From: a bacterium
GTDB lineage: Bacteria > Myxococcota_A > UBA9160 > SZUA-336
NCBI GenBank assembly: GCA_024226335.1
Contig: JAAELY010000266.1
Coordinates: 9,515-73,514, forward strand
DNA: 64,000 bases
Reading direction: 5' to 3'
Shown here: piece after piece, positions 1 to 64,000 of the stretch
Layout of the letters: the number at the start of each line of letters is the position of its first letter
Numbering within the stretch: the stretch's first letter is position 1
Position numbers and translations under genes: made by a program
Notes under the pieces: generated by a model
What the model was told of the DNA's origin: nothing
Databases searched by the model: none
The model's input: only the letters and a program-made list of their open reading frames with translations

Positions 1-1
1 C

Positions 2-1030
2 ACGGGCTTTACCCTCTGGCACACACCCATCCAGAGCCAGCGCGGAGCGATCACGCCCAATGGTCTGCATTTCGGCGTTCACCACAACGGCATCCCGGAC
101 ATCGATCCCGCGCGCCACGAACTCGTGATTCACGGTCTGGTGGAACGACCCCTGAAGTTCTCGATGGACGCGCTGGCCCGCTACCCGATGGTGTCGCGCA
201 TTCTGTTTCTGGAATGCTCGGGCAATACGGCGGCCAACGCTCTTTCCGTTTTCGAGCGCGACGACTCCTGCCAGGATCTCTTCGGTCAGGTTTCCGGTTC
301 CGAGTGGGTCGGGGTTCCGCTTCGACTTCTGCTCGAGGAAGCCGGCCTCAAACCCTCGGCAAAGTGGGCGATTGCGGAAGGAGCCGACGGCGGTTCGCAC
401 GCCCGGAGCATTCCCGTGTCCAAGCTCCTGGACGATGGGATGCTCGCCTTCTACCAGAACGGCGAACGCATCCGGGGCGCGCAGGGGTATCCGCTGCGTC
501 TGCTGCTGCCCGGCTGGGAAGGCAATACCAATGTGAAGTGGTTGCACCGGCTCGAACTCGCGGACGCCCCCGCCCACACCAAGGACGAGTCGGGGTTGTA
601 TACCGAGTTTCTCGCGAGTGGAGAGATTGCGCGTTTCTCCTTCCACATGGACGTGAAATCCGTCATCACCCATCCGTCCGGCAAACAGGTGTTGCCCGGG
701 CCGGGTTTCTACGAGATCTCGGGACTCGCGTGGTCGGGGCACGCAAAGGTGAGCCAGGTGGAAGTCTCGGCAGATGAAGGGCGAACCTGGGCGAAGGCCA
801 CATTGCAGGGGCCGGTACTCGACAAAGCGTTGACGCGCTTCTCGATCCCCTGGCGCTGGGACGGCAAGCCAACGGTCTTGTTGAGCCGGGCCAGCGACGA
901 ACGGGGCGTGCGCCAGCCCACCCGGGACGATTGGAAGTCGCGGTACGCCAATCACTCCTTCAACCACTACAACGCGGTCCAAGCCTGGCGGATCGGAGAG
1001 GAAGGACGGGTCGAGAATGTCTACGCGTAA
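2..1030 (+). CDS. Sulfite-oxidase-family molybdopterin subunit (SoxC/SorA-like sulfite dehydrogenase), 5' partial at window edge
   Basis: Frame is open from nt 2 (TGFTLWHTPIQSQRGAITPNGLHFGVHHNGIPDID...), so the gene starts upstream of the window. Sequence looks like the Mo-cofactor plus dimerisation domains of the sulfite oxidase family. An overlapping downstream c-type cytochrome gene is typical of SoxCD/SorAB. Confidence 0.7.
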   Translation, partial: TGFTLWHTPIQSQRGAITPNGLHFGVHHNGIPDIDPARHELVIHGLVERPLKFSMDALARYPMVSRILFLECSGNTAANALSVFERDDSCQDLFGQVSGSEWVGVPLRLLLEEAGLKPSAKWAIAEGADGGSHARSIPVSKLLDDGMLAFYQNGERIRGAQGYPLRLLLPGWEGNTNVKWLHRLELADAPAHTKDESGLYTEFLASGEIARFSFHMDVKSVITHPSGKQVLPGPGFYEISGLAWSGHAKVSQVEVSADEGRTWAKATLQGPVLDKALTRFSIPWRWDGKPTVLLSRASDERGVRQPTRDDWKSRYANHSFNHYNAVQAWRIGEEGRVENVYA

Positions 1031-1601
1031 AGGCGCTTGCTTCGCTCTCCTGGCGTTGTTCTTGTCGACGCCCGTCTTTCCGGGTTTCGCCGAGGAATCG
1101 CGGAAACTCGAAGTGAATCTCGGCACCCCCGTGAGCGAAGCACAGCTTCGCGCACGTGCCATCACCATCTTTCCGGACGGACGCAATCTGCCGCCGGGCA
1201 GCGGTCGGGCACGCGAGGGGGCGGTGTTGTATCGGGGTCGTTGCCGCCTGTGCCACGGCGAAACGGGTACCGAGGGTCCGGCTTCGCGACTGGCGGGCTC
1301 CGACGGTTTTCTGAGTCTCCGCGATCCTCTGCGAGTTCTGCGAATCCAGAAGCATCCGCTCCTGGTGCTGTCGGTAGGTGCCCAGTGGCCCTACGCGACG
1401 TCGATCTTTGACTACGTGCGCAGGGCGATGCCCCACAACGCACCCAAGAGCCTCAGTCACGACGAGGTCTACGCCCTGACCGCGTACATCCTGTACCTCA
1501 ACGGTCTGGTCGAGGAGCAGACCGTCGTCGACAAGCAGACTCTTCCCCGAGTCCAGATGCCCGGACTCGCACGCAGCGTCGATCTCTGGCGGGGCCCGTA
1601 G
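1017..1601 (+). CDS. Monohaem cytochrome c subunit (SoxD/SorB-like) of sulfite dehydrogenase
   Basis: N-terminal signal peptide (CFALLALFLSTPVFPGFA). Single CxxCH haem motif (CRLCH). The ATG overlaps the upstream gene by 14 nt, indicating translational coupling. Confidence 0.65.
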   Translation: MSTRKGACFALLALFLSTPVFPGFAEESRKLEVNLGTPVSEAQLRARAITIFPDGRNLPPGSGRAREGAVLYRGRCRLCHGETGTEGPASRLAGSDGFLSLRDPLRVLRIQKHPLLVLSVGAQWPYATSIFDYVRRAMPHNAPKSLSHDEVYALTAYILYLNGLVEEQTVVDKQTLPRVQMPGLARSVDLWRGP

Positions 1602-1616
1602 AGCGCTGTCCCGGCT

Positions 1617-2480
1617 CTATTCCGCTTCACGCCCCTCGACCCACCAGCCGAGTTTCATCTCGCCGGTGAGCATTGCCTGCCATTCGTCATCGCTCATCTG
1701 GCGGCGAGCCGCAGCGAATCCCGGGCCCAGTTCACCGGGCCACCAGCGGAGCCGGGGCTGCGCCGTGGTCGCGGCTTCCAGGATGGTGTTGGCCACGAGT
1801 TCCGGATCCTCGCCGGAATTCTCACCTTCGGTCGTCGATGCCGCGATCTGTTCGTTGAAGGCATCGTACGGGGTGCCCTTCTGATACTGCCCTTCCATTT
1901 CCGTGTTCGCGCTCATGCCGGTGTCGAAGAAGGCCGGGGCGATGATGCTGATATCGATTCCGAAGCGCTTGACCTCGTACGAAAGGCCCTCGGCCATGCC
2001 TTCGAGAGCGAACTTGCTGGCCGAGTAGGCCGTCTCCCCGGGCAGACCGATGCAACCGGCCAGCGAGGTCACGAAGAGGATGCGCCCGGTCCCCTGCGCA
2101 CGCATCGCGGGCAGGACCGCGCGCGTGGCATCGACCGATCCGAAGAAGTTGGTCTCGAAGACGGCCCGGTACTTTTCGTCTGACACCGTCTCGAGTGCCC
2201 CGAACCCACCGATCGCCGCGTTGTTGACCAGCACGTCCACGCGCCCCGATCGCTCGAGCACTTCGGCGACGGCCCGGCGATTGGACTCCGGGTCGGTCAC
2301 GTCCTGTTCGATTGCGAAAAGCTTCAGGCCCTGTGCGGCGCATTGCTTTTCCAGCGACTCGCCGCGTTCGGATCGGCGCATCGTCACGTAGACTTCGCAA
2401 CCCGCCTTCGCGAAGGCCAGACCGGTTCGCTGACCGAAACCGCTGGCCCGGCTGCAACCCGTGATCATTACGACGGACAT
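1617..2480 (-). CDS. Short-chain dehydrogenase/reductase (SDR) family oxidoreductase
   Basis: N-terminal ITGCSRASGFG dinucleotide-binding motif, NNAAIG, and the YSASK catalytic motif. Confidence 0.8.
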   Translation of the reverse strand: MSVVMITGCSRASGFGQRTGLAFAKAGCEVYVTMRRSERGESLEKQCAAQGLKLFAIEQDVTDPESNRRAVAEVLERSGRVDVLVNNAAIGGFGALETVSDEKYRAVFETNFFGSVDATRAVLPAMRAQGTGRILFVTSLAGCIGLPGETAYSASKFALEGMAEGLSYEVKRFGIDISIIAPAFFDTGMSANTEMEGQYQKGTPYDAFNEQIAASTTEGENSGEDPELVANTILEAATTAQPRLRWWPGELGPGFAAARRQMSDDEWQAMLTGEMKLGWWVEGREAE

Positions 2481-2509
2481 CAGGTCTCCTCCTCAGATAG
2501 CTGAAAGAA

Positions 2510-3670
2510 CTAGGGTTTTTCGATCTGATCGAGAAGCCAGTTGTGCATCTGCCAGAGTTGAGTCTCCAGGTGCGAGACGCGTCCGGGTTTTGCCAGGCGC
2601 GATTGCGCACCGGCCCAGCAGTAGCGGCCTCCGGCCATGTCTTGCTGGTGGACTGCGTCGAGCAGTGCTCGGATATCCTCGCCGACCTTCTCCGGATCGG
2701 GATGCTGATCGATGTTGGGGTGAACCAGCGGGATGTAGCGCAATCGATGGTGATCGTGGGAATCCGGAATCAACTGCAGGTAGGCCGTGTATCCAGGCAC
2801 CATGAAGAACATCGTGTACGGGAAGATCGTCACGAGCTTCAGCGAGTAGAGTTCGCGTTCGGAAAGTCCCGCGGGCGGCGGATAATCGCCGGGGATTGGA
2901 CTGCGGTCCTTGGTCGGATTCCAGTACAGGGAGTAGGGGCCGCGAGGGGGCTCGATCTCTGACATCGCACCCGGCATGAGATCTTCGATGATGTCCTGGT
3001 GCAATCCGATGTGGTGGTACGACTCGGAACCGGCTTCCACGCTCATCTTCCAGTTCCAGTCACAGTCGTAGTCGATCGGTTCCAGCATGCGCAGCCGCTC
3101 GAGTTCATATCCCTCGACCTCGGGGACCAGGGGGGCCAGTTGTGGGGCGAGGGGGGCCGCGTTGGTGTCCAGGTTCACGAAGATGAAGCCGCCCCAGAGT
3201 TCGGCGGGGAACTGAGGCAGGCTCCAGCGCTTCTTGTCGAAGTCCTGCGCCTGCTCCATGCCCGGTGCGCCTAGCATCTTGCCTTCCAGGTCGAACGACC
3301 ACAGGTGGAACGGGCACTGGAACGAATTGCGGTTGCCGCACGACTGGCTCTTGAAGGGAAACGTCGACTCTTCGTCGTGCCCGACCAGCAGCATCCAGCG
3401 ATGCGGGCAGATATTGGACAGTGCCCGGATCGTTCCACCCTGGTCGTGGACCAGGATCAGCGGTTCGCCGAAAAGGTCGATGTTGAAGTAGTCCCCGGGG
3501 TTCGCGATCTGCTCGGCGCGTCCCACCGCCAGCCAGCTGCGCCGGAACATGCGCTCCTTCTCGAGTTCGTAGAAATCGGGATCCGTGTAGCAACGAGCCG
3601 GTAGCAGCGAAGCGCGCTCGGGCTGTTCGCGGACTGCGGCGATTTCGGCGGCCGTCAGGATCTCACTCAT
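2510..3670 (-). CDS. Rieske [2Fe-2S] non-haem iron aromatic-ring-hydroxylating oxygenase, alpha subunit (no beta subunit nearby)
   Basis: Rieske ligands CPHR ... CPFH. Downstream catalytic-domain motifs (ESYHHIGLHQD). Start placed at MSEIL (ATG at 3670-3668), preceded by GGGAGAAG. No adjacent beta subunit or reductase gene. Confidence 0.75.
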   Translation of the reverse strand: MSEILTAAEIAAVREQPERASLLPARCYTDPDFYELEKERMFRRSWLAVGRAEQIANPGDYFNIDLFGEPLILVHDQGGTIRALSNICPHRWMLLVGHDEESTFPFKSQSCGNRNSFQCPFHLWSFDLEGKMLGAPGMEQAQDFDKKRWSLPQFPAELWGGFIFVNLDTNAAPLAPQLAPLVPEVEGYELERLRMLEPIDYDCDWNWKMSVEAGSESYHHIGLHQDIIEDLMPGAMSEIEPPRGPYSLYWNPTKDRSPIPGDYPPPAGLSERELYSLKLVTIFPYTMFFMVPGYTAYLQLIPDSHDHHRLRYIPLVHPNIDQHPDPEKVGEDIRALLDAVHQQDMAGGRYCWAGAQSRLAKPGRVSHLETQLWQMHNWLLDQIEKP

Positions 3671-3799
3671 GGCTTCTCCCTTGCTGTTCGAGGTAGGAGT
3701 CTGGGCTTCAGCTTCAGGATGAACGGAACGGGAGCGCGCGACCATGGGAGAACCGGACAGTTAATGGTCATTTTCGGCCAGTTCTGATATCGTGATCCC

Positions 3800-4813
3800 G
3801 TGGATCCGTTGATCGTGCCTATCGTCTACGCGGCCGAACTCGTCACCCTGCTCGAGGAAGAGGGGTTTTCCGAAGCAGATGTCTTGAGGCGGACGGGAAT
3901 CTCGCGAAGTCAGCTTCGCGATCCGGACGAGTTCATCAGCCATCCCCAACAGGTCCGCCTCTACGAGAACGCACTCGCCCTGTCCCCGGAGCCGGGTCTA
4001 GGTTTTCGACTCGCGGCTCGCTTCACGCCGGGCCACCACGGGGTGCTCGGGCACGCCGCTCTGTGTGCGCGGACTGTGCGCGAAGAGTTTCGGCTCATGC
4101 TGCGCTACACGCCGATCCGCGGTTTCCTGCTCGACCTCGGTCTCTCCGAGCGGGACGGGATCGCAATACTGACGGCCCGCGACATCCTGCCGCTCGGTCC
4201 GGTCCACGTGGTTGCGGTCGAAGAACTGCTGGGAATGCTCGCCAATCCGCTGCCCCTTTGGAAACAGGGACTTCATCCGACGGAAATCCTGCTCGACTAT
4301 CCGGCCCCCGCGCATCGCGCGCAGTACGAGAAGCTCTACGACTGTGCGATTCGCTTCGCGTGCGACGAAGTCGAGTTTCGCTTCCCCAGTGAAGATCTCG
4401 AGATTCCGTCCGAAATGCCCAACGCGGAGATGCTGCGAATCTGCGAGGAACGCTGCCAGGCGATCCTGGAGCGTCTGGGATCCGGAGGACGTATCGTCGA
4501 AAGCGTGCGCAGTCACCTCGTGGCTGCGCGGGACGGCTTCAGGCTCGAAACCGTGGCCGCGCGGATGACCATGAGCCCGAGGACCCTACGCCGCAGATTG
4601 CGCGAAGAGGGTACGAGCTTTCGCGGTGTCGTAGGGGATGTTCGCAAGAGTCTGGCGCTCGACTACCTGGAGTCATCCGATCTCCCGCTCGAAGAGATCG
4701 CCGGCCTGCTCGGCTACGAGGACGCGGCCAATTTCAATCGCGCCTTCCGCACGTGGGTAGGCGACTCTCCCGGTCGCTACCGCGACAAACTCAGGGCAGG
4801 GCACGCGTCCTGA
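3800..4813 (+). CDS. AraC/XylS family transcriptional regulator
   Basis: C-terminal AraC-type HTH (EEIAGLLGYEDAANFNRAFRTWVGDSPGRYR). Divergently transcribed from the Rieske oxygenase gene. Confidence 0.8.
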   Translation: MDPLIVPIVYAAELVTLLEEEGFSEADVLRRTGISRSQLRDPDEFISHPQQVRLYENALALSPEPGLGFRLAARFTPGHHGVLGHAALCARTVREEFRLMLRYTPIRGFLLDLGLSERDGIAILTARDILPLGPVHVVAVEELLGMLANPLPLWKQGLHPTEILLDYPAPAHRAQYEKLYDCAIRFACDEVEFRFPSEDLEIPSEMPNAEMLRICEERCQAILERLGSGGRIVESVRSHLVAARDGFRLETVAARMTMSPRTLRRRLREEGTSFRGVVGDVRKSLALDYLESSDLPLEEIAGLLGYEDAANFNRAFRTWVGDSPGRYRDKLRAGHAS

Positions 4814-4961
4814 TTCATGTCTCGCGGCGCTTCTGCGTAGGCGTGGACGACCCGCCGAGTGTGAAGTCGGTATGCTGCCACTCGCGAATCGGCCGATCTG
4901 GCCCTCAGAAATGTGTCGCACGTGATTGGTACTATTCCGGTCGCTCTTGAAGGAGAACCCA

Positions 4962-6191
4962 ATGGTCGACGTCGATATCGCCTATCTCGACTCCCGCAAC
5001 TGGGAGGAGGCGCCCATGCTCGAGCGCTTTCGCTGGCTTCGCGAGCACGAACCCGTGCGCTGGTCCGAAAAGGACGGCCTGTGGATCATCACCCGCTACG
5101 CCGATGTTTCGGCCATCTCCAAGGACCAGAAGACCTTCACTTCGGGTCTGGGTGTGCGGCCGGGAAACGACATCAAGCTAGGTCTGATCGACGAGGAGGA
5201 ACCGCGGCACGGCCAATTGCGGGGGCTGATCAAGAAAGGTTTCACCCCGAACATGGTGAAGGTCCTGGAGAAGGCTTTCCTGAAGATTACGGACAAGGCC
5301 ATCGATGCGGTGGCGACCAACTCCGAGTGCGACTTCGTTGAGAGTATCTCGGTACCTCTGCCTTTGCTCTTGATTGCCGGGATGATCGGAATCCGCGAGC
5401 AGGACCACGACAAGTTCCATCACTGGTCCGACTCCATGATTGCCGCCGAGGGTAATATGGAGGATCCGGAGATCGTGGCCCGTGCCGGCCAGTCGTATCT
5501 GGAGTACGCGAACTACGTCACGCCGATCATCGAGGAGCGGCGCGCGAATCCACAGGAAGACCTGGTCAGCATTCTCGCTGGTGCAAAGGACTCGGGTCTG
5601 CTCAAGGAATACGACGAATCGGGGATCGCAGCCAGCGCGATAGCCGATCGGGAGTTGCAGAACGACGAGTTGATCAAGCTGATGGTGATCCTGATGGTCG
5701 CCGGCAACGAGACCACCCGCAACGGCATCTCCGGTGGGATGCAATTGCTGATCGAGAACCCCGCGGCCCGTCAGCGCCTGGTCGATGATCCGTCACTGAT
5801 TCCGGTCGCGGTCGAAGAGATGGTTCGCGTGACCACTCCCGTGCGCTCCTTTGGCCGAACCGCCACGTGCGACGCAGAGGTCGGTGGAAAGAAGATCGCA
5901 GCCGGTCAGAAGGTGTTGATCATCTACACCTCCGCCAATCGCGACGAGCGGGAGTTCGAGGATCCCGACCGCTTCGATATCGACCGAAACCCCCACCACC
6001 TGGGATTCGGCATCGGCAATCACTTCTGCCTGGGTGCGAATCTGGCCCGCATGGAGATGCGCGTCGCCTTCGAGCGGGTTCTGAGTCGACTGCCGAATAT
6101 GGAGTATTCGGCAGGTGGACCCGTGCTCCAGCCCTCTGCTCTGGTTCGGACCTGTGCCGAGATGAAGGTTCGCTATACCCCGGAAGCCTGA
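4962..6191 (+). CDS. Cytochrome P450
   Basis: Haem-thiolate signature FGIGNHFCLGANLAR, EXXR motif (EEMVRV), and I-helix AGNETT. Start at ATG 4962 with an AGGAGA Shine-Dalgarno 5 nt upstream. Confidence 0.85.
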   Translation: MVDVDIAYLDSRNWEEAPMLERFRWLREHEPVRWSEKDGLWIITRYADVSAISKDQKTFTSGLGVRPGNDIKLGLIDEEEPRHGQLRGLIKKGFTPNMVKVLEKAFLKITDKAIDAVATNSECDFVESISVPLPLLLIAGMIGIREQDHDKFHHWSDSMIAAEGNMEDPEIVARAGQSYLEYANYVTPIIEERRANPQEDLVSILAGAKDSGLLKEYDESGIAASAIADRELQNDELIKLMVILMVAGNETTRNGISGGMQLLIENPAARQRLVDDPSLIPVAVEEMVRVTTPVRSFGRTATCDAEVGGKKIAAGQKVLIIYTSANRDEREFEDPDRFDIDRNPHHLGFGIGNHFCLGANLARMEMRVAFERVLSRLPNMEYSAGGPVLQPSALVRTCAEMKVRYTPEA

Positions 6192-6227
6192 AAACTCGGG
6201 CCTGCCCCCCGCGTGTTTTCCGACCGA

Positions 6228-7424
6228 TTATGCGTACTGCTTCAGTTCTCTGCGGGCGATGACCATCTTGTGGACTTCGTCCGGGCCGTCTGCGATGCGC
6301 AGTGAGCGGCCCTGGCGCCACATTGCGGCGACGGGAGTGTCGTCGGAAACGCCCAGCGCACCCATGGTCTGAATCGCACGGTCGCACACGTTCTGGAACA
6401 GGTTCGCCGCCACGACCTTGATCATCGAGATCTCCTGGCGAGCTTCCTTTTTCCCGACGGTGTCCATCTTCCAGGCCGCATGCATCGTGAGCAGGCGCGC
6501 CTGTTCGATTTCCATCTTCGAGGTTGCGATGAATTCCTGAACGAACTGCTGGTGGCCGAGCGGCTCGCCGCGCAGCTTTCGGTTTGCCGCATAGTGAACC
6601 ATGATTTCATGGGCTCGCTGTGCACCACCGATGCAGCGCATGCAGTGGTGAATGCGGCCCGGTCCGAGTCGTGCCTGTGCGATCGCGAAGCCCGACCCTT
6701 CCGGTCCGAGGCAGTTCTCGACCGGTACGCGACAGTCCTCGTAGCGGATCTCGCAATGTCCACCGCCGCCCGCGTGACCCATGACCGACACCGAACGCAG
6801 GATATTGAAACCGGGAGTGTCGGTAGGCACCAGAATCTGGCTGGCGCGCTGATGCGGCGGAGCGCTGGGATCGGTGACCGCCATGACGATCGCGAATTTC
6901 GATCCGATCGCTCCCGATGTGAACCACTTATGACCGTTGATCACGTACTCGTTGCCGTCGCGCTTCGCCAGGGTCTGCAGCTGCGTCGGATCGGCGCTCG
7001 AAACCTCGGGCTCGGTCATGGAGAAGCAGCTGCGGGTCTCGCCATCCAGTAGCGGTTGCAGGTATTCCTTCTTCTGCTGTTCATTTCCGAATTCGGCGAG
7101 GATCTCCATATTGCCGGTGTCGGGGGCTGCGCAATTGAACACGCGCGATGCGATGCCCGAACGTCCCATGAGTTCACAAAGCGGCGCGTACTCCAGGTTC
7201 GTCAGTCCTGCTCCGTATGTCTCGTCGGGCAGGAACAGATTCCACAGTCCGAGCCCGCGGGCCTTGGCCTGTAGTTCCTTTACGATCGTGGGCTGGTGAT
7301 GGGGATCCCCCGAAGCTTCGATCTGCTCTTGCGCAACCGACTCCGCCGGATAGACGAATTCGCCCATGAAGCGCTCGACCTGGTCGTAGAGCAGGCGGGT
7401 CTTGTCGCTGAGTTCGAAATCCAT
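6228..7424 (-). CDS. Acyl-CoA dehydrogenase family protein
   Basis: Full-length ACAD architecture and a C-terminal active-site region typical of the family (conserved Glu context). Confidence 0.85.
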   Translation of the reverse strand: MDFELSDKTRLLYDQVERFMGEFVYPAESVAQEQIEASGDPHHQPTIVKELQAKARGLGLWNLFLPDETYGAGLTNLEYAPLCELMGRSGIASRVFNCAAPDTGNMEILAEFGNEQQKKEYLQPLLDGETRSCFSMTEPEVSSADPTQLQTLAKRDGNEYVINGHKWFTSGAIGSKFAIVMAVTDPSAPPHQRASQILVPTDTPGFNILRSVSVMGHAGGGGHCEIRYEDCRVPVENCLGPEGSGFAIAQARLGPGRIHHCMRCIGGAQRAHEIMVHYAANRKLRGEPLGHQQFVQEFIATSKMEIEQARLLTMHAAWKMDTVGKKEARQEISMIKVVAANLFQNVCDRAIQTMGALGVSDDTPVAAMWRQGRSLRIADGPDEVHKMVIARRELKQYA

Positions 7425-7499
7425 CGCTTGTCTCCTACGGCTCGAATATCGAGCCTGTCGATCCCTCTTTCGTCACGGATCTTCTGCCGGGTCTCTCTC

Positions 7500-9326
7500 T
7501 TAGTTGAGTTCGAGACCTTTCAGTCCACCGTCGGCGCGCCAGTCGTCCCAGAGCTTGATGAATGCGACTGAGCCGCCCCCGTAAAATCCGTCCTGAGCGC
7601 TTCGGTCGGTGGGCTTGCCTTCGTTGTTGTAGTACCCGGGAGTGCAGTTCAGCAGGAATTCATTGCCGAGGCGCGAGAGGCTGATGATGGTCTCGATCCA
7701 CTCGTTCTCGGCTTCTTTCGACGCCTCGACCGTGCGCACCTTATTGTCCACACCGTTCTTGATGATGTAGGCGATGTGCTTGGCTTGCTCGTTGAGCATA
7801 TGGGGATAGCTCGGAGTGAATCCGGATTGCGCATTGCTCATGATGAAGCAATTCGGAAAACCGTTGACATGCATGCCGTGGAGCGAGCGCACGCCATCCG
7901 CCCACGTGTCTGACAAGCTCTGACCTTCTCGTCCGTAGATATCGTATCCGGCTCGTCGGGTGTAGGAGGTTCCGACCTCGAAGCCGCTGGCGTAGATCAG
8001 GCAGTCCAGTTCGATCTCCTGACCATTGACCACGACACCCTTTTCAGTGACGCGTTCTACGCCCTGGCCCTTGGTGTCCACGAGTGTGACGTTGGGCCGG
8101 TTGAACGTGGGCAGGTACTCATTGTGGAAGCAGGGGCGCTTGCAGAACTGGCGGTAGTAGGGTTTGAGGGCTTCCGCCGTTTCCTCGTCACCGACCACGG
8201 AATCCACGCGAGCTCGGATCTGCTCCATCTTTTCGAAGTCCGCCAGTTCCATGCTCTCGAGCAGGGCCGCAGGCGAGACATCGGGGTTTTCCTGGGCCTG
8301 GAAGTTGACCAGTAGCTTGCGGATGATCTCGGTCCAGCCGTCGTTGACCAGATCCTCGTCCTGGAAACCACCCGATACGAGGATGTTGAAGTTGTCCATG
8401 CGCTGCTGGTGCCAGCCATCCTCCAGAGTCTTGGCCCATTCCTTATCGGTGGGATCGTTTTGCTTGACGTCGATCGACGAAGGCGTGCGCTGGAAGACGT
8501 AGAGGTGCTCTGCCGTTTCGCCCACGTGCGGAATGCATTGCACCGCCGTGGCGCCTGTACCGAGGATGCCGACGCGCTTACCGTCCAGTCCCGTCAGGCC
8601 TCCATCGGAATTGCCGCCGGTGTAATCGTAGTCCCAGCGACAAGCATGGAAGGCGTGTCCCTTGAAATCCTCGATCCCGGCGATCCCGGGAAGCTTTGGC
8701 TGGTTGAGCGGACCGAGCGCCATGGCCACGTAGTGAGCCTTCATGCGATCGCCGCGGTTCGTCGAGATGATCCAGCGAGCGCTCTCATCATCCCAGCGCA
8801 GTTCGGTGACCTTGGTCTGGAAACAGACGTCCCGGTACAGATCGTATTTCCGCCCGATCCGCTGGCTGTGTTCCAGGATCTCCGCGCCGGTCACGTACTT
8901 TTGCTTGGGCATATAGCCGGTCTCTTCGAGCAAAGGCAGATAGATATAGGACTCGATGTCACAGGCCACGCCCGGGTAGCGGTTCCAGTACCAGGTGCCG
9001 CCGAAGTCGCTTGCGCTGTCGATGATCCGCACGTCTTCGATCCCGGACTCACGCAAACGCGCTGCGGTCAGAAGTCCGCCGAACCCGCCCCCGATCACCA
9101 CGACCTCGACCTCGTCCGTCAGCGGTTCGCGGCTGAAGCCCGGCTCGACATAGGGGTCGTCCAGGAAATGCGAAAACGTGCCTTTGATTTCGAGATATTG
9201 GTCGTTGCCATCGCCGCGGATGCGTTTGTCCCGCTCCGAGCGGTACTTTTCGCGCAAGGTATTCGGGTCGAATCCTGGGTTTCCCGAGTCCGTAGTCGCC
9301 TGGGTCGAATCGTTTTCGGTCGTCAT
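7500..9326 (-). CDS. Baeyer-Villiger (flavin-containing) monooxygenase
   Basis: Two Rossmann GxGxxG motifs (VVVIGGGFGG and GILGTGATAV) and a BVMO fingerprint-like FKGHAFHACRWDYDY. Confidence 0.85.
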   Translation of the reverse strand: MTTENDSTQATTDSGNPGFDPNTLREKYRSERDKRIRGDGNDQYLEIKGTFSHFLDDPYVEPGFSREPLTDEVEVVVIGGGFGGLLTAARLRESGIEDVRIIDSASDFGGTWYWNRYPGVACDIESYIYLPLLEETGYMPKQKYVTGAEILEHSQRIGRKYDLYRDVCFQTKVTELRWDDESARWIISTNRGDRMKAHYVAMALGPLNQPKLPGIAGIEDFKGHAFHACRWDYDYTGGNSDGGLTGLDGKRVGILGTGATAVQCIPHVGETAEHLYVFQRTPSSIDVKQNDPTDKEWAKTLEDGWHQQRMDNFNILVSGGFQDEDLVNDGWTEIIRKLLVNFQAQENPDVSPAALLESMELADFEKMEQIRARVDSVVGDEETAEALKPYYRQFCKRPCFHNEYLPTFNRPNVTLVDTKGQGVERVTEKGVVVNGQEIELDCLIYASGFEVGTSYTRRAGYDIYGREGQSLSDTWADGVRSLHGMHVNGFPNCFIMSNAQSGFTPSYPHMLNEQAKHIAYIIKNGVDNKVRTVEASKEAENEWIETIISLSRLGNEFLLNCTPGYYNNEGKPTDRSAQDGFYGGGSVAFIKLWDDWRADGGLKGLELN

Positions 9327-9456
9327 GGGTCCTGCCTGATCGTGGTTGGCGTCTGGCTACACGATACCACCGAATGGAGGGTCCGTGCTGTGCGGGAAAT
9401 CCGCCCTGGGGCCGTTGGAGAGATCAAGGGATCTTCATGCCAGCTATCCAGCGCGC

Positions 9457-9490
9457 CCCGATCCAAGGACCCCGATCCAAGGACCCCGAG
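9457..9490. repeat. Short tandem repeat, 14-bp unit CCCGATCCAAGGAC x2.4
   Basis: Direct tandem copies at 9457-9470 and 9471-9484, with a partial third copy, in the intergenic region upstream of a small membrane-protein gene. Confidence 0.8.
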
Positions 9491-9577
9491 CCAGGAGTTC
9501 AGGATTCATTTCCCCAAAACCAGACGCCCGGGCTAAGCTGCCCGCAAGAAGTCCAAATTCGGACTCGGGAGACGGAG

Positions 9578-9961
9578 TTGGAGACGCGACCCTATTTCGT
9601 GCTGGGCGATCTCGCCGCGAACATCGCGGCGGGTGTCATCATTGGGCTGATCTCGGCGCTGTTATTTGGGCCGGGCTGGAACATGTTACTGGCCATGTTC
9701 GTGGGAATGGCGCTCGGCATGGTGATTTCACTGCCGATCGCTCTGGGCTCTGGGGCGTTGTTTGGTGCCATGGAAGTGATGCTTCCGGTGATGACGACCG
9801 GCATGGTCGTCGGAATGGTGGTTCCGATGGCCGCGGCGATGGCCGAGGTAAGCTTCGCCTGGGCTGTCCGCGTGGGGGCGTGCTGCGGCGTTGGCGTAGT
9901 GATCGCGACCTATGTCGCCAATAGCCTGATCAAGCGGAGGACAGAGCGATGGACGACGTAA
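9578..9961 (+). CDS. Small hydrophobic integral membrane protein (function unknown)
   Basis: About 127 aa and almost entirely hydrophobic (GVIIGLISALLFGPGWNMLLAMFVGMALGMVISLPIALG...). Start is uncertain (TTG at 9578 after GGGAGA). The stop overlaps the start of the downstream methyltransferase gene. Confidence 0.35.
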   Translation: METRPYFVLGDLAANIAAGVIIGLISALLFGPGWNMLLAMFVGMALGMVISLPIALGSGALFGAMEVMLPVMTTGMVVGMVVPMAAAMAEVSFAWAVRVGACCGVGVVIATYVANSLIKRRTERWTT

Positions 9962-10554
9962 CCCGACAGAAGTGGGACAAGGCTTCGGCCAATTTCGATC
10001 TGATGGCTGGATACGGACCCGAAAAGCGTTGGGCTCCGCGAAAGCGAGAGTTTTTTGCGCGCATGGGGGAAGGCAAAATCCTCTTCCTCGCGGTTGGGAC
10101 GGGCCTCGATGTGCCGTTTTTTCCCAAGGGGCGTTCAATCGTGGGTATCGACATCAGTGAGGGCATGCTCGAAAAAGCCCGCGAGCGGGTCGATCAGTAC
10201 GAAGGCACGCTCGAGTTGAAGCAGATGGACGTTCACGACATGCCATATGCGGACGGCGAGTTCGATCAGGTGTTCACCTCCTGTACGTTCTGTTCTGTGC
10301 CAAACCCGGTCAAGGGTCTGGAGGCCCTGCGTCGCATCCTCAAGCCAGGTGGCGAACTCCATATGTTCGAGCACACCGGTAGTCGGTTTTTTCCCTTCAG
10401 CTTGATGATGAATCTGATGACGCCGCTCTCGCGTCGTGTCGGTCCCGAGATGAACCGGCCTACCGTGAGGAACGTGGTGGAGGCCGGTTTTACGCTCGAC
10501 GAAGTCGTTCACATCTATCTCGACGTGGTGAAGATCATCCGCGCACACGCCTGA
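9949..10554 (+). CDS. Class I SAM-dependent methyltransferase (type 11 domain)
   Basis: SAM-binding motif I (ILFLAVGTGLDVP) and a post-motif acidic residue pattern (DISEGML, MDVHDMPYADGEFD). Confidence 0.75.
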   Translation: MDDVTRQKWDKASANFDLMAGYGPEKRWAPRKREFFARMGEGKILFLAVGTGLDVPFFPKGRSIVGIDISEGMLEKARERVDQYEGTLELKQMDVHDMPYADGEFDQVFTSCTFCSVPNPVKGLEALRRILKPGGELHMFEHTGSRFFPFSLMMNLMTPLSRRVGPEMNRPTVRNVVEAGFTLDEVVHIYLDVVKIIRAHA

Positions 10555-10635
10555 TACGGGTTTCACCGCTCGCGCGACGAGGGCTCAGGGTCGTGACACC
10601 ACTATTCGGATCACCATCCAGCGGGAGGAACGGAG

Positions 10636-11238
10636 TTGGAACTCGAAGTTTTGCAAAAGGCGATCAAGGGATTTCTGCCCGGATTGCTGGGCATCAGCCT
10701 GGATCAGGCGAACCAGGACGGTGTGAAAGGGAGCCTTCCGGTTCGCGACGACCTGTGCACCCTGCCGGGCATCTTGCACGGCGGTGCGATCATGGCGTTT
10801 GCCGATACGCTCGGCGCGTTCGCGGCTGCCATCAATCTTCCGCCGGGTGCATCGACGACCACGATCGAGTCGAAGACCAACTTCCTGGCGGCCGGTCGGG
10901 CGGGAACGACGGTGACGGGTGAGTGCACGGCGCTGCACCTCGGTCGCCGAACCATGGTCTGGCAGACGCGCGTCACCAACCCCGACGGACGCCTGATCGC
11001 GCTGGTCACCCAGACACAGGCGGTGCTCGAGCCTCGACTCTCTCCCGAGCAGACCATGGCGTCGCTGTTCGACGGCAAGGAGGCCGGGGAGCAGAAGGAG
11101 TTACTGGCCAAGCTGGAGCGTTCTGGTGCCGCGGTGTATCGCGCCCTGGCGGAGGACGAAAGTGATCCGCAGATCCGCGCGAAACTACTGGAGGCGGCCG
11201 AGCGCGAGGAAGAGAACGCCCGCGTGCTGGAGGGGTGA
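10636..11238 (+). CDS. PaaI/4HBT-type hotdog-fold thioesterase with a C-terminal charged extension
   Basis: Hotdog thioesterase core (LHGGAIMAFADTLGAFAA ... GRRTMVWQTRVTN). TTG start with a GGGAGGAA Shine-Dalgarno. An additional helical C-terminal region of about 60 aa. Confidence 0.65.
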   Translation: MELEVLQKAIKGFLPGLLGISLDQANQDGVKGSLPVRDDLCTLPGILHGGAIMAFADTLGAFAAAINLPPGASTTTIESKTNFLAAGRAGTTVTGECTALHLGRRTMVWQTRVTNPDGRLIALVTQTQAVLEPRLSPEQTMASLFDGKEAGEQKELLAKLERSGAAVYRALAEDESDPQIRAKLLEAAEREEENARVLEG

Positions 11239-11258
11239 GGCGAAGCGCGCCTATTTTT
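11238..11258 (+). terminator. Putative rho-independent terminator (GC hairpin plus T-run) between convergent genes
   Basis: AGGCGAAGCGCGCC hairpin followed by TATTTTT, immediately after the thioesterase stop. Confidence 0.35.
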
Positions 11259-12027
11259 CCGGAAGCTTGAAGAGAGCGCGCATTTCAGGACTGTTGCGAG
11301 CAAGGGCAATCAGGTCGCCGTCGGTTTCGGACTCGTCACCCAGCGCAGCCCTGCGCGCGTAGCCTCGCAGTTGCGTCTTGGTCATGTGCACCGCGAGTTC
11401 CGGTTTGTCGAGCAGTTCGCCGACCCAGGCCGCGACTTCGTTGTCGAGATCGTCCTCATCCACGCAGCCGTGAACCATGCCCCAGTGCAGGGCCTTTTCT
11501 GCATCGATGTCGCGACACAGGAGCAGAAGCTCGCGCGTGCGGGCCGCGCCGATTTCGTGAATCAGTCGCGGTGTCGCCGCCCAGGTCAGCGGTACGCCCA
11601 GGGCGACCTCGGGCACGCGGAAGATTGCAGAGCGGGATGCGATGCGGAAATCACAGGAGAGTGCGAAACACGAACCTCCGCCGATGGCATGTCCGTGGAC
11701 GCGCGCAACGGTCACCGCTTCACAGTCTTCGATTGCGCGACACGCGCGACGGCCCAGTTGCCCCAACCAGCGTCGCTCACGCTCGCTCTGCGCCTCGAGC
11801 GGATTGCTGAAGGAGTCGTCGGGCTTTCGGTCCGCACCGGCGCAGAACGACTTTCCGCGGCCACCCAGAACCACTACGCGGGTCTCGAAGTCGGTTTCCA
11901 GAGAGACGAAGAGATCGCCGACTTCGCGAAGCATGCGCGTGTTGACCGCGTTGCGCCGTTCGGGGCGGTTGAGCCAGACCCGCAGCAACGGGCCTTCGCG
12001 TTCGATCTCGAGGGTTTCGTAGTTCAT
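11251..12027 (-). CDS. Enoyl-CoA hydratase/isomerase (crotonase) family protein
   Basis: Crotonase-fold motifs (LNRPERRNAV, GKSFCAGAD). Confidence 0.8.
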   Translation of the reverse strand: MNYETLEIEREGPLLRVWLNRPERRNAVNTRMLREVGDLFVSLETDFETRVVVLGGRGKSFCAGADRKPDDSFSNPLEAQSERERRWLGQLGRRACRAIEDCEAVTVARVHGHAIGGGSCFALSCDFRIASRSAIFRVPEVALGVPLTWAATPRLIHEIGAARTRELLLLCRDIDAEKALHWGMVHGCVDEDDLDNEVAAWVGELLDKPELAVHMTKTQLRGYARRAALGDESETDGDLIALARNSPEMRALFKLPEK

Positions 12028-12088
12028 GGGACGGCTCCTGCTCGGAGTCGTATCCTACACTCCCGGAGGGGTCGAATCGTCTGCGGAG

Positions 12089-12517
12089 TCAGCCGGTGGG
12101 TTTGAGGACCGCGAGCAGTACGATGGCGATCAGGAAGAATGTCGGCACCTCATTGAGCATGCGGCACTGGCGTCCGCTCAGGAAGAGGTCGTCCGCTGCG
12201 AAACGCTTGCGCACGTGTCCCACCCATAAGTGGTATCCCGTCAGCCCAGCGACGAGCGCGAGCTTGATCAGGACCCAGGGTAGAGTCAGGAAACCGGGAG
12301 TGTTGGCCAGCATCAGCAGGCCGAAACTCCAGGTGGCGATGATCGCCGGGGTCATGATGAGTTTCCACAGGCGCTCAGACGCGTGTTTCAACACCCGCAC
12401 CGCCTGCGGATGTTCGCGGTTCTCGGCCTGATACACGAACAGACGGAAGATGTAGAAGAGGCCCGCGAACCAGGCCACCATCGCAATCAGGTGAAGAGCT
12501 TTTAGCCAGAGGTGCAT
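12089..12517 (-). CDS. HemJ/CopD-like membrane protein (protoporphyrinogen IX oxidase HemJ family)
   Basis: 142 aa with four predicted TM helices. Conserved His-containing N-terminal helix (ALHLIAMVAWFAGLFY) typical of UPF0093/HemJ. Confidence 0.65.
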   Translation of the reverse strand: MHLWLKALHLIAMVAWFAGLFYIFRLFVYQAENREHPQAVRVLKHASERLWKLIMTPAIIATWSFGLLMLANTPGFLTLPWVLIKLALVAGLTGYHLWVGHVRKRFAADDLFLSGRQCRMLNEVPTFFLIAIVLLAVLKPTG

Positions 12518-12569
12518 CGCGCTAGGGTCGCAGCGCGAAACCTCTCGTCAAGCCCGGCAGCGCGTCCGG

Positions 12570-13211
12570 CTACTTCTTGTCGTTCCCGTTTTGCATCGAA
12601 GCGATCCCCCGGCCGCGGGAGCGAACATCCGCGGCTTCGTCCGTGCGCCCAAGAGCGTCGAGGGCTTTCGCGGCATCGCGGTAGGAATCGTAGTAGTCCG
12701 GGTCCTTTTTCAGGGCCAGCTTGAACCACTTGAGGGCTTCTTCGTTCTTGCCGCGATACAGATAGATCGCGCCCAGGTCGTGAATCGCACGCGCGTACTC
12801 GGGATCGATCTGCACTGCGCGATTGACGTGCTTCAATGCCTTTTCCTGTTCGCCCGTGTTCATCAGGGCGATGCCCAGATTGTGGTGGGTGACCGGATCA
12901 TCGGGTGCGCTGGTCAACGCGATCCGGTAGGAATCGACGGCTTCCGTGAAGCGGCCCTTCGCAGCCAGGGTCTCTCCGATCCGCGGATCCATTGTGACGG
13001 CGTGCTCAAACAGCTGTTTGGCGGCCGCCGCGTCACCGCTCTTCTTCTTTTCGATTCCCATTTCGTAGACCGCCATGGGGTCGTCTGGAAGATCGGCCTG
13101 GAGCTCAGACGCGTTGGAGCAGGCGAGCGGAATCGCCAGCAGCGAGATGATGATCCACGACTGGAGGAACGTTTCGAACGGCTTGTATGCGATCGGCTTT
13201 GAAACAAACAT
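12570..13211 (-). CDS. Tetratricopeptide-repeat lipoprotein
   Basis: Signal peptide with a lipobox (LLAIPLAC). Several TPR-like repeats (AAAKQLFEHAVTMDP, ALKHVNRAVQIDP, ALKWFKLALKKDP). Confidence 0.7.
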   Translation of the reverse strand: MFVSKPIAYKPFETFLQSWIIISLLAIPLACSNASELQADLPDDPMAVYEMGIEKKKSGDAAAAKQLFEHAVTMDPRIGETLAAKGRFTEAVDSYRIALTSAPDDPVTHHNLGIALMNTGEQEKALKHVNRAVQIDPEYARAIHDLGAIYLYRGKNEEALKWFKLALKKDPDYYDSYRDAAKALDALGRTDEAADVRSRGRGIASMQNGNDKK

Positions 13212-13488
13212 GTCGGAAATCTACCGGAGTCCCGATTGCTGGCAAGGCGAGAACTCGGTCCTTTCCGTCAGCTTTATCGCGGAGTGTCAGGGGTGACGCG
13301 AGTGTCCGCGGTCGTGGCGGAACTGACGTCTCGCGGATCCTAAAGACCCGTTCGCAAGAGGATTTCCGCGGGACAATTCTGTCGCCGTTCGGCCAGGTCC
13401 AGGCTCGGTTTTTCTGCAAATCAAACGCGATTGAGTCTGACTCCGGGTCCGGGTAGGCTGGGCCCGAACTTTCCAGGAGGGCCGTGGA

Positions 13489-13791
13489 TTGATCGTAGTT
13501 GCCGGAAGGATCCAACTGGATCCCGCAAATCGAGAGCAGGCCGTTGCCGCCGCGGTCGAGATGATGCGCGAGACCCGGAAAGAAGCCGGGTGCATCTCCT
13601 ACACCTTTTCGACAGATCTTTCCGATCCCGGCGAGTTTCACATCTTCGAGGAATGGGAGTCGCAACAGGCGCTCGACGCTCATCTGGCTTCTCCTCATAT
13701 GGCGGTTTTCCAGCAGACCTTCGGAGGTTTTGGGATTACCGCGATGGACGTGCAGAAGTACCAGGTGTCCTCGGTCGGACCCATTCACTGA
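13489..13791 (+). CDS. Antibiotic-biosynthesis-monooxygenase (ABM) domain protein
   Basis: About 100 aa with a ferredoxin-like ABM pattern (IVVAGRIQL ... FHIFEEWESQQALDAHLASPHM). Confidence 0.55.
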   Translation: MIVVAGRIQLDPANREQAVAAAVEMMRETRKEAGCISYTFSTDLSDPGEFHIFEEWESQQALDAHLASPHMAVFQQTFGGFGITAMDVQKYQVSSVGPIH

Positions 13792-13838
13792 GGGGATCGC
13801 TTCACTGACCTGTCGGGTCGATAGATAGAATGCCGTAA

Positions 13839-15437
13839 ATGGAATTCACTGATTTCGTCCTGCTCGTGACCTTCGGGTTGCTGCTCGTGATGATGATTGC
13901 GCCGGTCCTTGTTCTGGCGGCGCTGTACTGGTCCGATCGCCGTCAAGCCCAACACGCCGTGCTGCGGAACTTTCCGCTGCTCGGCCGCCTGCGCTATTTC
14001 CTCGAGCACCTCGGGCCCGAGTTGCGCCAGTACCTGTTCGATGCAGACCGTGAGGGCAAACCGTTTTCCCGCGATCAGTATCTGAGCGTCGTTTTCTCGG
14101 GCAAGTACCTCAAGAGCCTGATCGGATTCGGATCCAAGCGAGACTTCGAAAAGCCCGGCTGGTACTTGCGCAATACTCTTCTGCCCGTGCTCATGGATGA
14201 AATGGCGGTAGTGCGTCAACCCCGCATCGAAACCCGCACCTATCAGATCGATGAGGAGGGACTCTTCCGGCGCAGCGAACGCATGGTGAGTGATCAGATC
14301 TCTCCATGGAGATTGAGCGATGATTTCGCGCCGGTGATAGGGGAAGGCCTGCCTCACCCGTGGAAACTTCGCGGACTGATCGGCATGAGCGGCATGTCGT
14401 ACGGTGCACTCGGTCGCAATGCGATCCTCGCCATCAGCAAGGGTGTGGGCAGGGCGACGGGTAGCTGGATCAACACCGGCGAAGGTGGGCTTTCTCCGCA
14501 CCATCTCGCGGGCGGTGGCGATATCGTGTTTCAAATCGGCCCGGGTCTTTTCGGAGTGCGAACTCAGGCGGGCGAATGGGACTGGGATCTGTTCGCTGAG
14601 CAGGCCGCTCGGTCGCAAGTTCGCGGTTTCGAGCTGAAGTTTCACCAGGGAGCCAAGATTCGCGGCGGCCACGTCGAGGGTGTGAAGGTAACGTCGGAGA
14701 TCGCGGGGATCCGCAGAGTCCCGGTAGGCAAGACGATCGACTCTCCCAATCGTTTCACCATGCTGGCCTCGATCGACGAGACCCTCGACTGGATTGCGCG
14801 AATGCGACAGGAGGGCGGAAAACCCGTTGGCCTGAAGATCGTGGTCGGCGGACCCGGAGCCTGTGATCCACTGGCACAGGCGATGGCGCGTCGAGGAGAT
14901 GGACCGGATTGGATCACCGTCGATGGTGGTGAGGGGGGCTCCGGTGCTTCCTACCAGGAGATGGCCGAGACGATGGGGCTCCCTGTGCGTTCGGGAATCG
15001 TCGCTCTCGACGACGCACTGCGACGCGCGGGCGTGCGCGAACGAGTCAAGGTCTTCGCTTCAGGGATGTTGCTTTCCCCCGATCGCATCGCATTGGCGTT
15101 GTGTCTCGGTGCCGATGCTGTCAACATCGCACGCGCCTTGATGATTTCGGTGGGCTGCATCCAGGCACAGAAGTGCCACACCAATACCTGCCCCGTAGGT
15201 GTTGCAACCACAGATGAGAACCTGATGACCGCGCTTGTCGTCGAAGAGAAATGCTATCGCGTGTTGAACTACGTCGTCACGATGCGTGCGGGCTTGACCT
15301 CTCTGGCCGCTGCCGCCGGGATCCACTCACCCACGCAGTTCGAACGCAAGCACGCCGTCTATCGCGATGCCTTCGGCCGTGTCTACGCCGCCGATGAGTT
15401 GTTTCCCCTCCCGGAAACGAGTGAACGAATAACGTGA
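13839..15437 (+). CDS. FMN-binding glutamate-synthase-family protein (GltB FMN-domain-like), membrane-anchored
   Basis: N-terminal TM helix. GltS FMN-domain motifs (QGAKIRGGHVEG, GGEGGSGAS, FASGMLLSPDRIALALCLGADAVNIARA, QKCHTNTCPVGVATTD). Confidence 0.75.
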   Translation: MEFTDFVLLVTFGLLLVMMIAPVLVLAALYWSDRRQAQHAVLRNFPLLGRLRYFLEHLGPELRQYLFDADREGKPFSRDQYLSVVFSGKYLKSLIGFGSKRDFEKPGWYLRNTLLPVLMDEMAVVRQPRIETRTYQIDEEGLFRRSERMVSDQISPWRLSDDFAPVIGEGLPHPWKLRGLIGMSGMSYGALGRNAILAISKGVGRATGSWINTGEGGLSPHHLAGGGDIVFQIGPGLFGVRTQAGEWDWDLFAEQAARSQVRGFELKFHQGAKIRGGHVEGVKVTSEIAGIRRVPVGKTIDSPNRFTMLASIDETLDWIARMRQEGGKPVGLKIVVGGPGACDPLAQAMARRGDGPDWITVDGGEGGSGASYQEMAETMGLPVRSGIVALDDALRRAGVRERVKVFASGMLLSPDRIALALCLGADAVNIARALMISVGCIQAQKCHTNTCPVGVATTDENLMTALVVEEKCYRVLNYVVTMRAGLTSLAAAAGIHSPTQFERKHAVYRDAFGRVYAADELFPLPETSERIT

Positions 15438-16486
15438 GGCGCTGGCTTCTTTGCCTACTGGGACTGCCTGCTGCGCTGATCGCGTGTCTGATCGCAGGGA
15501 TCCTGGCGTATGCGCTGTGGCAGGATCGCGACCTCCCCGGCCTGTGGCGTTCCTTCGGCCGGGACGACCGACCCTTCACGGTTGATCCTGATTCACTCGA
15601 TCGCGCAGCATTCGCCGATCCTGTTTTCGTGGGTACCCTGGGAAGTCCACAGATTTCCGAGGCCAGCGGGCTCGCAGCTTCAAGTCGACGCGACGATCTG
15701 CTCTGGGTTCTCAACGACGGAGGCCATCCTGCTCGCCTGTACCCGATTGCCCTGAACGGAAGCGACCGCGGTTCGTTTGTATTGCCTGAAGAAGTTCACT
15801 GGAACGAGGACTGGGAGGACCTGACTTCCTTCGTGTGGCAAGGCCGGTCCTACCTGATGATCGGAGACGTCGGTGACAACTTCGCCTGGCACCGAACGCG
15901 CCGTCTGATCGTGGTCGAAGAGCCGGAACTCTCGCAGTCCGCCGCCGACTGGGCAGCGCCGGTCGAAGTCGCCTGGAGCTTCGAGTTCCGTTACGAAGAC
16001 GGGCCCCGGGATTGCGAGAGCATCGCGGTCGATCCGGCGAGCGAGCGCGTGCTCCTGCTCGAGAAGGCCGAACCCCCCATGACGGTCTATGAGCTTCCAC
16101 TTCGCTCCTCTGGCAGTGAACCTGAAGTCGCTCGAGCGATCGCCGTCGTGGACACGATTCCGCAACCCACGCGAATCGATCGCAAGATGCACGGATTTCG
16201 CGGGGACTGGCTCTCGCGACCCACGGCGCTCGATGTGTCTCCGGACGGGCGAGAGGCCGTCGTGCTGACCTACAAGTACGCCTATCGCTACACGAGAGCT
16301 GAGGGTGAGGCCTGGTCGACGGCTTTCGCACGAGTGCCCGAGTTCATCATCGTGCCGCCGACGCGACAGGCCGAGGCTATGAGTTTCGATCGCACCGGGC
16401 GTTCCCTGTACGTGACGAGTGAACAGCAGCCTTCTCCATTGTTTCGCATCGACCGGGTTTCTCCCCATTCCGGTCAACCCCAATAA
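15434..16486 (+). CDS. Hypothetical membrane-anchored protein (possible beta-propeller domain)
   Basis: N-terminal TM/signal segment and no catalytic motif recognised. The start overlaps the upstream stop (ATGA-type coupling). Confidence 0.4.
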   Translation: MRRWLLCLLGLPAALIACLIAGILAYALWQDRDLPGLWRSFGRDDRPFTVDPDSLDRAAFADPVFVGTLGSPQISEASGLAASSRRDDLLWVLNDGGHPARLYPIALNGSDRGSFVLPEEVHWNEDWEDLTSFVWQGRSYLMIGDVGDNFAWHRTRRLIVVEEPELSQSAADWAAPVEVAWSFEFRYEDGPRDCESIAVDPASERVLLLEKAEPPMTVYELPLRSSGSEPEVARAIAVVDTIPQPTRIDRKMHGFRGDWLSRPTALDVSPDGREAVVLTYKYAYRYTRAEGEAWSTAFARVPEFIIVPPTRQAEAMSFDRTGRSLYVTSEQQPSPLFRIDRVSPHSGQPQ

Positions 16487-16526
16487 GCCGCGACAGTGTC
16501 TAACGCTCAAGCGAGAGGAAGTTCAG

Positions 16527-17375
16527 ATGATGGAATCCGTTGACCGCGTTCAGATCGCGGTGAGCGATCGAGCCGCGACTGCGCACTGCTGGAAAACCCT
16601 GCTCGGTGCTGAGATCGTGCGTGAGGACAAGGTTCAGGTGCTCGCTGCGCGTCGAACCGTGCTCGCGGCCGGAACGAGCGAGGTGGAACTCCTCGAGCCA
16701 GACGGCCACGGGGCGATCGCGAATTTCCTTTCCGCTGTCGGCGGCCCCGGACTCTACGCTGCGGGTTTTGAAAGCGATGATTTCGATGCGCTGAGAGCCA
16801 GCCTCAAGAAGGCTGGAGCTGCGCTCGCGGAGGAGGGGGGACAGATCTTTCTTGCCGAGGCCGCGCTCGGGATTCCCGGACTCAATGTCGTCGTGAGCCC
16901 CGTCCAATCGCGCGCACCCGTGGGGCTCCTGAAGTGTCTCTACGAAGTGACCCTTCTGGTCGCGGATGCGCGCGGCAGCACCGCTGCGATTGCGGATTGC
17001 TTCGGGCTCGACAGCCGCCACTTCGTCGCGATCGACTCGGAGGCCTATGGCTATCGCGGCAGCTTGACTCTGTTCGATCCCGATCGCCTGGACCGCGTCG
17101 AGGTGATCCACCCGCACGATCGCACGAAGACCATGGGCCGCTTCTTCCAAAAACGCGGTCCCTGCCTCTACATGTGCTACGCCGAGACCGAGCGAAGCAC
17201 GGAAATCCGCGATCGTGCACTCGAACACGCGTCTTCGGACTGGACCGGCCCCGAGGCGGGTCGCCCCGACGGTCTGTACTTGCATCCGAAGGCTCTGGGT
17301 GGAGTCATGCTGGGTGTCAGCCGTACGAGTTTCGCCTGGAGTTGGTCGGGGTCCCCGGAGCGAATCGAGCCCTGA
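16527..17375 (+). CDS. Two-domain VOC (glyoxalase/bleomycin-resistance/dioxygenase) superfamily protein
   Basis: Start at MMESVD with a GAGAGGAAG Shine-Dalgarno. Internal duplication pattern typical of two-module VOC proteins. Low-specificity call. Confidence 0.45.
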   Translation: MMESVDRVQIAVSDRAATAHCWKTLLGAEIVREDKVQVLAARRTVLAAGTSEVELLEPDGHGAIANFLSAVGGPGLYAAGFESDDFDALRASLKKAGAALAEEGGQIFLAEAALGIPGLNVVVSPVQSRAPVGLLKCLYEVTLLVADARGSTAAIADCFGLDSRHFVAIDSEAYGYRGSLTLFDPDRLDRVEVIHPHDRTKTMGRFFQKRGPCLYMCYAETERSTEIRDRALEHASSDWTGPEAGRPDGLYLHPKALGGVMLGVSRTSFAWSWSGSPERIEP

Positions 17376-17414
17376 CCGCGCGCAGACGTTCGTGGGTTTG
17401 TCTATGCTCGGGTA

Positions 17415-18071
17415 ATGGGAGTATCCGCTTCGCAAAAGACGCTTCGATTTCTTCTCCTGTATCTGCTTTTGGGTGGCTGCGTTTTTCCCCAAGCACCCCC
17501 GCGCGAAGCGGCGCGCTCTGTCTCTACGACCCGGAAGGCCGAAACGCCTCTGCCATCTCCAGAAGATGAAGCGCGTGCGGAGAGGCAGCGGGCGGCGCTC
17601 GAATCGGGCATCGGCTCTTTGACACATGCAAGTGTCGGGTATTACATGGACTTGCAGGAGAGCCGCATGCGCAAAAGGCTCAACGATACGGGTGTGAGTC
17701 TGCGCCGCGTGGACAATCGTCTCAAGCTCGTGTTGCCGGGGAATCTGACTTTCAAGGTCGGTCAATCCACTCTCAATCCATCGTTCCGCGAAGTGCTCGG
17801 TACTGTGGCCGATCTGCTGAAGTTCTACGAGAAGACGTTGATAGAGATCAGCGGTCACAGTGACAGTTCCGGCGGGCCAGCGATGAACGAACGCCTCTCG
17901 CTGCAACGCGCGCAGACCGTCGCGGTTTTTCTCGTGGAGCGTGGCGTTCAAACCATGCGGATCTACAGCCAGGGAATCGCGGACCGTCTACCCATTGCGA
18001 GCAATGACTCCAAGGAGGGAAGGGCGCTCAATAGAAGGGTAGAGCTTTTTCTCGTGCCACTGGTGGAGTAG
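17415..18071 (+). CDS. OmpA-family lipoprotein (C-terminal OmpA peptidoglycan-binding domain)
   Basis: Signal peptide with a lipobox-like LLGGC. C-terminal OmpA-like motifs (ISGHSDSSG, NERLSLQRAQTVAVFLVERG, NRRVELFL). Confidence 0.75.
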   Translation: MGVSASQKTLRFLLLYLLLGGCVFPQAPPREAARSVSTTRKAETPLPSPEDEARAERQRAALESGIGSLTHASVGYYMDLQESRMRKRLNDTGVSLRRVDNRLKLVLPGNLTFKVGQSTLNPSFREVLGTVADLLKFYEKTLIEISGHSDSSGGPAMNERLSLQRAQTVAVFLVERGVQTMRIYSQGIADRLPIASNDSKEGRALNRRVELFLVPLVE

Positions 18072-18102
18072 AATCAGTCGATCCCATTGGAGATCCGAAT
18101 CC

Positions 18103-18531
18103 ATGAGAACAACACGCCCTTCGCAGCTCACTCAACGCAATCGGCGAACGCCAGGTGCGAAAACTATTTCGCACCTGGTTCCACTTCTGATCGTGGCCTG
18201 TTTCGCCTTCTGGCTGCCGCGAGATGCAAGCGCTTCCGATGAGTTCGAGCACGGGTTCAAACACGAACTCGGACGCATCGCGGCTCACGAAGCCGTGGGG
18301 ATCGGGCGTGCTCTGATCGGCGCAATCTTCGGCCACGGCTCTCACGAGCACCGCGGAAGCCACGGTCACGAGGATTCGCACTGCGAACACGATCACCATG
18401 CCTGCTCGCATTGCGATCACCACCACTACGGCGGGCGCCACCACGGTCACGCGGGACGGTACTACGGGAGCGTCCGCTACCGACACGAGCATTCCCGGTC
18501 CCATACATCTCGTGGACGCCACTGGGACTGA
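18103..18531 (+). CDS. Histidine-rich secreted small protein (putative metal-binding)
   Basis: Arg-rich N-terminus followed by a hydrophobic signal segment (LVPLLIVACFAFWLP..ASA). Mature part has about 23 His and 3 Cys in about 100 aa (HGSHEHRGSHGHEDSHCEHDHHACSHCDHHHYGGRHHGH). Confidence 0.5.
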   Translation: MRTTRPSQLTQRNRRTPGAKTISHLVPLLIVACFAFWLPRDASASDEFEHGFKHELGRIAAHEAVGIGRALIGAIFGHGSHEHRGSHGHEDSHCEHDHHACSHCDHHHYGGRHHGHAGRYYGSVRYRHEHSRSHTSRGRHWD

Positions 18532-18573
18532 TCTTTTCCGTCCGAGCGGCGCTCGCCCCGACGGGGGTGAGCC

Positions 18574-19638
18574 TTAGCAGCAGCTGGGTCCTTCGTTGCT
18601 TTCGTCGGTATACGCGTCGTGAAAATGGCCGCGATCGACGAACACTTCCCGTTCGGCGGCCAGGGCGAGTGTGCGCTGAACATCGATGATGTGCGGACCG
18701 TCTCGGAGCACGGACAGACGCGCGCACTGGCCTTCGACCAGGCTTCGGGAACGGTCTCCGTCGAACGCCAGTACTGCGGGACCGTGCGCTGTGATGGCTT
18801 CGCCCAGTTCGAGTGACTGTGAATGGCGGACCCGAGCAGTTCGGTACAGACCCGGCGAGATCGGGACCAGTAGATCTCGACCTTCGCTTTCTGGATCACC
18901 ACACTCGACCAACACGCCGAAGTCGTCGTCGAAGCCGCAGGGGTGCAGGAGTCCGCCGATCGGCGATACACCCACCGCTCCGGGTTCAGCGCGCGCCAGG
19001 ACGATTTGTTGCATCCTGGCGGGGTCAAAAGGCAAGAAGCTCCCGAGTCGATCACCGACGAGGACGACTGCGTCAATCAACGCCAGGTCATCGTCCTCGC
19101 CATCGATCTGTACGTGGACGCGTTTCGCTCGGCGCGAAACTTCTTCCAGCGCGACATTGCCAGAGGCGACCAGTCCAGCGGCGGCGCCAGCAGTGGTTGC
19201 CTCGCACATCATCGGAAACACGTTGTTGGTTCCGGTCGACAGCGGGACCATGGGTGCGTCGGGCCACGCCTGAGTCACGACACGATGCGTGCCGTCGCCG
19301 CCCAGAACCAGTAATGCGCCACAGTCTGCTGCGCGCATGGCATGGACCGCTCGGACTGTGTCAGCGGCTTCGAGCCGCGCATCGACGTCGAGCACCTCGA
19401 TCTTGGCATCGAGTCTCAGATTCTCGACGGCGCTCGTCGAGATGCGAAACGGTTCCCGCAGCACGATCACGTGCTGCGCTCCTCCCGCGACCGCACCGAC
19501 GACTGCGCGTGCGACCTGATCTCGTTTGGCCTCGTGCGTGGTGGTACTGGCGCGCGCGACCATGCGTCGAACGTCGCGACCGGACAGTGGATTTGCCAGG
19601 ATCGCTACGGGTTTCGGCTGAGCAGGAGAGGATTTCAT
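18574..19638 (-). CDS. ATP-NAD kinase / diacylglycerol-kinase-fold family protein (AcoX-like)
   Basis: GGDGT motif (LVLGGDGTHR) and an NAD-kinase-like N-terminal region. Start at MKSSP (ATG at 19638). Confidence 0.6.
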   Translation of the reverse strand: MKSSPAQPKPVAILANPLSGRDVRRMVARASTTTHEAKRDQVARAVVGAVAGGAQHVIVLREPFRISTSAVENLRLDAKIEVLDVDARLEAADTVRAVHAMRAADCGALLVLGGDGTHRVVTQAWPDAPMVPLSTGTNNVFPMMCEATTAGAAAGLVASGNVALEEVSRRAKRVHVQIDGEDDDLALIDAVVLVGDRLGSFLPFDPARMQQIVLARAEPGAVGVSPIGGLLHPCGFDDDFGVLVECGDPESEGRDLLVPISPGLYRTARVRHSQSLELGEAITAHGPAVLAFDGDRSRSLVEGQCARLSVLRDGPHIIDVQRTLALAAEREVFVDRGHFHDAYTDESNEGPSCC

Positions 19639-19787
19639 TGCTGGGAGTCTACCGCGATCGGCCCGGCTGGCGTGGATTTCCCGGCCTGGGCAGTCTCTGC
19701 AGATTCCACCCGAAGTCCGTAGCTGCACCGGCTTCCAGGGCGAAGAATGGGCTATACAATCAGCGGGGACCTGCTCGCGAAGGGAGC

Positions 19788-20708
19788 ATGAGAATGAGTG
19801 CGGTCAATTCGATCCTGGTGGCTACGGACTTCTCGTCGCATGCGGAGTGCGCGCTCGAGCAGGCGACGAAGCTGGCCAGCTTGCTGGGCGCACGAGTCCA
19901 CCTGGTGTTCGCGGTTCACGTACCGGTGCAACCCCTGCTTCCCGAGATGGCCATCGTTCCGGCCGACATGATCGGACAGATGCGCGAGTTCGGGCGCACG
20001 AAGGCGCAAGAGACGGCCAACAAGATCGAGGCCGCCGGAGTCGAGTACGAAATCCATATCGAAGAAGGCGAGCCGTCGCGCGTCGTGCTCGATCTGGCGG
20101 AGCGCCTGAAAATCGACATGATCGCCGTGGGACGGCGCGGGCAGAGCGCACTGGAGCACGTGATCGTGGGAAGTGTCGCCGAGCGCCTACTTCGTTCGGC
20201 CGACTGTCCCGTACTGACCGCCGTTTCCGAAGGAGGCGAACTCTCGCTCGACGAGATTCTGGTGGCGACCGATCTCTCCGACGCAGCGATCGGCGCGCTT
20301 GGCGTCGCCCAGACGATTGCTGCTGCATCGCCGCCGACCCGGCTCTTGCTCGCATACGCCCACCCGCCCGGGATCCAGGCGGTGCGCTTTCTGGCGCAGA
20401 CCGACGAGCGGGTCTCGATCGGTACCGGTATTCCGATCCTCGACTCGCTTGCCGAAGATGTGGTCACCCGGGCTTCTGCCCTGCTCGATCCCGCGCGCAA
20501 CGGCGGGGTTCAATCCTACCTGGTCACCGGCGATGGCAAACCGGACACCTTGATTCTCGAAACCGCTGAGCAGCGCAATGTGAAGCTGATCGTCATGGGG
20601 ACGCACGGCCGCCGCGGTATCTCACATCTGGTCCTGGGAAGCGTGGCCGAGCGCGTTGTCCACGGCGCGAGTTGTTCGGTCATCACGGCTCGGATTCAGG
20701 GTTCGTGA
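19788..20708 (+). CDS. Tandem universal stress protein (two UspA domains)
   Basis: Two UspA modules, each ending in the ATP-binding G-x2-G-x9-G-S motif (VGRRGQSALEHVIVGSVAERLL and MGTHGRRGISHLVLGSVAERVV). Start at MRMS with AGGGAG upstream. The six-frame ORF extends much further 5' but that part overlaps the opposite-strand gene. Confidence 0.8.
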   Translation: MRMSAVNSILVATDFSSHAECALEQATKLASLLGARVHLVFAVHVPVQPLLPEMAIVPADMIGQMREFGRTKAQETANKIEAAGVEYEIHIEEGEPSRVVLDLAERLKIDMIAVGRRGQSALEHVIVGSVAERLLRSADCPVLTAVSEGGELSLDEILVATDLSDAAIGALGVAQTIAAASPPTRLLLAYAHPPGIQAVRFLAQTDERVSIGTGIPILDSLAEDVVTRASALLDPARNGGVQSYLVTGDGKPDTLILETAEQRNVKLIVMGTHGRRGISHLVLGSVAERVVHGASCSVITARIQGS

Positions 20709-20995
20709 CAGAGAGTTCGGGCGAAGCGCAATCTTCGGCTGAGACTGAGGCGGATTTTTCGATCGTCGCACTCCGGCACGCGCGGAGGGTCGTGATTTTC
20801 GTCGTCGGAACCACGGTGTGTCTTTTCGGGGTCGCCATGATGGTGCTCCCGGGTCCCGGAGTCCTGGGAGTGGCCCTGGGGGTTTCGATCCTGGCGACCG
20901 AGTTCGGCTGGGCGCGTCGGCTGCTGCGCCGCGCGAAACAGGCCGTTGGAGTCGGGGACTCGAAGTCGGACGAGCCCGGGCCCGACTCGCTATAA
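20705..20995 (+). CDS. PGPGW-motif small transmembrane protein
   Basis: Contains VLPGPGVLGVAL (PGPGW/TIGR02611-like) within two predicted TM helices. Probable GTG start overlapping the Usp stop (GTGA). An alternative in-frame start exists at 20672. Confidence 0.45.
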   Translation: MTESSGEAQSSAETEADFSIVALRHARRVVIFVVGTTVCLFGVAMMVLPGPGVLGVALGVSILATEFGWARRLLRRAKQAVGVGDSKSDEPGPDSL

Positions 20996-21005
20996 TCGCT
21001 CCCAG

Positions 21006-21977
21006 ATGCCCGACCAACCCTCGCAACGCAGAAAGCTGGCCGCCATCCTCATGGCCGACGTCTCCGGCTTCAGTCGCCTGATGGGCGCGGATGAAGAGGG
21101 TACGACCGCACGCATGCAGGACTTCCACCGCCGTGTGCACTCACTGATCGAATCCCATCAAGGTCGACTGGTGGACACCGCGGGAGACTCCGTGTTCGGG
21201 GAGTTCGACAGCGTGGTCAACTCGGTGCGCTGCGCCTACGAAATCCAGACGGAGCAAGCTCGCGAGAATCGCGAAGAAGCGGACGATGCGCGCATCGATA
21301 CGCGTATCGGCATTCATCTGGGCGACGTAATCGTCGAAGCACAGCGCGTCTGGGGAGATGGCGTGAACATCGCCGCCCGACTCGAACAGTTTGCGCAACC
21401 CGGATCGATCTGTGTTTCGGAGGCGGTCTACCAGCAAATCTTCAACAAGCTGGACTACGAGTTCCAGGACATGGGTGTCCAGGAGTTGAAGAACATCGAT
21501 CAGCCGCTGCGGGTCTACGGCATCCCCGGACCCGGATCGCTTCCGGTCGCTGCACCTTCGTCCAGCGTCTCTCACCCGCGCACGCGTCGACGTGCGCACC
21601 GACGGCATTCCAAGGACCCAAACCCGCGGGGAAGGCGCGAGCCCTCGACCTGGCTCGAAGCCTTCATGCATCCGCTCGATCTGATTTCGCTGATCATCGC
21701 TGTCGCATTGATCACCTCTCCGCTGCTGATGGTTCCTACGGGTGGCATCTTTTCGACGCTGGGAGGCGTGCTCGCGGGGGTGAGCCTGGGGCGCATCTGG
21801 CGGGCCGTCAGCGGAATTCGCGGCCATCTACAGATTCCACTGGGAGTGGGTATCGCCTCCGGCGCGGCCTTCACCCATTGGAGCGTGCCAACCGACGGAC
21901 TGTTTGTCGTGGCCGGGCTGATCGTGGCCGCAGTCGGCGTGAGTCGCGTGTTTACCGAGCGCCGACTCGCACGCTGA
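21006..21977 (+). CDS. Class III adenylate/guanylate cyclase with C-terminal transmembrane region
   Basis: Cyclase homology domain near the N-terminus (LAAILMADVSGFSRLMG, DTAGDSVFGEF, IGIHLGDVIV, NIAARLE). C-terminal 120 aa contain three to four hydrophobic helices. Confidence 0.7.
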   Translation: MPDQPSQRRKLAAILMADVSGFSRLMGADEEGTTARMQDFHRRVHSLIESHQGRLVDTAGDSVFGEFDSVVNSVRCAYEIQTEQARENREEADDARIDTRIGIHLGDVIVEAQRVWGDGVNIAARLEQFAQPGSICVSEAVYQQIFNKLDYEFQDMGVQELKNIDQPLRVYGIPGPGSLPVAAPSSSVSHPRTRRRAHRRHSKDPNPRGRREPSTWLEAFMHPLDLISLIIAVALITSPLLMVPTGGIFSTLGGVLAGVSLGRIWRAVSGIRGHLQIPLGVGIASGAAFTHWSVPTDGLFVVAGLIVAAVGVSRVFTERRLAR

Positions 21978-22008
21978 CCTCGTTCCGGACCCTCGGGACC
22001 GGTCTCGA

Positions 22009-22377
22009 CTAGAGACTGATCTCGATCATCTCGCGCTTGTCGTAACGACCCGAGAGTTTTGAGAAGAGATCTGCCAATCGGATCTGCAGTCCGTACTTCT
22101 CGCGGAACGAAACGTATGCGGCTTCGATCGTGTTGGAATCCCGGGTGATCGTCGCTGTGGCGTCGATCCAATCGCCGCGCAGCTTTCCGCGCACGTCACA
22201 CGCGGCGACCCGCGCCCGGGGCGAGTTGCGCAAGCGTTTGATCTTGCCCGCATCTCCCGCGGAGAACACGTAGAGCTTGCCGTCGGACTCGGCAAACCAG
22301 ACTGGAGTTTCGACGGCGACGCCGCTCTTCCGGAAGGTTGCAAGGCTCAGGTAGAGGTGCCCTTCGAGTTCGTTCAT
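22009..22377 (-). CDS. Pyridoxamine-5'-phosphate-oxidase-like (PPOX class) FMN/F420-binding small protein
   Basis: About 122 aa. Split-barrel pattern (HLYLSLATFRKSGVAVETPVWFAESDGKLYVFSAGDAGKIKRLRNSPRARV). The longer six-frame ORF upstream is not protein-like. Confidence 0.55.
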   Translation of the reverse strand: MNELEGHLYLSLATFRKSGVAVETPVWFAESDGKLYVFSAGDAGKIKRLRNSPRARVAACDVRGKLRGDWIDATATITRDSNTIEAAYVSFREKYGLQIRLADLFSKLSGRYDKREMIEISL

Positions 22378-22443
22378 ACTTCTCACTGTAACACCTGCTA
22401 ACGCCGCAGCAGGATCTTCGCCCATCCTTGGCACCGAGAGTCC

Positions 22444-23649
22444 ATGAACCCCGACGAATCCGAAGTCGAAGCCACATCGCCACCGCTGGCCGGTGTTCGA
22501 GTCCTGGACTTCACCCGCTTTCTGGCAGGACCTTTTGCCACGATGATGCTGGCGGACTACGGAGCCGAGGTCGTGAAGGTGGAGAATCGGAAGGGTCGCG
22601 AGTTCCGGCCCCCCGGAGCCGGGCGCGACAACTACTTCTTTCTCTCCAGCAATCGCGGCAAGCGCTCGCTGACTCTGGATTTTCGCGATCCGCGCGGCCG
22701 TGCGGCCATCGAACGCATGCTGCCGCGGTTCGATGTGGTCGTCGAGAACTTTCGCCCCGGGATCATGCAGAAGTTCGGACTGGGTCCCGAGGAGTTGACC
22801 GAGCGAGATCCGCGGCTCGTCTACTGTTCGATCTCGGGGTTTGGTGCGGACGGTCCGTACAGGGACCGCCCGGGCTTCGATCAGATCGCGCAGGGCATGA
22901 GTGGACTGATGAGTGTGACGGGCACCGAAGACAGCGGTCCCACGCGTTCCGGCATCGCCATCGGAGATCTGCTGGGCGGGATCTTCGCCGCACACGGCAT
23001 CTGCATGGCGCTGCTGACGCGCGAACGCACGGGTCGCGGGCAGATCGTCGACACGTCACTTCTCGACGCGCTGGTGGGTGTGCTCTCCTGGAGTGCCGGG
23101 ATGTTCTTCGAATCGGGACGAGCACCCGGACCGGCGGGTCAGCACCATCCGCTCTCTTCGCCCTACGGCCGTTTCCGCGCGGCCGATGGCTTCATGAACA
23201 TCGCCGCGGGAACGGACGCCATGTGGCAGAAGCTGGCGCACGCCCTCGATCGGGACTCGTGGATCGGCGACCAGCGTTTTGCCGGCGCCGGGGGACGTAT
23301 CGCGAATCGCCTGGAACTCAGCGCCGAGATCGAAGCGGCGCTGGCGGAGCACTCCGTCGAGCACTGGGTGGATGCGCTCAACGTCGCCGGGGTTCCCGCA
23401 GGTCCGGTCTTGAATCTGGAACAGGTCTTCGCCGATCCCCAGGTTCTGGCGCGCAAGCTATTGCACGAACTGCCCCACCCGGAGCTGGGCACGTTCAAGA
23501 CCACGGGCCTGCCGATCAAACTCTCGCAGACACCGGGTGCGATCGAGACTCCGCCTCCCTTGCTGGGTGAGCACACCGATCAGGTGTTGAGCGAGTGCGG
23601 CTTTTCGTCAGCCGAAATCGAGGAGTTGCGCGCAGCCGAGCTGGTCTGA
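22444..23649 (+). CDS. CoA-transferase family III (CaiB/BaiF) protein
   Basis: N-terminal LAGVRVLDFTRFLAGPFATMMLADYGAEVVKVE and an active-site Asp region (GIAIGDLLGG). Confidence 0.8.
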   Translation: MNPDESEVEATSPPLAGVRVLDFTRFLAGPFATMMLADYGAEVVKVENRKGREFRPPGAGRDNYFFLSSNRGKRSLTLDFRDPRGRAAIERMLPRFDVVVENFRPGIMQKFGLGPEELTERDPRLVYCSISGFGADGPYRDRPGFDQIAQGMSGLMSVTGTEDSGPTRSGIAIGDLLGGIFAAHGICMALLTRERTGRGQIVDTSLLDALVGVLSWSAGMFFESGRAPGPAGQHHPLSSPYGRFRAADGFMNIAAGTDAMWQKLAHALDRDSWIGDQRFAGAGGRIANRLELSAEIEAALAEHSVEHWVDALNVAGVPAGPVLNLEQVFADPQVLARKLLHELPHPELGTFKTTGLPIKLSQTPGAIETPPPLLGEHTDQVLSECGFSSAEIEELRAAELV

Positions 23650-23680
23650 AGAAGCGCGACCTCGTGAGAAACGCAGCCCG

Positions 23681-24259
23681 CTAGAGCTCGTCGATGGACT
23701 GGATGATCTTGCCGACCACTCCGTAGTCGAGAGCTTCCTGGGCCGTCATCCAGAAATTCCGGTCGGTGTCTTCCTCGATGCGTTCGAGTGACTGGCCGGT
23801 CTGCTCGGACAGGATGCGATTCAGGCGCTTGCGCATCTTGACGATCTCCTGCGCCTCGATTCCGATGTCGACGGCCTGACCGCGCACACCGCCCATCGGC
23901 TGGTGCAGGAGGAAGCGCGTGTTCGGCAGGCAGAAACGGTCTTCCTTGGCTGGGGCCACGAAGATGTGCGCACCCGCGCTTGCGACCCAGCCTGTCCCCA
24001 GAATCTTCACGCGCGGCTTCACGAAGCGAATGACGTCGTGGATCGTATCGCCCGCCTCCACGTGGCCGCCCGGCGAGTTGACGAACATGACGATGTCGCC
24101 CATATCGCTTTCCGCCATCGCGATCAGCTTCTTGGAGATTTCCCGGGCGACGTCCATGTTGATCTCGCCGTACAGGAAAATCCGCCGCTTCTCGAAGAGC
24201 GTCTCTTCGAGTCGCATCGGGAAGGGCATTGGCGTTTCGCTGGCGGGCTTGTCACTCAT
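23681..24259 (-). CDS. clpP: ATP-dependent Clp protease proteolytic subunit (ClpP family), solitary
   Basis: Complete catalytic triad context (GWVASAGA Ser, LLHQPMGG His, DTDRNFWMTAQEALDYG Asp). No clpX or clpA adjacent. Confidence 0.8.
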   Translation of the reverse strand: MSDKPASETPMPFPMRLEETLFEKRRIFLYGEINMDVAREISKKLIAMAESDMGDIVMFVNSPGGHVEAGDTIHDVIRFVKPRVKILGTGWVASAGAHIFVAPAKEDRFCLPNTRFLLHQPMGGVRGQAVDIGIEAQEIVKMRKRLNRILSEQTGQSLERIEEDTDRNFWMTAQEALDYGVVGKIIQSIDEL

Positions 24260-25047
24260 GCGTCCGGGTCTCCTTGAAGGCAGGGAGACTAGCGCCCCGG
24301 GCGCCCGCTCCCCACCCCGGCCGTAGGCGGACTCAGGGGCTCGAAGCCCCGATATCGTCCTCCCTCAACGATGATGGCCGCGATCGGCGCAGAAGTGCGA
24401 TCTGGCACCCGGAAAACGAGCAAGTCCTGAACCCGGTTTCCGTGACCGGGTGGGGCCGTTCCTCGTTGCGACAGCTACTTCCCTGGGAAAACCGTGCGAC
24501 GTAACTCGAATCGATTGCGACCCGGGTAAACTGTCTGCCAAGCTGTGGGGTCAGATAAATGGGACAAACGCGCGAGCACACACGGTGTAATCTCAAACTT
24601 GGGGAATTCGAGTCAACGGAAATAGATACGAGCTACGGCCCGATTCTCCTCCACCGAGAAGGTGGGTTCCATCACAGACATCCTATGATCGAGAGGCTTT
24701 CATCTGAAATGACAGAGAGATACTTTCCGTTCTGGCGAGAAGCTCCGCTGATGATCCGCACTGACCGGGAATTCATGTCCCGAGACCGAGGGCCAGAGGC
24801 CTCCGCGAGGGTGCGATTGCTGGACAATGTGGGCGTCGAGAGGGGGGGGGTGGCCGCGAATCGAGGCTTCCATCCCACGGCAGCTTCCGCCGGAACCTCC
24901 CGATTCAGATCATGGAGGTGGATGTCGGGGTTCTTCGCAAATCTGCCACAGGTTCTTTGGGTCGCCTCCGATGGGAACCGGACAATGAAACCCAATTTTG
25001 AATCCGACGATCCCGGTCTGCCGTACACAGGAGAATCGCATTCCGTC
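24260..25047 (+). promoter_or_regulatory. Long (about 790 bp) AT-richer non-coding leader/promoter region upstream of the 25.0-35.8 kb operon and divergent from clpP
   Basis: Local GC is visibly lower than the flanks. No convincing ORF: the in-frame extension of the downstream gene is acidic and not signal-peptide compatible. Contains an 8-bp palindrome AATCGATT at about 24509 and a G9 tract. Confidence 0.3.
24842..24850. repeat. Poly-G homopolymer (G9)
   Basis: A directly read run of nine G at about 200 bp upstream of the first operon gene, in an otherwise mixed-sequence leader. Confidence 0.9.
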
Positions 25048-26253
25048 ATGCACTCTCCGGTCTCTCGCGTTTTCTCGAGAACATGCGCGACACTACTGCT
25101 CGCTTTAGCTGTGCTGGCCTCGCCACCCTATGTTCGGGCGGGGGAGCCGGAAGACGATCCGCTGCTCGAACTCGGTACTGAAGACGGTCATGGCGGCGAA
25201 GACTTCATGAAGTACGACCGCGATCAGATCAAAAAGCAGGTCAAGACCTTCATCCCGCCGCTGCTGAGCCCGGCCTTTACCCAACATGCTTTCGTTCTTC
25301 CTCCTGGTCTGTTCAGGATGGGCCTTTCGCATCGGATCGTGTCGATCGATGGCAACGACTTCTTCAAGAACGGCAACACCAATCGAGCCGTGTTTGCAAA
25401 CTCGGAAGTCGACCGGGAACTGACCGATCTCGACATCTTCTACGGATTCGATCTGAATCGCGAGTACCTGCACGCCTTCACGGTGAGACTCAACATCCCG
25501 TACAAGAACTCGCGGGTTCGCGGCTACGTCCATCCCGGGGGGCTACAGGCACTCAACGCGCACAACACCGCAAGTACCCAGGAACTCGGAGATATCGGAC
25601 TCTTCCTCAAGAAGAAGCTCATGGATCAGGGCAACGGCCCGATCGGAATCGCAGCCGTCGGCGCGGTCTTCTTCCCGACCGGGGACAACGACGAAAGGTA
25701 CGGAAACGACGGGACGATCATGATGCAGATGCCACCGGCTGCACCGACCAGTTCTATCTTCGGGCGGTTTTCCGACGACGGTCGTCTCCCATCCACGCTA
25801 CAGCCCGGCACGGGGAGTTTCAGCTACCTGGGTGGGATGTTCCTGACCCGACAGTTTGATTGGCGTGGGCTTTCGTTGCGCGGCGCCTTTCACCTCGGTG
25901 CGACCTACCGGCTCGTGTTCAAAGAAGACGGGGTCGATCCCGGCGATACCGCGACGTATTTTGCGTCGCTGGTCATGCCGATCCGAAAGGATTTCTTGTC
26001 CGCGGATCTGACCTGCATCGTGTTCGACCACGAAGACGACAGCTACAGCGGGACGTTCATGGATCCGGTCCTGGGCGTGATTCCGCGACCGGACTTTTCC
26101 GGAGGAACGACTGGCTTCATCGCGCCGTCGTTGATTTTCAGTCCCGATCCGCAGTTCCGCGTGACGCTTTCAGCGCTCCTGCGGGTCAAGGATCCGGATC
26201 TCGGACCTGCGCCCCAGTCGATTATCCGACTCGGGTTTTCGGCGACGTTCTGA
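25048..26253 (+). CDS. Outer-membrane beta-barrel protein (MetA-pathway/transporter-like porin family candidate)
   Basis: Signal peptide (MHSPVSRVFSRTCATLLLALAVLASPPYVRA). Alternating amphipathic beta-strand pattern throughout. C-terminal aromatic residue (..LGFSATF) typical of OM barrels. Start at ATG 25048. Confidence 0.5.
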   Translation: MHSPVSRVFSRTCATLLLALAVLASPPYVRAGEPEDDPLLELGTEDGHGGEDFMKYDRDQIKKQVKTFIPPLLSPAFTQHAFVLPPGLFRMGLSHRIVSIDGNDFFKNGNTNRAVFANSEVDRELTDLDIFYGFDLNREYLHAFTVRLNIPYKNSRVRGYVHPGGLQALNAHNTASTQELGDIGLFLKKKLMDQGNGPIGIAAVGAVFFPTGDNDERYGNDGTIMMQMPPAAPTSSIFGRFSDDGRLPSTLQPGTGSFSYLGGMFLTRQFDWRGLSLRGAFHLGATYRLVFKEDGVDPGDTATYFASLVMPIRKDFLSADLTCIVFDHEDDSYSGTFMDPVLGVIPRPDFSGGTTGFIAPSLIFSPDPQFRVTLSALLRVKDPDLGPAPQSIIRLGFSATF

Positions 26254-26315
26254 CAGATGGAAAAGAAATACTCGATCGCGTTGGAAATGCTTCGACCTGA
26301 TTGTGCGGGGAAAAC

Positions 26316-29153
26316 ATGATGCGGATGTCAAAGAGAATCCTGGTCGGTTGCGTCATCGCCTCGATGAGCCTCTGGTGGATGGCGCCCATGGGAACCGCGA
26401 AGGTTCTCATGCACACGCCGGATGGTCGTGTCCTGCACCTCAAGGGAGGCACGGCTCAACCGGACCTGAGCCGGTTCCGGTCCGCATTGCAGAGCAAGGT
26501 CATGGATCGCCGCTTCCACACGAACGAGAACGGCTATCTCGCCAATGAGGCCTACTCCACCAGTCAGACCGGCTTCAATGACATGGTCAAGGCCGGAATT
26601 CCGGTGGCGTACAAGCCGGAGTTCCACTGGATCTCACACCAGGAAATGTACTGGAACGCGCGCTTCCTGTTGCAGTGGGCCGGCGCGGCCTCCCGACTCG
26701 GGATCTCCATGGTGCACGGCCCCTACTGGACATTGAAGGCCGATGAATTCTCGAGGCGGAACCGCTTTGGGCGAGATCGCGGTGAACGCTCTCTGTCCAA
26801 CAAGGACATCCTCATTGGCATCTACCTGCCGCTCTACTACTCCCGCACCGGCTTTCCGCGTGTGTTCGATTCGGCCTTTCCTACTTATCTGCAGTACGCA
26901 TCCGGCGACCCCCGCCTGGTGGGGCCGGTCGAGGTCGGGGACGACTTCGACGACCCGCAGAGCAGTAAGAAGGGCGGCTGGGGTGTGCCTCGCTATTTCC
27001 TCGATTGGACGAACCTGCGCTGGAATCACGACCGGATGGACACCACTATCCACATGGGAGGGCTGGGACAGTTCCTGAAGAGAAGGGCGCAGTGGACCGG
27101 CTATATGTTCCACAGCACGCACGTGGAGCAATCACCCTCGGACCCCGACGGCGATGAGATCTCCCTGCTCGGGAACGACGCGGAAGAAGGCTTCCGCGGA
27201 ACCGTTCTGGCCACCATGGCAATCAATACCATGCTCGAGGCCAAGGCCGCATTCTTCGCTGATGCGAAGGGGAAGAAACTCGGCGGGCTCAATCCCTTCA
27301 AGTACGATCCTGAAAACGGCCTGCGATACCTTCCGCATACCATCAAGCCGAACATTCTCTGGGTAGGGGATCTTCCCGAGCGGCTCTGGTCGGTCAGCAT
27401 TGCCGACAACTCCAGTCAGCTCTGGGACCAGGCGTCCTGGATCTGGGCAACCACCGAGTACAGTCACTTCGTCCTCTGGTACAACGATCAGGTCTTCACC
27501 GACAATCCGCCCGCGGATGGTGGCATCCTCGAAAAGCGGGTTGGACTCGTCTCGCGCGGGATGGCCAATGTCATCATCAAGAACCTCAGGGCCATGCACA
27601 CCCGCAAGGGCATCCTCGTTTCGGAGTGGACTCCCACAGGAGGGACCGGAAAGGTCCTGAGCATGCGGGATGCTGCCATGACCATGTCGGCCTTGAAGGA
27701 GTACGACGATCGTCACGAGTTCCTCGATGAGGATGAGGATCTCCGAGAAGACGCAGTCACCATGCTGATGGATCTCGCGGATTTCCTGGTGAAGGTCCAG
27801 GCGAAGGACGGATCGTTCTACGAGAAATACGACGTGACCAGCGGCGAGGGGCTCGGTGAGAACACTGTGTCCGCTCCCAACTGGGCCGGTATCAAGGCGC
27901 TGGTCGTGGCCTGGCAGAAGACGGAAGAGGAGGCTTACGCCCGCGCTGCGCGAAAGACCTTCAACCTGATGAATAGTAAGTACTGGGTTGAAAAACACGG
28001 CCTCTATCGCACGAGACTCGGCGACGACACGGTCACCCTCACTCCGTACGACATCGCGATCACACTGGGCGCTTTGCGCGAGACGCTCTTTGCGACACCT
28101 CTTCATCTGGTCGAACCACAACTCGACAGGATCACCCGTTGGTGGGTTCAGACCATGGATTCGAGTGGCATGCAGCAGACCGAGGACAATCGCACGGGTG
28201 AACTCGCCTTCGGCACGGCCGGGATGGACGAAGATGCGGACGGGATTCCCTTCGTCGCCGGCGGTTATGGGGAATACGGCACAGCACCGGTGACCGCGGC
28301 AAAGGTCGCGGTCAACATCGGCGGGTCCGAGAACTCCGCGTTCGCGGCTCTTGATGGAGACGCCTACAACGCCCAGAAGTACGCCGAGGTCAAATTCGCC
28401 TACGTCACCCAGTCTCGCAAGGAACAAGACGAGCTCCTGCTGCCTCTGGACATCCCTTCCGAGGGGCTGATCGAGCGTCCTCCGATGCAGAAGTTCAACG
28501 GAACCACCATCCCACTGGCCTCCAGCAAGCCGGTCGAACGCGGGCTGGGAATCAAACTCGGTCTTACAGGCAAGCAGATCTTCGAGATCAACTGCGTCCT
28601 GTGCCACGGTTTTTCGGGAGAGGGGATTACCGGTCTCTCGCTAGAGAAGGACGTGATGACGTTCTCACACGAAGAGATGTTCAAGGTCCCGAACGAGGGC
28701 CGGCACGAGAAACTCATGCCTCCGTGGGGTGTCGGGAACAAAGACAGTTTCGGTGGTCCGCTGAGTGAAGAAGAGATCCACCTCATCGTCAACTACGTGC
28801 AGAGTGACGAGTTTCGCGAGAAGTTCCAGGCCCATCAGGATGCTCTTCACGCCAAGGGCGATCCTCCGAAGGATCCTTTCGAGTACCTCTCCCGGCAATA
28901 CCAGAAGGGCACTTTGGAAAGCGCGACCGCTGACGATATTCGCCGCATCTCCCAGGCTCAGTGCAGGGCGAGTGATTGCATTCCGGAATCCCACAAGGTG
29001 TTCCGCCGGCTCCTGGCCGAGTCGCAGGGGAAGCAATCTCCGCGACTGGCCGATGCGGCTTCGGAGGAAGCGAAGGACCGTCCACAACCTTCTGCGGGGA
29101 GTGAATCCAGTCAGGCGCCGCCCGACAAGACAACAATCCTTACACGGCCATGA
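26316..29153 (+). CDS. Large secreted protein of unknown function with C-terminal monohaem cytochrome c domain
   Basis: Signal peptide (MSKRILVGCVIASMSLWWMAPMGTA). About 780 aa with no motif I recognise, then a class-I cytochrome c module (CVLCHGFSGEG ... LMPPWG). Start is ambiguous among ATGs at 26316, 26319 and 26325. The stop overlaps the next gene (ATGA). Confidence 0.6.
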   Translation: MMRMSKRILVGCVIASMSLWWMAPMGTAKVLMHTPDGRVLHLKGGTAQPDLSRFRSALQSKVMDRRFHTNENGYLANEAYSTSQTGFNDMVKAGIPVAYKPEFHWISHQEMYWNARFLLQWAGAASRLGISMVHGPYWTLKADEFSRRNRFGRDRGERSLSNKDILIGIYLPLYYSRTGFPRVFDSAFPTYLQYASGDPRLVGPVEVGDDFDDPQSSKKGGWGVPRYFLDWTNLRWNHDRMDTTIHMGGLGQFLKRRAQWTGYMFHSTHVEQSPSDPDGDEISLLGNDAEEGFRGTVLATMAINTMLEAKAAFFADAKGKKLGGLNPFKYDPENGLRYLPHTIKPNILWVGDLPERLWSVSIADNSSQLWDQASWIWATTEYSHFVLWYNDQVFTDNPPADGGILEKRVGLVSRGMANVIIKNLRAMHTRKGILVSEWTPTGGTGKVLSMRDAAMTMSALKEYDDRHEFLDEDEDLREDAVTMLMDLADFLVKVQAKDGSFYEKYDVTSGEGLGENTVSAPNWAGIKALVVAWQKTEEEAYARAARKTFNLMNSKYWVEKHGLYRTRLGDDTVTLTPYDIAITLGALRETLFATPLHLVEPQLDRITRWWVQTMDSSGMQQTEDNRTGELAFGTAGMDEDADGIPFVAGGYGEYGTAPVTAAKVAVNIGGSENSAFAALDGDAYNAQKYAEVKFAYVTQSRKEQDELLLPLDIPSEGLIERPPMQKFNGTTIPLASSKPVERGLGIKLGLTGKQIFEINCVLCHGFSGEGITGLSLEKDVMTFSHEEMFKVPNEGRHEKLMPPWGVGNKDSFGGPLSEEEIHLIVNYVQSDEFREKFQAHQDALHAKGDPPKDPFEYLSRQYQKGTLESATADDIRRISQAQCRASDCIPESHKVFRRLLAESQGKQSPRLADAASEEAKDRPQPSAGSESSQAPPDKTTILTRP

Positions 29154-30019
29154 CAGGAATAGATGTGACGATGGCAGAACCTCAAAACTCAGAAATGCTC
29201 TCCGAAAATCCGATTCAGCGCCTCGGTGCGCTCGTGTTGGTGCTCTTGCTCGTGCTGCCGATCACTGCTCACGCGGCCGGTTACAAGGAAACCCGGGTAG
29301 AAAACGGCGGGAGCATCACCGGCAAGCTGAGTTTCTCCGGTGAACTCCCGGCCGACGCCGTCGAAATGATCGCGGTCAACAAGAACCCGGAAGTCTGCGG
29401 AGAAGGCTATCGCGAGGTCGTCTGGGTGGACGTCGAGAACGGCGCGTTGCGCGGTGCCTTCGTCTATCTGCACAAGATCAAGAAAGGCAAGGCCTGGAGC
29501 CCACCAGACGGTGGCAAGTACATGATCAATCAGAAGGGCTGCCGTTTTCGACCTTGGGCCCAGGTCGTTCGCCAGGGCGATATCCATATCAAACACAGCG
29601 ACCAGGGTGTGCAACACAACATCAATATGGTCGAACTGATCGGGGTCGACAAAGGGCGAGCGGTCGAGAGGCCGCTGATCAATCGCAATCAGCCCGATCC
29701 CGGTGAAGCCATCGAGCAGATCAAGACGGTTCGCGCGCCTCATATCGCCATGAACTGCCAGGTTCACAACTTCATGTTCGGTTTCATGATGGCTCCTAAG
29801 AGTCCGTACGCCGTGGCGGTTGAAGAGGATGGCAGTTACGTCCTCGACAACGTGCCCGCGGGCAAATACACGCTCAAATCGTGGCATCCCCGGCTGGGAG
29901 TCCAGAAGAAGAAAATCACCGTTCCCGCGAACGGAGAGGTGGTCGCCGACTTCGAGTACACAAAAGACTCGGCTTCGAAGAAGCGAAGGCGACCCAGAAA
30001 GACCAAGGCAGAGAAATGA
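29150..30019 (+). CDS. Secreted protein with carboxypeptidase-regulatory-like/Ig-like beta-sandwich (function unknown)
   Basis: Signal peptide (LGALVLVLLLVLPITAHA). C-terminal SYVLDNVPAGKYTLKSWHP pattern resembles CarboxypepD_reg beta-sandwiches. Lys/Arg-rich tail. Translationally coupled on both sides. Confidence 0.45.
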   Translation: MTGIDVTMAEPQNSEMLSENPIQRLGALVLVLLLVLPITAHAAGYKETRVENGGSITGKLSFSGELPADAVEMIAVNKNPEVCGEGYREVVWVDVENGALRGAFVYLHKIKKGKAWSPPDGGKYMINQKGCRFRPWAQVVRQGDIHIKHSDQGVQHNINMVELIGVDKGRAVERPLINRNQPDPGEAIEQIKTVRAPHIAMNCQVHNFMFGFMMAPKSPYAVAVEEDGSYVLDNVPAGKYTLKSWHPRLGVQKKKITVPANGEVVADFEYTKDSASKKRRRPRKTKAEK

Positions 30020-31239
30020 CCGAAGAACACGGAGAACGAATCGTGATCACATCAGCACGGAGATTTGCTAAACGAATTCAGCTCGCGATGGCCTGTGCCG
30101 CGACTGCGTTGATGGTTCTCGCTGGCGCTATTGCAGTGGGAACGACGGAGACGGCCCGAGCCGAATCGGCGGATGAAGCGGGCGCATATCCGGCGATCGG
30201 CCCCTTGCCGACCCGAGATGCCCCGAAGGCCTCACTGGTCGAGATGGGTCGGCGCCTGTTCTTCGATCCGCGAATTTCCGGGGATGCCGGTCAGAGCTGC
30301 GCGACCTGTCACGATCCCGCGCAGGGATTCACTCGACAGACCGATGTCGAAGGCAAACCCATGCTCCTGTCCGACGCGTATCCGGGCATTCTCTACTTCC
30401 GCAATACACCGACATTGATCAATACCGCTTTTAAGGCGGACTTTGCCAACGTTGGTTGGGCCTGGGACGGTCGCATGGGTGCCAACCTGAACGATGTCGT
30501 TCGAGATCAGCTGACCGAGAGCATGATCATGAATATGGACATGCGCCTGATGCACGAGCGCATGAAGCAGGACCCGGTCTACGTAGGCATGTGCAAGGAG
30601 AACTTCGGCGGCGAGTGTAATTCGAGCGCCGGTCGCAAGGCTCTGGTCGCATTCATGGAATCCTTGGTGTCGAAGGACGCTCCCTTCGATAGCGGAACCG
30701 TTTCCGAGGCGGCCGGGCGCGGACGAGTTCTCTTCGAGGGCAAGGCGGACTGCATCCGCTGTCACAACGGTTCCTACTTCTCCGACGGTGAGGCGCATGA
30801 TACCGGCGTTTCCGAGAACCTGGATATCTTCCGAGATCCGTTGCGGCATGTCGGTCTGCGTGCCGTGTACAGCAATCACGGTGTGCCCAAGACGGATATG
30901 TGGCGGCGAGACGTCGGCTATTTCCTGGTGAGCAAGAACTACGGAGACGTGGGCAGTTTTATTACTCCGACGTTGCGGGAGCTCAAGTACACGGCTCCCT
31001 ATATGCACAACGGTGTGATCGGCACGCTGAATGAGGTCGTGGAGTTCTACGACCAGGGCGGCGGGCACGACGATCCACTGGCGAATGAGCTGAAACCTCT
31101 CGGACTTAGTACGGAGGAGAAGAGTGATCTCGTCGCCTTCCTCGAGAGTCTTTCCAGCGCCACTCCGATCGCTGTCGAGCTGGTGGAGATCCCCGAAACC
31201 TACGAGCCGATCGACGAATGGCTCGGCGTCCACAACTGA
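30016..31239 (+). CDS. Dihaem cytochrome c peroxidase (CCP/MauG family), copy 1
   Basis: Two haem motifs (CATCHDP and CIRCHNGSYF). Conserved CCP regions (FFDPRISGD, TPTLRELKYTAPYMHNG). The ATG overlaps the upstream stop (ATGA). Confidence 0.8.
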   Translation: MTEEHGERIVITSARRFAKRIQLAMACAATALMVLAGAIAVGTTETARAESADEAGAYPAIGPLPTRDAPKASLVEMGRRLFFDPRISGDAGQSCATCHDPAQGFTRQTDVEGKPMLLSDAYPGILYFRNTPTLINTAFKADFANVGWAWDGRMGANLNDVVRDQLTESMIMNMDMRLMHERMKQDPVYVGMCKENFGGECNSSAGRKALVAFMESLVSKDAPFDSGTVSEAAGRGRVLFEGKADCIRCHNGSYFSDGEAHDTGVSENLDIFRDPLRHVGLRAVYSNHGVPKTDMWRRDVGYFLVSKNYGDVGSFITPTLRELKYTAPYMHNGVIGTLNEVVEFYDQGGGHDDPLANELKPLGLSTEEKSDLVAFLESLSSATPIAVELVEIPETYEPIDEWLGVHN

Positions 31240-31282
31240 TTTCAGGCGTCCCGTACGACACCGCAGTTTGAAGGTAAACAAA

Positions 31283-32521
31283 ATGAAGTCGCCAAACAGA
31301 ACGCAGGGCTTGTTGATCGCGCTCTTGCTCGTCGTCGCTCCTGTGGCATTCGCCCAGGAAGACCCCGATTTCGATCCGCCTCTGGCACCACTTCCGCCAC
31401 CACCGGCGCCTCCGGACAACCCGATCACGCCCGCGAAGACGGAGCTCGGCAAACTCCTGTTCTTCGACACACGCTTGACGGGTGACGCGAGCTTGAGTTG
31501 TGGCGACTGTCACGATCCGAAGAAGGGTTGGGGCTCCAGCGGACCGATCTCGCGCGGTTATCCCGGTGCGGTCCACTGGCGCAATTCCCATACTGCCGTG
31601 AACTCCGCCTACCTGGGGAAACTCTTCTGGCAGGGAAGCGCCAAGAGCCTCGAAGGCCAGGCTCCGACCGCCAATCGCGGTGCGGTGGCGGGAAATGGCG
31701 AGCGGGACGTGATGCAGAGTCGGCTTCGCCAGACTCCCTACTACATCAAGGCATTCAAGGAAGTCTTCGGCACCGAGCGACCCAATCTCGGCGACGCCTG
31801 GCAGGCTGTCGCGACGTTCGAACGCGCGGCGTTGTCTCAGCTCGATACGCCACTGGACCAGTATCTCGCGGGCGACGAGTCGGCTCTTTCCGAAGAGGCG
31901 ATCGAGGGACTCGAGTTGTTCCGCGGCAAGGCCGGTTGCATCGAGTGCCACAACGGCCCTCTGCTCACGGATGAGAAATACTACAACCTGGGTCTACCGC
32001 GGCCCATCGAGTGGGAATCGATCGGTCTGAACACGATCACCTTCCGCTGGGAGACCTACGCCAAGGGTGCTCCCGAAAAGAGCTATCGAGAGTGGAAGGA
32101 CGACGCGGGGCTGTACTTCACGACCAAGCGCAAGGATGACATCGGGAAGTTCCGCACTCAGCCACTCCGGTATCTCCTGTACACCCCTCCGTACGGGCAC
32201 GCCGGGCAGTTCTACACACTGGAGGAGGTCGTCGACTTTTACGACGAAGGTGGAGGCGAGAACGAGTTCACCGATGGCACACACGGTTTCAATACGAAGA
32301 CGCCGATCCTGAAGCCTCTCAATCTCAGCGATGAAGAGAAAGAGGTGTTGGTGATCTTCCTGGAAGAAATCAGCGGTGAGGAAATCACGATGGCCGTTCC
32401 GAAGATCCCAATGTACGAGGCGATGCCCGATGTGGCTGAACTGACGCAAGCTTCGGCCAAGCGAATCGGCCTCGAGACGTATCTGTCCTCTCTTGCTGGA
32501 AAGGAGGAGGTGAGCAAATGA
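31283..32521 (+). CDS. Dihaem cytochrome c peroxidase (CCP/MauG family), copy 2, with Pro-rich N-terminal linker
   Basis: Signal peptide. PLAPLPPPPAPPDNP linker. Haem motifs CGDCHDP and CIECHNGPLLT. Conserved C-terminal PPYGHAGQFYTLEEVVDFY. Confidence 0.8.
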   Translation: MKSPNRTQGLLIALLLVVAPVAFAQEDPDFDPPLAPLPPPPAPPDNPITPAKTELGKLLFFDTRLTGDASLSCGDCHDPKKGWGSSGPISRGYPGAVHWRNSHTAVNSAYLGKLFWQGSAKSLEGQAPTANRGAVAGNGERDVMQSRLRQTPYYIKAFKEVFGTERPNLGDAWQAVATFERAALSQLDTPLDQYLAGDESALSEEAIEGLELFRGKAGCIECHNGPLLTDEKYYNLGLPRPIEWESIGLNTITFRWETYAKGAPEKSYREWKDDAGLYFTTKRKDDIGKFRTQPLRYLLYTPPYGHAGQFYTLEEVVDFYDEGGGENEFTDGTHGFNTKTPILKPLNLSDEEKEVLVIFLEEISGEEITMAVPKIPMYEAMPDVAELTQASAKRIGLETYLSSLAGKEEVSK

Positions 32522-33072
32522 CCGAGCAGAAGAAATCCTCGTCGTGTCGGGGTGGTTGCATTACCAGACGTGAGGCTCTGCTAGGAGGCGCTGGAGTGAT
32601 CACCAGCACCGTCTTGCTCAGCACTCTTCCCGGATGCGAGAAAAGCGAACCGGTGCCCGTTCAGGTGTCCCGTCATCCGGGCAAGCTGATCGGCAAGCTG
32701 AGTGAGTTGAAACAGAATCAATCCGTATCTTTTTCATTTCCGGAAGGCGCCGCCAACGCGACGGGCATGTTGATCAAGATGGGTGTTCAGGCCGGAGGAG
32801 GCATCGGACCGGAACAGGACATCGTCGCTTTCAATACGACCTGTCCTCACATGGGCGGACAACTCTACGGGCGCTACATACCCGAGGAGCAGGCTCTGGG
32901 CGCCTGTCCCCATCACCTTTCATCGTTCGACCTGACTCGCCACGGCATGGTCATCGCCGGCCATGCCACCGAGAGCTTGCCGCAAGTGCTGCTTGAACTC
33001 GACGGAGACGACATCTACGCCGTGGGCCTGATTGGTCTGATCTACGGCCACACTTCAAATCCCGAAGCCTGA
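32518..33072 (+). CDS. Rieske [2Fe-2S] small subunit with twin-arginine signal (AioB/IdrB-like)
   Basis: TAT motif TRREALLGGAG. Rieske boxes CPHMGG and CPHHLS. Strong AAGGAGGAGG Shine-Dalgarno. ATGA overlap with the upstream peroxidase gene. Confidence 0.75.
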   Translation: MTEQKKSSSCRGGCITRREALLGGAGVITSTVLLSTLPGCEKSEPVPVQVSRHPGKLIGKLSELKQNQSVSFSFPEGAANATGMLIKMGVQAGGGIGPEQDIVAFNTTCPHMGGQLYGRYIPEEQALGACPHHLSSFDLTRHGMVIAGHATESLPQVLLELDGDDIYAVGLIGLIYGHTSNPEA

Positions 33073-33088
33073 TCGAGGAATAGGAATC

Positions 33089-35782
33089 ATGTCTGCAAAA
33101 GATTCAAAGCCATTCTACAAGTCGTCGGAGCAGGTTCCGCTTCCGCCAAAAGATGCCGAGGTCCTCACCACGTGTTGCGACTACTGCATCGTGGCGTGTG
33201 GACAGAAGGTCTACCGCTGGCCCGCCGACGGTCCCAACGGGGGCATGAAGAAGAGCGAAAATGCGCTCAACCGAGATTACCCATTGGCTCCGATGGTGGG
33301 CAACTGGCTTGGACCGAACCAGTTCACCCAGGCGATGCACAACGGGAAGCTCCACAATATTGCCGTCGTACCGGACGGCGACGCGACCGTCGTCAATGTG
33401 GGCGGAAATCACAGTATTCGCGGTGGTTGCATTGCCCAGAAGGTGTACAGCGAGAAGAAGCCGACTCGGGATCGCTTGAAGCACCCGATGATTCGCATCG
33501 CCGGGAAACTGACACCGGTGAGCTGGGACCTGGCCCTGGACGTCGCCGCCGAGGTCTCCAAGCACGTCATCAAGCACCACGGCGAAGACGCCTGGGCCCT
33601 GAAGTACTTCAGCTATCAGTTCTACGAGAACACGTACGCGCTCACGCGCTTGGCGTTCAAGAGCATCAATACGATGGCGGTCGCCCAGCACGACCACCCG
33701 GCGATCGTGGATGCGACTCCCGGCTGGACGGATATCGGCTACGACAGTTTCCCGTCGTCGTACGAGGACTTCCTGCACGCCGATTGCGTCGTGATCTCCG
33801 GAGTGGATCCGTTCGAGACCAAGTCGGTGTTGTGGAGCGAGTGGATTTCTCGGGGCATGATCGAGAACAAGACGAAACTCGTGATGATCAATCCCAGAAA
33901 GACGGTCGGCGTTGCCGCGGCCGAGAAGAACGGCGGTCTGCACCTGGATGTGAATCCCGGCTCCGATACCGTCGTACACATGGCGATCGAGCGTGTGATC
34001 CTGGAAAACGGTTGGGAGGACACCGAGTTCATCAAGAACTGGGTGAACAATTTCTGGGAGACCGATTCCGGTTTCGGTCAGGGAACCCGCAACACGCCCT
34101 GGCAGTGGCGAACCACCTGGGGGAAATTCCAGGTCAAGGACTTCGCCGACTGGAAGAAGTGGATTCTGGAGCAGGAAGAGTCCAAGCCCGATGTCGCTGC
34201 GGCGATTGCCGGGATCGACCCTCAGAAGATCTACAAGGCCGCAGAGATGATGGCCAAGCCGAAAGCTGATGGCGAACGGCCCAAGACCATGATCGCGATC
34301 GAAAAGGGCAACTACTGGTCCAATAACTATCTGAACACTGTTTCGATCGGTACGCTAGGCGTGATTCTCGGATGCAGTGGTCGCAAGGGACGTGGCATCA
34401 CTCGTCTGGGTGGCCACCAGCGCGGTGGGCGGAGCGGGGGCAAGTATCCGACCTGGAAGTCTCCCTACAAGATGCCCGGTCGGCGCCATCATCGGATCGA
34501 CCTGGACCGCTGGGTCGAAGATGGCCACGTGCGCTTTGCCTACGTCGTCGGTACGACGTGGATCCAGTCCATGGCCGGTTCGGGTGATCTGAAGCAGACT
34601 TTCCAAGCGAAGACTCGCGACAATCCGCATCAGATTCAGTCAGCGGATAAGCAGCACATCATCGATACGCTCAAGAAACGAGTCGAGTCGGGCGGGATGG
34701 TGGTCGCCCACCAGGATCTCTATCTCATCGAACCCATCGGTAGTGAATTTGCCGACATCGTGCTTCCTGCTTCGGGTTGGGGCGAGTCGGATTTCACGCG
34801 CTGCAACGGAGAACGTCGCATTCGCCTGTACTCCGGCTTCTACGATCCGCCGGGAGAAGCCTTGCCCGACTGGAAGATCGTTTCCATGTTCGCGAAGAAG
34901 ATGGGATTCGAGGGCTACGACTGGAAGGAGTCCAATGACGTTTTCGAGGAGACCTGTCGCTTCAGTCGAGGCGGTCGAACCGATTACAACGTCTTGCGCA
35001 CGGTCGCCAAACGGAAGGGCATGAAGACCCACGACCTGCTTCGGACCTACGGTACGACTGGATTGCAGTGTCCGCTGCTCCTCGATGGAGAGAAGATCAT
35101 CGAGACCAAACGACTGCACGATTTCGAACGCGATGATCTACCTGCCACGGGGCCAGCGGGGGTGAGCGTTCAGCGCAAGAACCTGATGGCCTTCAAGACG
35201 CACACCGGCAAGCTGAACCTGTTGAAGTCACCCTGGAATATCTGGTCCGATTTCTACGAGTTCATGCGACCCAAAGACGATGAGCTGTGGGTAACCAACG
35301 GGCGCGTCAACGAGATCTGGCAATCGGGTTTCGACGATACAGAGCGTCGTCCGTACATTCAGCAGCGCTGGCCGGACAACTTCCTCGAGATCCATGAGGA
35401 AGATGCGCGCGCCCGCGGCATCGAAACCGGTGACCGCGTCGAGATCGAGTCGAAACGCGTTCCCGTCCAAAAGGATTTCAATCTGGGCGTCAAGAGCGAC
35501 GATATGTGGTTCTCTGGTCTGATGAAGCGCAACCACATCAAGATCGTCACCGGAAAATTCGAAGCGGTGGCTATCATCACTCCGGTCGTGAAAAAGGGAG
35601 TGGTCTTTACGAACTTCCTGGACAAGAACCAACCGGCCAATAGCATCACGCCGAGGGTTCCGGATCCGCTCAGCATGAACTACCGCTTCAAGCTCTCATC
35701 GGGAACGGTCAAGAAGATCGGTGAATCCCCTTACAAGGACACCTACGCCCAGATGAGCCTCAAGAGGCGGAATATCGTTTAG
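33089..35782 (+). CDS. Molybdopterin (bis-MGD) oxidoreductase large subunit of the arsenite-oxidase/iodate-reductase (AioA/IdrA) clade
   Basis: 897 aa with no signal peptide of its own, consistent with TAT hitch-hiking on the Rieske partner. N-terminal Cx2Cx3C (TCCDYCIVACG) [3Fe-4S] motif characteristic of AioA-type enzymes. Molybdopterin oxidoreductase and C-terminal MGD-binding-like regions. Confidence 0.75.
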   Translation: MSAKDSKPFYKSSEQVPLPPKDAEVLTTCCDYCIVACGQKVYRWPADGPNGGMKKSENALNRDYPLAPMVGNWLGPNQFTQAMHNGKLHNIAVVPDGDATVVNVGGNHSIRGGCIAQKVYSEKKPTRDRLKHPMIRIAGKLTPVSWDLALDVAAEVSKHVIKHHGEDAWALKYFSYQFYENTYALTRLAFKSINTMAVAQHDHPAIVDATPGWTDIGYDSFPSSYEDFLHADCVVISGVDPFETKSVLWSEWISRGMIENKTKLVMINPRKTVGVAAAEKNGGLHLDVNPGSDTVVHMAIERVILENGWEDTEFIKNWVNNFWETDSGFGQGTRNTPWQWRTTWGKFQVKDFADWKKWILEQEESKPDVAAAIAGIDPQKIYKAAEMMAKPKADGERPKTMIAIEKGNYWSNNYLNTVSIGTLGVILGCSGRKGRGITRLGGHQRGGRSGGKYPTWKSPYKMPGRRHHRIDLDRWVEDGHVRFAYVVGTTWIQSMAGSGDLKQTFQAKTRDNPHQIQSADKQHIIDTLKKRVESGGMVVAHQDLYLIEPIGSEFADIVLPASGWGESDFTRCNGERRIRLYSGFYDPPGEALPDWKIVSMFAKKMGFEGYDWKESNDVFEETCRFSRGGRTDYNVLRTVAKRKGMKTHDLLRTYGTTGLQCPLLLDGEKIIETKRLHDFERDDLPATGPAGVSVQRKNLMAFKTHTGKLNLLKSPWNIWSDFYEFMRPKDDELWVTNGRVNEIWQSGFDDTERRPYIQQRWPDNFLEIHEEDARARGIETGDRVEIESKRVPVQKDFNLGVKSDDMWFSGLMKRNHIKIVTGKFEAVAIITPVVKKGVVFTNFLDKNQPANSITPRVPDPLSMNYRFKLSSGTVKKIGESPYKDTYAQMSLKRRNIV

Positions 35783-35789
35783 CGACACC

Positions 35790-35823
35790 GACGCGGAGTT
35801 CCGGTGAGCCGGAACTCCGCGTC
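35790..35823. terminator. Perfect 15-bp inverted repeat hairpin between convergent genes
   Basis: GACGCGGAGTTCCGG tgag CCGGAACTCCGCGTC. Located 8 nt after the Mo-subunit stop and 6 nt before the stop of the opposite-strand PhyH gene. No U-tract, so a likely bidirectional or factor-dependent terminator or REP-like element. Confidence 0.5.
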
Positions 35824-35828
35824 GGCCG

Positions 35829-36668
35829 TCACTTCGCTCCTTCACGCTCGTACAGGATGGGATTCAACGGGCTCGCGATCGGATCGCCGACCGCGCAACC
35901 CGGTGCCCAGCGCTTCTGATCGTATTCCTGGAACGCGTCGGCCGGTTCCGCGACGCGCATGTCTCGATCCATATAGATCATCGTCATGGCGGCGCGGGTT
36001 TCTTCGGTCTGGTTCGGGTCCGCCCGGTGGAACGTGAAGCCGTAGTGGAAGCTCACGTCTCCTAGTTCGTAGGGCTCGGCGACCACGCGGATTCCGGCCG
36101 CCGAAAGCGAAGCGGCGATCTCACTCTCTCCGCGCTCACTGATCCCGAAGCGCCGCCCGTGATCCGTTTCCTGGGTTCCCACTGCAAAGGCCAGGGCTCC
36201 CGCTTCGACGGACGTCGCCTGCAGCGGAATCCAGGCGGTGATGCTCAGTCCGCTCGACATCGGCCAGAAGAACTGATCGACGTGCCATGGGGTCGCTCCA
36301 CCGCCGGTTTCCTTGTAGAGCGCCTGGTCGTGCCACATGCGCACGCCTTCGCATCCCAGTAGTTCGTTGGCGATGCGCGCGCAGCGCAGGTTCAGACTGA
36401 AGGGACGGATGGCTTCGTGGCGCTCCCAGAGGTTCGTGATCTGGATGAAGGCCTGCGCGTAGGCGTTTCGCTCTTCCAGCGGGAGCACGTTCGGATCTTC
36501 CGCCGAAACGATGCTCGTGATCTGCTCTGCGAAAAACTCCAGAAGCTCCTTCGAGAAGACCCCGGGAAGCCGGATGAAACCATCGCTGCGATAAGCCGCG
36601 ATCTGCTCGGCGGAAAGAGAGTAGGGACGATCGAGTTCTTCCCGGAAACGCGCGGGTAGATCCTGCAA
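35829..36668 (-). CDS. Phytanoyl-CoA dioxygenase (PhyH) family Fe(II)/2-oxoglutarate oxygenase
   Basis: PhyH-family pattern with an HxD...H facial triad context (PWHVDQFFWP ... SFHYGFTFH). Confidence 0.7.
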   Translation of the reverse strand: MQDLPARFREELDRPYSLSAEQIAAYRSDGFIRLPGVFSKELLEFFAEQITSIVSAEDPNVLPLEERNAYAQAFIQITNLWERHEAIRPFSLNLRCARIANELLGCEGVRMWHDQALYKETGGGATPWHVDQFFWPMSSGLSITAWIPLQATSVEAGALAFAVGTQETDHGRRFGISERGESEIAASLSAAGIRVVAEPYELGDVSFHYGFTFHRADPNQTEETRAAMTMIYMDRDMRVAEPADAFQEYDQKRWAPGCAVGDPIASPLNPILYEREGAK

Positions 36669-36672
36669 CGCC

Positions 36673-37521
36673 CTAGGCTCCGCTCACCGGAGTCTCATCT
36701 TTGGGAGGTGGGGCGCCTCCGACGAGGATCGGGTACTGCCGATCGGGAGCATCGCAGCGGGTCCGCACGGCCTCGTCGCCAGTTCCCGTAATCACATGGG
36801 CACCGTCGGGTGCGAACTGGACGACGTAGGCGTTGCGCGGGCGGTCCGTCGTCCTATTCGGTCCGGTTTTGTGCGGCGTCAGCGATGAGAAGACGACCAC
36901 CCCGCCGGCACGGACCGGAGCGGCAATCATTTCATACTTGCTCTCGTCTCCCACGCAATCGAAACCGTATTCAGTCTGCTCATGGGCCCAGGTGCCGTCC
37001 CTGTGGTAACCCGGAATAACGACCGGACAGCCGTTCTGCTCGTCGGCATCCGTCAACGCTACCCAGCAGGTCAGATACTGCTGCGGATCCACGTAGGTGT
37101 AGCCATTGTCCTGATGCCACGGAAACTCTTCGGCCATCTGCGGTTTCTTGTACACCGTCTGGTCCCAGTAAAGACGAACGTCTTGGCCGACCAGGTCGTG
37201 CACCAGGTCGCTGAAAAAGCCGCTACGCGTCAACTCCCTGGCCTTCGGCGAGCGGGTCACCATATGTGGCGTGAACGTGATTTCCCCAGAGCGTGCGATG
37301 AACATCTTTCCGCCGAAGCGCTCGTCGAGCATCTCTTCGAACTTGCGCTCGAGTGGGTCGAGTTCGCCGCGCAGAGCCTCGATCGTGGCTGCGTCGAAGA
37401 CGTCTTCGAAGACCAGGAATCCCTTTTCGTCGAATTGCCTGGCCTGCTCCTCGTTGATCAGGCGGAAGGGTCCCTTGTGGTTCTCCCAATGGAAACTCTT
37501 GTTGAGTTCGTGCTTGATCAC
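36673..37521 (-). CDS. Phytanoyl-CoA dioxygenase (PhyH) family protein, second paralog
   Basis: FPWHQDNGY ... LTPHKTGPN. Sits 4 nt upstream of the first PhyH gene on the same strand. Confidence 0.7.
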   Translation of the reverse strand: MIKHELNKSFHWENHKGPFRLINEEQARQFDEKGFLVFEDVFDAATIEALRGELDPLERKFEEMLDERFGGKMFIARSGEITFTPHMVTRSPKARELTRSGFFSDLVHDLVGQDVRLYWDQTVYKKPQMAEEFPWHQDNGYTYVDPQQYLTCWVALTDADEQNGCPVVIPGYHRDGTWAHEQTEYGFDCVGDESKYEMIAAPVRAGGVVVFSSLTPHKTGPNRTTDRPRNAYVVQFAPDGAHVITGTGDEAVRTRCDAPDRQYPILVGGAPPPKDETPVSGA

Positions 37522-37710
37522 CGATCTCCTCCCGCGGCCATGGCAGCCACTTCAGATGGGCCACTCCTACCTCAGATCCTATCCCAAATACCCCTGATTC
37601 ACGGATCGGCAGCCCTCAGTGGTTGGCCGGGCGAAGTGGTAGGATCGCTAGAAGCGAATCCAAAACACTCAACGGCGTTTCGTTTCGCGCGTTGGAAGAC
37701 TGGAGTACTC

Positions 37711-38898
37711 ATGCGAACCGATCTCTGTGACCTCTTCGGAATCGACGTGCCCGTATTTGCCTTCAGCCACTGTCGGGATGTCGTGGCCGCAGTGACCAAC
37801 GCCGGGGGACTCGGGGTGCTGGGCGCACTCGCGTTTTCCGATGAGCAACTCGAGATCGAGTTGAACTGGATCGATGAGCACGTCAACGGAAAGCCCTACG
37901 GCGTCGACGTGGTCATGCCGGCCAGCTATGCGGGCAAGAGCGAGGGACTGGGATCTCGGGACGACAAGACAGGCACGGTCGATGCCGACGTCTTCAAGAA
38001 CATGATACCCGCGGAGACCCGCGAGTGGATCGAGGAGATCCTGCAAGAGTACGAAGTTCCGCCGCTTCCCAGAGGCTCGGAGCGCGACGAAGGGGTTGGC
38101 GGCGGTAGTTCCGGATTGCTCGGTTGGACTGAAGGAGGAGGCCGCGGTCAGGTCGCCATTGCGCTCGAGCATCCGATCTCTCTGCTGGTTAACGCTCTCG
38201 GACCACCTCCAAAGGACATCATCGAGCTCGCCCATGAGCACGGCGTCAAGGTGGCCGCGCTCACCGGCGCGGTGGAGCACGCCATTCGCCAGAAAGAACA
38301 AGGTGTCGACATCATCGTCGCTCAGGGAACGGAAGCCGGCGGGCACACAGGAGAGGTGGGTTCAATGGTTCTGCTTCCGGATATTGTCGATGCGGTTTCC
38401 CCGACACCGGTTCTGGGCGCAGGCGGGATCGGCAGCGGGCGACAGGCCGCAGCGGCTCTGGCTCTCGGAGCGCAGGGTGTATGGACGGGCTCGATCTGGC
38501 TCGGTGTCGCCGAAAGCGATATGTCCCCGGTGGTCAAGAACAAACTGCTGGCCGCCGGATCGCGGGACGCTGTGCGATCCCGCAGTCTTTCAGGCAAGCC
38601 CGCCCGTTTGCTGAGGACGGCCTGGACCGAGGCCTGGTTGCGCGATGATTGTCCCGGAACGCTTCCCATGCCACTCCAGTACATGGCCTGCGCAGAGGCG
38701 CAGACGCGAATTGGCCTGGCAGCGCGCAAGCCCGGGGCGAAGGCCCGAGAACTGGTGGGCATCCCGGTGGGCCAGGTCGTGAGCCGCATGGTCGACGAGG
38801 AGACGTCCGCGCAGCTGATCTATCGCTTCATGGAGGAGTTCATCGAATGCGTCGAGCGCCTCAATGGAATGCTGACGGCGGCGGAAGACCGCGGCTGA
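37711..38898 (+). CDS. Nitronate monooxygenase (NMO/2-nitropropane dioxygenase) family FMN enzyme
   Basis: FGIDVPVFAFSH, VVAQGTEAGGHTG and GAGGIGSGRQAAAALALGAQGVWTGS motifs. Start at MRTDL with a GGAG Shine-Dalgarno. Confidence 0.8.
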   Translation: MRTDLCDLFGIDVPVFAFSHCRDVVAAVTNAGGLGVLGALAFSDEQLEIELNWIDEHVNGKPYGVDVVMPASYAGKSEGLGSRDDKTGTVDADVFKNMIPAETREWIEEILQEYEVPPLPRGSERDEGVGGGSSGLLGWTEGGGRGQVAIALEHPISLLVNALGPPPKDIIELAHEHGVKVAALTGAVEHAIRQKEQGVDIIVAQGTEAGGHTGEVGSMVLLPDIVDAVSPTPVLGAGGIGSGRQAAAALALGAQGVWTGSIWLGVAESDMSPVVKNKLLAAGSRDAVRSRSLSGKPARLLRTAWTEAWLRDDCPGTLPMPLQYMACAEAQTRIGLAARKPGAKARELVGIPVGQVVSRMVDEETSAQLIYRFMEEFIECVERLNGMLTAAEDRG

Positions 38899-38962
38899 AA
38901 CTCCGTCCTGGAATACCTATCTTCCGTTCTGTAGACGGACCTGACGTGAAATCGAACTTCCG

Positions 38963-39820
38963 ATGACGGTGACTCTTTCCACATCTTCCCATCCGCGCGC
39001 GTTTGCGGACAATTGTTATGTGTATGCGGTTCTGTCCCGCCGGGCGCGCGGTGTGTCGATCGGGTTGAACCTGAACCCAGACAAGATCTGCAACTTCAGC
39101 TGTGCCTACTGTCAGGTAGAGCGTCGAGAACCTCAGATCGCAGCTGCGATTCAGCCAGAGGTCCTGAGACGCGAACTAAGGGATATGCTGGAGAAGATCT
39201 CTGCCGGGTTTTTCGACGAAGTCGTTCGCGAGCGCGGACTCGACGCCTCGATGGGCAGGGTGACCGAGGTCGGGATCGCGGGCGATGCCGAGCCCACGTC
39301 ATCGCCGGCCTTCTGCGAACTCATGATCATCACGCGCGAAGAGATCGAAGCCTCTGGGCTCGATCTGCCACTCGTGCTGTACACGAATGCCAGTCTTCTT
39401 CAGCGCGAGAAAGTGCAACGGGGAATAGCCGAACTGGATCGTCTGCACGGTGTCGTCTACGCGAAACTCGATGCGGGAACGGAAAGCTATTTCCAGCGCG
39501 TCGCGCAGACGAAGGTTCCGTTTGCGCGCATTCTGGAGAACCTCGCTTTGAGGGCCAGATCCGCAACGGGGCGCACCCAGATCCAGAGTCTGTTCTCGTG
39601 TATCTCCGGAGATCCACCGCCTCCCGAGGAGATTCAGGCCTATGGTGCGCGCCTCGCATCCATCGTCGACGGCGGTGGGCGCCTGGAGTCGATTCAGCTC
39701 ATGACCGTGGCGAGGCCCCCCGCTGAAGCGAAGATGACACCGCTCACCCGCGAGCAACTGGAGTCGATTGCTGCCGAGGTCCGGCGCCAGGTTCCCGGAG
39801 TTCCAGTCGAGGTCTTCTGA
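38963..39820 (+). CDS. Small radical SAM domain protein (function unknown)
   Basis: CNFSCAYC (Cx3Cx2C) cluster motif about 45 aa from the N-terminus. 285 aa, with no SPASM or auxiliary Cys cluster. Confidence 0.55.
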   Translation: MTVTLSTSSHPRAFADNCYVYAVLSRRARGVSIGLNLNPDKICNFSCAYCQVERREPQIAAAIQPEVLRRELRDMLEKISAGFFDEVVRERGLDASMGRVTEVGIAGDAEPTSSPAFCELMIITREEIEASGLDLPLVLYTNASLLQREKVQRGIAELDRLHGVVYAKLDAGTESYFQRVAQTKVPFARILENLALRARSATGRTQIQSLFSCISGDPPPPEEIQAYGARLASIVDGGGRLESIQLMTVARPPAEAKMTPLTREQLESIAAEVRRQVPGVPVEVF

Positions 39821-39865
39821 TCGCTCGATCGTATGGCGGTAGCCGAGGTCTGCGCGGCCCGCGGA

Positions 39866-40609
39866 TCAGTCCGGTTCGTTCGAACCCGTGATCTCGTCAA
39901 ACTTTCCGCAGTCGAGTGAAGTGTCGACCGGAACCGGGAACGAAACGTCGTGAATCGAAAGACTCCCGACGTCTTTGGAAGGGTCCAGTTCCCGCGCGTA
40001 CTCCAGGACCGAGCGTCGAGAACCCCCGAGGTGTACGGTGCCGTTGACGTCTCGCTCCATCAGGGCGACGAGTTTGCGCGCGACGATGGACACGGACTGG
40101 CGGCTCGTCCACTGATCTTCAAATGCCTTGGGAAACGGAAACTCATTGGGTCCAAACGAGGTCCGCACGATCAGCGACCGATCGTAGAGCCGGGCTGCAC
40201 ATTCTCCGCCCAGTTTCGACCAGGCGTATTTGTTGATGGGCGAGACCGCATCGTCTTCGACATAGTTTCCCCGATCGCCTTTGAACACGTAGTCGGTGCT
40301 TATGTAGATCAGCCGACAGGCGAATCCGATGCACAGCTTTACGATGTTCGCCGTGCCGATCAGATTGGCATCCAGTGCGGACTGTGGATCTTCTTCGATA
40401 CGTGGTGGCGAGGTGAAGGCTGCCGCGTGAACGACCAGGTCGACTTCGCGTCCGGTGCCGTAGGCCTCAACGCTCTGCCAGTTCGAGACGTCGAGTTCGC
40501 TGGACGACGGGTACAGAGCGTCCGGGAGGAGTCCCCTCATCTCCGTTCCCAGGAGTCCACTTCCGCCTGTGAACAGGATTCTGGACTGGGCCGGCAAGCC
40601 GACGCTCAC
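39866..40609 (-). CDS. rmlD: dTDP-4-dehydrorhamnose reductase
   Basis: RILFTGGSGLLG Rossmann motif and a YxxxK region (YAWSK). Probable GTG start overlapping the rmlC stop (GTGA). Confidence 0.7.
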   Translation of the reverse strand: MSVGLPAQSRILFTGGSGLLGTEMRGLLPDALYPSSSELDVSNWQSVEAYGTGREVDLVVHAAAFTSPPRIEEDPQSALDANLIGTANIVKLCIGFACRLIYISTDYVFKGDRGNYVEDDAVSPINKYAWSKLGGECAARLYDRSLIVRTSFGPNEFPFPKAFEDQWTSRQSVSIVARKLVALMERDVNGTVHLGGSRRSVLEYARELDPSKDVGSLSIHDVSFPVPVDTSLDCGKFDEITGSNEPD

Positions 40610-41244
40610 AACTGGCCGAGTGCGAACTGTTCGGAGCGCTCGTCCTGGAGCCACGCGTCCAGACTGAGGCCTTCCCGATCCTTGTCCGTCATCAGGGGTT
40701 TGGAGTTCGCGATCCGTTCGAAGCCCTTTCGGAGTTCCGGATCGCACAAGGACCAGTCGATGTCCGCCGCCAGCGGCGAGATTCCAGCTTCGCAGCCCGG
40801 GCTGTACTCACCGGAGCACATGTACTCGATGACCGTATTCTCGGAGAAGTAGTTTCCGTGAGCAAATCCCGGGGGTACCCAGATCCACTCGTGTGAGTCC
40901 GCCGCGGAATCGGTCGGCATGTCGTAACAGATGGCCTTTCCCAGCGTGGCCGAACCCTTGCGGATATCGAGCACGATATCGACCATTCGGCCCGAGATCG
41001 TGCGGACCAGTTTGCCCATATAGGGGTTCCACTGAAAATGCAGCCCGCGAATACAACCTTCCCGAGAGAAGCTCTCGTTGGCCTGCACGAACTCCACGCC
41101 TCTCATGAATTCGAGGTCGGCGTGGCCCTGAAAATCGCTGCGTCGGAAGTGTTCGGTGAAGTAGCCGCGATCATCTGCAAAACGACCGAAGCGGATCACC
41201 TGAACGCCCTCGAGTGCCAGTTCTTTGACGTCGAGTAGCTTCAC
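40606..41244 (-). CDS. rmlC: dTDP-4-dehydrorhamnose 3,5-epimerase
   Basis: RmlC cupin motifs (RGLHFQ, VPPGFAHGN) across the full length. Confidence 0.85.
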   Translation of the reverse strand: MKLLDVKELALEGVQVIRFGRFADDRGYFTEHFRRSDFQGHADLEFMRGVEFVQANESFSREGCIRGLHFQWNPYMGKLVRTISGRMVDIVLDIRKGSATLGKAICYDMPTDSAADSHEWIWVPPGFAHGNYFSENTVIEYMCSGEYSPGCEAGISPLAADIDWSLCDPELRKGFERIANSKPLMTDKDREGLSLDAWLQDERSEQFALGQL

Positions 41245-42308
41245 TTCGATGGACTCTGTGGCGAAACTTGTGCGGGCATGGGTTCTTGTCCCTCCAGATA
41301 GGGGTTCGAAAGGATGGCGTAATTCGCATCACGGCCGAAGCGGCGGAGCAGGGCGCTGAGGCCGGCTCTGGGAATTCGCATCGCGGTTCGCCAGTAGAGT
41401 TTCAGGAAGAGTCTGCGCTCCAGCATCGTCTCGGTCGACTGATTCGTACCGAAAACCCGCGCCTTGAGAAGCAGCGCGGCGTTCGAAGCGATGTGCAGGG
41501 CCTCGACGAGTGTCGCGTAGAAACGGCCGTGGTGTCTGATGAAGTAGTGGACACGGCTATTTCGCTCGACGGTCATGTACTTGATCTTTGAATCGGGATT
41601 GGGATTGGACTGTGGATCGCTCTGGCCCACCAGATGTGTGATTTCCGTGTCGGGCGTGTACCAGATTTCATGCCCCGCATCCTGGATGCGATGGCACCAG
41701 TCTACTTCGTCATAGGTCAGGAAGAAGTACGGGTCGATTCCGCCCACTGAGTCGAGCAGTTCCCGGCGAATCATCAACGAGGCGCCGCAGACCCAGTCTA
41801 CCGGTCGAGCGTCATCTCCCTCCCAGTACGACATGTGAAACCTGCCGAATCTCGGGCTCCGGGGAAACCGATCTTCCAGTCCGAGGAAGTGATAGAGATA
41901 GGTCGTCAGCGTTGGATATGATCTCGCGGAAATCTGCCGGTCGCCGTTTGTTTCGACCAGTTTGCATCCGACGGCCCCGGCGCTCGTCTCGCGATCCAAT
42001 AGTTCGATCATGGTTCTGAACGATTCGGGTCGGACGATCGTATCGGGATTCAGGAGCAGGATGTAGCGACCGTGCGCGATGGCCAGCGCGCGGTTGTTCG
42101 CTTCGGCGAAGCCGATGTTGTCTCCGTTTTCCAGGATCTGGATCTCCGGAAACTTCTCGCGGGTCCACTGGAGGGAGCCATCGCTACTCCCGTTGTCGCT
42201 CAGGATCACCTCGACATCGAGCCCTTCCAGGGCCGGAGGCAGCGATTGGAGGCAACCGCGCAGCACACGGTCGTTATTGAAGTTCACGATGATGACGGAA
42301 AGTTGCAC
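41241..42308 (-). CDS. Family 2 glycosyltransferase
   Basis: LSVIIVNFNN...DNGSSDGS, the GT2 DXD region. 4-nt overlap with the rmlC start. Confidence 0.8.
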   Translation of the reverse strand: MQLSVIIVNFNNDRVLRGCLQSLPPALEGLDVEVILSDNGSSDGSLQWTREKFPEIQILENGDNIGFAEANNRALAIAHGRYILLLNPDTIVRPESFRTMIELLDRETSAGAVGCKLVETNGDRQISARSYPTLTTYLYHFLGLEDRFPRSPRFGRFHMSYWEGDDARPVDWVCGASLMIRRELLDSVGGIDPYFFLTYDEVDWCHRIQDAGHEIWYTPDTEITHLVGQSDPQSNPNPDSKIKYMTVERNSRVHYFIRHHGRFYATLVEALHIASNAALLLKARVFGTNQSTETMLERRLFLKLYWRTAMRIPRAGLSALLRRFGRDANYAILSNPYLEGQEPMPAQVSPQSPSK

Positions 42309-42348
42309 GATCTGGTCCGGGACGATCAGTTATCGAAGAGAATGCCGG

Positions 42349-43371
42349 TCAGAAAGGACCGCCACCCATCGCCTTCAGTCGAAGTTCCATTTCCGACAAT
42401 AGTTCGAGCCAACGGATGTTGTAGTAGATCGGGCGGTCGACATCGACGCCCTGCTCGAGTTCGTCCCACATTTCGGCGGCCGAGGATACGATTTCATCAT
42501 CGCCGTTGATATCGACCACCTTGTGAAACTTGTTGCCGTCGACGCGATAGGTTCGCGAGGTTCCAACCTGTTGAACATCGAGATCCAGACGAATGCCCTT
42601 CTGGTGCTCGAGTGCTCGTCGAACTTCGTGTGCGAGCTTGATGACCTGGTAGTTTCCCGACAGGGCGTTGAAGATCTGACCGGCTACCTGCTCCACGGGC
42701 GCGTTCAAGACGCCGATGTAGGCTTTGACCGCCTGGTTGATACCCAGCATCGGCCGCCACATCCGCCCACCGGCGTGCAATGTCAAGCGTCGTTTTGCAA
42801 AGGCGTCGCGCACAAAAGTGTTGATCACGAGGTCGTACCGCATCCGAGGAGACTGGCCGTAGATCGTGCCTTTGCGCAGGGCCGTCACGGCGAAGCTCTC
42901 GTCGGCCATTTCCATCAGACCGATTTCGGCCTGGCGCTTCGACCAGGAGTAGGGCGCCTCGGGATGCACCTCGTGTTCTTCATCGAGCAGTTCGTCGCCG
43001 GGTGTCATCGAGTAGTAGATCGAGCAAGACGAAGCGAATACGAAGCGGCCGACGCCCGCTTCTTTTGCCAGACGACCCAGGCGAACGGTCGCATCCAGGT
43101 TCATGGACTTATTGGCTTCGGGGTTGTATTCGGCCGTGGGATCATTGGAAAGCCCGGCGAGGTGGACGATTCCATCCACGCCGCGTAGATGCTCTACCTC
43201 GACCTCTCGCACGTCCATGGGGATCATCTCGATGCGGTCGATGACCTCGGACAGCCCTTCGTCTCCGAAGAGCAGTTTGTCGATGACGCGCACCTCGTGC
43301 CCAGCATCGAGCAGAGCCGGTACGAGTCGGCAGCCGATGTATCCGGCGCCGCCAGTGACGAGTACTTTCAT
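42349..43371 (-). CDS. NAD-dependent epimerase/dehydratase (SDR-extended family)
   Basis: MKVLVTGGAGYIGCRLV Rossmann motif and a YSWSK catalytic motif. GGAAGG Shine-Dalgarno before the ATG at 43371. An alternative upstream start is possible. Confidence 0.75.
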   Translation of the reverse strand: MKVLVTGGAGYIGCRLVPALLDAGHEVRVIDKLLFGDEGLSEVIDRIEMIPMDVREVEVEHLRGVDGIVHLAGLSNDPTAEYNPEANKSMNLDATVRLGRLAKEAGVGRFVFASSCSIYYSMTPGDELLDEEHEVHPEAPYSWSKRQAEIGLMEMADESFAVTALRKGTIYGQSPRMRYDLVINTFVRDAFAKRRLTLHAGGRMWRPMLGINQAVKAYIGVLNAPVEQVAGQIFNALSGNYQVIKLAHEVRRALEHQKGIRLDLDVQQVGTSRTYRVDGNKFHKVVDINGDDEIVSSAAEMWDELEQGVDVDRPIYYNIRWLELLSEMELRLKAMGGGPF

Positions 43372-43786
43372 GCCCACCTTCCGCTGCTTACCCATTGCTT
43401 TATCAGACGACCGGTCCGCAACCCAGTCCGCTTCCCAACCCACCAGGACAGAAACCGCGCGGAGGGCTCCATCCCATTATCGGGAGGGTCCGAAGGCGCC
43501 TTTACCCAGCCCGCAAAAGCGTTTTTCCGGCTGACCTGCACACCTCGCGCTTGCCACGGACCGTCTCTTTCCCTCGTATGCGCCATCAGATGACGCGTCC
43601 GACCATAGACCGTAGCACGGCTCTCGGTGCTGCGAATCGGGTCGTACCAAGGGAGACCCTTTCATCCGCCTGGAGAAGCCTGCAGCACAGTCGCGCTTTG
43701 GTCTGATCACCACTGGCGGCTATTCGATTGACGGAGTTCAGGAGCCGTTCAATCCCGCCCCGAGCTTCGATGATACCTCCGTCGGA

Positions 43787-44131
43787 GTGCGCGCAATTCC
43801 CATCGACGTGGATCACAGCAAGCTTCGCATCGACCATGTGGCGTACGACCACCGGTTCGCGGAGGAAGACATCAACGTCAACCTGCCTCTCGATCGACTC
43901 GCCGAGCTGGAAAAGGCCGGGGAATTCGGATCCCTGGCGCGAAACACGTATGTCACCATGGGGCTGCAACCGAACACCGAGCCGCTACTCGGCCAGTTGA
44001 TTCGAAAGCTCAATATTGGCGCTACCGTGGGTCGGCCGGGAGACATCGAGGGACAGCTCGATACACTGCGGCGCATGATCGCATTGATCGACGACGCTGA
44101 AGCACATGGAAGCGTTGCTCGAGACGTCTGA
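43787..44131 (+). CDS. Hypothetical protein / possible 5'-truncated gene remnant
   Basis: First ATG is at 43787, but the same frame is open and protein-like from 43616 with no ATG, GTG or TTG start codon. This suggests a pseudogene or a non-canonical start. Confidence 0.25.
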   Translation: MRAIPIDVDHSKLRIDHVAYDHRFAEEDINVNLPLDRLAELEKAGEFGSLARNTYVTMGLQPNTEPLLGQLIRKLNIGATVGRPGDIEGQLDTLRRMIALIDDAEAHGSVARDV

Positions 44132-44202
44132 AAACTCGTTTCCATGACGCTCCGCTCTCGATCGCAGCGAGGTTCGGTCCGTGTCACTGAACCCGGTTGG
44201 AG

Positions 44203-44979
44203 CTACTCCGCCAGCGGGTTCACGATGCGGCGCTGGGCCGCTCCCTCGAGGTGGGAACGCAGGAACTCGAAGCTCCAGTCGATTTCCTCCTGGGGTATTT
44301 CCGGATGGAGGCCCGGATTCGCGTGCAGGCGTTTGTCTTCGGCGGGAAGCGCATCGAAGACTTCGAAGTAGCCCGAACGTTCGAAGAGTTCGTCTTCGAG
44401 TTGCATCAGATAGAGCAGCGGGCAATGGATCTGCGCAGCATCACCCAGCAGTCGTTCTGCAAGACCTTCTGTGGGCCCACGGGTTCCGAGTAGCCCCAGT
44501 ACCGCCACGACGACGTCCGAACGCGACGCGATCAGTGGAATCCCGAAGATCGAGCCCATCGAAAGTCCGAAGTAGGCGAGCGGGCTCTGGCCTACGGCTT
44601 CGAGCGCCTGGGTCGTCGAGATCGCCAGTTGCCAGTCTTCGACCATATCGTCGATGGCGGTTGGACGCATCATCTCGGGCATGAGTGCTTCGCGACCCCC
44701 GGGGCCGACCTGACGCAATCCGTGGACAGGTCCGTCCATCGAAAGGACCGGATATCCCGCAGTGCTGAACCGGCTCGCCAGGTGCGGGATAGGAATCTGA
44801 TACCGATCTCCTGACGCGCCGTGACCCAGGACAATCATGGGCTGCCCTGAAGTTCCGTTCCGAGGCAACCAGACTGCACCGGTCACGGGGCGGCATTCGC
44901 TGCGCTCGATCACGAACTCTCGCGTCGCTTCGTCTCGTGGATCGCTCGCGTTACTCCAGGTCGTCTTTGTGTCTGCCAT
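44203..44979 (-). CDS. Alpha/beta hydrolase (dienelactone-hydrolase-like)
   Basis: GLSMGS nucleophile elbow (G-x-S-x-G) and an overall alpha/beta-hydrolase pattern. Confidence 0.65.
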   Translation of the reverse strand: MADTKTTWSNASDPRDEATREFVIERSECRPVTGAVWLPRNGTSGQPMIVLGHGASGDRYQIPIPHLASRFSTAGYPVLSMDGPVHGLRQVGPGGREALMPEMMRPTAIDDMVEDWQLAISTTQALEAVGQSPLAYFGLSMGSIFGIPLIASRSDVVVAVLGLLGTRGPTEGLAERLLGDAAQIHCPLLYLMQLEDELFERSGYFEVFDALPAEDKRLHANPGLHPEIPQEEIDWSFEFLRSHLEGAAQRRIVNPLAE

Positions 44980-45024
44980 AGCGGGAGTGTACCGCAGTCA
45001 GACGAAAGCCAGTTTCCCAGGGCG

Positions 45025-46335
45025 TCAGACGGAGCGTACCAGCGCAGCGACTCCGTGTTCGAGTGGAGAGTGGTTACCGGAAGGCGTGCTGGAAGGAGGC
45101 GTGGACTGCAATCCGTTTCGTCGTTCGCTCGGGATGGCCTCTTTGTAACGCGATCGCCACTCGTGCGCGTCCTGATCGATCGTCTTGACTGCGCCGATCC
45201 CCGCGCGCAACTCGGCGATGCGTTCGGGCTGGCTGATCAGTTGACGCAGCCAGTATTCGAGTTCGTTAGGGTCGCGAGGATCGAACAGGAGTCCGTTCTT
45301 TTCGTGGCTCACGATTTCCGGAATGCCGCCCACGCGCGAGGCGAGTACGGGTACACCGGCACTCAGCGCCTCGCGGGCGACGACCGGATAGTTCTCGCTC
45401 AACGAAGGAAGCACGAGTACGTCGATTCCTGAGAGGATTTGCGGAAGATCTGCGGCCTCGTAGGGCCCCGAGATGTTCATTCGCGGGTCGCGTTCGATCT
45501 CGCTCATCAAATCCGGTCCGGCACTGCCAGATCCGTGAATCTGGAGACGCGCGCGCCCCTCAACGCGGCCGAAAGAACGCGCCATGTGTTCCGCGTTCTT
45601 CAGGCGGCTGAAAGTTCCAAGAAATCCGAACACGACCTCTTCGCGTTTCTGCCGCGGCGCGTGGACCGGAGTCACACCCAGTGGCGTGGTCTTGATGTGT
45701 CCAGCCGGAAAGCCGGCTCCTTCCAGAATTCCGATCAGATAGCGGGACGGCGCCGTCACCAGATCGCATGCGTCGAACGCAGCGCGCGCCGCGTCCCGTC
45801 GCCGAGCGAAGGCTTCCACGAGGGCCGGGGCAACCTCTCCTGAGCCCGAGAATACGCATCTGGCGCACCGTTCAGGTGTGTCTGGGCCCGTCTCGCATGA
45901 CTCGGATCGTTCCGGAATGAACATATGTGTGCGTCCGCAGGCGAACCACGCGTCGTGCAGGGTCAGATGGACGGGGAGTTTCGCCTGTTTTGCGACCCCG
46001 AACAGGGAGAACGGCAGTGCGATCCAGGTGTGATGAAAGTGGATCAAGTTGCAGTCGGATTTGCTGATGGCTTGTCGAAACAGTGCCTCGATGGACTCAT
46101 TGCGCACCGTCAGTCCGAAGTCATGGTTTACCGGAGTCTCGAGACGGTAGACCTTCAGGCCGAATTCCTTGCGATGAATCAGGCGCGGTTCCCGTCCCGC
46201 GGCGGCGGCGGCGGAATAGAAGATGCTCACGTCGACCCCGGCGTCCTGAAGAGCATGGGCCATGTCGTGGACGTAGACTTCGACTCCCCCTCGCCAGTCC
46301 GACACAAAACTGTGAGACACCAGCATGACACGCAT
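45025..46335 (-). CDS. Family 1/4 glycosyltransferase
   Basis: N-terminal MRVMLVSHSF...GGVEVYV and a C-terminal EX7E-like region (PSLSENYPVVAREALSAGVPVLAS). Start at MRVML. Confidence 0.8.
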   Translation of the reverse strand: MRVMLVSHSFVSDWRGGVEVYVHDMAHALQDAGVDVSIFYSAAAAAGREPRLIHRKEFGLKVYRLETPVNHDFGLTVRNESIEALFRQAISKSDCNLIHFHHTWIALPFSLFGVAKQAKLPVHLTLHDAWFACGRTHMFIPERSESCETGPDTPERCARCVFSGSGEVAPALVEAFARRRDAARAAFDACDLVTAPSRYLIGILEGAGFPAGHIKTTPLGVTPVHAPRQKREEVVFGFLGTFSRLKNAEHMARSFGRVEGRARLQIHGSGSAGPDLMSEIERDPRMNISGPYEAADLPQILSGIDVLVLPSLSENYPVVAREALSAGVPVLASRVGGIPEIVSHEKNGLLFDPRDPNELEYWLRQLISQPERIAELRAGIGAVKTIDQDAHEWRSRYKEAIPSERRNGLQSTPPSSTPSGNHSPLEHGVAALVRSV

Positions 46336-46714
46336 CGTCGGAGGCCGCTCCGTCGGAATTCTGTCGGATTCAGTCGGGAAGGTCACACCAGTCCGCATTC
46401 ATTTCCGTGAAGTTCGTGCAGTGTCGGGAAGTACTTTCTCCGAGACTGGCGCGAACCAAATATGCGGCTCTTATCGGCAGCTGGATCTTCACCGGTAGGA
46501 AAATCGACTCCTAAACGAGGGTCCTATCACGGGATCGGGAATACCTCTTCGTCAACTTCCATCCGGTCAACGGCGCTCTTCCCGGGCCGTCCGTTGTCAC
46601 CGGCGTTCGTTGGGGAAGGCTGCTCGTGTGCCGCAAGAAAGGGCGAGTCGCTCTGTTGGCGGATCTCAAGTGAAGACCGAGTACTCGCCGATCTTTTTGG
46701 TGGAGGGACTTGGT

Positions 46715-47578
46715 TTGAAGCTGATAGGCGGACTCATAGTCGTCTTCGGATGTGTCCTGGGAGGGTTCGTTCTCCACCACGGAAACTTGATGCAGCTCTT
46801 CGTTCCGACGGAGTATCTGATCATTCTCGGTTGCCTCGTCGGTGGAATGATCGTCAAGAACCCCGGAACCGTCATGATCGCTCTGGTCAAGGATATCCTG
46901 GGTCTGATCAAAGGGGGCGGCCCTGGCAAGAAGGAGTACCTCGAAGTCCTGAAGATGATCTACGAACTCATGCAGCTCGCGCGCAAAGAAGGTGTGCTGG
47001 CGCTAGAGAGTCATGTAAACGATCCTGGGACATCTTCTGTCTTCTCCAACTACCCCACCTTCACCAACGACCATCACGCCGTCCACTTCCTGTGTGACAC
47101 ACTCAAACTCTTCGTGGCGGGTGTGCTGGAACCGCACAATATGGACGAGCTGATGGAGCGCGATCTCGATGTGCTTCATCACGAAGAGATGCAGACGGCG
47201 AACGCCATGACCAATGCGGCCGACAGCCTTCCCGCCATCGGAATCGTCGCCGCAGTTCTCGGCATCATCCTGACCATGAGCGCGATCGACCAGGGAGCGG
47301 CCGCAGTCGGAATGAAGGTCGCCGGTGCGCTCGTCGGTACCTTCCTGGGTGTATTTATCGCCTACGGTATGGCCGGTCCCATAGCGGGTTCGATCGAGGC
47401 GAAGATCGACGCGAAGGGGCGCTACATGCAGTGCATTCGGCACGTGCTGGCGGCATCCATCAATGGCGTCAACCCTCCGATGGCCGTCGAGATCGGCCGT
47501 CGCACCATCTTCATGCATGACCGCCCCACCTTCGAAGAACTCGAAGAAGCATTGCGTGAGATGAAGGGCGGGGGTTGA
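46715..47578 (+). CDS. motA: Flagellar motor stator protein MotA/PomA
   Basis: MotA/TolQ/ExbB-family pattern aligning from the TTG at 46715 (MKLIGGLIVVFGCVLGG...) with GGAGGG 7 nt upstream. C-terminal plug and TM3-4 region (AIGIVAAVLGIILTM). Confidence 0.75.
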   Translation: MKLIGGLIVVFGCVLGGFVLHHGNLMQLFVPTEYLIILGCLVGGMIVKNPGTVMIALVKDILGLIKGGGPGKKEYLEVLKMIYELMQLARKEGVLALESHVNDPGTSSVFSNYPTFTNDHHAVHFLCDTLKLFVAGVLEPHNMDELMERDLDVLHHEEMQTANAMTNAADSLPAIGIVAAVLGIILTMSAIDQGAAAVGMKVAGALVGTFLGVFIAYGMAGPIAGSIEAKIDAKGRYMQCIRHVLAASINGVNPPMAVEIGRRTIFMHDRPTFEELEEALREMKGGG

Positions 47579-48453
47579 TGAGCGAAGATGCGGCGGGCGC
47601 CGGACACGCCCAGGCTCCGATCATCATCAAGAAGAAGGTCTCGGGACACGGAGGGCACCACGGTGGCGCCTGGAAGGTCGCCTACGCCGATATGGTCACG
47701 GCCCTCATGGCGCTGTTCATCGTGCTCTGGATTCTCGGGCAGTCCGACGAGGTCAAGCAACAGGTCGCTTCCTATTTTCGCGATCCGTCGGCCTTTGATC
47801 CCGGTGCGAAGATGAGTATCCACGACTCTTCGGGCAGTAGTAACGAGTTTCCGATCCTGGACGACATCCCCGTGCCCTCGATGGCACACGGGTCAGAAGG
47901 CGATGGTGGCGATGATAGAGCTCGTGAGCAGGCGGAATCGATTCGCACAGCCCTTTCCCAGGTGAAGGATCTCGACAAGTACAAACAGCAGATCGAGTTC
48001 TCGGTCACGCCCGAAGGGCTGCGCATCAACCTGCTCGAATCACCCGAGTCCCCCCTGTTCAAGCTCGGAGGGACGTCCCTGAATTCCGAAGTGATGGATC
48101 TGGTTCGAACTCTGGGCGAAGCGATTCAGAACTCCGGAAACTCGATCGTGATCGAGGGCCATACCGATACCACGCCTTTTGCGGCCGGTTCAGATCGAAC
48201 TAACTGGGAACTATCGACCGGTCGCGCTCATACGGCCCGCCGAGAGTTCGAAAAGGCCGGAGTGCCCATGGACCGGATGCTCGAGGTTCGAGGCTTTTCC
48301 GATCGCCAGCTCTACAATCCGCTCGACTCGCAAGACAGTCGCAATCGCCGTATCTCAATCACGCTACTGTCGGGCAAAGCTCTCGCTTCGCGAGAAGATC
48401 AACCCGCCGAGGCCGTGATTCCCTGGTTGGAAAGTCGCCAGCAGGACCACTGA
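47578..48453 (+). CDS. motB: Flagellar motor protein MotB (OmpA-like C-terminus)
   Basis: N-terminal WKVAYADMVTALMALFIVLW TM and plug region. C-terminal OmpA-like peptidoglycan-binding domain (IEGHTDTTP ... NRRISITLL). The start overlaps the motA stop. Confidence 0.75.
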   Translation: MSEDAAGAGHAQAPIIIKKKVSGHGGHHGGAWKVAYADMVTALMALFIVLWILGQSDEVKQQVASYFRDPSAFDPGAKMSIHDSSGSSNEFPILDDIPVPSMAHGSEGDGGDDRAREQAESIRTALSQVKDLDKYKQQIEFSVTPEGLRINLLESPESPLFKLGGTSLNSEVMDLVRTLGEAIQNSGNSIVIEGHTDTTPFAAGSDRTNWELSTGRAHTARREFEKAGVPMDRMLEVRGFSDRQLYNPLDSQDSRNRRISITLLSGKALASREDQPAEAVIPWLESRQQDH

Positions 48454-48514
48454 GTTCCCGGAATTTCATGGCGTCCGCGATCCCTTTCCGCTTGAATGGC
48501 TTGTCTTCCCAGGT

Positions 48515-48955
48515 GTGGAAGTGGAGGCGCGTGAAGTGAAGTCCGTACTCATCACGCTTGGAGCGCTGTTCATCGCCTTCGGCGCTACGACCTGGTGGGC
48601 GCTGGAATCCGGCGGCGTAGCCGTAGTTGAGACTCGTTCTCCTGAAGGCGTCGTCCGCTCCACTCACGTCTGGTACACCGAGCCAGACGGTGTATTGTGG
48701 CTTGAAGCCGGAACTGTGGACAATCCTTGGTTCACAGACGTCCAGGAGCATCCCGAGCTCGTCTTCCGCGCCGGTGGACTTTCCGGGCGCTATGTCGCGC
48801 AGAGGGTCGACGCCCCGTCCGGCCACGACAAGATCCGCTCGCTGATTCGCCAGAAATACGGTCTCCGGGATCGTTGGGTCGGTTTGCTGGTCGATACCTC
48901 GGGTTCTGTTGCCGTACAACTCGTCCCGATTGTCGACAGCAGGACAGATGAATAG
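48515..48955 (+). CDS. Hypothetical membrane-anchored protein
   Basis: N-terminal TM helix (VLITLGALFIAFGATTWWAL) followed by a soluble domain of about 110 aa with no motif recognised. Confidence 0.35.
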   Translation: MEVEAREVKSVLITLGALFIAFGATTWWALESGGVAVVETRSPEGVVRSTHVWYTEPDGVLWLEAGTVDNPWFTDVQEHPELVFRAGGLSGRYVAQRVDAPSGHDKIRSLIRQKYGLRDRWVGLLVDTSGSVAVQLVPIVDSRTDE

Positions 48956-49075
48956 GGTAGAATAGCTGGAATTCCGGTGTTTCTGCGGCCTATCCGCGGG
49001 GCGCGAAGCGGATGGCCTACTGCTCGTTTAGTCTTGGTGTTGATTCGTTGTTGAATTACGAAAGGATTTCAACCT

Positions 49076-49609
49076 ATGTCGTTCAAGAAGCCCGTGCCCC
49101 GTCAAGGCAGCCGGGGCACTCCGGCGAGCCGGCGGATGCAACGGAACATGGCCGGACACATCCTGGGGCTCAGCAAGGATCTGAGTGTTTCCGGAAGTGC
49201 AGAGCTCACGGGACTGACCAACAACGACATCAAGAATCTGCGCGCCGGGAATATGCCCAGCTTCAGCATGCTGCAGCGTTTCGTGAAGAAGATGCGCTGG
49301 ACGCCGGAATCGATATTCGCGACCGGCAAGCTGAAAAAGCTCCCTGCCGGTACCCGCACACACGGTGCAGATACTCAGAAGATCCGTCGCCGAATCCAGG
49401 CGGTCTGTCGAGACAACGACGCACAGCGTCTCGCCTCCGCGACCCGCATTCCCATTAGCAACATCTATCAGACGCGTACTCGCAACGCGAAGATCGGCCT
49501 GCACACTTTTCTGTCGATCGCTTCCGCCGGGTTCTCCCCGCGCTCGCTCCTGCTCGGCACGCCAAAGCTCGATACCCGTCTGGCGGGACAACCGGCGCGA
49601 CACAAATAG
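49076..49609 (+). CDS. Hypothetical basic protein with two XRE-like helix-turn-helix segments
   Basis: Two similar segments (AELTGLTNNDIKNLRAGN and LASATRIPISNIYQTRTRN) that resemble Cro/C1-type HTHs. Strongly basic. Confidence 0.35.
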   Translation: MSFKKPVPRQGSRGTPASRRMQRNMAGHILGLSKDLSVSGSAELTGLTNNDIKNLRAGNMPSFSMLQRFVKKMRWTPESIFATGKLKKLPAGTRTHGADTQKIRRRIQAVCRDNDAQRLASATRIPISNIYQTRTRNAKIGLHTFLSIASAGFSPRSLLLGTPKLDTRLAGQPARHK

Positions 49610-49627
49610 CGGCCTCTTGCCGGCTGT

Positions 49628-50860
49628 CTAGCGGCGCGACACCCGATAGATCGCACCGGCGTAGTCGTCGGAGATGTAGAACGAGCCATCCGGGCCTTCG
49701 ATCACATCGGCGGGGCGTCCGATCACGTCTTCGTCTTTCTCAAAACCCACCAGGAAATCCCGTTGCTCGATCTTTCCGTCTGCATCCCAGTGCAGTGAGA
49801 CGACCTTGTAGCCGTCCTTCTTCGTGCGGTTCCACGAGCCGTGCAGTGCGACCAGCGCAGCATTCTGGTATTCGCCCGTGCCGCGAATGAAGGAGATGCC
49901 CAGGGGTGCATTGTGAGCGCGAAACGGAAAGGCCGGTGAAATCGAGGCGTCGATTCGCGCCTGATTGTCCGATCCAAAGTCTGGATCGGGAATCTTGTCG
50001 CCATTCGCGAAGGGCCAGCCATAGTGGCCCCCGCGCTTGACTTCGTTCAACTCACAGGGTGGGAAGTCATCGCCGAGCAGATCGCGCCCGTTGTCGGTCG
50101 CGAACATGCGTCCGGTACCGGGCTGCCAGTCGAAGTCAACCGCGTTGCGAAGTCCCGAAGCGTAGATCTGCTCATTGCTGCCGTCGGGTTCGTAGCGCAG
50201 GATCGCGGCGCGGCGCGGATCGGCTTCTTCACAGACGTTGCAGCTCGATCCCACGGATACATACAGGCCTCCGTCGGGTCCAAAGCCGAGGCCGCGTGTC
50301 CAGTGGTTGCCTGCGCCGGGAATTCCGGTGATGAAACGATCCAGTTCACCTCGTGTTTCAGCGGCTGCCACGTCGAAGCGGATCTTTCCGATGGCATCGC
50401 TCTCGGCCACGTACAGCCATCCGTCCCTCAGTGCGAGACCGTTGGGGCCATTGAGGCCCGACATCAGGATCGCGACTCCATCGGAGCGGCCGTCGCCGTC
50501 GCGATCGGGGGCGATCGAAGCGACCTTGCCCTCGCGCGCCTGCGCGGCGATCAGATCGCCGCTGGGGGTGAATAGGAGTTCGCGCACATTGGGGAGGCCT
50601 TCGGCGAAAACCTTCACGGTATAACCCGCGGGTGCCCGCATGCGTTCGTTCACCGTCGCAGCTTCCGGAGCGTCGACTCCGCCCCAAAGGAATATCTGAA
50701 GCACCGGAGCGTTGATCGTCGGGAGCAACGAGCAGGCTCCGATAGCCAGGCAGGTGAGGAGAACCGAGGCGATGCCGAGACGCTTCAATACTTGAACTCC
50801 TGAGCGGGTACGTACGGAGGCCGAAGTCGAGAACCTACGCGATCGGAACAGAGTCCGCAT
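49628..50860 (-). CDS. PQQ-dependent sugar dehydrogenase (soluble aldose/sorbosone dehydrogenase family)
   Basis: GSDH-family beta-propeller pattern (DGWLYVAESD, GGLYVSVGSSCNVCEE, GGHYGWP). Lipoprotein-like signal (LLTCLAIGAC). Start taken at MRTLF. Confidence 0.75.
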   Translation of the reverse strand: MRTLFRSRRFSTSASVRTRSGVQVLKRLGIASVLLTCLAIGACSLLPTINAPVLQIFLWGGVDAPEAATVNERMRAPAGYTVKVFAEGLPNVRELLFTPSGDLIAAQAREGKVASIAPDRDGDGRSDGVAILMSGLNGPNGLALRDGWLYVAESDAIGKIRFDVAAAETRGELDRFITGIPGAGNHWTRGLGFGPDGGLYVSVGSSCNVCEEADPRRAAILRYEPDGSNEQIYASGLRNAVDFDWQPGTGRMFATDNGRDLLGDDFPPCELNEVKRGGHYGWPFANGDKIPDPDFGSDNQARIDASISPAFPFRAHNAPLGISFIRGTGEYQNAALVALHGSWNRTKKDGYKVVSLHWDADGKIEQRDFLVGFEKDEDVIGRPADVIEGPDGSFYISDDYAGAIYRVSRR

Positions 50861-50889
50861 TCTGCGCCCCATCCGGCTACCATGCGGAT

Positions 50890-51888
50890 ATGCCACACCA
50901 GAAACTCGATCGATTCAAGACTGTGAAGCTCGGTCATTGGCCGACACCACTCGAGCCCCTCGACCGACTCAGTGCCTTGCTCGGTGGACCCTCCCTTTTT
51001 GTGAAACGAGACGATTGTTCGGGGCTCGCACTTGGTGGGAACAAGGTGCGGAAGCTGGAATACCTGCTCGCCGATGCGATCGCCCAGGGGGCCGATACGA
51101 TCATTACGGTAGGGGGCGTGCAGTCGAATCACGCCCGTCAGACCGCTGCAGCCGCTGCTCGGGTCGGACTGGCCTGCGAACTGGTGCTACCGCGTCTGGT
51201 TCCGGGGACGGATCCGGAATCCGAGAAGACCGGCAATGTGTTGCTTGACCACCTGCTCGGTGCGCAGGTGCACATCGTCGACGATTACGATGCTGCGGCG
51301 GAGCGAGTGGGAGAGGTCAACGAACGCGTGCTGGCGGGCGGAGGCAAGCCGGCGTTCATCCCGCCGGGTGGATCGACAGAGATCGGGTCACTGGGTTTCG
51401 CTGCTGCGGCCGTCGAGATGCGCGATCAACTCGAGAGCGCGGATCTGCACATCGATCGCATCGTTCTCGCAGTCAGTAGCGGGGGGACTCAGGCTGGACT
51501 TGTCGCGGGCCTGGCGATGTTGGACCTCGATGTTCCCGTGACTGGAATCTGCGTATATGCCGACGCAGAGGAGACGCACGCGACGGTCGCCTCGCTGGTC
51601 GAAACCACGGCCGACCGGCTGGAAATCCCGACGCCACCGGATGAGAGCATTCGCGTCGATGGGAAATACCTCGGGGACGGGTACGGCGTACCCACGAATG
51701 CGACGACGGATGCGCTGCACGTCTGCGCGCGCGTCGAGGGCCTACTACTCGACCCGGTGTACACGGGAAAGGCGATGGGCGGTCTGATCGAGGCGATTCG
51801 GGAAGGGGAAATCGGTCCAGGCGAAAACGTGTTGTTCTGGCACACGGGGGGGGCGCCCGCGCTATTCGCCTACCCGACGGCAGTCTGA
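50890..51888 (+). CDS. PLP-dependent ACC deaminase/D-cysteine desulfhydrase family protein
   Basis: HWPTPLEPLDRLS...KRDDCSGLALGGNKVRKLEYLLADAI (PLP lysine context) and GGVQSNHARQTAAAAARVG. Confidence 0.75.
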   Translation: MPHQKLDRFKTVKLGHWPTPLEPLDRLSALLGGPSLFVKRDDCSGLALGGNKVRKLEYLLADAIAQGADTIITVGGVQSNHARQTAAAAARVGLACELVLPRLVPGTDPESEKTGNVLLDHLLGAQVHIVDDYDAAAERVGEVNERVLAGGGKPAFIPPGGSTEIGSLGFAAAAVEMRDQLESADLHIDRIVLAVSSGGTQAGLVAGLAMLDLDVPVTGICVYADAEETHATVASLVETTADRLEIPTPPDESIRVDGKYLGDGYGVPTNATTDALHVCARVEGLLLDPVYTGKAMGGLIEAIREGEIGPGENVLFWHTGGAPALFAYPTAV

Positions 51889-51892
51889 TTGC

Positions 51893-55582
<3,690 letters not shown>

Positions 55583-55794
55583 GGCTGCGCGAATGATAGA
55601 CGGGATCGGCAGCCTGTGCAGTCCCTCTTGACTAGGTTTTTCGCCATTCCGCGAAGGCTGAGGGCCTTTCAGGCCGGACTGACAGAAGATCGTTCGGTCA
55701 AGCCTCTACCCCGGGGTTACCCGGCCGGGAATTGCTACGTTGCATTGCCCCCTGCCGAAAAAACGTCCCCCGCAGCCCAATCAAAGGAATTCGC

Positions 55795-57246
55795 ATGTCA
55801 GAGCCCGAGCCGGTGAGTTCTCTTTCCTTTTTCGCAGATCGCTTCGGTGTCGACGAGAACAGCCTGGCCGCCACGCTCGGAACTGCACTCGAGCGGCCGA
55901 TCGACTACGCAGATCTGTTCTTCGAGTACAGCACCCAGGATTCCGTTTCGCTCGAAGAGGGCATCGTCAAAGGCGGCAGTCGACACCTGGAGCAGGGAGT
56001 GGGCGTGCGCGCACAGGTCGGCGAACGCCAGGGCTATGCGCACTCCGACGAGATCACGGTCGACAGTCTGAAACTCGCCGCCACGACTGCGCGCGCGATC
56101 GCGCAGGGGAGCAGTGAAGATCGTTCGGTCGCCGTGTCGGGAAAGGGGCAGGCGGTACGCGATCTGTATCCGGTTGCCCAGCCTGCGACCGAAGTGGCGG
56201 TTTCGCAGAAGGTCGACTTGCTCGAAGAGATCGACGCCTACGCGCGTGCACACGATCCACGCGTCAAGCAGGTGATGGCCAGCGTGATCGCACAACACCG
56301 CCACCTCCTGATTGCGGGCAGCGACGGTCGCCTGGTCGGAGACATTCAACCGCTCGTGCGTCTGAACGTGCAGGTGATTGCCGAAGACGGTTCGCAACGC
56401 GAAATCGGCTACCAGGGGATGGGCGGGCGCTACGGTTTTGACGAACTGGTCGATCCCAAGGCCTGGAAGAAGCTGGTCGATCAGGCGGTACACGCCGCGG
56501 TCGTCAATCTGGAGGCGCAGGCGTGTCCTGCGGGTACCATGGACGTGGTGCTGGGACCGGGTTGGCCGGGCATCCTCCTGCACGAGGCGATCGGTCACGG
56601 TCTGGAAGGTGATTTCAATCGCAAGAAGACCTCGGCGTTTTCCGATCGGGTTGGCGAACGCGTGGCGGCAGACGGAGTGACGGTCATCGACGACGGCACG
56701 CTGGAGAAGCGGCGCGGATCTCTCAACGTGGACGACGAGGGCACGCCGACGCAACGCAATGTGCTGATCGAGAACGGCATCTTGCTCGGCTATATGCAGG
56801 ATCGACTCAACGCTCGTTTGATGGGCGTTCCCGAGACCGGCAACGGCCGTCGCGAAAGTTACGCGCATCTGCCGATTCCGCGCATGACCAATACCTTCAT
56901 GCTCGCGGGCGACGACGATCCCGAAGACATTCTCAAGTCGGTCAAGAACGGTCTGTACGCGGTTTCATTTGGCGGCGGTCAGGTCGACATCACCAGCGGC
57001 AAGTTCGTGTTCTCGGCCAGCGAAGCCTTCCGCATCGAAGACGGACGCATCGGTGCGCCGGTCAAGGGAGCGACGTTGATCGGCAATGGACCCGACGTGC
57101 TGACGCGCGTCTCGCGCATCGGGCACGATCTGGAACTGGACTGGGGTGTGGGCACCTGCGGCAAAGACGGGCAGGGCGTTCCGGTGGGAGTCGGACTGCC
57201 GACGATCCGCCTCGACGCGCTGACGGTGGGAGGGACGGAAGGATGA
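55795..57246 (+). CDS. tldD: Metalloprotease TldD
   Basis: HEAIGHGLEGD zinc-binding motif and full-length TldD-like sequence. Start at MSEPEP. Confidence 0.85.
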   Translation: MSEPEPVSSLSFFADRFGVDENSLAATLGTALERPIDYADLFFEYSTQDSVSLEEGIVKGGSRHLEQGVGVRAQVGERQGYAHSDEITVDSLKLAATTARAIAQGSSEDRSVAVSGKGQAVRDLYPVAQPATEVAVSQKVDLLEEIDAYARAHDPRVKQVMASVIAQHRHLLIAGSDGRLVGDIQPLVRLNVQVIAEDGSQREIGYQGMGGRYGFDELVDPKAWKKLVDQAVHAAVVNLEAQACPAGTMDVVLGPGWPGILLHEAIGHGLEGDFNRKKTSAFSDRVGERVAADGVTVIDDGTLEKRRGSLNVDDEGTPTQRNVLIENGILLGYMQDRLNARLMGVPETGNGRRESYAHLPIPRMTNTFMLAGDDDPEDILKSVKNGLYAVSFGGGQVDITSGKFVFSASEAFRIEDGRIGAPVKGATLIGNGPDVLTRVSRIGHDLELDWGVGTCGKDGQGVPVGVGLPTIRLDALTVGGTEG

Positions 57247-58592
57247 GCGGCAAGGCCGTCGAGCGGGCGATCGAGCGGGCGATGCAAGCGGGAGCGGCCG
57301 AATCCGATGCCGTGTTGATCGAAAGCGATGCGTTGGAGGCACGTGTGCGCGGCGAAGAGATCGACTTCGTGAAGCAGGCGCGCGAGAAAACTCTGGGTAT
57401 TCGCGTGCTCGTACAAGGCAAGTCGGGCTTGCGCAGCGCGGTCACGTCGACCAGCGATCTCGCGCCCGAGATGATCGACAAGATGGCCGGCGAAACCGTC
57501 GAACTCGCGCACGCGATCGCCGAGGATCCGACCGCCGGTCTACCCGAAGAGGCTTTCGCAGAAGGGCTCCCGGACCTGGATCTCTTCGATCCCGGCGATC
57601 GCCCCTGGTCGGTCGAAGATCGCATCGACGCCGCGCGCAGGGCCGAATCCGCCGCGCGGGATTTTGATCCGCGCATCGTCAACTCCGAGGGTTCACAGGT
57701 CAGCGCGGATTTCTCGCGCGTCGTGTACGGATCCAGCAAGGGATTTCTGGGTGAGTACGAGAAGGCGGGGCACTCGCTGTTCGCGGAGCCGCTCGCCGAA
57801 GAAGGCGGATCGAAGCAACGCGACTATTGGATGACTGTGGCGCGGCGACTTTCGGATCTGGACGCACCCGAAGACGTGGGACGCCGCGCCGCCGAGCGTG
57901 CGGTCCGGCGACTGGGGGGCCGGCAGGTGCCGACCTGTGAGGCCGCGGTGATCTTTGACTCTATGACTGCACCGAGTCTTCTCGGGCAGCTTTCGCAGTG
58001 TCTCAACGGCTACTCGGTGTATCGCGGCACGAGCTTTCTCGCCGGTCGAATCGGCGAACAGATCGCGGTGCCGGGTTTCAATCTGATCGATGACGGTCGT
58101 CGTCCCGGAGGCCTGGGCAGCAAGCCCTTCGACGGCGAAGGCCTGGCCACGCGCCGCAATCAGTTGGTCGAAAACGGGGAACTGCGTACTTATCTGCTCG
58201 ACAGTTATTCCGCTCGCAAGCTCAGCATGAATTCGACGGGCAACGCCACTCGTAGCGTTTCGGGACCGCCTGCCGCCGGTTCGACCAATCTCTGGCTGGA
58301 GCCGGGTGCGCAGACGCTCGACGAGCTGATTGCGGCGACCGACAAGGGGCTGCTCGTGACCGAGTTGATCGGTATGGGATTCAATCCCGTAACCGGAGAC
58401 TACTCGCGCGGTGCGGCGGGGCTGTGGATCGAGAAGGGCAAGATCGTGCATCCCGTAGAGGAAGTAACGATTGCCGGGAACTTCGGTGCCATGCTCGAAT
58501 CAATCGACGCGATTGGCAGCGAACTCGTCTGGCATCGCAGCGTGGCTTCACCGCCGTTGCGCATTGCAAAGATGACGATTGCGGGAGCCTAG
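57243..58592 (+). CDS. pmbA: Metalloprotease PmbA/TldE
   Basis: PmbA/TldD-fold paralog immediately downstream of tldD. The start overlaps the tldD stop. Confidence 0.8.
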   Translation: MSGKAVERAIERAMQAGAAESDAVLIESDALEARVRGEEIDFVKQAREKTLGIRVLVQGKSGLRSAVTSTSDLAPEMIDKMAGETVELAHAIAEDPTAGLPEEAFAEGLPDLDLFDPGDRPWSVEDRIDAARRAESAARDFDPRIVNSEGSQVSADFSRVVYGSSKGFLGEYEKAGHSLFAEPLAEEGGSKQRDYWMTVARRLSDLDAPEDVGRRAAERAVRRLGGRQVPTCEAAVIFDSMTAPSLLGQLSQCLNGYSVYRGTSFLAGRIGEQIAVPGFNLIDDGRRPGGLGSKPFDGEGLATRRNQLVENGELRTYLLDSYSARKLSMNSTGNATRSVSGPPAAGSTNLWLEPGAQTLDELIAATDKGLLVTELIGMGFNPVTGDYSRGAAGLWIEKGKIVHPVEEVTIAGNFGAMLESIDAIGSELVWHRSVASPPLRIAKMTIAGA

Positions 58593-58628
58593 AGGCCCGG
58601 CCAGAAATGCGGGCCAGCCCGCGTGCGC

Positions 58629-58943
58629 TCAGTTGAGCGGATTGACCGTCACGTAGCGACCGTCTTCGAAGCTCCGGAAGAACTCTTCGACCATCGGGTG
58701 TTCAACCGGTTCGGGCTCGGGATCGGCGCACAGGTTGCGCTGGGCTACGTACGTGGTCGTATCGCCGCCGTGCACGAGCACGTGGTACCACGGGCGGTCC
58801 TTCGGTGGACGGGAGCGAGCGACTTCTTCGTACCATTCGTCGCTGAGCTGGAACGTGGCATCGACGTCCACGATCACGCCGCGGTAGTCGAATCGTTGGT
58901 GTGTGACCAGCTGACCGATGTCGAAGAGGGCTTCATCATCCAT
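58629..58943 (-). CDS. hspQ: Heat-shock protein HspQ (YccV-like hemimethylated-DNA-binding domain)
   Basis: FDIGQLVTHQRFDYRGVIVDVD ... WYHVL pattern of HspQ. Start at MDDEAL, though an earlier in-frame Met is possible. Confidence 0.6.
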   Translation of the reverse strand: MDDEALFDIGQLVTHQRFDYRGVIVDVDATFQLSDEWYEEVARSRPPKDRPWYHVLVHGGDTTTYVAQRNLCADPEPEPVEHPMVEEFFRSFEDGRYVTVNPLN

Positions 58944-58988
58944 GCGTGAAAGAAACATGCGTCGCCCCGACGCAATCCGCAAGCTTGC

Positions 58989-59789
58989 TCAGCGCAAGAG
59001 GTGCAACGCGGCGCCCGACAAGATGTTCGCCTGTGCAGAAACGGCGATCTGGAACTCCTGCTGGACTTGATTCTTGGCGAGTTCAGCCGTCGCTTTTGCG
59101 ACATCCGCGTCCACGAGGCGCGAGTTCGCCGCCGCTGTGTTCTCTCTTTGCGCCTGCAGGTTGTGGATGCCCGATTCGAGACGATTGCCAAATGCGCCAA
59201 GCTCCGCGCGGCTGGAATTGATCGAAGTCATGGCCGAATCGATGTTCTCGAGAGAAGCCGGATCCGTCACATCGAATCCCGCCAGGCCCAGCGCGTCCGC
59301 GCTACTGTCGGCGATCGACAACTGTATGGCGCCCTCGGCGCTGCCATCGCGCAGCGTCACCGCGTTGCTACCCGACAGTTCGCCCGTTAGAAGACCCTGC
59401 CCGTTGAACTGCGTGGCCTTCGACAGACGCGTGATCTCGCTGGTGATCGCATCGGCTTCGGACTGAAGAGCGGCCCGTCCGGTGTCGTCGAGCACTGGAC
59501 TGCCCGCTTGTACCGAGAGTTCCCGCAGTCGCGACAGTTGCTCGCCGATCTGCCCGAGACCGCTCTCGGCCGTCTGTGTGAGCGATACGCCGTCGTTCAG
59601 ATTGCGTTCGCCCTGCGCCAGCGCCCGTTCGAAGGCTCTCAGATTCTCGGACCGAGCCAGTGCGGAGGCGTCATCCGAAGCCGAGTTGACGCGCTTCAGG
59701 CTGCTGAGCTGAGAGAAGGTCTTGTGCAACGCGTTCTGTGTGCGCTCCATCGGCGACGTCCGAGCCGCAATTTCGAGTCCTATGCCCAT
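58989..59789 (-). CDS. Short flagellin/FlgL-family protein (only N- and C-terminal helical domains)
   Basis: Flagellin N-domain (LSSLKRVNSASDDASALA) and C-domain (NSRLVDADVAKATAELAKNQVQQE...LLR) motifs. Only 266 aa. Not adjacent to other flagellar structural genes. Confidence 0.65.
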   Translation of the reverse strand: MGIGLEIAARTSPMERTQNALHKTFSQLSSLKRVNSASDDASALARSENLRAFERALAQGERNLNDGVSLTQTAESGLGQIGEQLSRLRELSVQAGSPVLDDTGRAALQSEADAITSEITRLSKATQFNGQGLLTGELSGSNAVTLRDGSAEGAIQLSIADSSADALGLAGFDVTDPASLENIDSAMTSINSSRAELGAFGNRLESGIHNLQAQRENTAAANSRLVDADVAKATAELAKNQVQQEFQIAVSAQANILSGAALHLLR

Positions 59790-60009
59790 GATAATCCTGA
59801 CGATTTGCCCGCTTCGGCCCCCTCGGCGAAGCTGTGGAAAGTTACGTCTATATCGGACAGGAGCGCCCAGACCTGAACGTCGTCGCCCGAACAGCGTTGC
59901 GGTCGTAGCTCAATGTGATACAAATGAACACATGACATCCGATGAAGAATCCAGAGATGAAAAGCGTTCGCGGCGCGGCCGGCGCCGAGGACGGAGAAAG
60001 GAAAAGGTC

Positions 60010-60606
60010 ATGCACACACGAATCTCCGATGAGCTGGATGAATCGTTGAGGCGGGCGGCCGAGGAATTGCGCGTGCCGGTTTCGAACCTGGTGCGCAATC
60101 TGCTCGAAGACGCGGTCGATGTGGTCGAGACGGTGACCGACAACGTCGGCGATCTGGTCGAAGACGTGGTCGAAGAAGCCCGGGACTTCGGTCATCGCTT
60201 CGAAGACCGCTGGCGGCACCGGGTTCGCGAAACGCGCGAGCGTGGGCGTGACGCGGGAGAGCGCGCGAAAGAAGGCGGACGCGTCGCCCGCGAAGCCGCC
60301 GAGATTGCCCGGGACGTGGCCTACAAGGCGCGCGACGCGGCGCTCCATGCCGCCGAATCGCTGCGTGACGACCGCGAAGACGAAGCCCGGGACGACGCGG
60401 GCGTCGAGACGCCTTCTCGACCCGAAGCACAACCCCTGGAGTTTCCCGACGTGGCCGGTTGGCAGCCGCTGGTGCTCAACGCTGAACAGGAATGCGCAGG
60501 TTGTGGCCGACACCTCTTCCGCGGCGATAGCGGTTATCTGGCGGTCGGCGATCCGAAGCACACGACGACCTATCTGTGCGAGAACTGCCTGGAGTCGCTG
60601 GACTGA
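60010..60606 (+). CDS. Ribbon-helix-helix (CopG/Arc-like) domain protein with charged coiled region and C-terminal zinc ribbon
   Basis: HTRISDELDESLRRAAEELRVPVSNLVRNLLEDA matches an RHH beta-strand plus two helices. C-terminal CAGCG...CENC is a four-Cys ribbon. A purine-rich Shine-Dalgarno precedes the ATG at 60010. An upstream in-frame ATG at 59932 is less likely. Confidence 0.4.
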   Translation: MHTRISDELDESLRRAAEELRVPVSNLVRNLLEDAVDVVETVTDNVGDLVEDVVEEARDFGHRFEDRWRHRVRETRERGRDAGERAKEGGRVAREAAEIARDVAYKARDAALHAAESLRDDREDEARDDAGVETPSRPEAQPLEFPDVAGWQPLVLNAEQECAGCGRHLFRGDSGYLAVGDPKHTTTYLCENCLESLD

Positions 60607-60711
60607 CCCGGCGGCCGGACGGGGTCTTCAACTCCACACTCGCTCCTTCGCGAACTCCGACAAACCCCCGTCCGTGCGGGTACACTAGCGCGCGCGGCAC
60701 CAGGAGGAGCG

Positions 60712-61170
60712 ATGTCCGGAAAGTACTTCGAAGAACTCCAGGTCGGCGATGTATTCAACCATCAACCCGGCCGAACCATCACCGAGACCGACAATCTGTT
60801 GTTCTCGACGTTGACGATGAACCCACAGCCCCTGCACCTGGACGCGGAGTACGCCGCGAGCGCGGAGTTCGGCCAGATTCTGGTCAACAGCCTGTTCACG
60901 CTCGGGCTGCTGGTGGGGTTGAGTGTCGGCGACACGACGCTGGGGACAACGGTCGGCAATCTGGGTTTCGAGAAGGTCGAATTTCCCAAGCCGGTCTTCC
61001 TGGGCGACACACTCGTGGCGCGGACCGAAGTGGTCGATCGCCGCGAATCCAAATCGCGCCCCGAATGGGGCATCGTTACGTTCGAGCACCGGGCGACCAA
61101 TCAGCGCGGAGAGATCGTGGCGCGCTGTCGGCGCGCGGCCATGATGCGCCGCAACACGGCGGTGGCCTGA
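60712..61170 (+). CDS. MaoC-like (R)-hydratase hotdog-fold protein
   Basis: [33 protein letters not shown] is the MaoC dehydratase signature. Confidence 0.8.
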
Positions 61171-61194
61171 AGGGCGCCAGGCGAAAGGTATTCG

Positions 61195-61650
61195 ATGTCC
61201 GAACTTCCCGGTCCCGATTCAGAACACCCCGCGCAACGGGCGGCCTGGCGTTCGATGGACGCCGTCCTGCGCGGAGACAAGCAGACCTGGGTCGATGGTT
61301 TTGCCGATGACGGGATTGTCGAGGACCCCGTCGGCAAGTCGATTCTCGATCCCGAGGGCAAAGGACATCGAGGCAAGGAAAAGATCGAAGCGTTCTGGGA
61401 CAAGAACATCGCCGCCGCGCGTCCCGTGTTTCAGCTTCAGCACTCGATCGTCTCGGGGGATGAGTGCGCCAACATCGGCACGCTGATGATTCAATTCGAA
61501 AACGGAATGCTCACCAAGCTCTTTGGCGTGTTCGTGTACCGGGTGAACGACGAGGGCAAGGTCCTGTCGCTGCGCACGTACTGGGAACCGTCGAAGATGG
61601 AGATGATCCCGCCGCCCGAATTTCCGCGCGGTTCGGGATCCTCGGACTGA
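61195..61650 (+). CDS. SnoaL/NTF2-like fold protein
   Basis: About 150 aa with the NTF2-like cone pattern (FADDGIVEDPVG...EKIEAFWDKN). Low-specificity call. Confidence 0.5.
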   Translation: MSELPGPDSEHPAQRAAWRSMDAVLRGDKQTWVDGFADDGIVEDPVGKSILDPEGKGHRGKEKIEAFWDKNIAAARPVFQLQHSIVSGDECANIGTLMIQFENGMLTKLFGVFVYRVNDEGKVLSLRTYWEPSKMEMIPPPEFPRGSGSSD

Positions 61651-61675
61651 TCGAGCCGCGAAAACCTTCGAGGGG

Positions 61676-62602
61676 ATGACTCAAGCCATGCGCATCGGAC
61701 TCTTCAGCCAGACCTCATTGCTGCCCACGGCCACATTGGAAGACGTCATCGGGGAAGCGCGGGTCATCGAGGCCGATGGCTTCGACTTCATTTCCTACCC
61801 CAACGTCTTTGGCTTCGATGCCATGACTCTCGCGGCCCTGGTGGGTCGCGAAACCGCGCGCATCGAACTCGTGACCGGAGTCGTGCCGTCGCCTCCGCGA
61901 CACCCCGCCGCCATGGCCCAGCACGCGTTGACCGTCCAGGTCGCCTGCGCAGGTCGGTTTACCCTCGGGATCGGTCTTTCCCACAAGATTGTCATCGAGG
62001 ACATGTTTGGCCTCTCCTACGCAAAGCCCGCCAAGCAGATGCGCGAGTACCTCGGGGTGCTTGCACCCCTTCTGCGCGGGGAACCTGCGGCTTTCGATGG
62101 CGAGGTCTACCGGGTCCACGCACGGCTCCAGGTCGCGGGAGCCGATCCGGTTCCACTGCTGATCGCCGCACTCGGCCCGCTCATGCTCGAAGTCGCGGGA
62201 ACTCTGGCGGACGGCACCTCGACCTGGATGTCGGGTCTGCAGACCCTGTCGAAGCACATCGTGCCTTCGATCAACGATGCGGCCAGAAGCGCGGGTCGCG
62301 CAGCGCCGCGCATTCTTGCGGCCCTTCCGACGGCGCTGGTCTCGGATGTGGAAGCGGCGCGCGCGAAGGCCAACAAGAGTTTCGCCGTGTACAACACCCT
62401 GCCTTCCTATCGCGCCATGCTCGATCGCGAGGGCAGTGGCAGCCAACCCGGTGATGTGGCGCTGCTCGGCGACGAGGCGGAACTGCGCAAGTGCGTCGAC
62501 CGACTGGTCGACGCCGGAGTGACGGATTTCTGCGCGGTGCCCTTCGGAGCGGATAGCGGCGCAGCCACCCGTACGCAGGAGTTCTTGAAGTCGCTCCTCT
62601 GA
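61676..62602 (+). CDS. LLM-class (luciferase-like) flavin-dependent oxidoreductase
   Basis: TIM-barrel LLM pattern (FDFISYPNVFG, RFTLGIGLSH, PLLIAALGPLMLEVAGTLADG). Confidence 0.75.
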   Translation: MTQAMRIGLFSQTSLLPTATLEDVIGEARVIEADGFDFISYPNVFGFDAMTLAALVGRETARIELVTGVVPSPPRHPAAMAQHALTVQVACAGRFTLGIGLSHKIVIEDMFGLSYAKPAKQMREYLGVLAPLLRGEPAAFDGEVYRVHARLQVAGADPVPLLIAALGPLMLEVAGTLADGTSTWMSGLQTLSKHIVPSINDAARSAGRAAPRILAALPTALVSDVEAARAKANKSFAVYNTLPSYRAMLDREGSGSQPGDVALLGDEAELRKCVDRLVDAGVTDFCAVPFGADSGAATRTQEFLKSLL

Positions 62603-62628
62603 CAGACCCCCTTCCCCGAGGTTCCGAG

Positions 62629-62985
62629 ATGATCAAACTCGTCTACTGCGTGCGCCGAAACCCCGCTCTGTCAGCGGAGGAATTTCGCAAGACCTGGTTG
62701 AACGACCACGGACCGCTGGTGAAGTCGCTGCGCAAAGTCCTGGGCATGGTGCGCTACGTGCAGAGCCACACGCTCGTGGAAGCGAGCGAAGCCGTTCGCC
62801 AGCCGCGCGGCGCGGCGCCGCCCTACGACGGAATCACCGAAGTCTGGTTCGAGCGACTCGAATCCCTGGGCGTCGATGCGGAGGCCGCGACCGAGGCCGC
62901 GCGACTCTTGCTCGAGGACGAGAAGCGCTTCATCGATCTGGAAAATTCCGCCGTATTCCTCACAGAAGAGCACGAGATCTTCTAG
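62629..62985 (+). CDS. EthD-domain protein
   Basis: About 118 aa. MIKLVYCVRRNPALSAEEFRKTWLNDHGPLV is typical of the EthD family. Confidence 0.6.
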   Translation: MIKLVYCVRRNPALSAEEFRKTWLNDHGPLVKSLRKVLGMVRYVQSHTLVEASEAVRQPRGAAPPYDGITEVWFERLESLGVDAEAATEAARLLLEDEKRFIDLENSAVFLTEEHEIF

Positions 62986-63012
62986 AGGCGATCGCGCGGG
63001 TTCCTCCTGCGT

Positions 63013-63978
63013 CTACTTTGCGGCCTCTGGATGCCGGGGTGTCCAGTTCTGTAGCCAGCCCGGTTCCGCGTACAGATCCACGCGTCCATTGATCCGATAG
63101 ACCACCGGATACACGCCCTCGCCCTGTAGTTCTCCGGCCTGGATCGCGCGCAGCGCGGACTGCAGATCCTTTACATCTTCGACCGCCAGTTCCGGTGCTC
63201 CCGGGGGAGCGACGCGATGTGCGCCGAACACGCGCGCGTCTGGTCGCACGGCGCCCAGGACGGTGCTCGCGCCTTGCAGGTAATCGCCCATGCCACTGTT
63301 CGGGAGCATTCCGAACAGCGGCCCGGGATAGATGAAGTCGCCCGTGAACAGGTCTCCCGATTTCAAGTCGAGCAGCGACACCGAGTCTTCGGTATGTCCC
63401 GGCGTGTAGAGCACCTGCAACACTCGGTCGCCCAGCGAGATTCGCGAACCCGGAGCAAGCCACACGTCGACTTGAAGCTCGGGAGCTTCGATGTTTTCGG
63501 CCGCGCCGAGGTGCTCGTCAAACGTGAGTTGCAAGCGGCCGTCGGGCGCGCGCGCGCGCAGATAGGGCAGGTCGAGCACCGCGACGTGCTCGAAGGTGAT
63601 CTGGTTGCCGACGTGATCGTAGTGGAAGTGCGACGGAATGAAGGTGATGGGCCGATCCGTCAAAGCCTGCGCGACCGGGCGGATGTCGCGGTATCCCGGT
63701 CCCGCGTCGAAAAGAACCGCGCGCTCCGAGCCCACGATCAGATAGCTGTAGTTCTGCTGATAGAAACGCGGTTCGCCAATCGCAAACGTGTTTTCATCCA
63801 GCGCCTGCACAGTGAAGTAGTCATCGTGCCAGCGCACGTCCGGGCCTTCGTCCTGCGCTTCCAGAAACTCGGGTGTACCCGACAAAGACAGGCCGTAGGC
63901 CAGAATCACGTGGCGTTGCGCGAGCGCAAGCGCAGCCAGTAGTGCGATGACGATCCCGGTAATCAGAAGCCTCTTCAC
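63013..63978 (-). CDS. MBL-fold metallo-hydrolase, secreted
   Basis: Signal peptide (LLITGIVIALLAALALA). HxHxDH motif (SHFHYDHVG) and downstream His and Asp ligands. Confidence 0.75.
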   Translation of the reverse strand: MKRLLITGIVIALLAALALAQRHVILAYGLSLSGTPEFLEAQDEGPDVRWHDDYFTVQALDENTFAIGEPRFYQQNYSYLIVGSERAVLFDAGPGYRDIRPVAQALTDRPITFIPSHFHYDHVGNQITFEHVAVLDLPYLRARAPDGRLQLTFDEHLGAAENIEAPELQVDVWLAPGSRISLGDRVLQVLYTPGHTEDSVSLLDLKSGDLFTGDFIYPGPLFGMLPNSGMGDYLQGASTVLGAVRPDARVFGAHRVAPPGAPELAVEDVKDLQSALRAIQAGELQGEGVYPVVYRINGRVDLYAEPGWLQNWTPRHPEAAK

Positions 63979-64000
63979 TGTTTCCTCTCGTGGGTCCAGG

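Follow-up and report, generated by a model that had tools for sequence, protein, structure and literature searches.

An iodate reductase-type gene cluster preceded by genes for a predicted blue-copper protein and a separate two-gene module

Introduction

The genes of the iodate reductase (Idr) system have a published order, idrP2, idrP1, idrB, idrA (PMC10989891). Azonexus hydrophilus NCP973, whose cluster serves as our main reference, is an isolated dissimilatory iodate reducer (PMC13455634). The marine OMZ idrABP1P2 clusters have been described with four genes only, and E. coli carrying those of a SAR324 MAG or of an alphaproteobacterial OMZ MAG reduced iodate (PMC13455634).

Here we describe a gene cluster within a 64-kb window, by which we mean the whole stretch of DNA that was analysed (64,000 nucleotides). 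From its sequence, assignment of the cluster core to the iodate-reductase type is well supported. The core itself has already been described; the additions are a cupredoxin gene and a two-gene module upstream of it.

Results

The cluster consists of seven co-directional plus-strand genes, A to G, bounded by the minus-strand genes ClpP (23681-24259) before A and PhyH (35829-36668) after G. A first-pass annotation had announced eight genes in its title and listed seven in its text; we counted seven and found no eighth. The ATGA overlaps that it reported are certain at C/D and E/F; at B/C, one exists only with 29150 as the start of C. In the NCBI product of C (P0241, 282 aa) the start is 29171, which gives a 17-nt gap after B; the remaining intergenic gaps measure 62, 43 and 16 nt. 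Every gene has many homologues and thus none is a chance open reading frame. At the nucleotide level, three related contigs (L001, L002 and L089) resemble the window over 25131-35783 and no further, so that the seven-gene block forms a discrete syntenic unit.

Judging from its position between ClpP and A, the plus-strand non-coding stretch at 24260..25047 is likely the promoter and regulatory region of the cluster. Its sequence is not shared by L001, L002 or L089, a sigma-70 scan of it yielded nothing above chance, and Rfam returned no match. Across the cluster, promoter and terminator scans produced sites no more numerous than in shuffled sequence.

The domain calls of the first-pass annotation held up well. 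There is one CxxCH motif in B and two each in D and E, F combines a Rieske domain with a twin-arginine leader, and G has the N-terminal Cx2Cx3C motif (residues C30, C33 and C37) along with Rieske_3, Molybdopterin and Molydop_binding domains. Apart from B and the two peroxidases, the 64-kb window encodes no credible c-type haem protein.

Gene G (33089..35782, 897 aa) encodes a Mo-bis-pyranopterin catalytic subunit of the IdrA type, with its [3Fe-4S] site at the N terminus and no leader peptide of its own. Gene F (32518..33072, 184 aa) encodes the TAT-exported Rieske [2Fe-2S] small subunit of the IdrB type; it matches Pfam Rieske and carries a TRREAL twin-arginine motif and CPH...CPHH ligand motifs. 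Upstream lie two genes for di-haem cytochrome c peroxidases, D (30016..31239, 407 aa) in the idrP2 position and E (31283..32521, 412 aa) in the idrP1 position. Relative to idrP2-idrP1-idrB-idrA of A. hydrophilus NCP973, the products of D, E, F and G are 42, 53, 50 and 54% identical in the same order, with G aligning over its full length (53.8%). Wherever a genome locus includes the whole upstream stretch (81 loci), the peroxidase-peroxidase-Rieske-Mo arrangement is kept. In an NJ tree, G belongs to an Idr clade with 100% bootstrap and lies outside AioA; the basal position of Azonexus within that clade has a bootstrap of only 16%. The one validated IdrA in these comparisons is that of Azonexus.

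A Rieske-Mo pair might instead signify arsenite oxidase, AioBA, with the product of C as its azurin-like electron acceptor. AioBA is known to pass electrons to azurin and other azurin-type cupredoxins, and C too has the cupredoxin fold. Both subunits score just above the cut-offs of the corresponding NCBIfam models (TIGR02693 for G, 396.6 against 359; TIGR02694 for F, 106.7 bits against 95.65), and NCBI names the Mo subunit 'arsenate reductase (azurin) large subunit'. Like AioBA, F and G unite a Rieske protein with a Mo subunit bearing [3Fe-4S], and G has Ala at the Ala199 position, with no protein ligand to Mo. Equivalents of His195, Arg419 and His423, three of four residues that we take to form the AioA substrate site, are also kept in G. 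However, the fourth, Glu203, is lost, and the IdrA of the iodate-respiring Azonexus bears the same misleading annotation. G is only 26-28% identical to plasmid AioA (about 255 bits to AioA in the PDB), as opposed to 54% to that IdrA, and F is 35-39% identical to AioB as opposed to 50% to IdrB. The AioA motif HNRPAYNSE reads HDHPAIVDA in G, which is the Idr-type HD..[S/A] pattern, and an insertion of ~20 residues after GGHQ (GG..KSPYK.PGRR), absent from AioA, is common to G, Azonexus and all Idr-clade proteins. Two upstream peroxidases are typical of idr and unlike aio loci (PMC8692401). Finally, the claim that ars, aioSRX and cld-like genes are missing holds for the ~37 window ORFs scanned, among which we found no ars, aioXSR, cld or Moco genes, whereas both AioA reference loci carry ars and aioXSR genes. 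An arsenite oxidase is thus a highly improbable reading. The 'AioBA/IdrBA-type' core proposed in the first-pass annotation is borne out and narrowed to the Idr type by gene order, positional orthology, clade and active-site signatures.

Within the Idr clade, the window protein falls in a subclade of its own (100% bootstrap) that includes Tara Oceans and OMZ-type MAGs. Its members are 68-87% identical to one another and about 54-60% to other Idr lineages, and they display the active-site variant HDHP[A/S]IVDATPGW where HD[TN]PS... or HDKCS... is found elsewhere. In non-planctomycete members, further genes encode a chain of c-type cytochromes, a protein with HEAT repeats and a CydA-like membrane protein. 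Conceivably, this marine subclade is Idr-like in build and acts on another substrate, such as a different halogen or chalcogen oxyanion, with the cupredoxin, the HEAT-repeat protein and A-B reflecting that different chemistry. The distinctness of the subclade, its active-site variant and the absence of its accessory genes from the validated Azonexus locus would all fit, and the iodate role of its members is itself read from sequence. Yet the subclade has kept both peroxidases and the gene order in full, and it is nested among literature IdrA lineages, between Azonexus and the SAR324/Alphaproteobacteria group; the clusters shown to work in E. coli came from one SAR324 MAG and one alphaproteobacterial OMZ MAG. 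Moreover, the isolate names NP948 and NP79 suggest that two subclade members come from the Tara Oceans MAG set screened in that work (PMC13455634). We therefore consider another substrate unlikely and prefer an iodate-reductase-type enzyme. The window Mo subunit is only 54% identical to its nearest validated relative, a distance across which the iodate assignment is a prediction.

Both peroxidases match CCP_MauG (D, 1.5e-31; E, 1.2e-33). D, with CATCH and CIRCH haem motifs and an intact PYMHNG, finds its best match in the first Azonexus peroxidase, and E, with CGDCH and CIECH, in the second. E reads PYGHAG, with Gly (GGG, 32195-32197) in place of the Met of PYMH, a motif present in 82 of 84 E-type homologues. 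The substitution may have changed or weakened E; alternatively, the MAG consensus may contain an error here.

Gene C spans 29150 (or 29171)..30019 and encodes a secreted protein of 289 aa, 282 aa or, from a start at 29195, 274 aa. What had been described as a 289-aa secreted beta-sandwich has a cupredoxin fold followed by a transthyretin/CarboxypepD_reg-like C-terminal domain. Its His/Cys-x2-His-x2-Met ligands are invariant, and the predicted copper ligands lie at 29615-29617 (His), 29756-29758 (Cys), 29765-29767 (His) and 29774-29776 (Met). C is therefore predicted to be a type-1 (blue) copper protein. It resembles amicyanin, pseudoazurin, plastocyanin and auracyanin in fold and in its His/Cys/His/Met set, and its C-x2-H-x2-M loop is amicyanin-like; pseudoazurin is an electron donor to the di-haem peroxidase of Paracoccus pantotrophus. 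C adjoins idr genes in 17/17 members of the window subclade, a large marine group, and in 31/82 idr loci overall, and all three homologues sampled from the C side stand beside idr genes. The gene is missing from the validated Azonexus locus, as it is from most Roseibium, Pseudovibrio, Ruegeria and Vibrio loci.

Gene A (25048..26253, 401 aa) begins with a Sec-type leader (MHSPVSRVFSRTCATLLLALAVLASPPYVRA) and its product ends in ...SATF. The window copy has no Pfam match; PF13557 is a weak match in its homologues, passing the gathering score of 22 in one of them (24.2), and a profile search found no solved relative. We predict that A is a beta-barrel channel of the outer membrane, with a distant relationship to the Phenol_MetA_deg family. 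It lies directly upstream of B in 33/33 loci with upstream sequence.

Gene B (26316..29153, 945 aa) encodes a secreted protein in which Pfam and NCBIfam recognise only a C-terminal mono-haem cytochrome c domain (around nt 28566-28805, CVLCH at 28593-28607), followed by a lineage-specific tail. Its AlphaFold model has a mean pLDDT of 70.5, exceeding 90 over roughly residues 360-610. Foldseek matched the core to GlcNAc and cellobiose 2-epimerase toroids with probability 1.0, 9-14% identity and a TM score to target of 0.45-0.55, and a profile search against the PDB returned AGE-superfamily toroids at E about 1e-3. The modelled core is thus an (alpha/alpha)6 toroid, as in the AGE superfamily (GlcNAc 2-epimerase, cellobiose 2-epimerase, YihS isomerase). 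Unlike these enzymes, B is periplasmic and has ~250 extra, highly conserved N-terminal residues and a fused cytochrome c domain; we know of no AGE-family enzyme with a haem domain. Across 142 homologues (42-76% identity), conservation extends along the entire protein and includes numerous invariant residues (D, E, R, H and W); besides the one haem we recognised no redox cofactor in B.

The first-pass annotation had grouped A, B and C as three upstream partners of the Mo enzyme. As one set they do not hold together: linkage to idrAB is confirmed for C, whereas A-B shows it at only part of its loci. Most A-B loci have no idr genes within reach (none within 5-10 kb at about nine informative loci), one stands beside a type II DMSO-reductase, and A-B occurs in only 2/81 genome idr loci. 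A and B are thus not dedicated Idr subunits, and we regard them as an autonomous two-gene module.

Such a module might lie beside idr by chance, as a separate periplasmic system processing, for example, glycans or hydrophobic compounds. The rarity of the association speaks for this reading, as do the relatives of the B toroid in T9SS-sorted and giant surface proteins, which suggest carbohydrate-type substrates, and one A-B copy that sits among transposases. Nevertheless, idr genes occur within 10 kb at 6 of about 15 informative A-B loci and in three arrangements: the window type (the window, L001, L002 and L089), one with two extra cytochromes (L085), and one with the two sets about 7 kb apart (L087). 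This is far above chance for a rare gene set. At other loci, the genes after A-B encode cupredoxins or c-type cytochromes with homologues among the carriers of extended idr operons, so A-B and idr share partner families, and in the window type A, B, C and D follow one another closely, no gap exceeding 62 nt. A module functionally unconnected to Idr is accordingly doubtful, though less so than the other readings weighed above, and we favour a juxtaposition that is more than chance. We found no such pair of outer-membrane channel and haem enzyme in any paper on idr loci.

Discussion

Taken together, the cluster is probably a periplasmic idrP2-idrP1-idrB-idrA system preceded by a dedicated, predicted blue-copper carrier and a separate two-gene module. 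Following the published Idr model, IdrB would be exported by TAT and carry IdrA along, electrons would pass from the Rieske centre through [3Fe-4S] to Mo, and IdrBA would convert iodate by reduction into hypoiodous acid, perhaps along with H2O2; the peroxidases D and E would then remove peroxide. C most likely carries electrons one at a time between the respiratory chain on one side and IdrB, the peroxidases or both on the other, and may use its transthyretin-like tail for docking to a partner. A would form an outer-membrane channel, and B an enzyme-like (alpha/alpha)6 protein in the periplasm that bears a haem c of its own. We would guess that A lets in a small molecule and that B, as a redox enzyme, acts on it and exchanges electrons through its haem domain with the cupredoxin/cytochrome pool that serves Idr. 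A common pool would explain why A-B is repeatedly placed beside idr. A direct short circuit from B through C to Idr within the periplasm would conserve no energy.

Compared with the IdrP2P1BA systems of Pseudomonas sp. SCT, Denitromonas iodatirespirans IR-12 and A. hydrophilus NCP973, the window has the same four genes in the same order, though its host looks planctomycete-like and not beta- or gammaproteobacterial. Each of D to G is the positional best match of its Azonexus counterpart, the TAT-Rieske leader of F and the Cx2Cx3C motif of G agree with that system, and G and IdrA have the active-site motif and insertion in common. Unlike the window, the Azonexus cluster has sigma-54 two-component regulator genes upstream and a small c-type cytochrome gene after idrA; the window has instead the cupredoxin gene and the A-B pair upstream, and its idrP1-type peroxidase departs from PYMH at the Met. 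The window subclade resembles the OMZ clusters of SAR324 and Alphaproteobacteria in being marine, uncultured and of the Idr clade, distinct from the enzymes of the isolates (PMC13455634). Unlike those four-gene clusters, the clusters of the window subclade include a cupredoxin gene too, and the window carries A-B in the place of the HEAT-repeat, CydA-like and cytochrome-chain genes of other subclade members.

The core of the block is of the iodate reductase type

Seven plus-strand genes, A to G, occupy positions 25048-35782 of the window, and the last four of them reproduce the gene order of a known enzyme system. D (30016-31239, 407 aa) and E (31283-32521, 412 aa) encode peroxidases, F (32518-33072, 184 aa) a Rieske protein with a twin-arginine leader (TRREAL) and CPH/CPHH motifs, and G (33089-35782, 897 aa) a molybdenum subunit. 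G carries the Pfam domains Rieske_3 (3Fe-4S), Molybdopterin and Molydop_binding, displays an N-terminal C30-x2-C33-x3-C37 [3Fe-4S] motif, and lacks a signal peptide of its own.

As a reference we used Azonexus hydrophilus NCP973, one of five isolated dissimilatory iodate reducers (PMC13455634), whose idr cluster we located by tblastn against plasmids. The Azonexus locus runs peroxidase, peroxidase, Rieske, Mo. Compared with these four proteins the window genes show 42% (D), 53% (E), 50% (F) and 54% (G) identity, each finding its best match in its positional counterpart. G is 53.8% identical to Azonexus IdrA over the full length and 26-28% identical to AioA of arsenite oxidase; the AioA references from Acidiphilium and Bosea plasmids fall at 27-28%. 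In a neighbor-joining tree that includes one validated IdrA reference, the Idr clade stands apart from AioA with 100% bootstrap. The window sequence joins two Planctomycetes/Phycisphaerales MAGs and MAGs of marine Alpha- and Gammaproteobacteria in a subclade that also receives 100%, and the bootstrapped tree gives Azonexus no resolved position within the Idr clade. By these comparisons G belongs to the IdrA clade, the sister group of AioA in the Mo-bisPGD (DMSO reductase) superfamily.

The active site points the same way. The HNRPAYNSE stretch of AioA reads HDHPAIVDA in G, an Idr-type HD..[S/A] motif, and an insertion after GGHQ (GG..KSPYK.PGRR) is common to Azonexus and all Idr-clade proteins and missing from AioA. 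We regard the motif and the insertion as a shared signature, short of functional proof, because residues specific for iodate lack experimental definition. The residues that we take to bind arsenite in AioA are His195, Glu203, Arg419 and His423 (Alcaligenes faecalis numbering; Ellis et al. 2001). G has equivalents of His195, Arg419 and His423, and Glu203 aligns with the Ala of HDHPAIVDA.

The peroxidase-peroxidase-Rieske-Mo order is kept in all 81 genome loci with enough upstream sequence, and the order idrP2-idrP1-idrB-idrA has been published for Pseudomonas sp. SCT, Denitromonas IR-12 and Ca. Methylomirabilis iodofontis (PMC10989891, PMC8692401). Iodate reduction itself has been reported for isolates and two expressed MAG clusters (PMC13455634). 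D-E-F-G constitute an iodate-reductase-type core, with G just 54% identical to the nearest validated IdrA. The first-pass annotation had read these genes as an iodate-like reductase; orthology to Azonexus, membership of the Idr clade and the active-site features bear out that interpretation, and the core is a known system.

Public annotation tells a different story. G is named 'arsenate reductase (azurin) large subunit' because the NCBIfam arsenite-oxidase models just pass their cut-offs (396.6 against 359 for G). The same equivalog model names Azonexus IdrA too, and the public labels of the Azonexus locus likewise read 'arsenate reductase'. We considered G as a member of the AioA clade and rejected this, given its 26-28% identity and its placement outside the AioA references. 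Whereas both AioA reference loci carry ars or aioXSR-type genes, the roughly 37 window ORFs scanned contain no ars resistance genes, aioXSR regulators, cytC, cld or Moco genes.

D and E are both di-haem proteins with two CxxCH motifs and a CCP_MauG domain. D also has the PYMH(N/D)G feature, whose Met is expected to serve bacterial di-haem peroxidases as axial ligand to the electron-transfer haem. In E, which occupies the idrP1 position, the corresponding residues are instead PYGHAG, with a GGG glycine codon at window positions 32195-32197. PYMH occurs in 82 of 84 E-type relatives, and the three closest relatives of E, among them those at loci L001 and L002, have ATG at this codon. The glycine of E is either a real change of the haem site or an error in the MAG consensus.

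A discrete block in unrelated surroundings

A minus-strand ClpP gene (23681-24259) borders the block upstream and a minus-strand PhyH-family gene (35829-36668) downstream. The title of the first-pass annotation had promised eight genes, although its own list held seven; an eighth was not found at A-G. The ATGA overlaps of C with D and of E with F are certain, that of B with C is conditional on the start codon of C, and the remaining intergenic gaps measure 62, 43 and 16 nt. A single transcript for A-G is plausible. Promoter and terminator scans were uninformative on the operon, returning sites no more numerous than in shuffled sequence, and scans of the full window for Rfam families and tRNAs gave no match, a Moco riboswitch being likewise absent from the results.

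The G+C content of the block (0.58-0.60) is slightly below that of its flanks (0.62-0.64). Nucleotide similarity between the window and the related contigs L001, L002 and L089 extends from 25131 to 35783. Since it goes no further and the flanks differ, A-G represents a discrete, portable syntenic unit.

The neighboring Usp, adenylate cyclase, CoA-transferase, ClpP, PhyH and NMO genes were considered as members of the system and set aside, their conservation beside idr or A-B loci being absent. ClpP-like ORFs do lie near A-B pairs followed by a divergent cupredoxin (C') in L099 and L112, but these matches are weak (44-45 bits) and 1.3 kb away, and we treated them as coincidence. At 18813-21977, 3-6 kb upstream of the cluster, lie a gene for a 631-aa protein that has universal-stress-protein domains in tandem and, after it, one for an adenylate/guanylate cyclase, and a Halieaceae contig has a 635-aa Usp-domain protein upstream of a cupredoxin-idr cluster. 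The resemblance is probably coincidental, direct homology to ORFs of the fetched loci being weak (36-39 bits). Further away, window positions 1617-9326 hold a catabolic neighborhood unrelated to A-G, with a short-chain dehydrogenase, the alpha subunit of a Rieske ring-hydroxylating oxygenase, an AraC regulator, a cytochrome P450, an acyl-CoA dehydrogenase and a flavin monooxygenase.

Downstream of idr, the window has the unrelated minus-strand PhyH gene, whereas in L001, its closest relative, the idr block is followed by genes for a Porin_5 outer-membrane protein, a cytochrome c and a COX1-family protein resembling haem-copper oxidase subunit I (12736-16468). Porin_5 homologues occur near idr genes in about a dozen further loci.

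A predicted cupredoxin accompanies idr in a marine subclade

Gene C starts at 29150 or 29171 and ends at 30019, yielding 289 or 282 aa depending on the start codon. Pfam finds only a weak CarboxypepD_reg-like C-terminus. The AlphaFold model (pLDDT 84.5) has two domains and displays a Greek-key cupredoxin fold with a predicted His/Cys/His/Met ligand set. In an alignment of 23 homologues H149, C196, H199 and M202 are invariant, with an amicyanin-like C-x2-H-x2-M spacing and two more invariant cysteines; the four residues are kept in all 53 C and C' sequences from both genomic contexts. One distant relative exceeds the Pfam Copper-bind threshold. We therefore refer to C as a predicted blue-copper protein.

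C is a regular companion of the window IdrA subclade. It is present in all 17 idr loci of this subclade, in about 10 of 18 from intermediate lineages and in 4 of 46 from the Roseibium/Pseudovibrio/Ruegeria/Vibrio/SAR324 group, and it is absent from Azonexus. Within the subclade it lies immediately 5' of idrP2, one locus excepted, and when homologues were sampled from the C side, three of three adjoined idr genes.

The simplest reading, by analogy, is that C acts as a dedicated single-electron shuttle for IdrB, the peroxidases, or both. Such a pairing has precedent, since pseudoazurin gives electrons to a di-haem peroxidase and azurin takes electrons from AioBA. We also considered C as a substitute for the small cytochrome c encoded after idrA in Azonexus. 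This idea was unsupported: the Azonexus cytochrome has no detectable homologues at the other loci, and C shows no anti-correlation with nearby CxxCH ORFs. No paper that connects idr genes to a cupredoxin came up in full-text searches, nor anything relevant for idrA with planctomycetes, and the searchable idrABP1P2 literature leaves a predicted blue-copper partner of Idr unmentioned.

A and B form an autonomous pair that recurs beside idr

The two remaining genes belong together. A (25048-26253, 401 aa) has a Sec leader and a terminal Phe, and is probably an outer-membrane beta-barrel judging by its sequence features. The window copy has no Pfam match; three of ten homologues match PF13557 (Phenol_MetA_deg) weakly, one of them over the gathering score, and no PDB sequence was matched in a profile search with A.

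B (26316-29153, 945 aa) has 142 homologues, conserved over the full length (42-76% identity), each of which comes from a MAG and is annotated merely as 'cytochrome c'; clustering at 50% reduces the full-length family to about three representatives. Its members share many invariant charged and aromatic residues and a single CxxCH...M haem site. The core of the model is a confident (alpha/alpha)6 toroid, a six-hairpin fold of the AGE superfamily whose matches are GlcNAc and cellobiose 2-epimerases (9-14% identity). H338 and H425 are invariant in the family and may correspond to the catalytic His pair of the epimerases and isomerases. A profile search against the PDB hit the cytochrome c domain and, very weakly, epimerases, nothing else. 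Relatives of the toroid by itself occur in T9SS-sorted and giant surface proteins. Residues 120-238 (window 26675-27029) are highly conserved, with many invariant positions, for instance in HGPYWTLKA, RDRGER and TGFPRVFD, and are modeled with pLDDT below 50; this region may bind a cofactor or a partner, or form an oligomer interface beyond the reach of a monomer model. An MtrCAB-like porin-cytochrome conduit across the outer membrane was rejected for A-B because B has one haem.

Among 36 B-centered loci, an A homologue lies directly upstream of B in all 33 that have upstream sequence, and C' follows B in 21. In about nine informative A-B loci, idr genes are missing from the surrounding 5-10 kb. 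Six A-B loci do include idr, in three arrangements: A-B-C-idr in the window, L001, L002 and L089; A-B, two cytochromes c, C and idr in L085; and A-B with cytochromes in L087, where idr lies about 7 kb further on. A-B is thus an autonomous pair that has repeatedly been placed beside idr. In several loci the cytochrome pair and the cytochrome-EB_dh protein found after A-B have homologues among the carriers that the long idr operons of the window subclade encode. The sole credible c-type haem proteins of the 64-kb window are B and the two peroxidases, so the haem domain of B and predicted cupredoxin C are the only dedicated electron carriers beside Idr here.

A Candidatus Binatia MAG (L122, GCA_046758645.1, 4149-13821) presents another neighborhood, with A-B, two cytochromes c, an Rrf2 regulator, a further cytochrome c, and then the alpha subunit and the iron-sulfur beta subunit of a type II DMSO-reductase-family enzyme. 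By this gene order, A-B also stands beside a second class of periplasmic molybdoenzyme. On a 1.4-Mb Methylococcaceae contig (L088, 6314-12784), A-B sits among IS21, IS66 and DDE transposases, and A is apparently split into two ORFs; this locus suggests that A-B moves between genomes and can decay.

Longer idr clusters in relatives

In 49 loci (L004-L014, L022, L085, L120, L121 and about 35 more), the gene directly 3' of idrA encodes a HEAT-repeat protein of about 730 aa with weak matches to NblB/CpcE-like lyases. The HEAT-protein match is strong in the window subclade and weak in the Roseibium/Ruegeria group. The window, L001 and L002 lack the gene, which looks like a fifth member of marine idr clusters that has so far gone undescribed.

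Where the window subclade includes hosts other than planctomycetes (L004-L014, L022, L120), the cluster continues with a long co-directional extension about 2-10 kb downstream of idrA. After the HEAT protein it encodes a 728-aa membrane protein resembling cytochrome bd subunit I, several c-type cytochromes, a cytochrome c-EB_dh fusion and a pair of cytochromes of 223 and 126 aa. The extension may provide a dedicated electron path from quinol to Idr. The window contains none of its genes.

Proposed mechanism and comparison with known systems

Under the published Idr model (PMC8692401, PMC10989891, PMC13455634), F and G would be exported jointly by TAT, electrons would pass from the Rieske center through [3Fe-4S] to Mo, iodate would be reduced to hypoiodous acid, possibly with H2O2, and D and E would clear peroxide. 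To this scheme we would add C, delivering electrons to Idr, the peroxidases, or both, and B as a periplasmic redox enzyme whose substrate would be a small molecule entering via A and which would draw on a carrier pool common with Idr. B might serve either electron input or removal of a reactive iodine product. Since no energy would be conserved if electrons were short-circuited in the periplasm directly from B via C to Idr, we favor separate links to the membrane chain, or a protective role.

A broader idea, which we regard as unlikely, is that A-B with its cupredoxin and cytochrome partners represents a previously unrecognised periplasmic redox system working with oxyanion-reducing molybdoenzymes, in which it would either supply electrons from a small-molecule donor or dispose of a reactive product such as hypoiodous acid. 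Independent recruitment to Idr, in three arrangements, and to the type II DMSO-reductase-family enzyme of the Binatia MAG would follow from such a role.

Oxidised iodine in seawater is mainly iodate, and descriptions of Idr have so far dealt with a unit of four genes, known from a few proteobacterial isolates and from OMZ MAGs. The present locus extends Idr to a planctomycete-like lineage. It is also another case of iodate-reductase-type genes hidden under the 'arsenate reductase (azurin)' annotation, a mislabelling that affects metagenome-built inventories of both the arsenic and the iodine cycle. The consistent presence of a predicted blue-copper protein in a large marine IdrA subclade makes the electron route into Idr concrete and testable, and the recurrence beside idr of A-B, an uncharacterised and widely distributed two-gene family, offers a first handle on its function. 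In conclusion, the core of the block is already known from described Idr systems; what is new is the planctomycete-like host, the conserved predicted blue-copper partner, and the joining of Idr to a module made up of a putative channel and a toroid-cytochrome protein.

Follow-up and report, generated by a model that had tools for sequence, protein, structure and literature searches.

Predicted six-hairpin barrel proteins with a tethered cytochrome c form an undescribed family that pairs with an outer-membrane channel and joins an iodate-reductase operon in one lineage

The 945-aa exported protein described here belongs to a strongly conserved, hitherto undescribed family, without Pfam or NCBIfam assignment, in which a predicted (α/α)6 barrel is joined to a C-terminal cytochrome c. 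The invariable partner of the barrel–cytochrome gene is the gene for an outer-membrane channel, not the iodate reductase (Idr); only in the lineage of the window (the whole 64-kb stretch of DNA that we analysed) is this two-gene cassette built into an iodate-reductase operon. We tentatively read the protein, at a probability of roughly 0.4, as the periplasmic redox module of the cassette, combining entry through the channel, conversion in the barrel and a haem relay. A previous sequence-only reading had called its gene the first coding gene after the outer-membrane barrel; it does follow that gene, but with the channel counted it is the second of seven genes in the operon:

24985–26253, + strand: outer-membrane channel, 422 aa, predicted from the AlphaFold2 (AF2) model and Foldseek; start as in the NCBI call (P0121)
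26316–29153, + strand: gene for the 945-aa protein, an open frame of 945 codons plus stop
26316–26399, + strand: Sec-type signal peptide, aa 1–28, as read from the sequence
26400–28175, + strand: predicted (α/α)6 six-hairpin barrel with β-insertions, aa ~29–620 (AF2, Foldseek, profile)
28176–28547, + strand: ordered extension from barrel to haem, aa 621–744, pLDDT mostly >90
28548–28820, + strand: class-I monohaem cytochrome c domain, aa 745–835 (Pfam PF13442, PF00034)
28593–28607 and 28716–28718, + strand: haem-domain motifs, CVLCH and Met801, respectively
28821–29153, + strand: C-terminal tail, aa 836–945 plus stop, helical then disordered, clade-specific
29150–30019, + strand: 289-aa exported protein, cupredoxin-like plus CarboxypepD_reg/transthyretin-like β-sandwich
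29881–31239, + strand: di-haem cytochrome c peroxidase, IdrP-like (PF03150, 110 bits)
31124–32521, + strand: second di-haem cytochrome c peroxidase, IdrP-like (PF03150, 117 bits)
32518–33072, + strand: Rieske small subunit, IdrB/AioB-like (TIGR02694, 106.7 bits against a cut-off of 95.65)
33089–35782, + strand: molybdopterin large subunit, IdrA/AioA-like (TIGR02693, 396.6 bits against a cut-off of 359)

The exported protein proposed by the sequence-only reading is confirmed as the product of a genuine gene with a predicted export signal. The frame has an alternative TTG start at 26301, the identical protein in NCBI (P0001) is called at 942 aa, and a homology search returned at least 142 homologues with E-values down to 0; no paralogue was found elsewhere in the 64-kb window. 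The N-terminus, MMRMSKRILVGCVIASMSLWWMAPMGTA/KV (slash, cleavage site), reads as a Sec signal peptide; its cleavage region has low pLDDT in the AF2 model, and the mature N-terminus AK..TPDGR is kept in the consensus of a 70-sequence family alignment. A lipoprotein reading of ‘LVGC’ (residues 9–12) was rejected, as the hydrophobic run ahead of the Cys is only four residues long and the family does not conserve this Cys. The stop codon overlaps the ATG of the next gene (ATGA, 29150–29153). A promoter and terminator scan of 24200–36000 gave signals at or below shuffle expectation and is uninformative on the operon boundaries.

The N-terminal part, earlier described as about 780 uncharacterised residues, indeed has no counterpart in the databases: residues 29–745 (no Cys, 2.8% Trp, 3.9% Tyr and 13% Asp plus Glu) gave no Pfam match even at E ≤ 1, no NCBIfam match and, as a single-sequence query, no match in the PDB. 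Profile-HMM searches and structure prediction, the check suggested for this region, placed it as a six-hairpin barrel and bore out the guess of an α/α-toroid fold. The AF2 model (pLDDT 90.1, pTM 0.90) places 13 long helices within residues 101–616, and its best Foldseek matches in the PDB are cellobiose 2-epimerases, N-acylglucosamine 2-epimerases, YihS and GH88/105/76/48 (probability 1.0; TM on the target up to 0.59), with the top 20 places all taken by chains of the AGE or cellobiose-epimerase family. A profile of the family and its distant relatives matched a cellobiose 2-epimerase in the PDB at E = 1e-10, over generic hairpin repeats and not over catalytic positions. Three homologues pass the PF07221 cut-off (25–26 bits against 23.4, over ~60–80 residues); the window N-terminal domain has no match to this family at E ≤ 1. 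Judged from the model and the profile searches, residues ~65–620 belong to the six-hairpin (α/α)6 superfamily as a remote, unclassified branch. The resemblance to sugar epimerases is at the level of fold and superfamily only, outside every named family, so no well-known enzyme family claims the region.

Set against AGE and cellobiose 2-epimerases (PF07221; 3wkf, 7d5g, 5zhb; also YihS, GH76 and GH88/105), the (α/α)6 barrel is shared but identity is 10–13%, the window barrel is ~300 residues larger with β-rich insertions, and the window protein is exported, fused to haem c and paired with an outer-membrane channel. The only solved precedent that we found for a redox domain fused to an AGE-like six-hairpin barrel is of the DUF255/YyaL type (7tkv, Brucella Bab1_2064), which came up in the structural as well as the profile searches; its redox domain is an N-terminal thioredoxin, whereas here it is a C-terminal cytochrome c, and 7tkv has no channel partner.

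Within the 70-sequence alignment, invariant columns were computed across sequences of 42–76% identity. There are 71, mostly Asp, Glu, Arg, His, Trp and Tyr, including the histidines H341 and H428 as well as D364, S367, D371, D401, E406, D452, R588 and E589; the AGE catalytic positions lie outside the aligned hairpin repeats. In distant relatives lacking cytochrome c, P340, S367, L369 and H428 are invariant, D371, R588 and E623 are conserved to 90% or more, and a core of H428, S367, D371, R588 and E623 is retained even at 21–30% identity. The invariant columns, with a core kept in distant relatives, follow the pattern of a conserved pocket, not of a passive scaffold. These distant relatives sit in giant surface proteins without haem, and the secreted or surface proteins that contain them also bear SdrD_B, DUF11, CarboxypepD_reg and T9SS tails. 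The barrel has no identifiable redox cofactor site: it lacks cysteine, matches no Pfam family and shows neither a known metal motif nor a flavin/PQQ motif.

The C-terminal cytochrome c, with its CVLCH and a distal Met in LMPPWG, stands as first described and is the sole Pfam/NCBIfam match of the 945-aa protein. Residues 751–830 pass the cut-offs of Cytochrome_CBB3 (PF13442, 31.3 bits against 27) and Cytochrom_C (PF00034, 28.1 bits against 21.3). The window protein has a single CxxCH (C760-V-L-C763-H764) and Met801 within LMPPWG, and exactly one CxxCH plus Met (C760, C763, H764, M801) is present in 68 of the 70 family members. By these residues the domain is a class-I cytochrome c with predicted His/Met ligation, and this conservation makes an electron-exchange role reasonable for the 945-aa protein. 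Two family members lack the haem domain and retain the barrel; at one locus (L039) the protein has no haem domain and a separate monohaem cytochrome c gene lies directly 3′. We rejected this split as strong Rosetta-stone evidence, the separate cytochrome being generic class-I and 28% identical to the fused domain.

Profile matches of the haem domain comprise CcoP, cytochrome c6 and the haem domains of cd1 nitrite reductase and quinohaemoprotein alcohol dehydrogenase. A tethered cytochrome c serves as an intramolecular relay in type II quinohaemoprotein alcohol dehydrogenase (1kv9/1yiq), cd1 nitrite reductase (1nir) and a copper nitrite reductase whose deposited chain ends in a cytochrome c (2zoo), all three of them among these matches. 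They share one tethered His/Met haem c with the window protein, which in these enzymes passes electrons to or from soluble carriers, and the haem domains are detectably homologous. Their catalytic domains are β-propellers or cupredoxins with PQQ, haem d1 or Cu, whereas the catalytic candidate here is a six-hairpin barrel without a recognisable cofactor site.

Between barrel and haem, the segment previously taken for a Pro/Glu-rich linker (~700–745) is not floppy: at pLDDT >90 it is predicted to be an ordered chain packed on the protein. The same extension holds a DxDxDG-type loop (D638-E-D640-A-D642-G643) that may bind calcium; across the 70 sequences D640, D642 and G643 never vary, and D638 is conserved to 90% or more. 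The 110 residues after the haem domain are poorly conserved, with helices at 854–920, pLDDT <50 from 922 and the last ~35 residues disordered in the AF2 model; C883 and C888 are unconserved in the alignment, and homologues of ~800–850 aa have no such tail.

The upstream gene, whose product ends in ...SATF, appears from its AF2 model (pLDDT 85.8) to be a FapF/COG4313-type 12-stranded outer-membrane channel with an N-terminal helix. Foldseek matched it to FapF (5o65, E = 5e-12, TM 0.66–0.75) and to the COG4313 channel Pput2725 (4rl8, TM 0.75). The 12-stranded barrel and N-terminal helical region are shared with these channels; identity, however, is 11–15%, the window protein has no Pfam match, PF13557 included, and it lies outside any fap operon or aromatic-degradation cluster, unlike FapF and COG4313 channels. 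PF13557 is found in 2 of the 120 channel homologues listed. A channel homologue (40–68% identity) is directly upstream in essentially every locus with upstream sequence, being immediately 5′ in all 33 loci with enough of it, with one sole informative exception (L036), and the two families are of similar size (at least 163 channel clusters and at least 142 barrel–cytochrome clusters). In contrast to conduits of the Cyc2/MtrAB type, the channel and haem proteins are separate, there is one haem only, and the channel has no CxxCH and a 12-stranded barrel of the FapF/COG4313 type; the cassette has neither a haem fused in the porin nor a spanning multihaem chain, the marks of a porin–cytochrome conduit.

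The barrel–cytochrome family spans about ten phyla. Among its hosts, largely lithotrophs and methanotrophs (Nitrospinales, Methylomirabilis, Methylococcales, sulphur oxidisers), are nitrite oxidisers from the sea, methanotrophs of NC10 and the Gammaproteobacteria, Gemmatimonadota, Planctomycetota and at least one Shewanella in culture. The neighbourhood in Shewanella hanedai holds a GH18 chitinase, an octopine-type dehydrogenase and an amidohydrolase and gives no functional hint. Neighbourhoods were counted over 37 distinct loci. Mono-, di- and tri- to penta-haem cytochromes c lie directly 3′ in at least 11 loci, and in six, from Gemmatimonadota, Parvularculaceae and Sphingomonadales, the pair shares an operon with genes for a Cyt_bd_oxida_I-like membrane protein (92.7 bits), for cytochromes c and for EB_dh haem-b domains. 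NarGHJ (L004) and a type-II DMSO-reductase-family Mo enzyme (L042) are beside the cassette in one locus each, both with an Rrf2 regulator. The pair stands alone, without an electron-transfer neighbour, in many loci (for example L044, L024, L020 and L026). No description of the family was found in the literature on idr accessory genes, on cytochrome c/epimerase or toroid fusions, or on FapF/COG4313 channels and bd-like oxidases; a preprint on Fe(II) oxidisers that surfaced there concerns Cyc2 only.

Downstream, the 289-aa gene is translationally coupled to the 945-aa gene through the ATGA overlap, and its product reads as carrying a signal peptide (...PITAHA/AGYKE). Its LHNxH and C-x2-H-x2-M motifs are shared by 16 homologues, a paralogue aligns with the amicyanin CTPHPFM (E = 0.03), and Cupredoxin_1 and Copper-bind find weak matches among homologues; the β-sandwich match is weak in the window protein and reaches 44 bits in the L018 homologue. 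Such cupredoxin-like genes lie 3′ of the barrel–cytochrome gene in about a third of loci. The first peroxidase probably starts at ~30085, by comparison with the 384-aa gene of the syntenic locus L005 (73% identical), and the second probably at ~31295 (84% identical to its L005 counterpart). The Mo large subunit carries the Pfam domains Rieske_3, Molybdopterin and Molydop_binding. A reading of the 945-aa protein as a MauG/MbnH-like tryptophan-modification substrate of the adjoining di-haem enzymes was rejected, as the family mostly lacks them.

The composition of the idr genes and their P-P-B-A order (PMC10989891) are those of the idr island of Pseudomonas sp. SCT and Denitromonas IR-12. That island consists of four genes; the channel, barrel–cytochrome and cupredoxin are additions of the window's clade only, and the barrel–cytochrome family, unlike the island, is mostly without idr. 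Co-occurrence, which the sequence-only reading had suggested checking, is sparse: idrP2-P1-B-A is directly 3′ in 5 of the 37 loci (the window, L005, L008, L009 and L043), which form one monophyletic clade, the other four being from Planctomycetota, Lentisphaeria or unassigned metagenomes. In one more, alphaproteobacterial locus (L006) the idr genes are 7 kb away, and idr is absent within 10 kb at all others. In the published description the canonical iodate-reduction island is idrABP1P2 alone, amid poorly conserved genes (PMC8692401); by that description, idr loci that are otherwise syntenic lack the gene, one of the two outcomes that the sequence-only reading had named as counting against it (the other, a match of the N-terminal region to a well-known enzyme family, did not arise). 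Heterologous expression of the cloned idrABP1P2 genes is enough for iodate reduction (PMC13455634). Planctomycetaceae IdrA-like proteins are counted among deep-branching IdrA (PMC8692401, PMC10989891). The earlier suggestion that the tethered haem donates or accepts electrons remains reasonable from its conservation; its assignment to Idr partners does not, with idr at 6 of 37 loci. As the sequence-only reading stated, no such partner was found described for Idr or Aio.

In the role that we propose, the channel would admit a small substrate into the periplasm, the barrel pocket would bind and convert it, and the tethered His/Met haem c would serve as an internal relay to or from soluble carriers of the periplasm. 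In the window's lineage, where the cassette and a cupredoxin-like carrier have joined idrP2-P1-B-A in one operon, the barrel enzyme would be connected through its haem domain and the cupredoxin with the peroxidases and the Rieske–Mo enzyme, most likely as an electron-input (dehydrogenase) module feeding these reductases. We infer that the barrel is catalytic and redox-active on a substrate supplied by the channel; the identity of that substrate and the direction of electron flow are meant in the same conditional sense, the direction being unconstrained by the results here. Iodide oxidation by the 945-aa protein was rejected, since electron transfer from iodide to cytochrome c is uphill by redox potentials. 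That the barrel is a new redox catalytic domain, for lithotrophic electron entry from an unrecognised small-molecule donor or, in the idr operon, as the missing reductase of hypoiodous acid/iodine to iodide, seems to us rather unlikely; the latter step has been ascribed to abiotic disproportionation or a Cld-like protein (PMC8692401).

Several observations support a redox module: the barrel is conserved in the manner of a pocket, the channel gene accompanies it almost without exception, the neighbours are overwhelmingly electron-transfer proteins, all but two of the 70 members retain the haem domain, a separate cytochrome following at L039, and tethered-cytochrome relays have precedents among the haem-domain matches. 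Complexes of the bd-like type with periplasmic cytochrome b have been read as terminal oxidases fed from the periplasm (PMC9040806), which favours a donor-side role. Against it stand the lack of a recognisable cofactor site, the stand-alone pairs and the nature of FapF, which exports unfolded polypeptide and does not import small molecules (PMC5557850). Moreover, the closest structural relatives (sugar epimerases, isomerases and glycoside hydrolases) are cofactor-free and the distant relatives haem-less, so the chemistry of the barrel may not be redox.

The barrel might instead be an epimerase, hydrolase, lyase or binder acting on an envelope or exopolysaccharide glycan or an imported oligosaccharide, with the haem as an accessory (redox sensor, docking handle or electron source for a separate oxidative enzyme). 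Its best structural and profile matches (2-epimerases, YihS, GH76, GH88, GH105 and GH48), the PF07221 cut-off passed in three members, the dominance of Trp, Tyr, Asp and Glu among invariant residues and the distant relatives in secreted or surface proteins point this way, as does the β-sandwich of the next gene, also found in polysaccharide lyase family 4. Pairs of an outer-membrane barrel and an (α/α)6 enzyme are known in polysaccharide secretion (AlgE/AlgL and BcsC/BcsZ). We nevertheless find a carbohydrate role rather doubtful: identity to any carbohydrate enzyme is 10–13%, the sequence match is a generic hairpin repeat, the AGE catalytic histidines could not be shown to be conserved, lithotrophs and methanotrophs make up most of the hosts, the neighbours are electron-transfer proteins and not glycosyltransferases or sugar transporters, and the haem domain is retained almost universally.

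Conversely, the haem could be the sole functional centre and the barrel a scaffold docking to the channel or partners, which in the window operon would make the protein the specific donor to IdrP1/P2 and IdrAB suggested earlier. This is unlikely, since 71 invariant columns in a domain of 700 residues amount to far more constraint than a scaffold requires, two members drop the haem domain and keep the barrel, and at most loci there is no Idr for the protein to serve, at many no other redox enzyme either. The operon with a translationally coupled cupredoxin-like protein, two peroxidases and IdrBA does fit such a carrier, as does a barrel without a recognisable cofactor site; bacterial di-haem peroxidases, like Aio-type enzymes, work with small cytochromes c or cupredoxins, and the NCBIfam name of the Aio enzyme match is ‘arsenate reductase (azurin)’. 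Canonical idr islands, however, function without the barrel–cytochrome (PMC8692401, PMC13455634). Finally, because a polypeptide secretion channel, FapF, is the top structural match of the obligate partner (PMC5557850) and distant barrel relatives are surface proteins, the 945-aa protein or part of it might be exported to the surface for extracellular redox or adhesion, as a split analogue of a porin–cytochrome. We regard this as very improbable: FapF passes unfolded chains and a folded 100-kDa holo-cytochrome cannot get through a 12-stranded barrel, the COG4313 uptake channel is an equally good match (PMC4493636) with PF13557 in some homologues, a single haem cannot bridge the outer membrane, and the ordinary signal peptides of the neighbouring cytochromes and cupredoxin indicate a periplasmic location.

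The cassette recurs inside respiratory clusters with iodate reductase, nitrate reductase, a type-II Mo enzyme or bd-like oxidases. Should the barrel prove to be a redox enzyme, it would point to an unrecognised donor or acceptor of electrons in marine and groundwater habitats low in oxygen, and if it is a new redox domain, the channel/barrel–cytochrome cassette, with or without cupredoxin, would be an unrecognised, horizontally mobile respiratory module of about ten phyla. Were it a carbohydrate enzyme for which the haem is only a handle, envelope glycan chemistry would be tied in an unusual way to the periplasmic redox state. For iodate respiration, deep-branching idr operons of the Planctomycetota type would gain three components, the channel, barrel–cytochrome and cupredoxin, for which current four-gene idr models do not account.

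The gene following the putative channel gene encodes an exported protein in which a six-hairpin barrel is joined to a conserved His/Met haem c domain. It lies among the following genes.

24985–26253, plus strand: channel gene, 422 aa
26316–29153, plus strand: barrel-cytochrome gene, 945 codons
29150–30019, plus strand: gene for a 289-aa protein, its ATG overlapping the stop codon of the barrel-cytochrome gene
29881–35782, plus strand: idr-type genes, comprising two di-haem peroxidases, a Rieske subunit and an AioA-like Mo subunit

The N-terminus of the barrel-cytochrome, MMRMSKRILVGCVIASMSLWWMAPMGTA/KV, reads as a Sec signal peptide, and an identical protein (P0001) is recorded at NCBI as 'MAG: cytochrome c [bacterium]'. 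Pfam matches consist solely of Cytochrome_CBB3 and Cytochrom_C at residues 751–830, each above cut-off, and this haem domain is also the sole part matched by NCBIfam or PDB sequences. It carries the motif C760-V-L-C-H764 and Met801 within LMPPWG; exactly one CxxCH and the Met are kept in 68 of the 70 sequences of the family alignment. In the N-terminal 717 residues, which hold no cysteine, a Pfam search to E ≤ 1 found no family. An AlphaFold2 model built from 70 homologues (pLDDT 90.1, pTM 0.90) places in order a helical barrel with β-rich insertions (residues ~65–620), an ordered extension (621–744) bearing an invariant D-x-D-x-D-G loop, the cytochrome domain and a helical tail. When this model was compared with the PDB using Foldseek, the best 20 matches were all chains of the cellobiose or N-acylglucosamine 2-epimerase families, including YihS and a mannose isomerase, with GH88, GH105, GH76 and GH48 enzymes ranking lower (E ~1e-4, identity 10–13%, TM 0.37–0.59 on the target). 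A profile of the family and its distant relatives gave E = 1e-10 against cellobiose 2-epimerases and 2e-4 against GH76 mannanases, and three family members pass the PF07221 cut-off, which the window protein itself fails. The epimerase sequence match spans the generic helical-hairpin repeat only, and the barrel represents a distant lineage within the six-hairpin superfamily that belongs to no named class.

These results bear out most of the sequence-only reading. Its description of a 945-aa secreted protein with a C-terminal cytochrome c was accurate, since only the haem domain finds matches and the N-terminal 717 residues are cysteine-free and outside any Pfam family. Its guess of an α/α toroid is confirmed by the model, the Foldseek and profile matches and the three members that pass PF07221. 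The Pro/Glu-rich linker that it described is instead modelled as ordered chain (pLDDT >90), and a poorly conserved 110-residue tail beyond the haem domain was missing from its account.

A word-index search recovered 142 clusters of full-length relatives (42–76% identical, 800–1130 aa), nearly all with the C-terminal cytochrome. An exhaustive HMMER search with a profile of the N-terminal domain only gave 253 clusters at 50% identity, of which about 8 are of the barrel-cytochrome type; the others are haem-free relatives, 21–30% identical, many sitting inside very large proteins with SdrD_B, DUF11, CarboxypepD_reg or T9SS sorting domains. These haem-free giants form an uncharacterised surface-protein superfamily whose core domain has no Pfam model. 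The barrel-cytochrome family has 71 invariant columns, mostly Asp, Glu, Arg, His, Trp, Tyr and Gly. P340, S367, L369, H428, G499 and A545 are invariant across the whole superfamily, haem-free members included, and conservation is 90% or more at W236, D371, R588, E623, D640 and D642, suggesting a conserved pocket that predates the haem fusion. Among the giants enclosing distant barrel relatives are P0248, P0251, P0254 and P0262 (1,667–5,473 aa); in P0248 and P0251, which were scanned, the relative lies amid SdrD_B, DUF11, GEVED and CarboxypepD_reg repeats. Two Gemmatimonadota members, P0084 and P0117 (loci L027 and L039), end after the barrel at 725–729 aa and have no cytochrome domain; in L039 the very next gene encodes a stand-alone 187-aa monohaem cytochrome c, and L027 has no such gene at that place.

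Genomic context, compared across 37 distinct loci gathered by look-ups and a scan of GTDB species genomes, shows that the barrel-cytochrome gene is obligately paired with a gene for an outer-membrane channel. A channel-gene homologue (40–68% identical) lies immediately 5′ of the barrel-cytochrome gene in 33 of 33 loci with enough upstream sequence; L036 is the sole informative locus without one. The channel family, with 163 clusters, is similar in size to the barrel-cytochrome family. The AlphaFold2 model of the window's channel protein (pLDDT 85.8) is nearest to the amyloid-secretion channel FapF and the COG4313 channel Pput2725, both described as 12-stranded barrels (PMC5557850, PMC4493636). 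For the channel gene the longest reading frame, of 564 aa, opens at 24559; its homologues and the NCBI call instead put the start codon at 24985, giving a 422-aa product that has a signal peptide. The 142 codons between these two starts (24559–24984, plus strand) are probably untranslated. If the channel starts at 24985, a non-coding gap of ~725 nt separates the divergent clpP (23681–24259, minus strand) from the operon. In L001/L038 (Methylococcales, a 1.4-Mb contig, ~6480–9975), transposase genes, IS66-like and others, cut the channel gene in two, and the barrel-cytochrome gene is intact, which makes the locus a natural knock-out of its partner.

The pair recurs amid cytochromes and respiratory enzymes. 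At least 11 loci have c-type cytochrome genes as immediate downstream neighbours, and 13 hold two-component regulators. In six loci, three from Gemmatimonadota (L012, L018, L029) and three from Parvularculaceae and Sphingomonadales (L014, L015, L035), the cassette shares operons with a membrane protein like cytochrome bd subunit I, cytochromes c and EB_dh haem-b domains, an arrangement that resembles gene clusters discussed in Nitrospirota as encoding a 'bd-like terminal oxidase'. The bd-like protein of L012 matches PF01654 at 92.7 bits, and these operons also hold a 700-aa paralogue with no Pfam match, di- and mono-haem cytochromes c and cytochrome-c/EB_dh fusions. Elsewhere the neighbour is a molybdoenzyme accompanied by an Rrf2 regulator: a bona fide narGHJ cluster in L004 (Elusimicrobiota) and a type-II DMSO-reductase-family enzyme in L042 (Binatia). 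In these unrelated phyla the Rrf2-family gene lies between cassette and molybdoenzyme cluster (12966–13454 in L004, 9450–9887 in L042), which hints at common regulation. Several gammaproteobacterial loci, including that of the cultured Shewanella hanedai JCM 20706 (NZ_VKGK01000002.1, ~183.4–187.6 kb), carry the pair with no further partners.

In the window, the barrel-cytochrome is translationally coupled to the cupredoxin-like 289-aa protein, homologues of which are present in about a third of loci. Pfam finds only a weak CarboxypepD_reg β-sandwich in this protein, and its N-terminal half contains NCQVHNFM, a C-x2-H-x2-M pattern of type-1 copper ligands. Its homologues conserve LHNxH and C-x2-H-x2-M with amicyanin spacing, the alignment of a paralogue with amicyanin runs through the ligands, and weak matches to Cupredoxin_1 or Copper-bind occur in some members. 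The protein is probably an unrecognised blue-copper carrier fused to a transthyretin-like β-sandwich.

A single monophyletic clade of the protein (the window, L005, L008, L009 and L043) is the only one in which the idr-type genes follow the barrel-cytochrome gene; it comprises Planctomycetota, Phycisphaerales and Lentisphaeria, together with L043, a metagenome contig of unassigned origin. Their P-P-B-A composition and order are as reported for iodate reductase clusters, and Planctomycetaceae homologues have been placed among deep-branching IdrA (PMC8692401, PMC10989891). Unlike the published island, which has four genes and unconserved surroundings (PMC8692401), the window operon adds genes upstream of the idr set. 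Because that island has four genes and cloned idrABP1P2 is enough to let E. coli reduce iodate (PMC13455634), the barrel-cytochrome is not a general Idr component. In L006, from a separate alphaproteobacterial clade of the protein, idr-type genes lie 7 kb away, and since Idr is rare, finding it close by in each of two unrelated clades is unlikely to be coincidence. The sequence-only reading was right that the gene is real, and its structural guesses held, but its specific Idr partnership was too narrow: the gene belongs to an independent cassette, fused to idr in one lineage.

Several further features surround the idr genes. The best NCBIfam models for the two di-haem 'peroxidases' (29881–32521, plus strand), only 34% identical to each other, are MauG (TTQ biosynthesis) and MbnH rather than any peroxidase model, at 146–181 bits, scores that in every case fall far short of the model's cut-off. 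Directly past the operon, two PhyH-type dioxygenase genes stand in tandem on the other strand (35829–37521, minus), and next come genes for a nitronate-monooxygenase-like protein and a radical-SAM protein (36982–39820, plus); the syntenic L043 also has radical-SAM/SPASM genes past idrA.

Tethered cytochrome c relays are known from quinohaemoprotein alcohol dehydrogenases, cd1 nitrite reductase and copper nitrite reductases fused to cytochrome c, and our haem-domain profile search recovered the homologous haem domains of these enzymes. We would place the barrel-cytochrome with this known kind, periplasmic enzymes with a tethered cytochrome relay. The outer-membrane channel would let a small substrate through, the conserved pocket of the barrel would convert it, and the haem would pass electrons between that pocket and soluble carriers; in the window operon, with a probability of roughly 0.4, the module would send them via haem and cupredoxin to the peroxidases and IdrAB. 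A donor-side, dehydrogenase role is favoured because bd-like complexes with periplasmic cytochrome b are read as oxidases supplied from the periplasm (PMC9040806).

The main weakness of this redox-module reading is that no redox cofactor site is recognisable in the barrel, and the barrel's relatives, cofactor-free sugar enzymes or surface proteins, also weigh against it. A non-redox carbohydrate enzyme with the haem as an accessory would suit those relatives, but it is an unlikely account of a protein set among respiratory enzymes. Somewhat less likely still is a pure electron carrier with the barrel as scaffold, for which the 71 invariant columns would be more constraint than is called for. 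Delivery to the cell surface by way of a FapF-like pore draws on the channel model and the haem-free surface relatives, and is the least likely of the three. What probability remains goes to an explanation not yet thought of.

We found no description in the literature of a six-hairpin barrel with a class-I cytochrome c paired with a FapF/COG4313-type channel, and no family model for the barrel and cytochrome architecture; among AGE-like barrels that bear a redox domain, the closest parallel is 7tkv, a thioredoxin-barrel protein that is itself functionally uncharacterised. The barrel might even be a new redox catalytic domain, although we consider this unlikely; it could then, for example, carry out the unassigned reduction of hypoiodite or offer lithotrophy a new point of entry. 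The cassette's link is to respiratory electron transfer generally, not to iodate in particular.

Follow-up and report, generated by a model that had tools for sequence, protein, structure and literature searches.

An iodate reductase, IdrABP1P2, was reportedly described by Yamazaki in 2020 in Pseudomonas sp. SCT. IdrABP1P2 systems are also known from Denitromonas iodatirespirans IR-12 (PMC8692401) and from Azonexus hydrophilus NCP973, an isolate that respires iodate (PMC13455634). The gene order idrP2-idrP1-idrB-idrA is named in PMC10989891, and the adjacent peroxidases of the idrP2P1BA cluster serve as a criterion that delimits IdrA (PMC8692401). Experimental evidence for Mo-dependent iodate reduction, induction by iodate, and loss in idrA mutants is confined to SCT, IR-12, NCP973, DN11, TC-10, and R. 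azorensis, together with two oxygen-minimum-zone (OMZ) clusters that were expressed (PMC8692401, PMC13455634, PMC11445184). Genes from OMZ waters that had been called "aioA-like" were reinterpreted as IdrA (PMC8692401), and an OMZ clade of IdrA from alphaproteobacterial and SAR324 MAGs has been described, two clusters of which, Fu_MAG_99 and Arabian10_MAG_27, were expressed in E. coli (PMC13455634). The sister family is the arsenite oxidase AioAB (A. faecalis and NT-26; PDB 1g8k and 4aay), which likewise combines a Mo-bisMGD and [3Fe-4S] subunit with a TAT-exported Rieske subunit, but in which electrons flow in the direction opposite to that in Idr and in which aio/ars regulatory and resistance genes stand where Idr has peroxidases.

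Here, we analyzed a 64,000-nucleotide stretch of bacterial DNA (the window) and found that it probably (probability of about 0.8) carries the genes of a periplasmic iodate reductase of dissimilatory type that belongs to the Idr family, arranged canonically as idrP2-idrP1-idrB-idrA and preceded by additional genes on the same strand. The features are as follows:

o564, 24559..26253, plus strand: same-strand upstream ORF with no recognizable family
o950, 26301..29153, plus strand: secreted protein of ~945 aa (950-aa ORF) with a C-terminal mono-heme cytochrome c
o289, 29150..30019, plus strand: secreted protein of 289 aa with a predicted central type-1 cupredoxin domain
idrP2, 30016..31239, plus strand: di-heme cytochrome c peroxidase (PF03150), heme motifs CATCH and CIRCH
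idrP1, 31283..32521, plus strand: di-heme cytochrome c peroxidase (PF03150), heme motifs CGDCH and CIECH
idrB, 32518..33072, plus strand: Rieske [2Fe-2S] subunit of 184 aa with a twin-arginine signal (Pfam Rieske match; TIGR02694, 106.7 bits)
idrA, 33089..35782, plus strand: Mo-bisMGD catalytic subunit of 897 aa with an N-terminal [3Fe-4S] domain (PF18465, PF00384, PF01568)

The Rieske and Mo subunit ORFs lie where the sequence-only reading had placed them, and the peroxidase pair that it invoked is indeed present, as two CCP_MauG genes directly upstream of idrB with two CxxCH motifs each. Translation of idrP1 likely begins at 31283 with an ATG (the ORF as called mechanically opens at 31124), and that of idrP2 at 30016 with an ATG that overlaps the o289 stop codon; such ATGA start/stop overlaps join o950 to o289, o289 to idrP2, and idrP1 to idrB. 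After these starts, both peroxidases have hydrophobic N termini that would fit Sec-type signals. Consensus scans for promoters and terminators between 24000 and 36500 gave no more matches than expected from shuffled sequence, and no sigma-54 two-component regulator is adjacent to the locus.

The catalytic subunit is 53% identical (69% positives, residues 6-897) to the characterized IdrA of Pseudomonas sp. SCT (UniProt A0A391NTR7, P0362) and 53.8% identical, with 100% of the length covered, to that of A. hydrophilus NCP973, yet only 26-31% identical to the AioA proteins from NT-26, Thermus, and Burkholderia; in a search with the window protein, the AioA structures score 255 bits. In neighbor-joining trees rooted on FdhF and including NapA (Fu_MAG_99, Arabian10_MAG_27, and Denitromonas IR-12 are absent from them), the window protein and the SCT and Azonexus enzymes belong to a family that is monophyletic to the exclusion of AioA in 200/200 bootstraps (100/100 in a first tree) and is set off from AioA by a long stem. 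The sequence-only reading had rightly named IdrA and AioA as the candidates, but its view that the assignment was open did not hold, since this monophyly, the synteny, and the active-site substitutions agree; its suggestion of a new clade or third lineage at the family level falls with the clear monophyly with characterized IdrA. By comparison with described proteins, the window enzyme is a new member of the IdrA family and not a third lineage.

Like the characterized IdrABP1P2 systems, the window has the four genes identically arranged, a TAT signal confined to IdrB, the 3Fe-4S motif, and an IdrA of ~890 to 900 aa. IdrB carries the twin-arginine motif CITRREALL at its N terminus, conserved among its IdrB and AioB relatives, as well as the Rieske ligands CPH...CPHH, and it is 43-56% identical to the Rieske gene product at the equivalent position in all related loci. 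No RR motif was found at the N terminus of IdrA, so the hitchhiker arrangement of AioAB type proposed earlier, with TRREALL on the Rieske partner, was borne out. The same applies to the Cx2Cx3C motif, as Cys30, Cys33, and Cys37, together with Ser109, align with the [3Fe-4S] ligands of AioA (motif definition from PMC3758308); the 3Fe-4S domain is PF18465, named Rieske_3. A lipobox-like Cys ("LPGC") in the IdrB signal peptide is not conserved among relatives. The length of 897 aa had been taken as a hint of insertions; the protein is longer than the AioA sequences compared (829-861 aa) and does have three insertions relative to them (residues 322-330, 681-700, and 791-821, of 9, 20, and 31 aa), but its IdrA relatives span 888-920 aa, with 892 aa each for SCT and Azonexus, and the extra length is, among the sequences compared, a family trait rather than a sign of novelty.

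It is very improbable that the enzyme is instead an arsenite oxidase, oxidizing As(III) and passing electrons via the Rieske subunit to a cupredoxin or cytochrome c, although several features appear to point that way: NCBI names an identical protein (P0001) "arsenate reductase (azurin) large subunit," the cutoffs of both TIGR02693 and TIGR02694 are passed, AioAB has the same subunit architecture, 3Fe-4S motif, and TAT arrangement, and the adjacent cupredoxin would fit an enzyme family whose electron acceptor is azurin. However, the window protein reaches only 396.6 bits with TIGR02693 (nominal cutoff, 359; match to profile positions 2-747 of 806), whereas true AioA proteins of NT-26, Thermus, and Burkholderia score 1279-1500 bits, and the characterized IdrAs of SCT, which is named alike, and Azonexus score 422.9 and 425.6 bits. 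The cutoff is leaky, catching characterized IdrA too, and this is the source of the public name. The low identity to AioA and the tree also speak against arsenite oxidation, as does the neighborhood. The order CCP-CCP-Rieske-Mo was found in each of the 80 best-matching genomic relatives (54-80% identity) wherever upstream DNA sufficed, in a scan that kept the 80 best loci at an identity of at least 54%, with Denitromonas, DN11, and TC-10 not among them; in related idr loci, idrP1 consistently matched the second CCP gene best and idrP2 the first. In contrast, peroxidases were present at 0 of 6 AioA or AioA-like loci, several of which carry ars or aioR genes instead, and scanning the operon, the DNA directly flanking it, and the larger ORFs of the window revealed no aioXSR, ars, or phosphate-type genes.

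The active site argues in the same direction. In NT-26 numbering, the second sphere of AioA consists of H199, N200, R201, E207, R447, and H451 (PMC3758308). The sequence-only reading had proposed a comparison of AioA substrate-binding residues with IdrA substitutions, and the alignment shows three of these six replaced in a pattern typical of the family. H201, R439, and H443 of the window protein preserve His199, Arg447, and His451, which are common to both enzymes, as is the lack of a conserved protein ligand to Mo; N200 has become D202 (D in 97/99 family members), R201 has become H203 (never R across the family), and E207 has become A209 (S, A, or D across the family), while a further aligned position is A205. 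The Glu of the AioA HQE motif is replaced as well, by Arg in HQR445 (R in 98/99 family members, SCT included), and the signatures HD... and RxGGHQR are shared with characterized IdrA. HQR as an absolute marker of IdrA is weakened by Azonexus, whose IdrA reads HQC. Taken together, adjacent peroxidases, monophyly with IdrA, and the active-site substitutions settle the substrate family as Idr by comparison. The assignment demonstrates again that proteins of ~890 to 900 aa encoded beside two peroxidase genes are wrongly labeled "arsenate reductase (azurin)," a mislabeling that affects inference about the arsenic versus iodine cycles from metagenomes and that repeats the confusion over the OMZ "aioA-like" genes.

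Within the IdrA family, the window protein belongs to a distinct subclade with 200/200 support, ~53-55% identical to IdrAs of cultured organisms and separate from the characterized enzymes of Rhodocyclales and Pseudomonas. Its members are PVC (Planctomycetes, Lentisphaeria) and OMZ alpha- and gammaproteobacterial sequences, among them the ETNP "AioA-like" protein ART90575.1 of an uncultured proteobacterium and OMZ alphaproteobacterial MAG proteins. The window and its three closest relatives (79-87% identical) belong to Planctomycetes-, Phycisphaerales-, and Lentisphaeria-type bins, and the gene order of the window is seen again in three assemblies independent of it (L004, L100, and L101); OMZ/Tara alphaproteobacterial proteins (P0006 and P0008 clusters) of the same subclade are 73-74% identical, while SAR324 IdrA (P0119 cluster, 56%) lies outside it in a neighboring clade. 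With this assignment, the predicted iodate reducers gain a Planctomycetes-type host. Gene content varies around the conserved core: Azonexus has a small cytochrome c gene and moaA downstream, neither of which is present at that place in the window, where o289 and o950 lie upstream in the operon instead. The window group adds o950 and possibly o564 upstream, and the downstream genes of the alphaproteobacterial OMZ loci are instead of HEAT-repeat, cytochrome c, and cytochrome bd-like type.

These differences might be read as signs of a shift, marked by His203 and the extra genes, to another substrate of the subclade (such as bromate, chlorate, selenate, or an N-oxide) or to a mainly detoxifying rather than respiratory role, which we consider unlikely. 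The separation and limited identity of the subclade would be in line with such a shift, as would its specific accessory genes, the report of Idr in aerobes whose iodate reduction is restricted to O2-limited conditions (PMC11445184), and the residue at the position of AioA Arg201, which is His in 23/23 subclade members and Lys, Thr, or Asn elsewhere (Lys in SCT and Azonexus, Thr in SAR324 and marine alphaproteobacterial sequences); the window protein further differs from characterized IdrA in having Ala for Ser at the position equivalent to the Mo ligand. Yet the idrP2P1BA unit and the remaining signature residues of the family are fully kept, the Arg201-equivalent position varies among K, T, H, N, and Q across clades with characterized or expressed members and so looks tolerant, and OMZ water, the source of the closest relatives, is a setting with documented iodate reduction and expression of idrA (PMC8692401, PMC13455634). 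That the gene cluster is just a relic in a metagenome bin, nonfunctional or misassembled, is hardly credible: the window apparently derives from a MAG, P0001 being labeled "MAG ... [bacterium]," and the exact idrA product has no record in the contig collection, but all seven ORFs from o564 to idrA are intact, cofactor ligands are conserved, the GC content of the cluster (0.58-0.60) matches that of the flanks (0.58-0.64), and the order recurs in the three assemblies named above.

As an iodate reductase, the system would work as follows, judging from the family. IdrA would fold in the cytoplasm with bis-MGD and its 3Fe-4S cluster and would be exported piggyback on IdrB. Starting from the quinol/bc1 level, electrons would reach the Rieske cluster of IdrB via a soluble periplasmic carrier and would pass on to the 3Fe-4S cluster of IdrA and to Mo, where IO3- would be reduced to HIO; HIO would then disproportionate to I- and IO3-, and IdrP1 and IdrP2 would remove H2O2 or other by-product oxidants. 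At this locus, the carrier is probably not just a c-type cytochrome, as proposed for Denitromonas, and may be the cotranslated o289, possibly together with the cytochrome c domain of o950. We tentatively suggest, as a possibility to which we would give somewhat less than even odds, that the iodate reductase of the OMZ/PVC subclade is a five- or six-gene system in which o289, joined by o950 in Planctomycetes-type genomes, is dedicated to electron delivery to IdrB; if true, marine iodate reduction in OMZs would need copper besides molybdenum.

The sole new-looking element of the operon is o289, a predicted type-1 cupredoxin. Its central domain, as modeled, has the Greek-key fold of cupredoxins with eight predicted strands, the putative copper ligand His156 being placed on strand 4 and Cys203, His206, and Met209 on the loop from strand 7 to strand 8. 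These four residues are invariant in 40 homologs and in 26 locus-derived homologs. Amicyanin, pseudoazurin, and plastocyanin share the eight-stranded Greek key, with His on strand 4 and Cys ending strand 7, and the C-x2-H-x2-M spacing is amicyanin-like. Unlike type-1 cupredoxins, o289 lacks detectable sequence similarity to them and has its domain set between two extra beta-sandwich domains, the C-terminal one being transthyretin/CarboxypepD_reg-like; no cupredoxin Pfam matched even at E = 10, and hhalign of the o289 family against amicyanin gave a probability of 1.3%. More than 560 homologs exist, all annotated just as "carboxypeptidase regulatory-like," and the alphaproteobacterial OMZ/Tara loci carry the same cupredoxin-like gene upstream of idrP2. 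This conserved, unannotated gene, translationally coupled to idrP2 in a marine low-oxygen subclade, is a lead: o289 is a candidate electron donor to IdrB and could be the missing donor of IdrAB, which would tie iodate respiration to copper availability. An argument for this role from mutual exclusion was dropped, as the cupredoxin gene and a small cytochrome c gene downstream do not exclude each other across loci (counts 11, 11, 10, and 43).

The two genes further upstream are less well defined. In o950, which is translationally coupled to o289, Pfam domains (PF13442 and PF00034) cover residues 756-835 only, with the heme motif CVLCH, and the N-terminal domain of ~650 aa represents a rare, uncharacterized family without a Pfam entry; Pfam at E = 10 and a PDB sequence search found nothing beyond the cytochrome c domain, and a single-sequence AF2 model was unusable (pLDDT 32.6). 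The protein is possibly part of the electron path to IdrAB, and it is ~70% identical to its counterparts at the equivalent position in L004, L100, and L101. For o564, whose membership in the operon is uncertain, no Pfam (to E = 10), NCBIfam, or PDB sequence match was found; it has a signal-like segment and the C-terminal sequence ...GFSATF and may be an outer membrane protein, and a homolog that is 60% identical occupies the equivalent position in L004 only.

From its sequence, the Rieske-molybdenum enzyme encoded at 32518-35782 belongs to the IdrA family and is predicted to be an iodate reductase, and this resolves the question of its substrate, which the sequence-only reading had left open between IdrA, arsenite oxidase (AioA) and a third lineage. 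A protein identical to the Mo subunit is already public (P0001), named "arsenate reductase (azurin) large subunit", and its best matches among solved structures are AioA, yet at only about 255 bits. In tblastn searches of plasmids, the subunit matched a plasmid gene of Azonexus hydrophilus NCP973 at 53.8% identity over 100% of its length, and AioA genes from NT-26, Thermus HB8, Burkholderia and others at 26 to 31%. Five dissimilatory iodate reducers have been isolated, and NCP973 is among them (PMC13455634); two cytochrome c peroxidase (CCP) genes come first in its locus, followed by those for the small subunit, the large subunit (892 aa) and a cytochrome c, and then by moaA. A search with the Azonexus protein also led to P0362 (892 aa; UniProt A0A391NTR7, "Iodate reductase subunit IdrA"), the IdrA of Pseudomonas sp. 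SCT. Work on that strain first revealed Idr and characterised it (PMC8692401, citing Yamazaki 2020). Over residues 6-897, the window protein shares 53% identity and 69% similarity with P0362.

In neighbour-joining trees (Kimura distances, trimmed MAFFT alignments, NapA included, rooted on E. coli FdhF), the IdrA family, with the window, SCT and Azonexus proteins among its members, was monophyletic in 100 of 100 bootstraps with 107 sequences and in 200 of 200 with 92, and a long stem parts it from AioA. Monophyly with characterised IdrA, the outcome that the sequence-only reading itself had named as decisive against a new clade, therefore removes that option. Gene order tells the same two families apart. 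A scan of species-representative genomes found relatives in more than 583 genomes, and the order CCP-CCP-Rieske-Mo was present in all of the best 80 loci that we kept (54 to 80% identity) wherever upstream DNA suffices, while six AioA or AioA-like loci held no peroxidase genes and several carried aioR or ars genes instead. Peroxidase synteny is the feature by which Reyes-Umana et al. set IdrA apart from AioA (PMC8692401), and the idrP2-P1-B-A order has been called characteristic (PMC10989891).

Public records systematically name IdrA "arsenate reductase (azurin) large subunit", because the low cut-off of TIGR02693, the AioA "equivalog" model, admits it. AioA proteins of NT-26, Thermus and Burkholderia score 1279 to 1500 bits against this model, and IdrA of the window, SCT and Azonexus (locus L001, 8001-10679) score 396.6, 422.9 and 425.6 bits; with the cut-off at 359 bits, characterised iodate reductases are therefore let in. 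No iodate-reductase model was found among the NCBIfam hits.

The excess length of the Mo subunit over AioA had been taken as a hint of insertions. The insertions are real, in that the gap between IdrA and AioA (829-861 aa) corresponds to three of them (window residues 322-330, 681-700 and 791-821). IdrA relatives are 888-920 aa long, so the 897 aa is a family trait. An alignment with AioA and IdrA, which the sequence-only reading had looked to for an answer, likewise favors IdrA. The second coordination sphere of Mo in AioA consists of H199, N200, R201, E207, R447 and H451 in NT-26 numbering (PMC3758308). Three of these six residues are kept in the window protein (H201, R439 and H443) and three are replaced (N200 by D202, R201 by H203 and E207 by A209), and the HQE motif of AioA has become HQR445. 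Across 99 family members, the H199-equivalent column is always His and the N200-equivalent is Asp in 97; the R201-equivalent is never Arg (49 Thr, 23 His, 17 Asn and others), the E207-equivalent is mostly Ser (79, with 9 Ala and 9 Asp), and the Arg of HQR is present in 98, including SCT IdrA, which reads HD-K...D and HQR. The 120 closest database clusters gave the same picture. Azonexus NCP973 IdrA reads HQC, the sole exception that we found to HQR beside the active-site His. The column that holds the Mo-ligand Cys or Sec in Nap and Fdh is Ala in AioA, varies among Ser, Ala, Thr and Gly across the IdrA family and is Ala in the window, a pattern in keeping with the published account in which neither IdrA nor AioA coordinates Mo through a protein residue (PMC10100899).

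Genes of the idr locus (window coordinates, strand)
26301-29153, (+): o950, 950 aa
29150-30019, (+): o289, 289 aa
30016-31239, (+): idrP2, CCP_MauG di-haem peroxidase, from its likely start
31283-32521, (+): idrP1, CCP_MauG di-haem peroxidase, from its likely start
32518-33072, (+): idrB, Rieske protein, 184 aa; Pfam Rieske match, TIGR02694 at 106.7 bits
33089-35782, (+): idrA, Mo subunit, 897 aa; PF18465 (3Fe-4S "Rieske_3" domain), PF00384 and PF01568
35829-37521, (-): two adjacent PhyH-family dioxygenases, immediately 3' of idrA

Three further features noted in the sequence-only reading are borne out. A twin-arginine (TAT) motif (CITRREALL), kept in position among IdrB and AioB relatives, lies at the N terminus of IdrB, whose Rieske ligands are CPH...CPHH, and inspection of IdrA revealed no RR motif. 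The cluster motif of IdrA (C30-x2-C33-x3-C37 with S109) aligns with the [3Fe-4S] motif of AioA, Cys-x2-Cys-x3-Cys-x70-Ser (PMC3758308), and both peroxidase genes, directly 5' of idrB, encode two CxxCH motifs apiece. ATGA-type start/stop overlaps at o950/o289 (29150), o289/idrP2 (30016) and idrP1/idrB (32518), together with the 16-nt spacing between idrB and idrA with its GAGGA-type ribosome-binding site, lead us to read 26301-35782 as a single operon of o950, o289, idrP2, idrP1, idrB and idrA. Its GC content is that of the flanks, the genes 3' of idrA lie on the opposite strand, and scans for consensus promoters and terminators around the operon were uninformative. The IdrB signal region ends in a lipobox-like LPGC (residues 36-40), which is probably not significant because the Cys is found in none of 12 aligned relatives.

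The DNA itself shows the cofactor ligands, the TAT signal on IdrB alone, both di-haem peroxidases and translational coupling. By extension from the family (PMC8692401, PMC10989891, PMC13455634), IdrAB would be exported folded via TAT and be supplied with electrons by a soluble carrier in the periplasm, itself fed by bc1; the enzyme would reduce IO3- to HIO, with or without formation of H2O2, after which HIO would disproportionate to I- and IO3- and any peroxide would be detoxified by IdrP1 and IdrP2.

Within the family, the window protein falls in a subclade supported in 200 of 200 bootstraps, whose members are at least 64% identical to it. The nearest relatives (79 to 87%) come from the Planctomycetes MAG GCA_024226535.1, the Phycisphaerales MAG OFTM74 and the Lentisphaeria MAG ETNP2_MAG_64, and the next group (68 to 74%) consists of Tara and oxygen-minimum zone (OMZ) alpha- and gammaproteobacterial MAG proteins, including ART90575.1, recorded as "AioA-like large subunit [uncultured proteobacterium]". 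Expressed "aioA-like" genes from the Eastern Pacific OMZ have since been reassigned to IdrA (PMC8692401). A new OMZ IdrA clade comprises SAR324 and Alphaproteobacteria, and two idr clusters of that clade raised iodate reduction when expressed in E. coli (PMC13455634). In our neighbour-joining tree, SAR324 IdrA (the P0119 cluster) lies in the neighbouring clade with marine alphaproteobacteria and vibrios. The basis for assigning the window enzyme to iodate is membership of the family, together with bracketing, rather than a tested enzyme of near-identical sequence.

Two idr clusters of different IdrA subclades occur together in ETNP2_MAG_64 (GCA_030754995.1), with IdrA proteins 79% (L101, JASLZG010000049.1) and 56% (L032, JASLZG010000068.1) identical to that of the window. 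The accessory genes of alphaproteobacterial subclade members differ from those of the window; for example, in the OMZ/Tara MAG GCA_030745155.1 (locus L090, 9800-16691), idrA is followed by genes for a 721-aa HEAT-repeat protein, a cytochrome c, a 729-aa Cyt_bd_oxida_I-like protein and two more cytochromes c.

The window idr locus is thus a further member of an already known iodate reductase family, and the lead worth pursuing is the predicted copper protein coupled to the operon. The secreted o289 product has 563 homologs in the protein database, all unnamed or "carboxypeptidase regulatory-like". Sequence-level tests for a cupredoxin were negative, both in Pfam, which gave only a weak C-terminal beta-sandwich, and in hhalign against an approximate amicyanin sequence. 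A confident AF2 model built from 40 homologs (pLDDT 87.6) retrieved almost only pseudoazurin, amicyanin and plastocyanin in Foldseek (probability 1.00), and it places the invariant His156, Cys203, His206 and Met209 on strand 4 and on the loop that joins strands 7 and 8. This is the canonical type-1 copper arrangement, and C-x2-H-x2-M is the amicyanin spacing; a type-1 cupredoxin domain is thus predicted in o289.

Of the 15 loci in the IdrA subclade to which the window belongs, 14 have o289 immediately 5' of idrP2 (the exception is L014). Copies of 35 to 41% identity occupy the same position in five loci from other IdrA clades (KSB1, Calditrichaceae, Latescibacterota, Lentisphaeria and Desulfobacterales) and lie elsewhere in the locus in five more (Planctomycetota, Rickettsiales, Nitrospinaceae and two alphaproteobacterial), and two copies of 53 to 55% were found outside the subclade (L057 and L058). 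Among the loci compared, the gene is absent from those of Rhodocyclales, Pseudomonas, Vibrio and Roseobacter type. Since azurin or cytochrome c is the electron acceptor of Aio, and cytochrome c551 has been proposed as the electron source of Denitromonas IdrAB, the cupredoxin is a plausible candidate donor to IdrAB. Its presence across idr loci was not complementary to that of the downstream cytochrome c gene, and our literature search found no paper joining idrA with a cupredoxin.

At the head of the operon, o950 is kept at about 70% identity and in the same position in three PVC-type relatives (L004, from 1856; L100, 3371-6118; L101, 1-2648), and this fusion form occurs only in Planctomycetes, Phycisphaerales and Lentisphaeria idr operons. 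It joins a C-terminal mono-haem cytochrome c to an N-terminal domain (residues ~60-675, ~650 aa) of a rare, Pfam-less extracytoplasmic family, with 86 representatives at E <= 1e-10 among 1.84 billion, whose relatives are otherwise found in secreted or cell-surface proteins. Distant relatives carry T9SS tails, DUF11 or SdrD_B, with weak C5-epimerase-like hints. Upstream, o564 (24559-26253) has no family or PDB match, and the sole relative found is its L004 homolog (60% identity); a hydrophobic segment of o564 resembles a signal peptide, and its C-terminal GFSATF recalls outer-membrane beta-barrels. In the Planctomycetes locus L100, idrA is followed by a Porin_5 gene.

Other genes of the window (coordinates, strand)
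125-1030, (+): sulfite-oxidase-type molybdoenzyme fragment at the window edge (Oxidored_molyb and Mo-co_dimer)
2510-3745, (-): Rieske ring-hydroxylating oxygenase alpha subunit
4926-6191, (+): cytochrome P450
18813-20708, (+): large Usp-domain protein, a few kb upstream of the idr operon

The alphaproteobacterial MAG likewise has a Usp-domain protein next to its idr cluster (L090, 1195-2865, minus strand), and the presence of such neighbours at both loci may be a coincidence.
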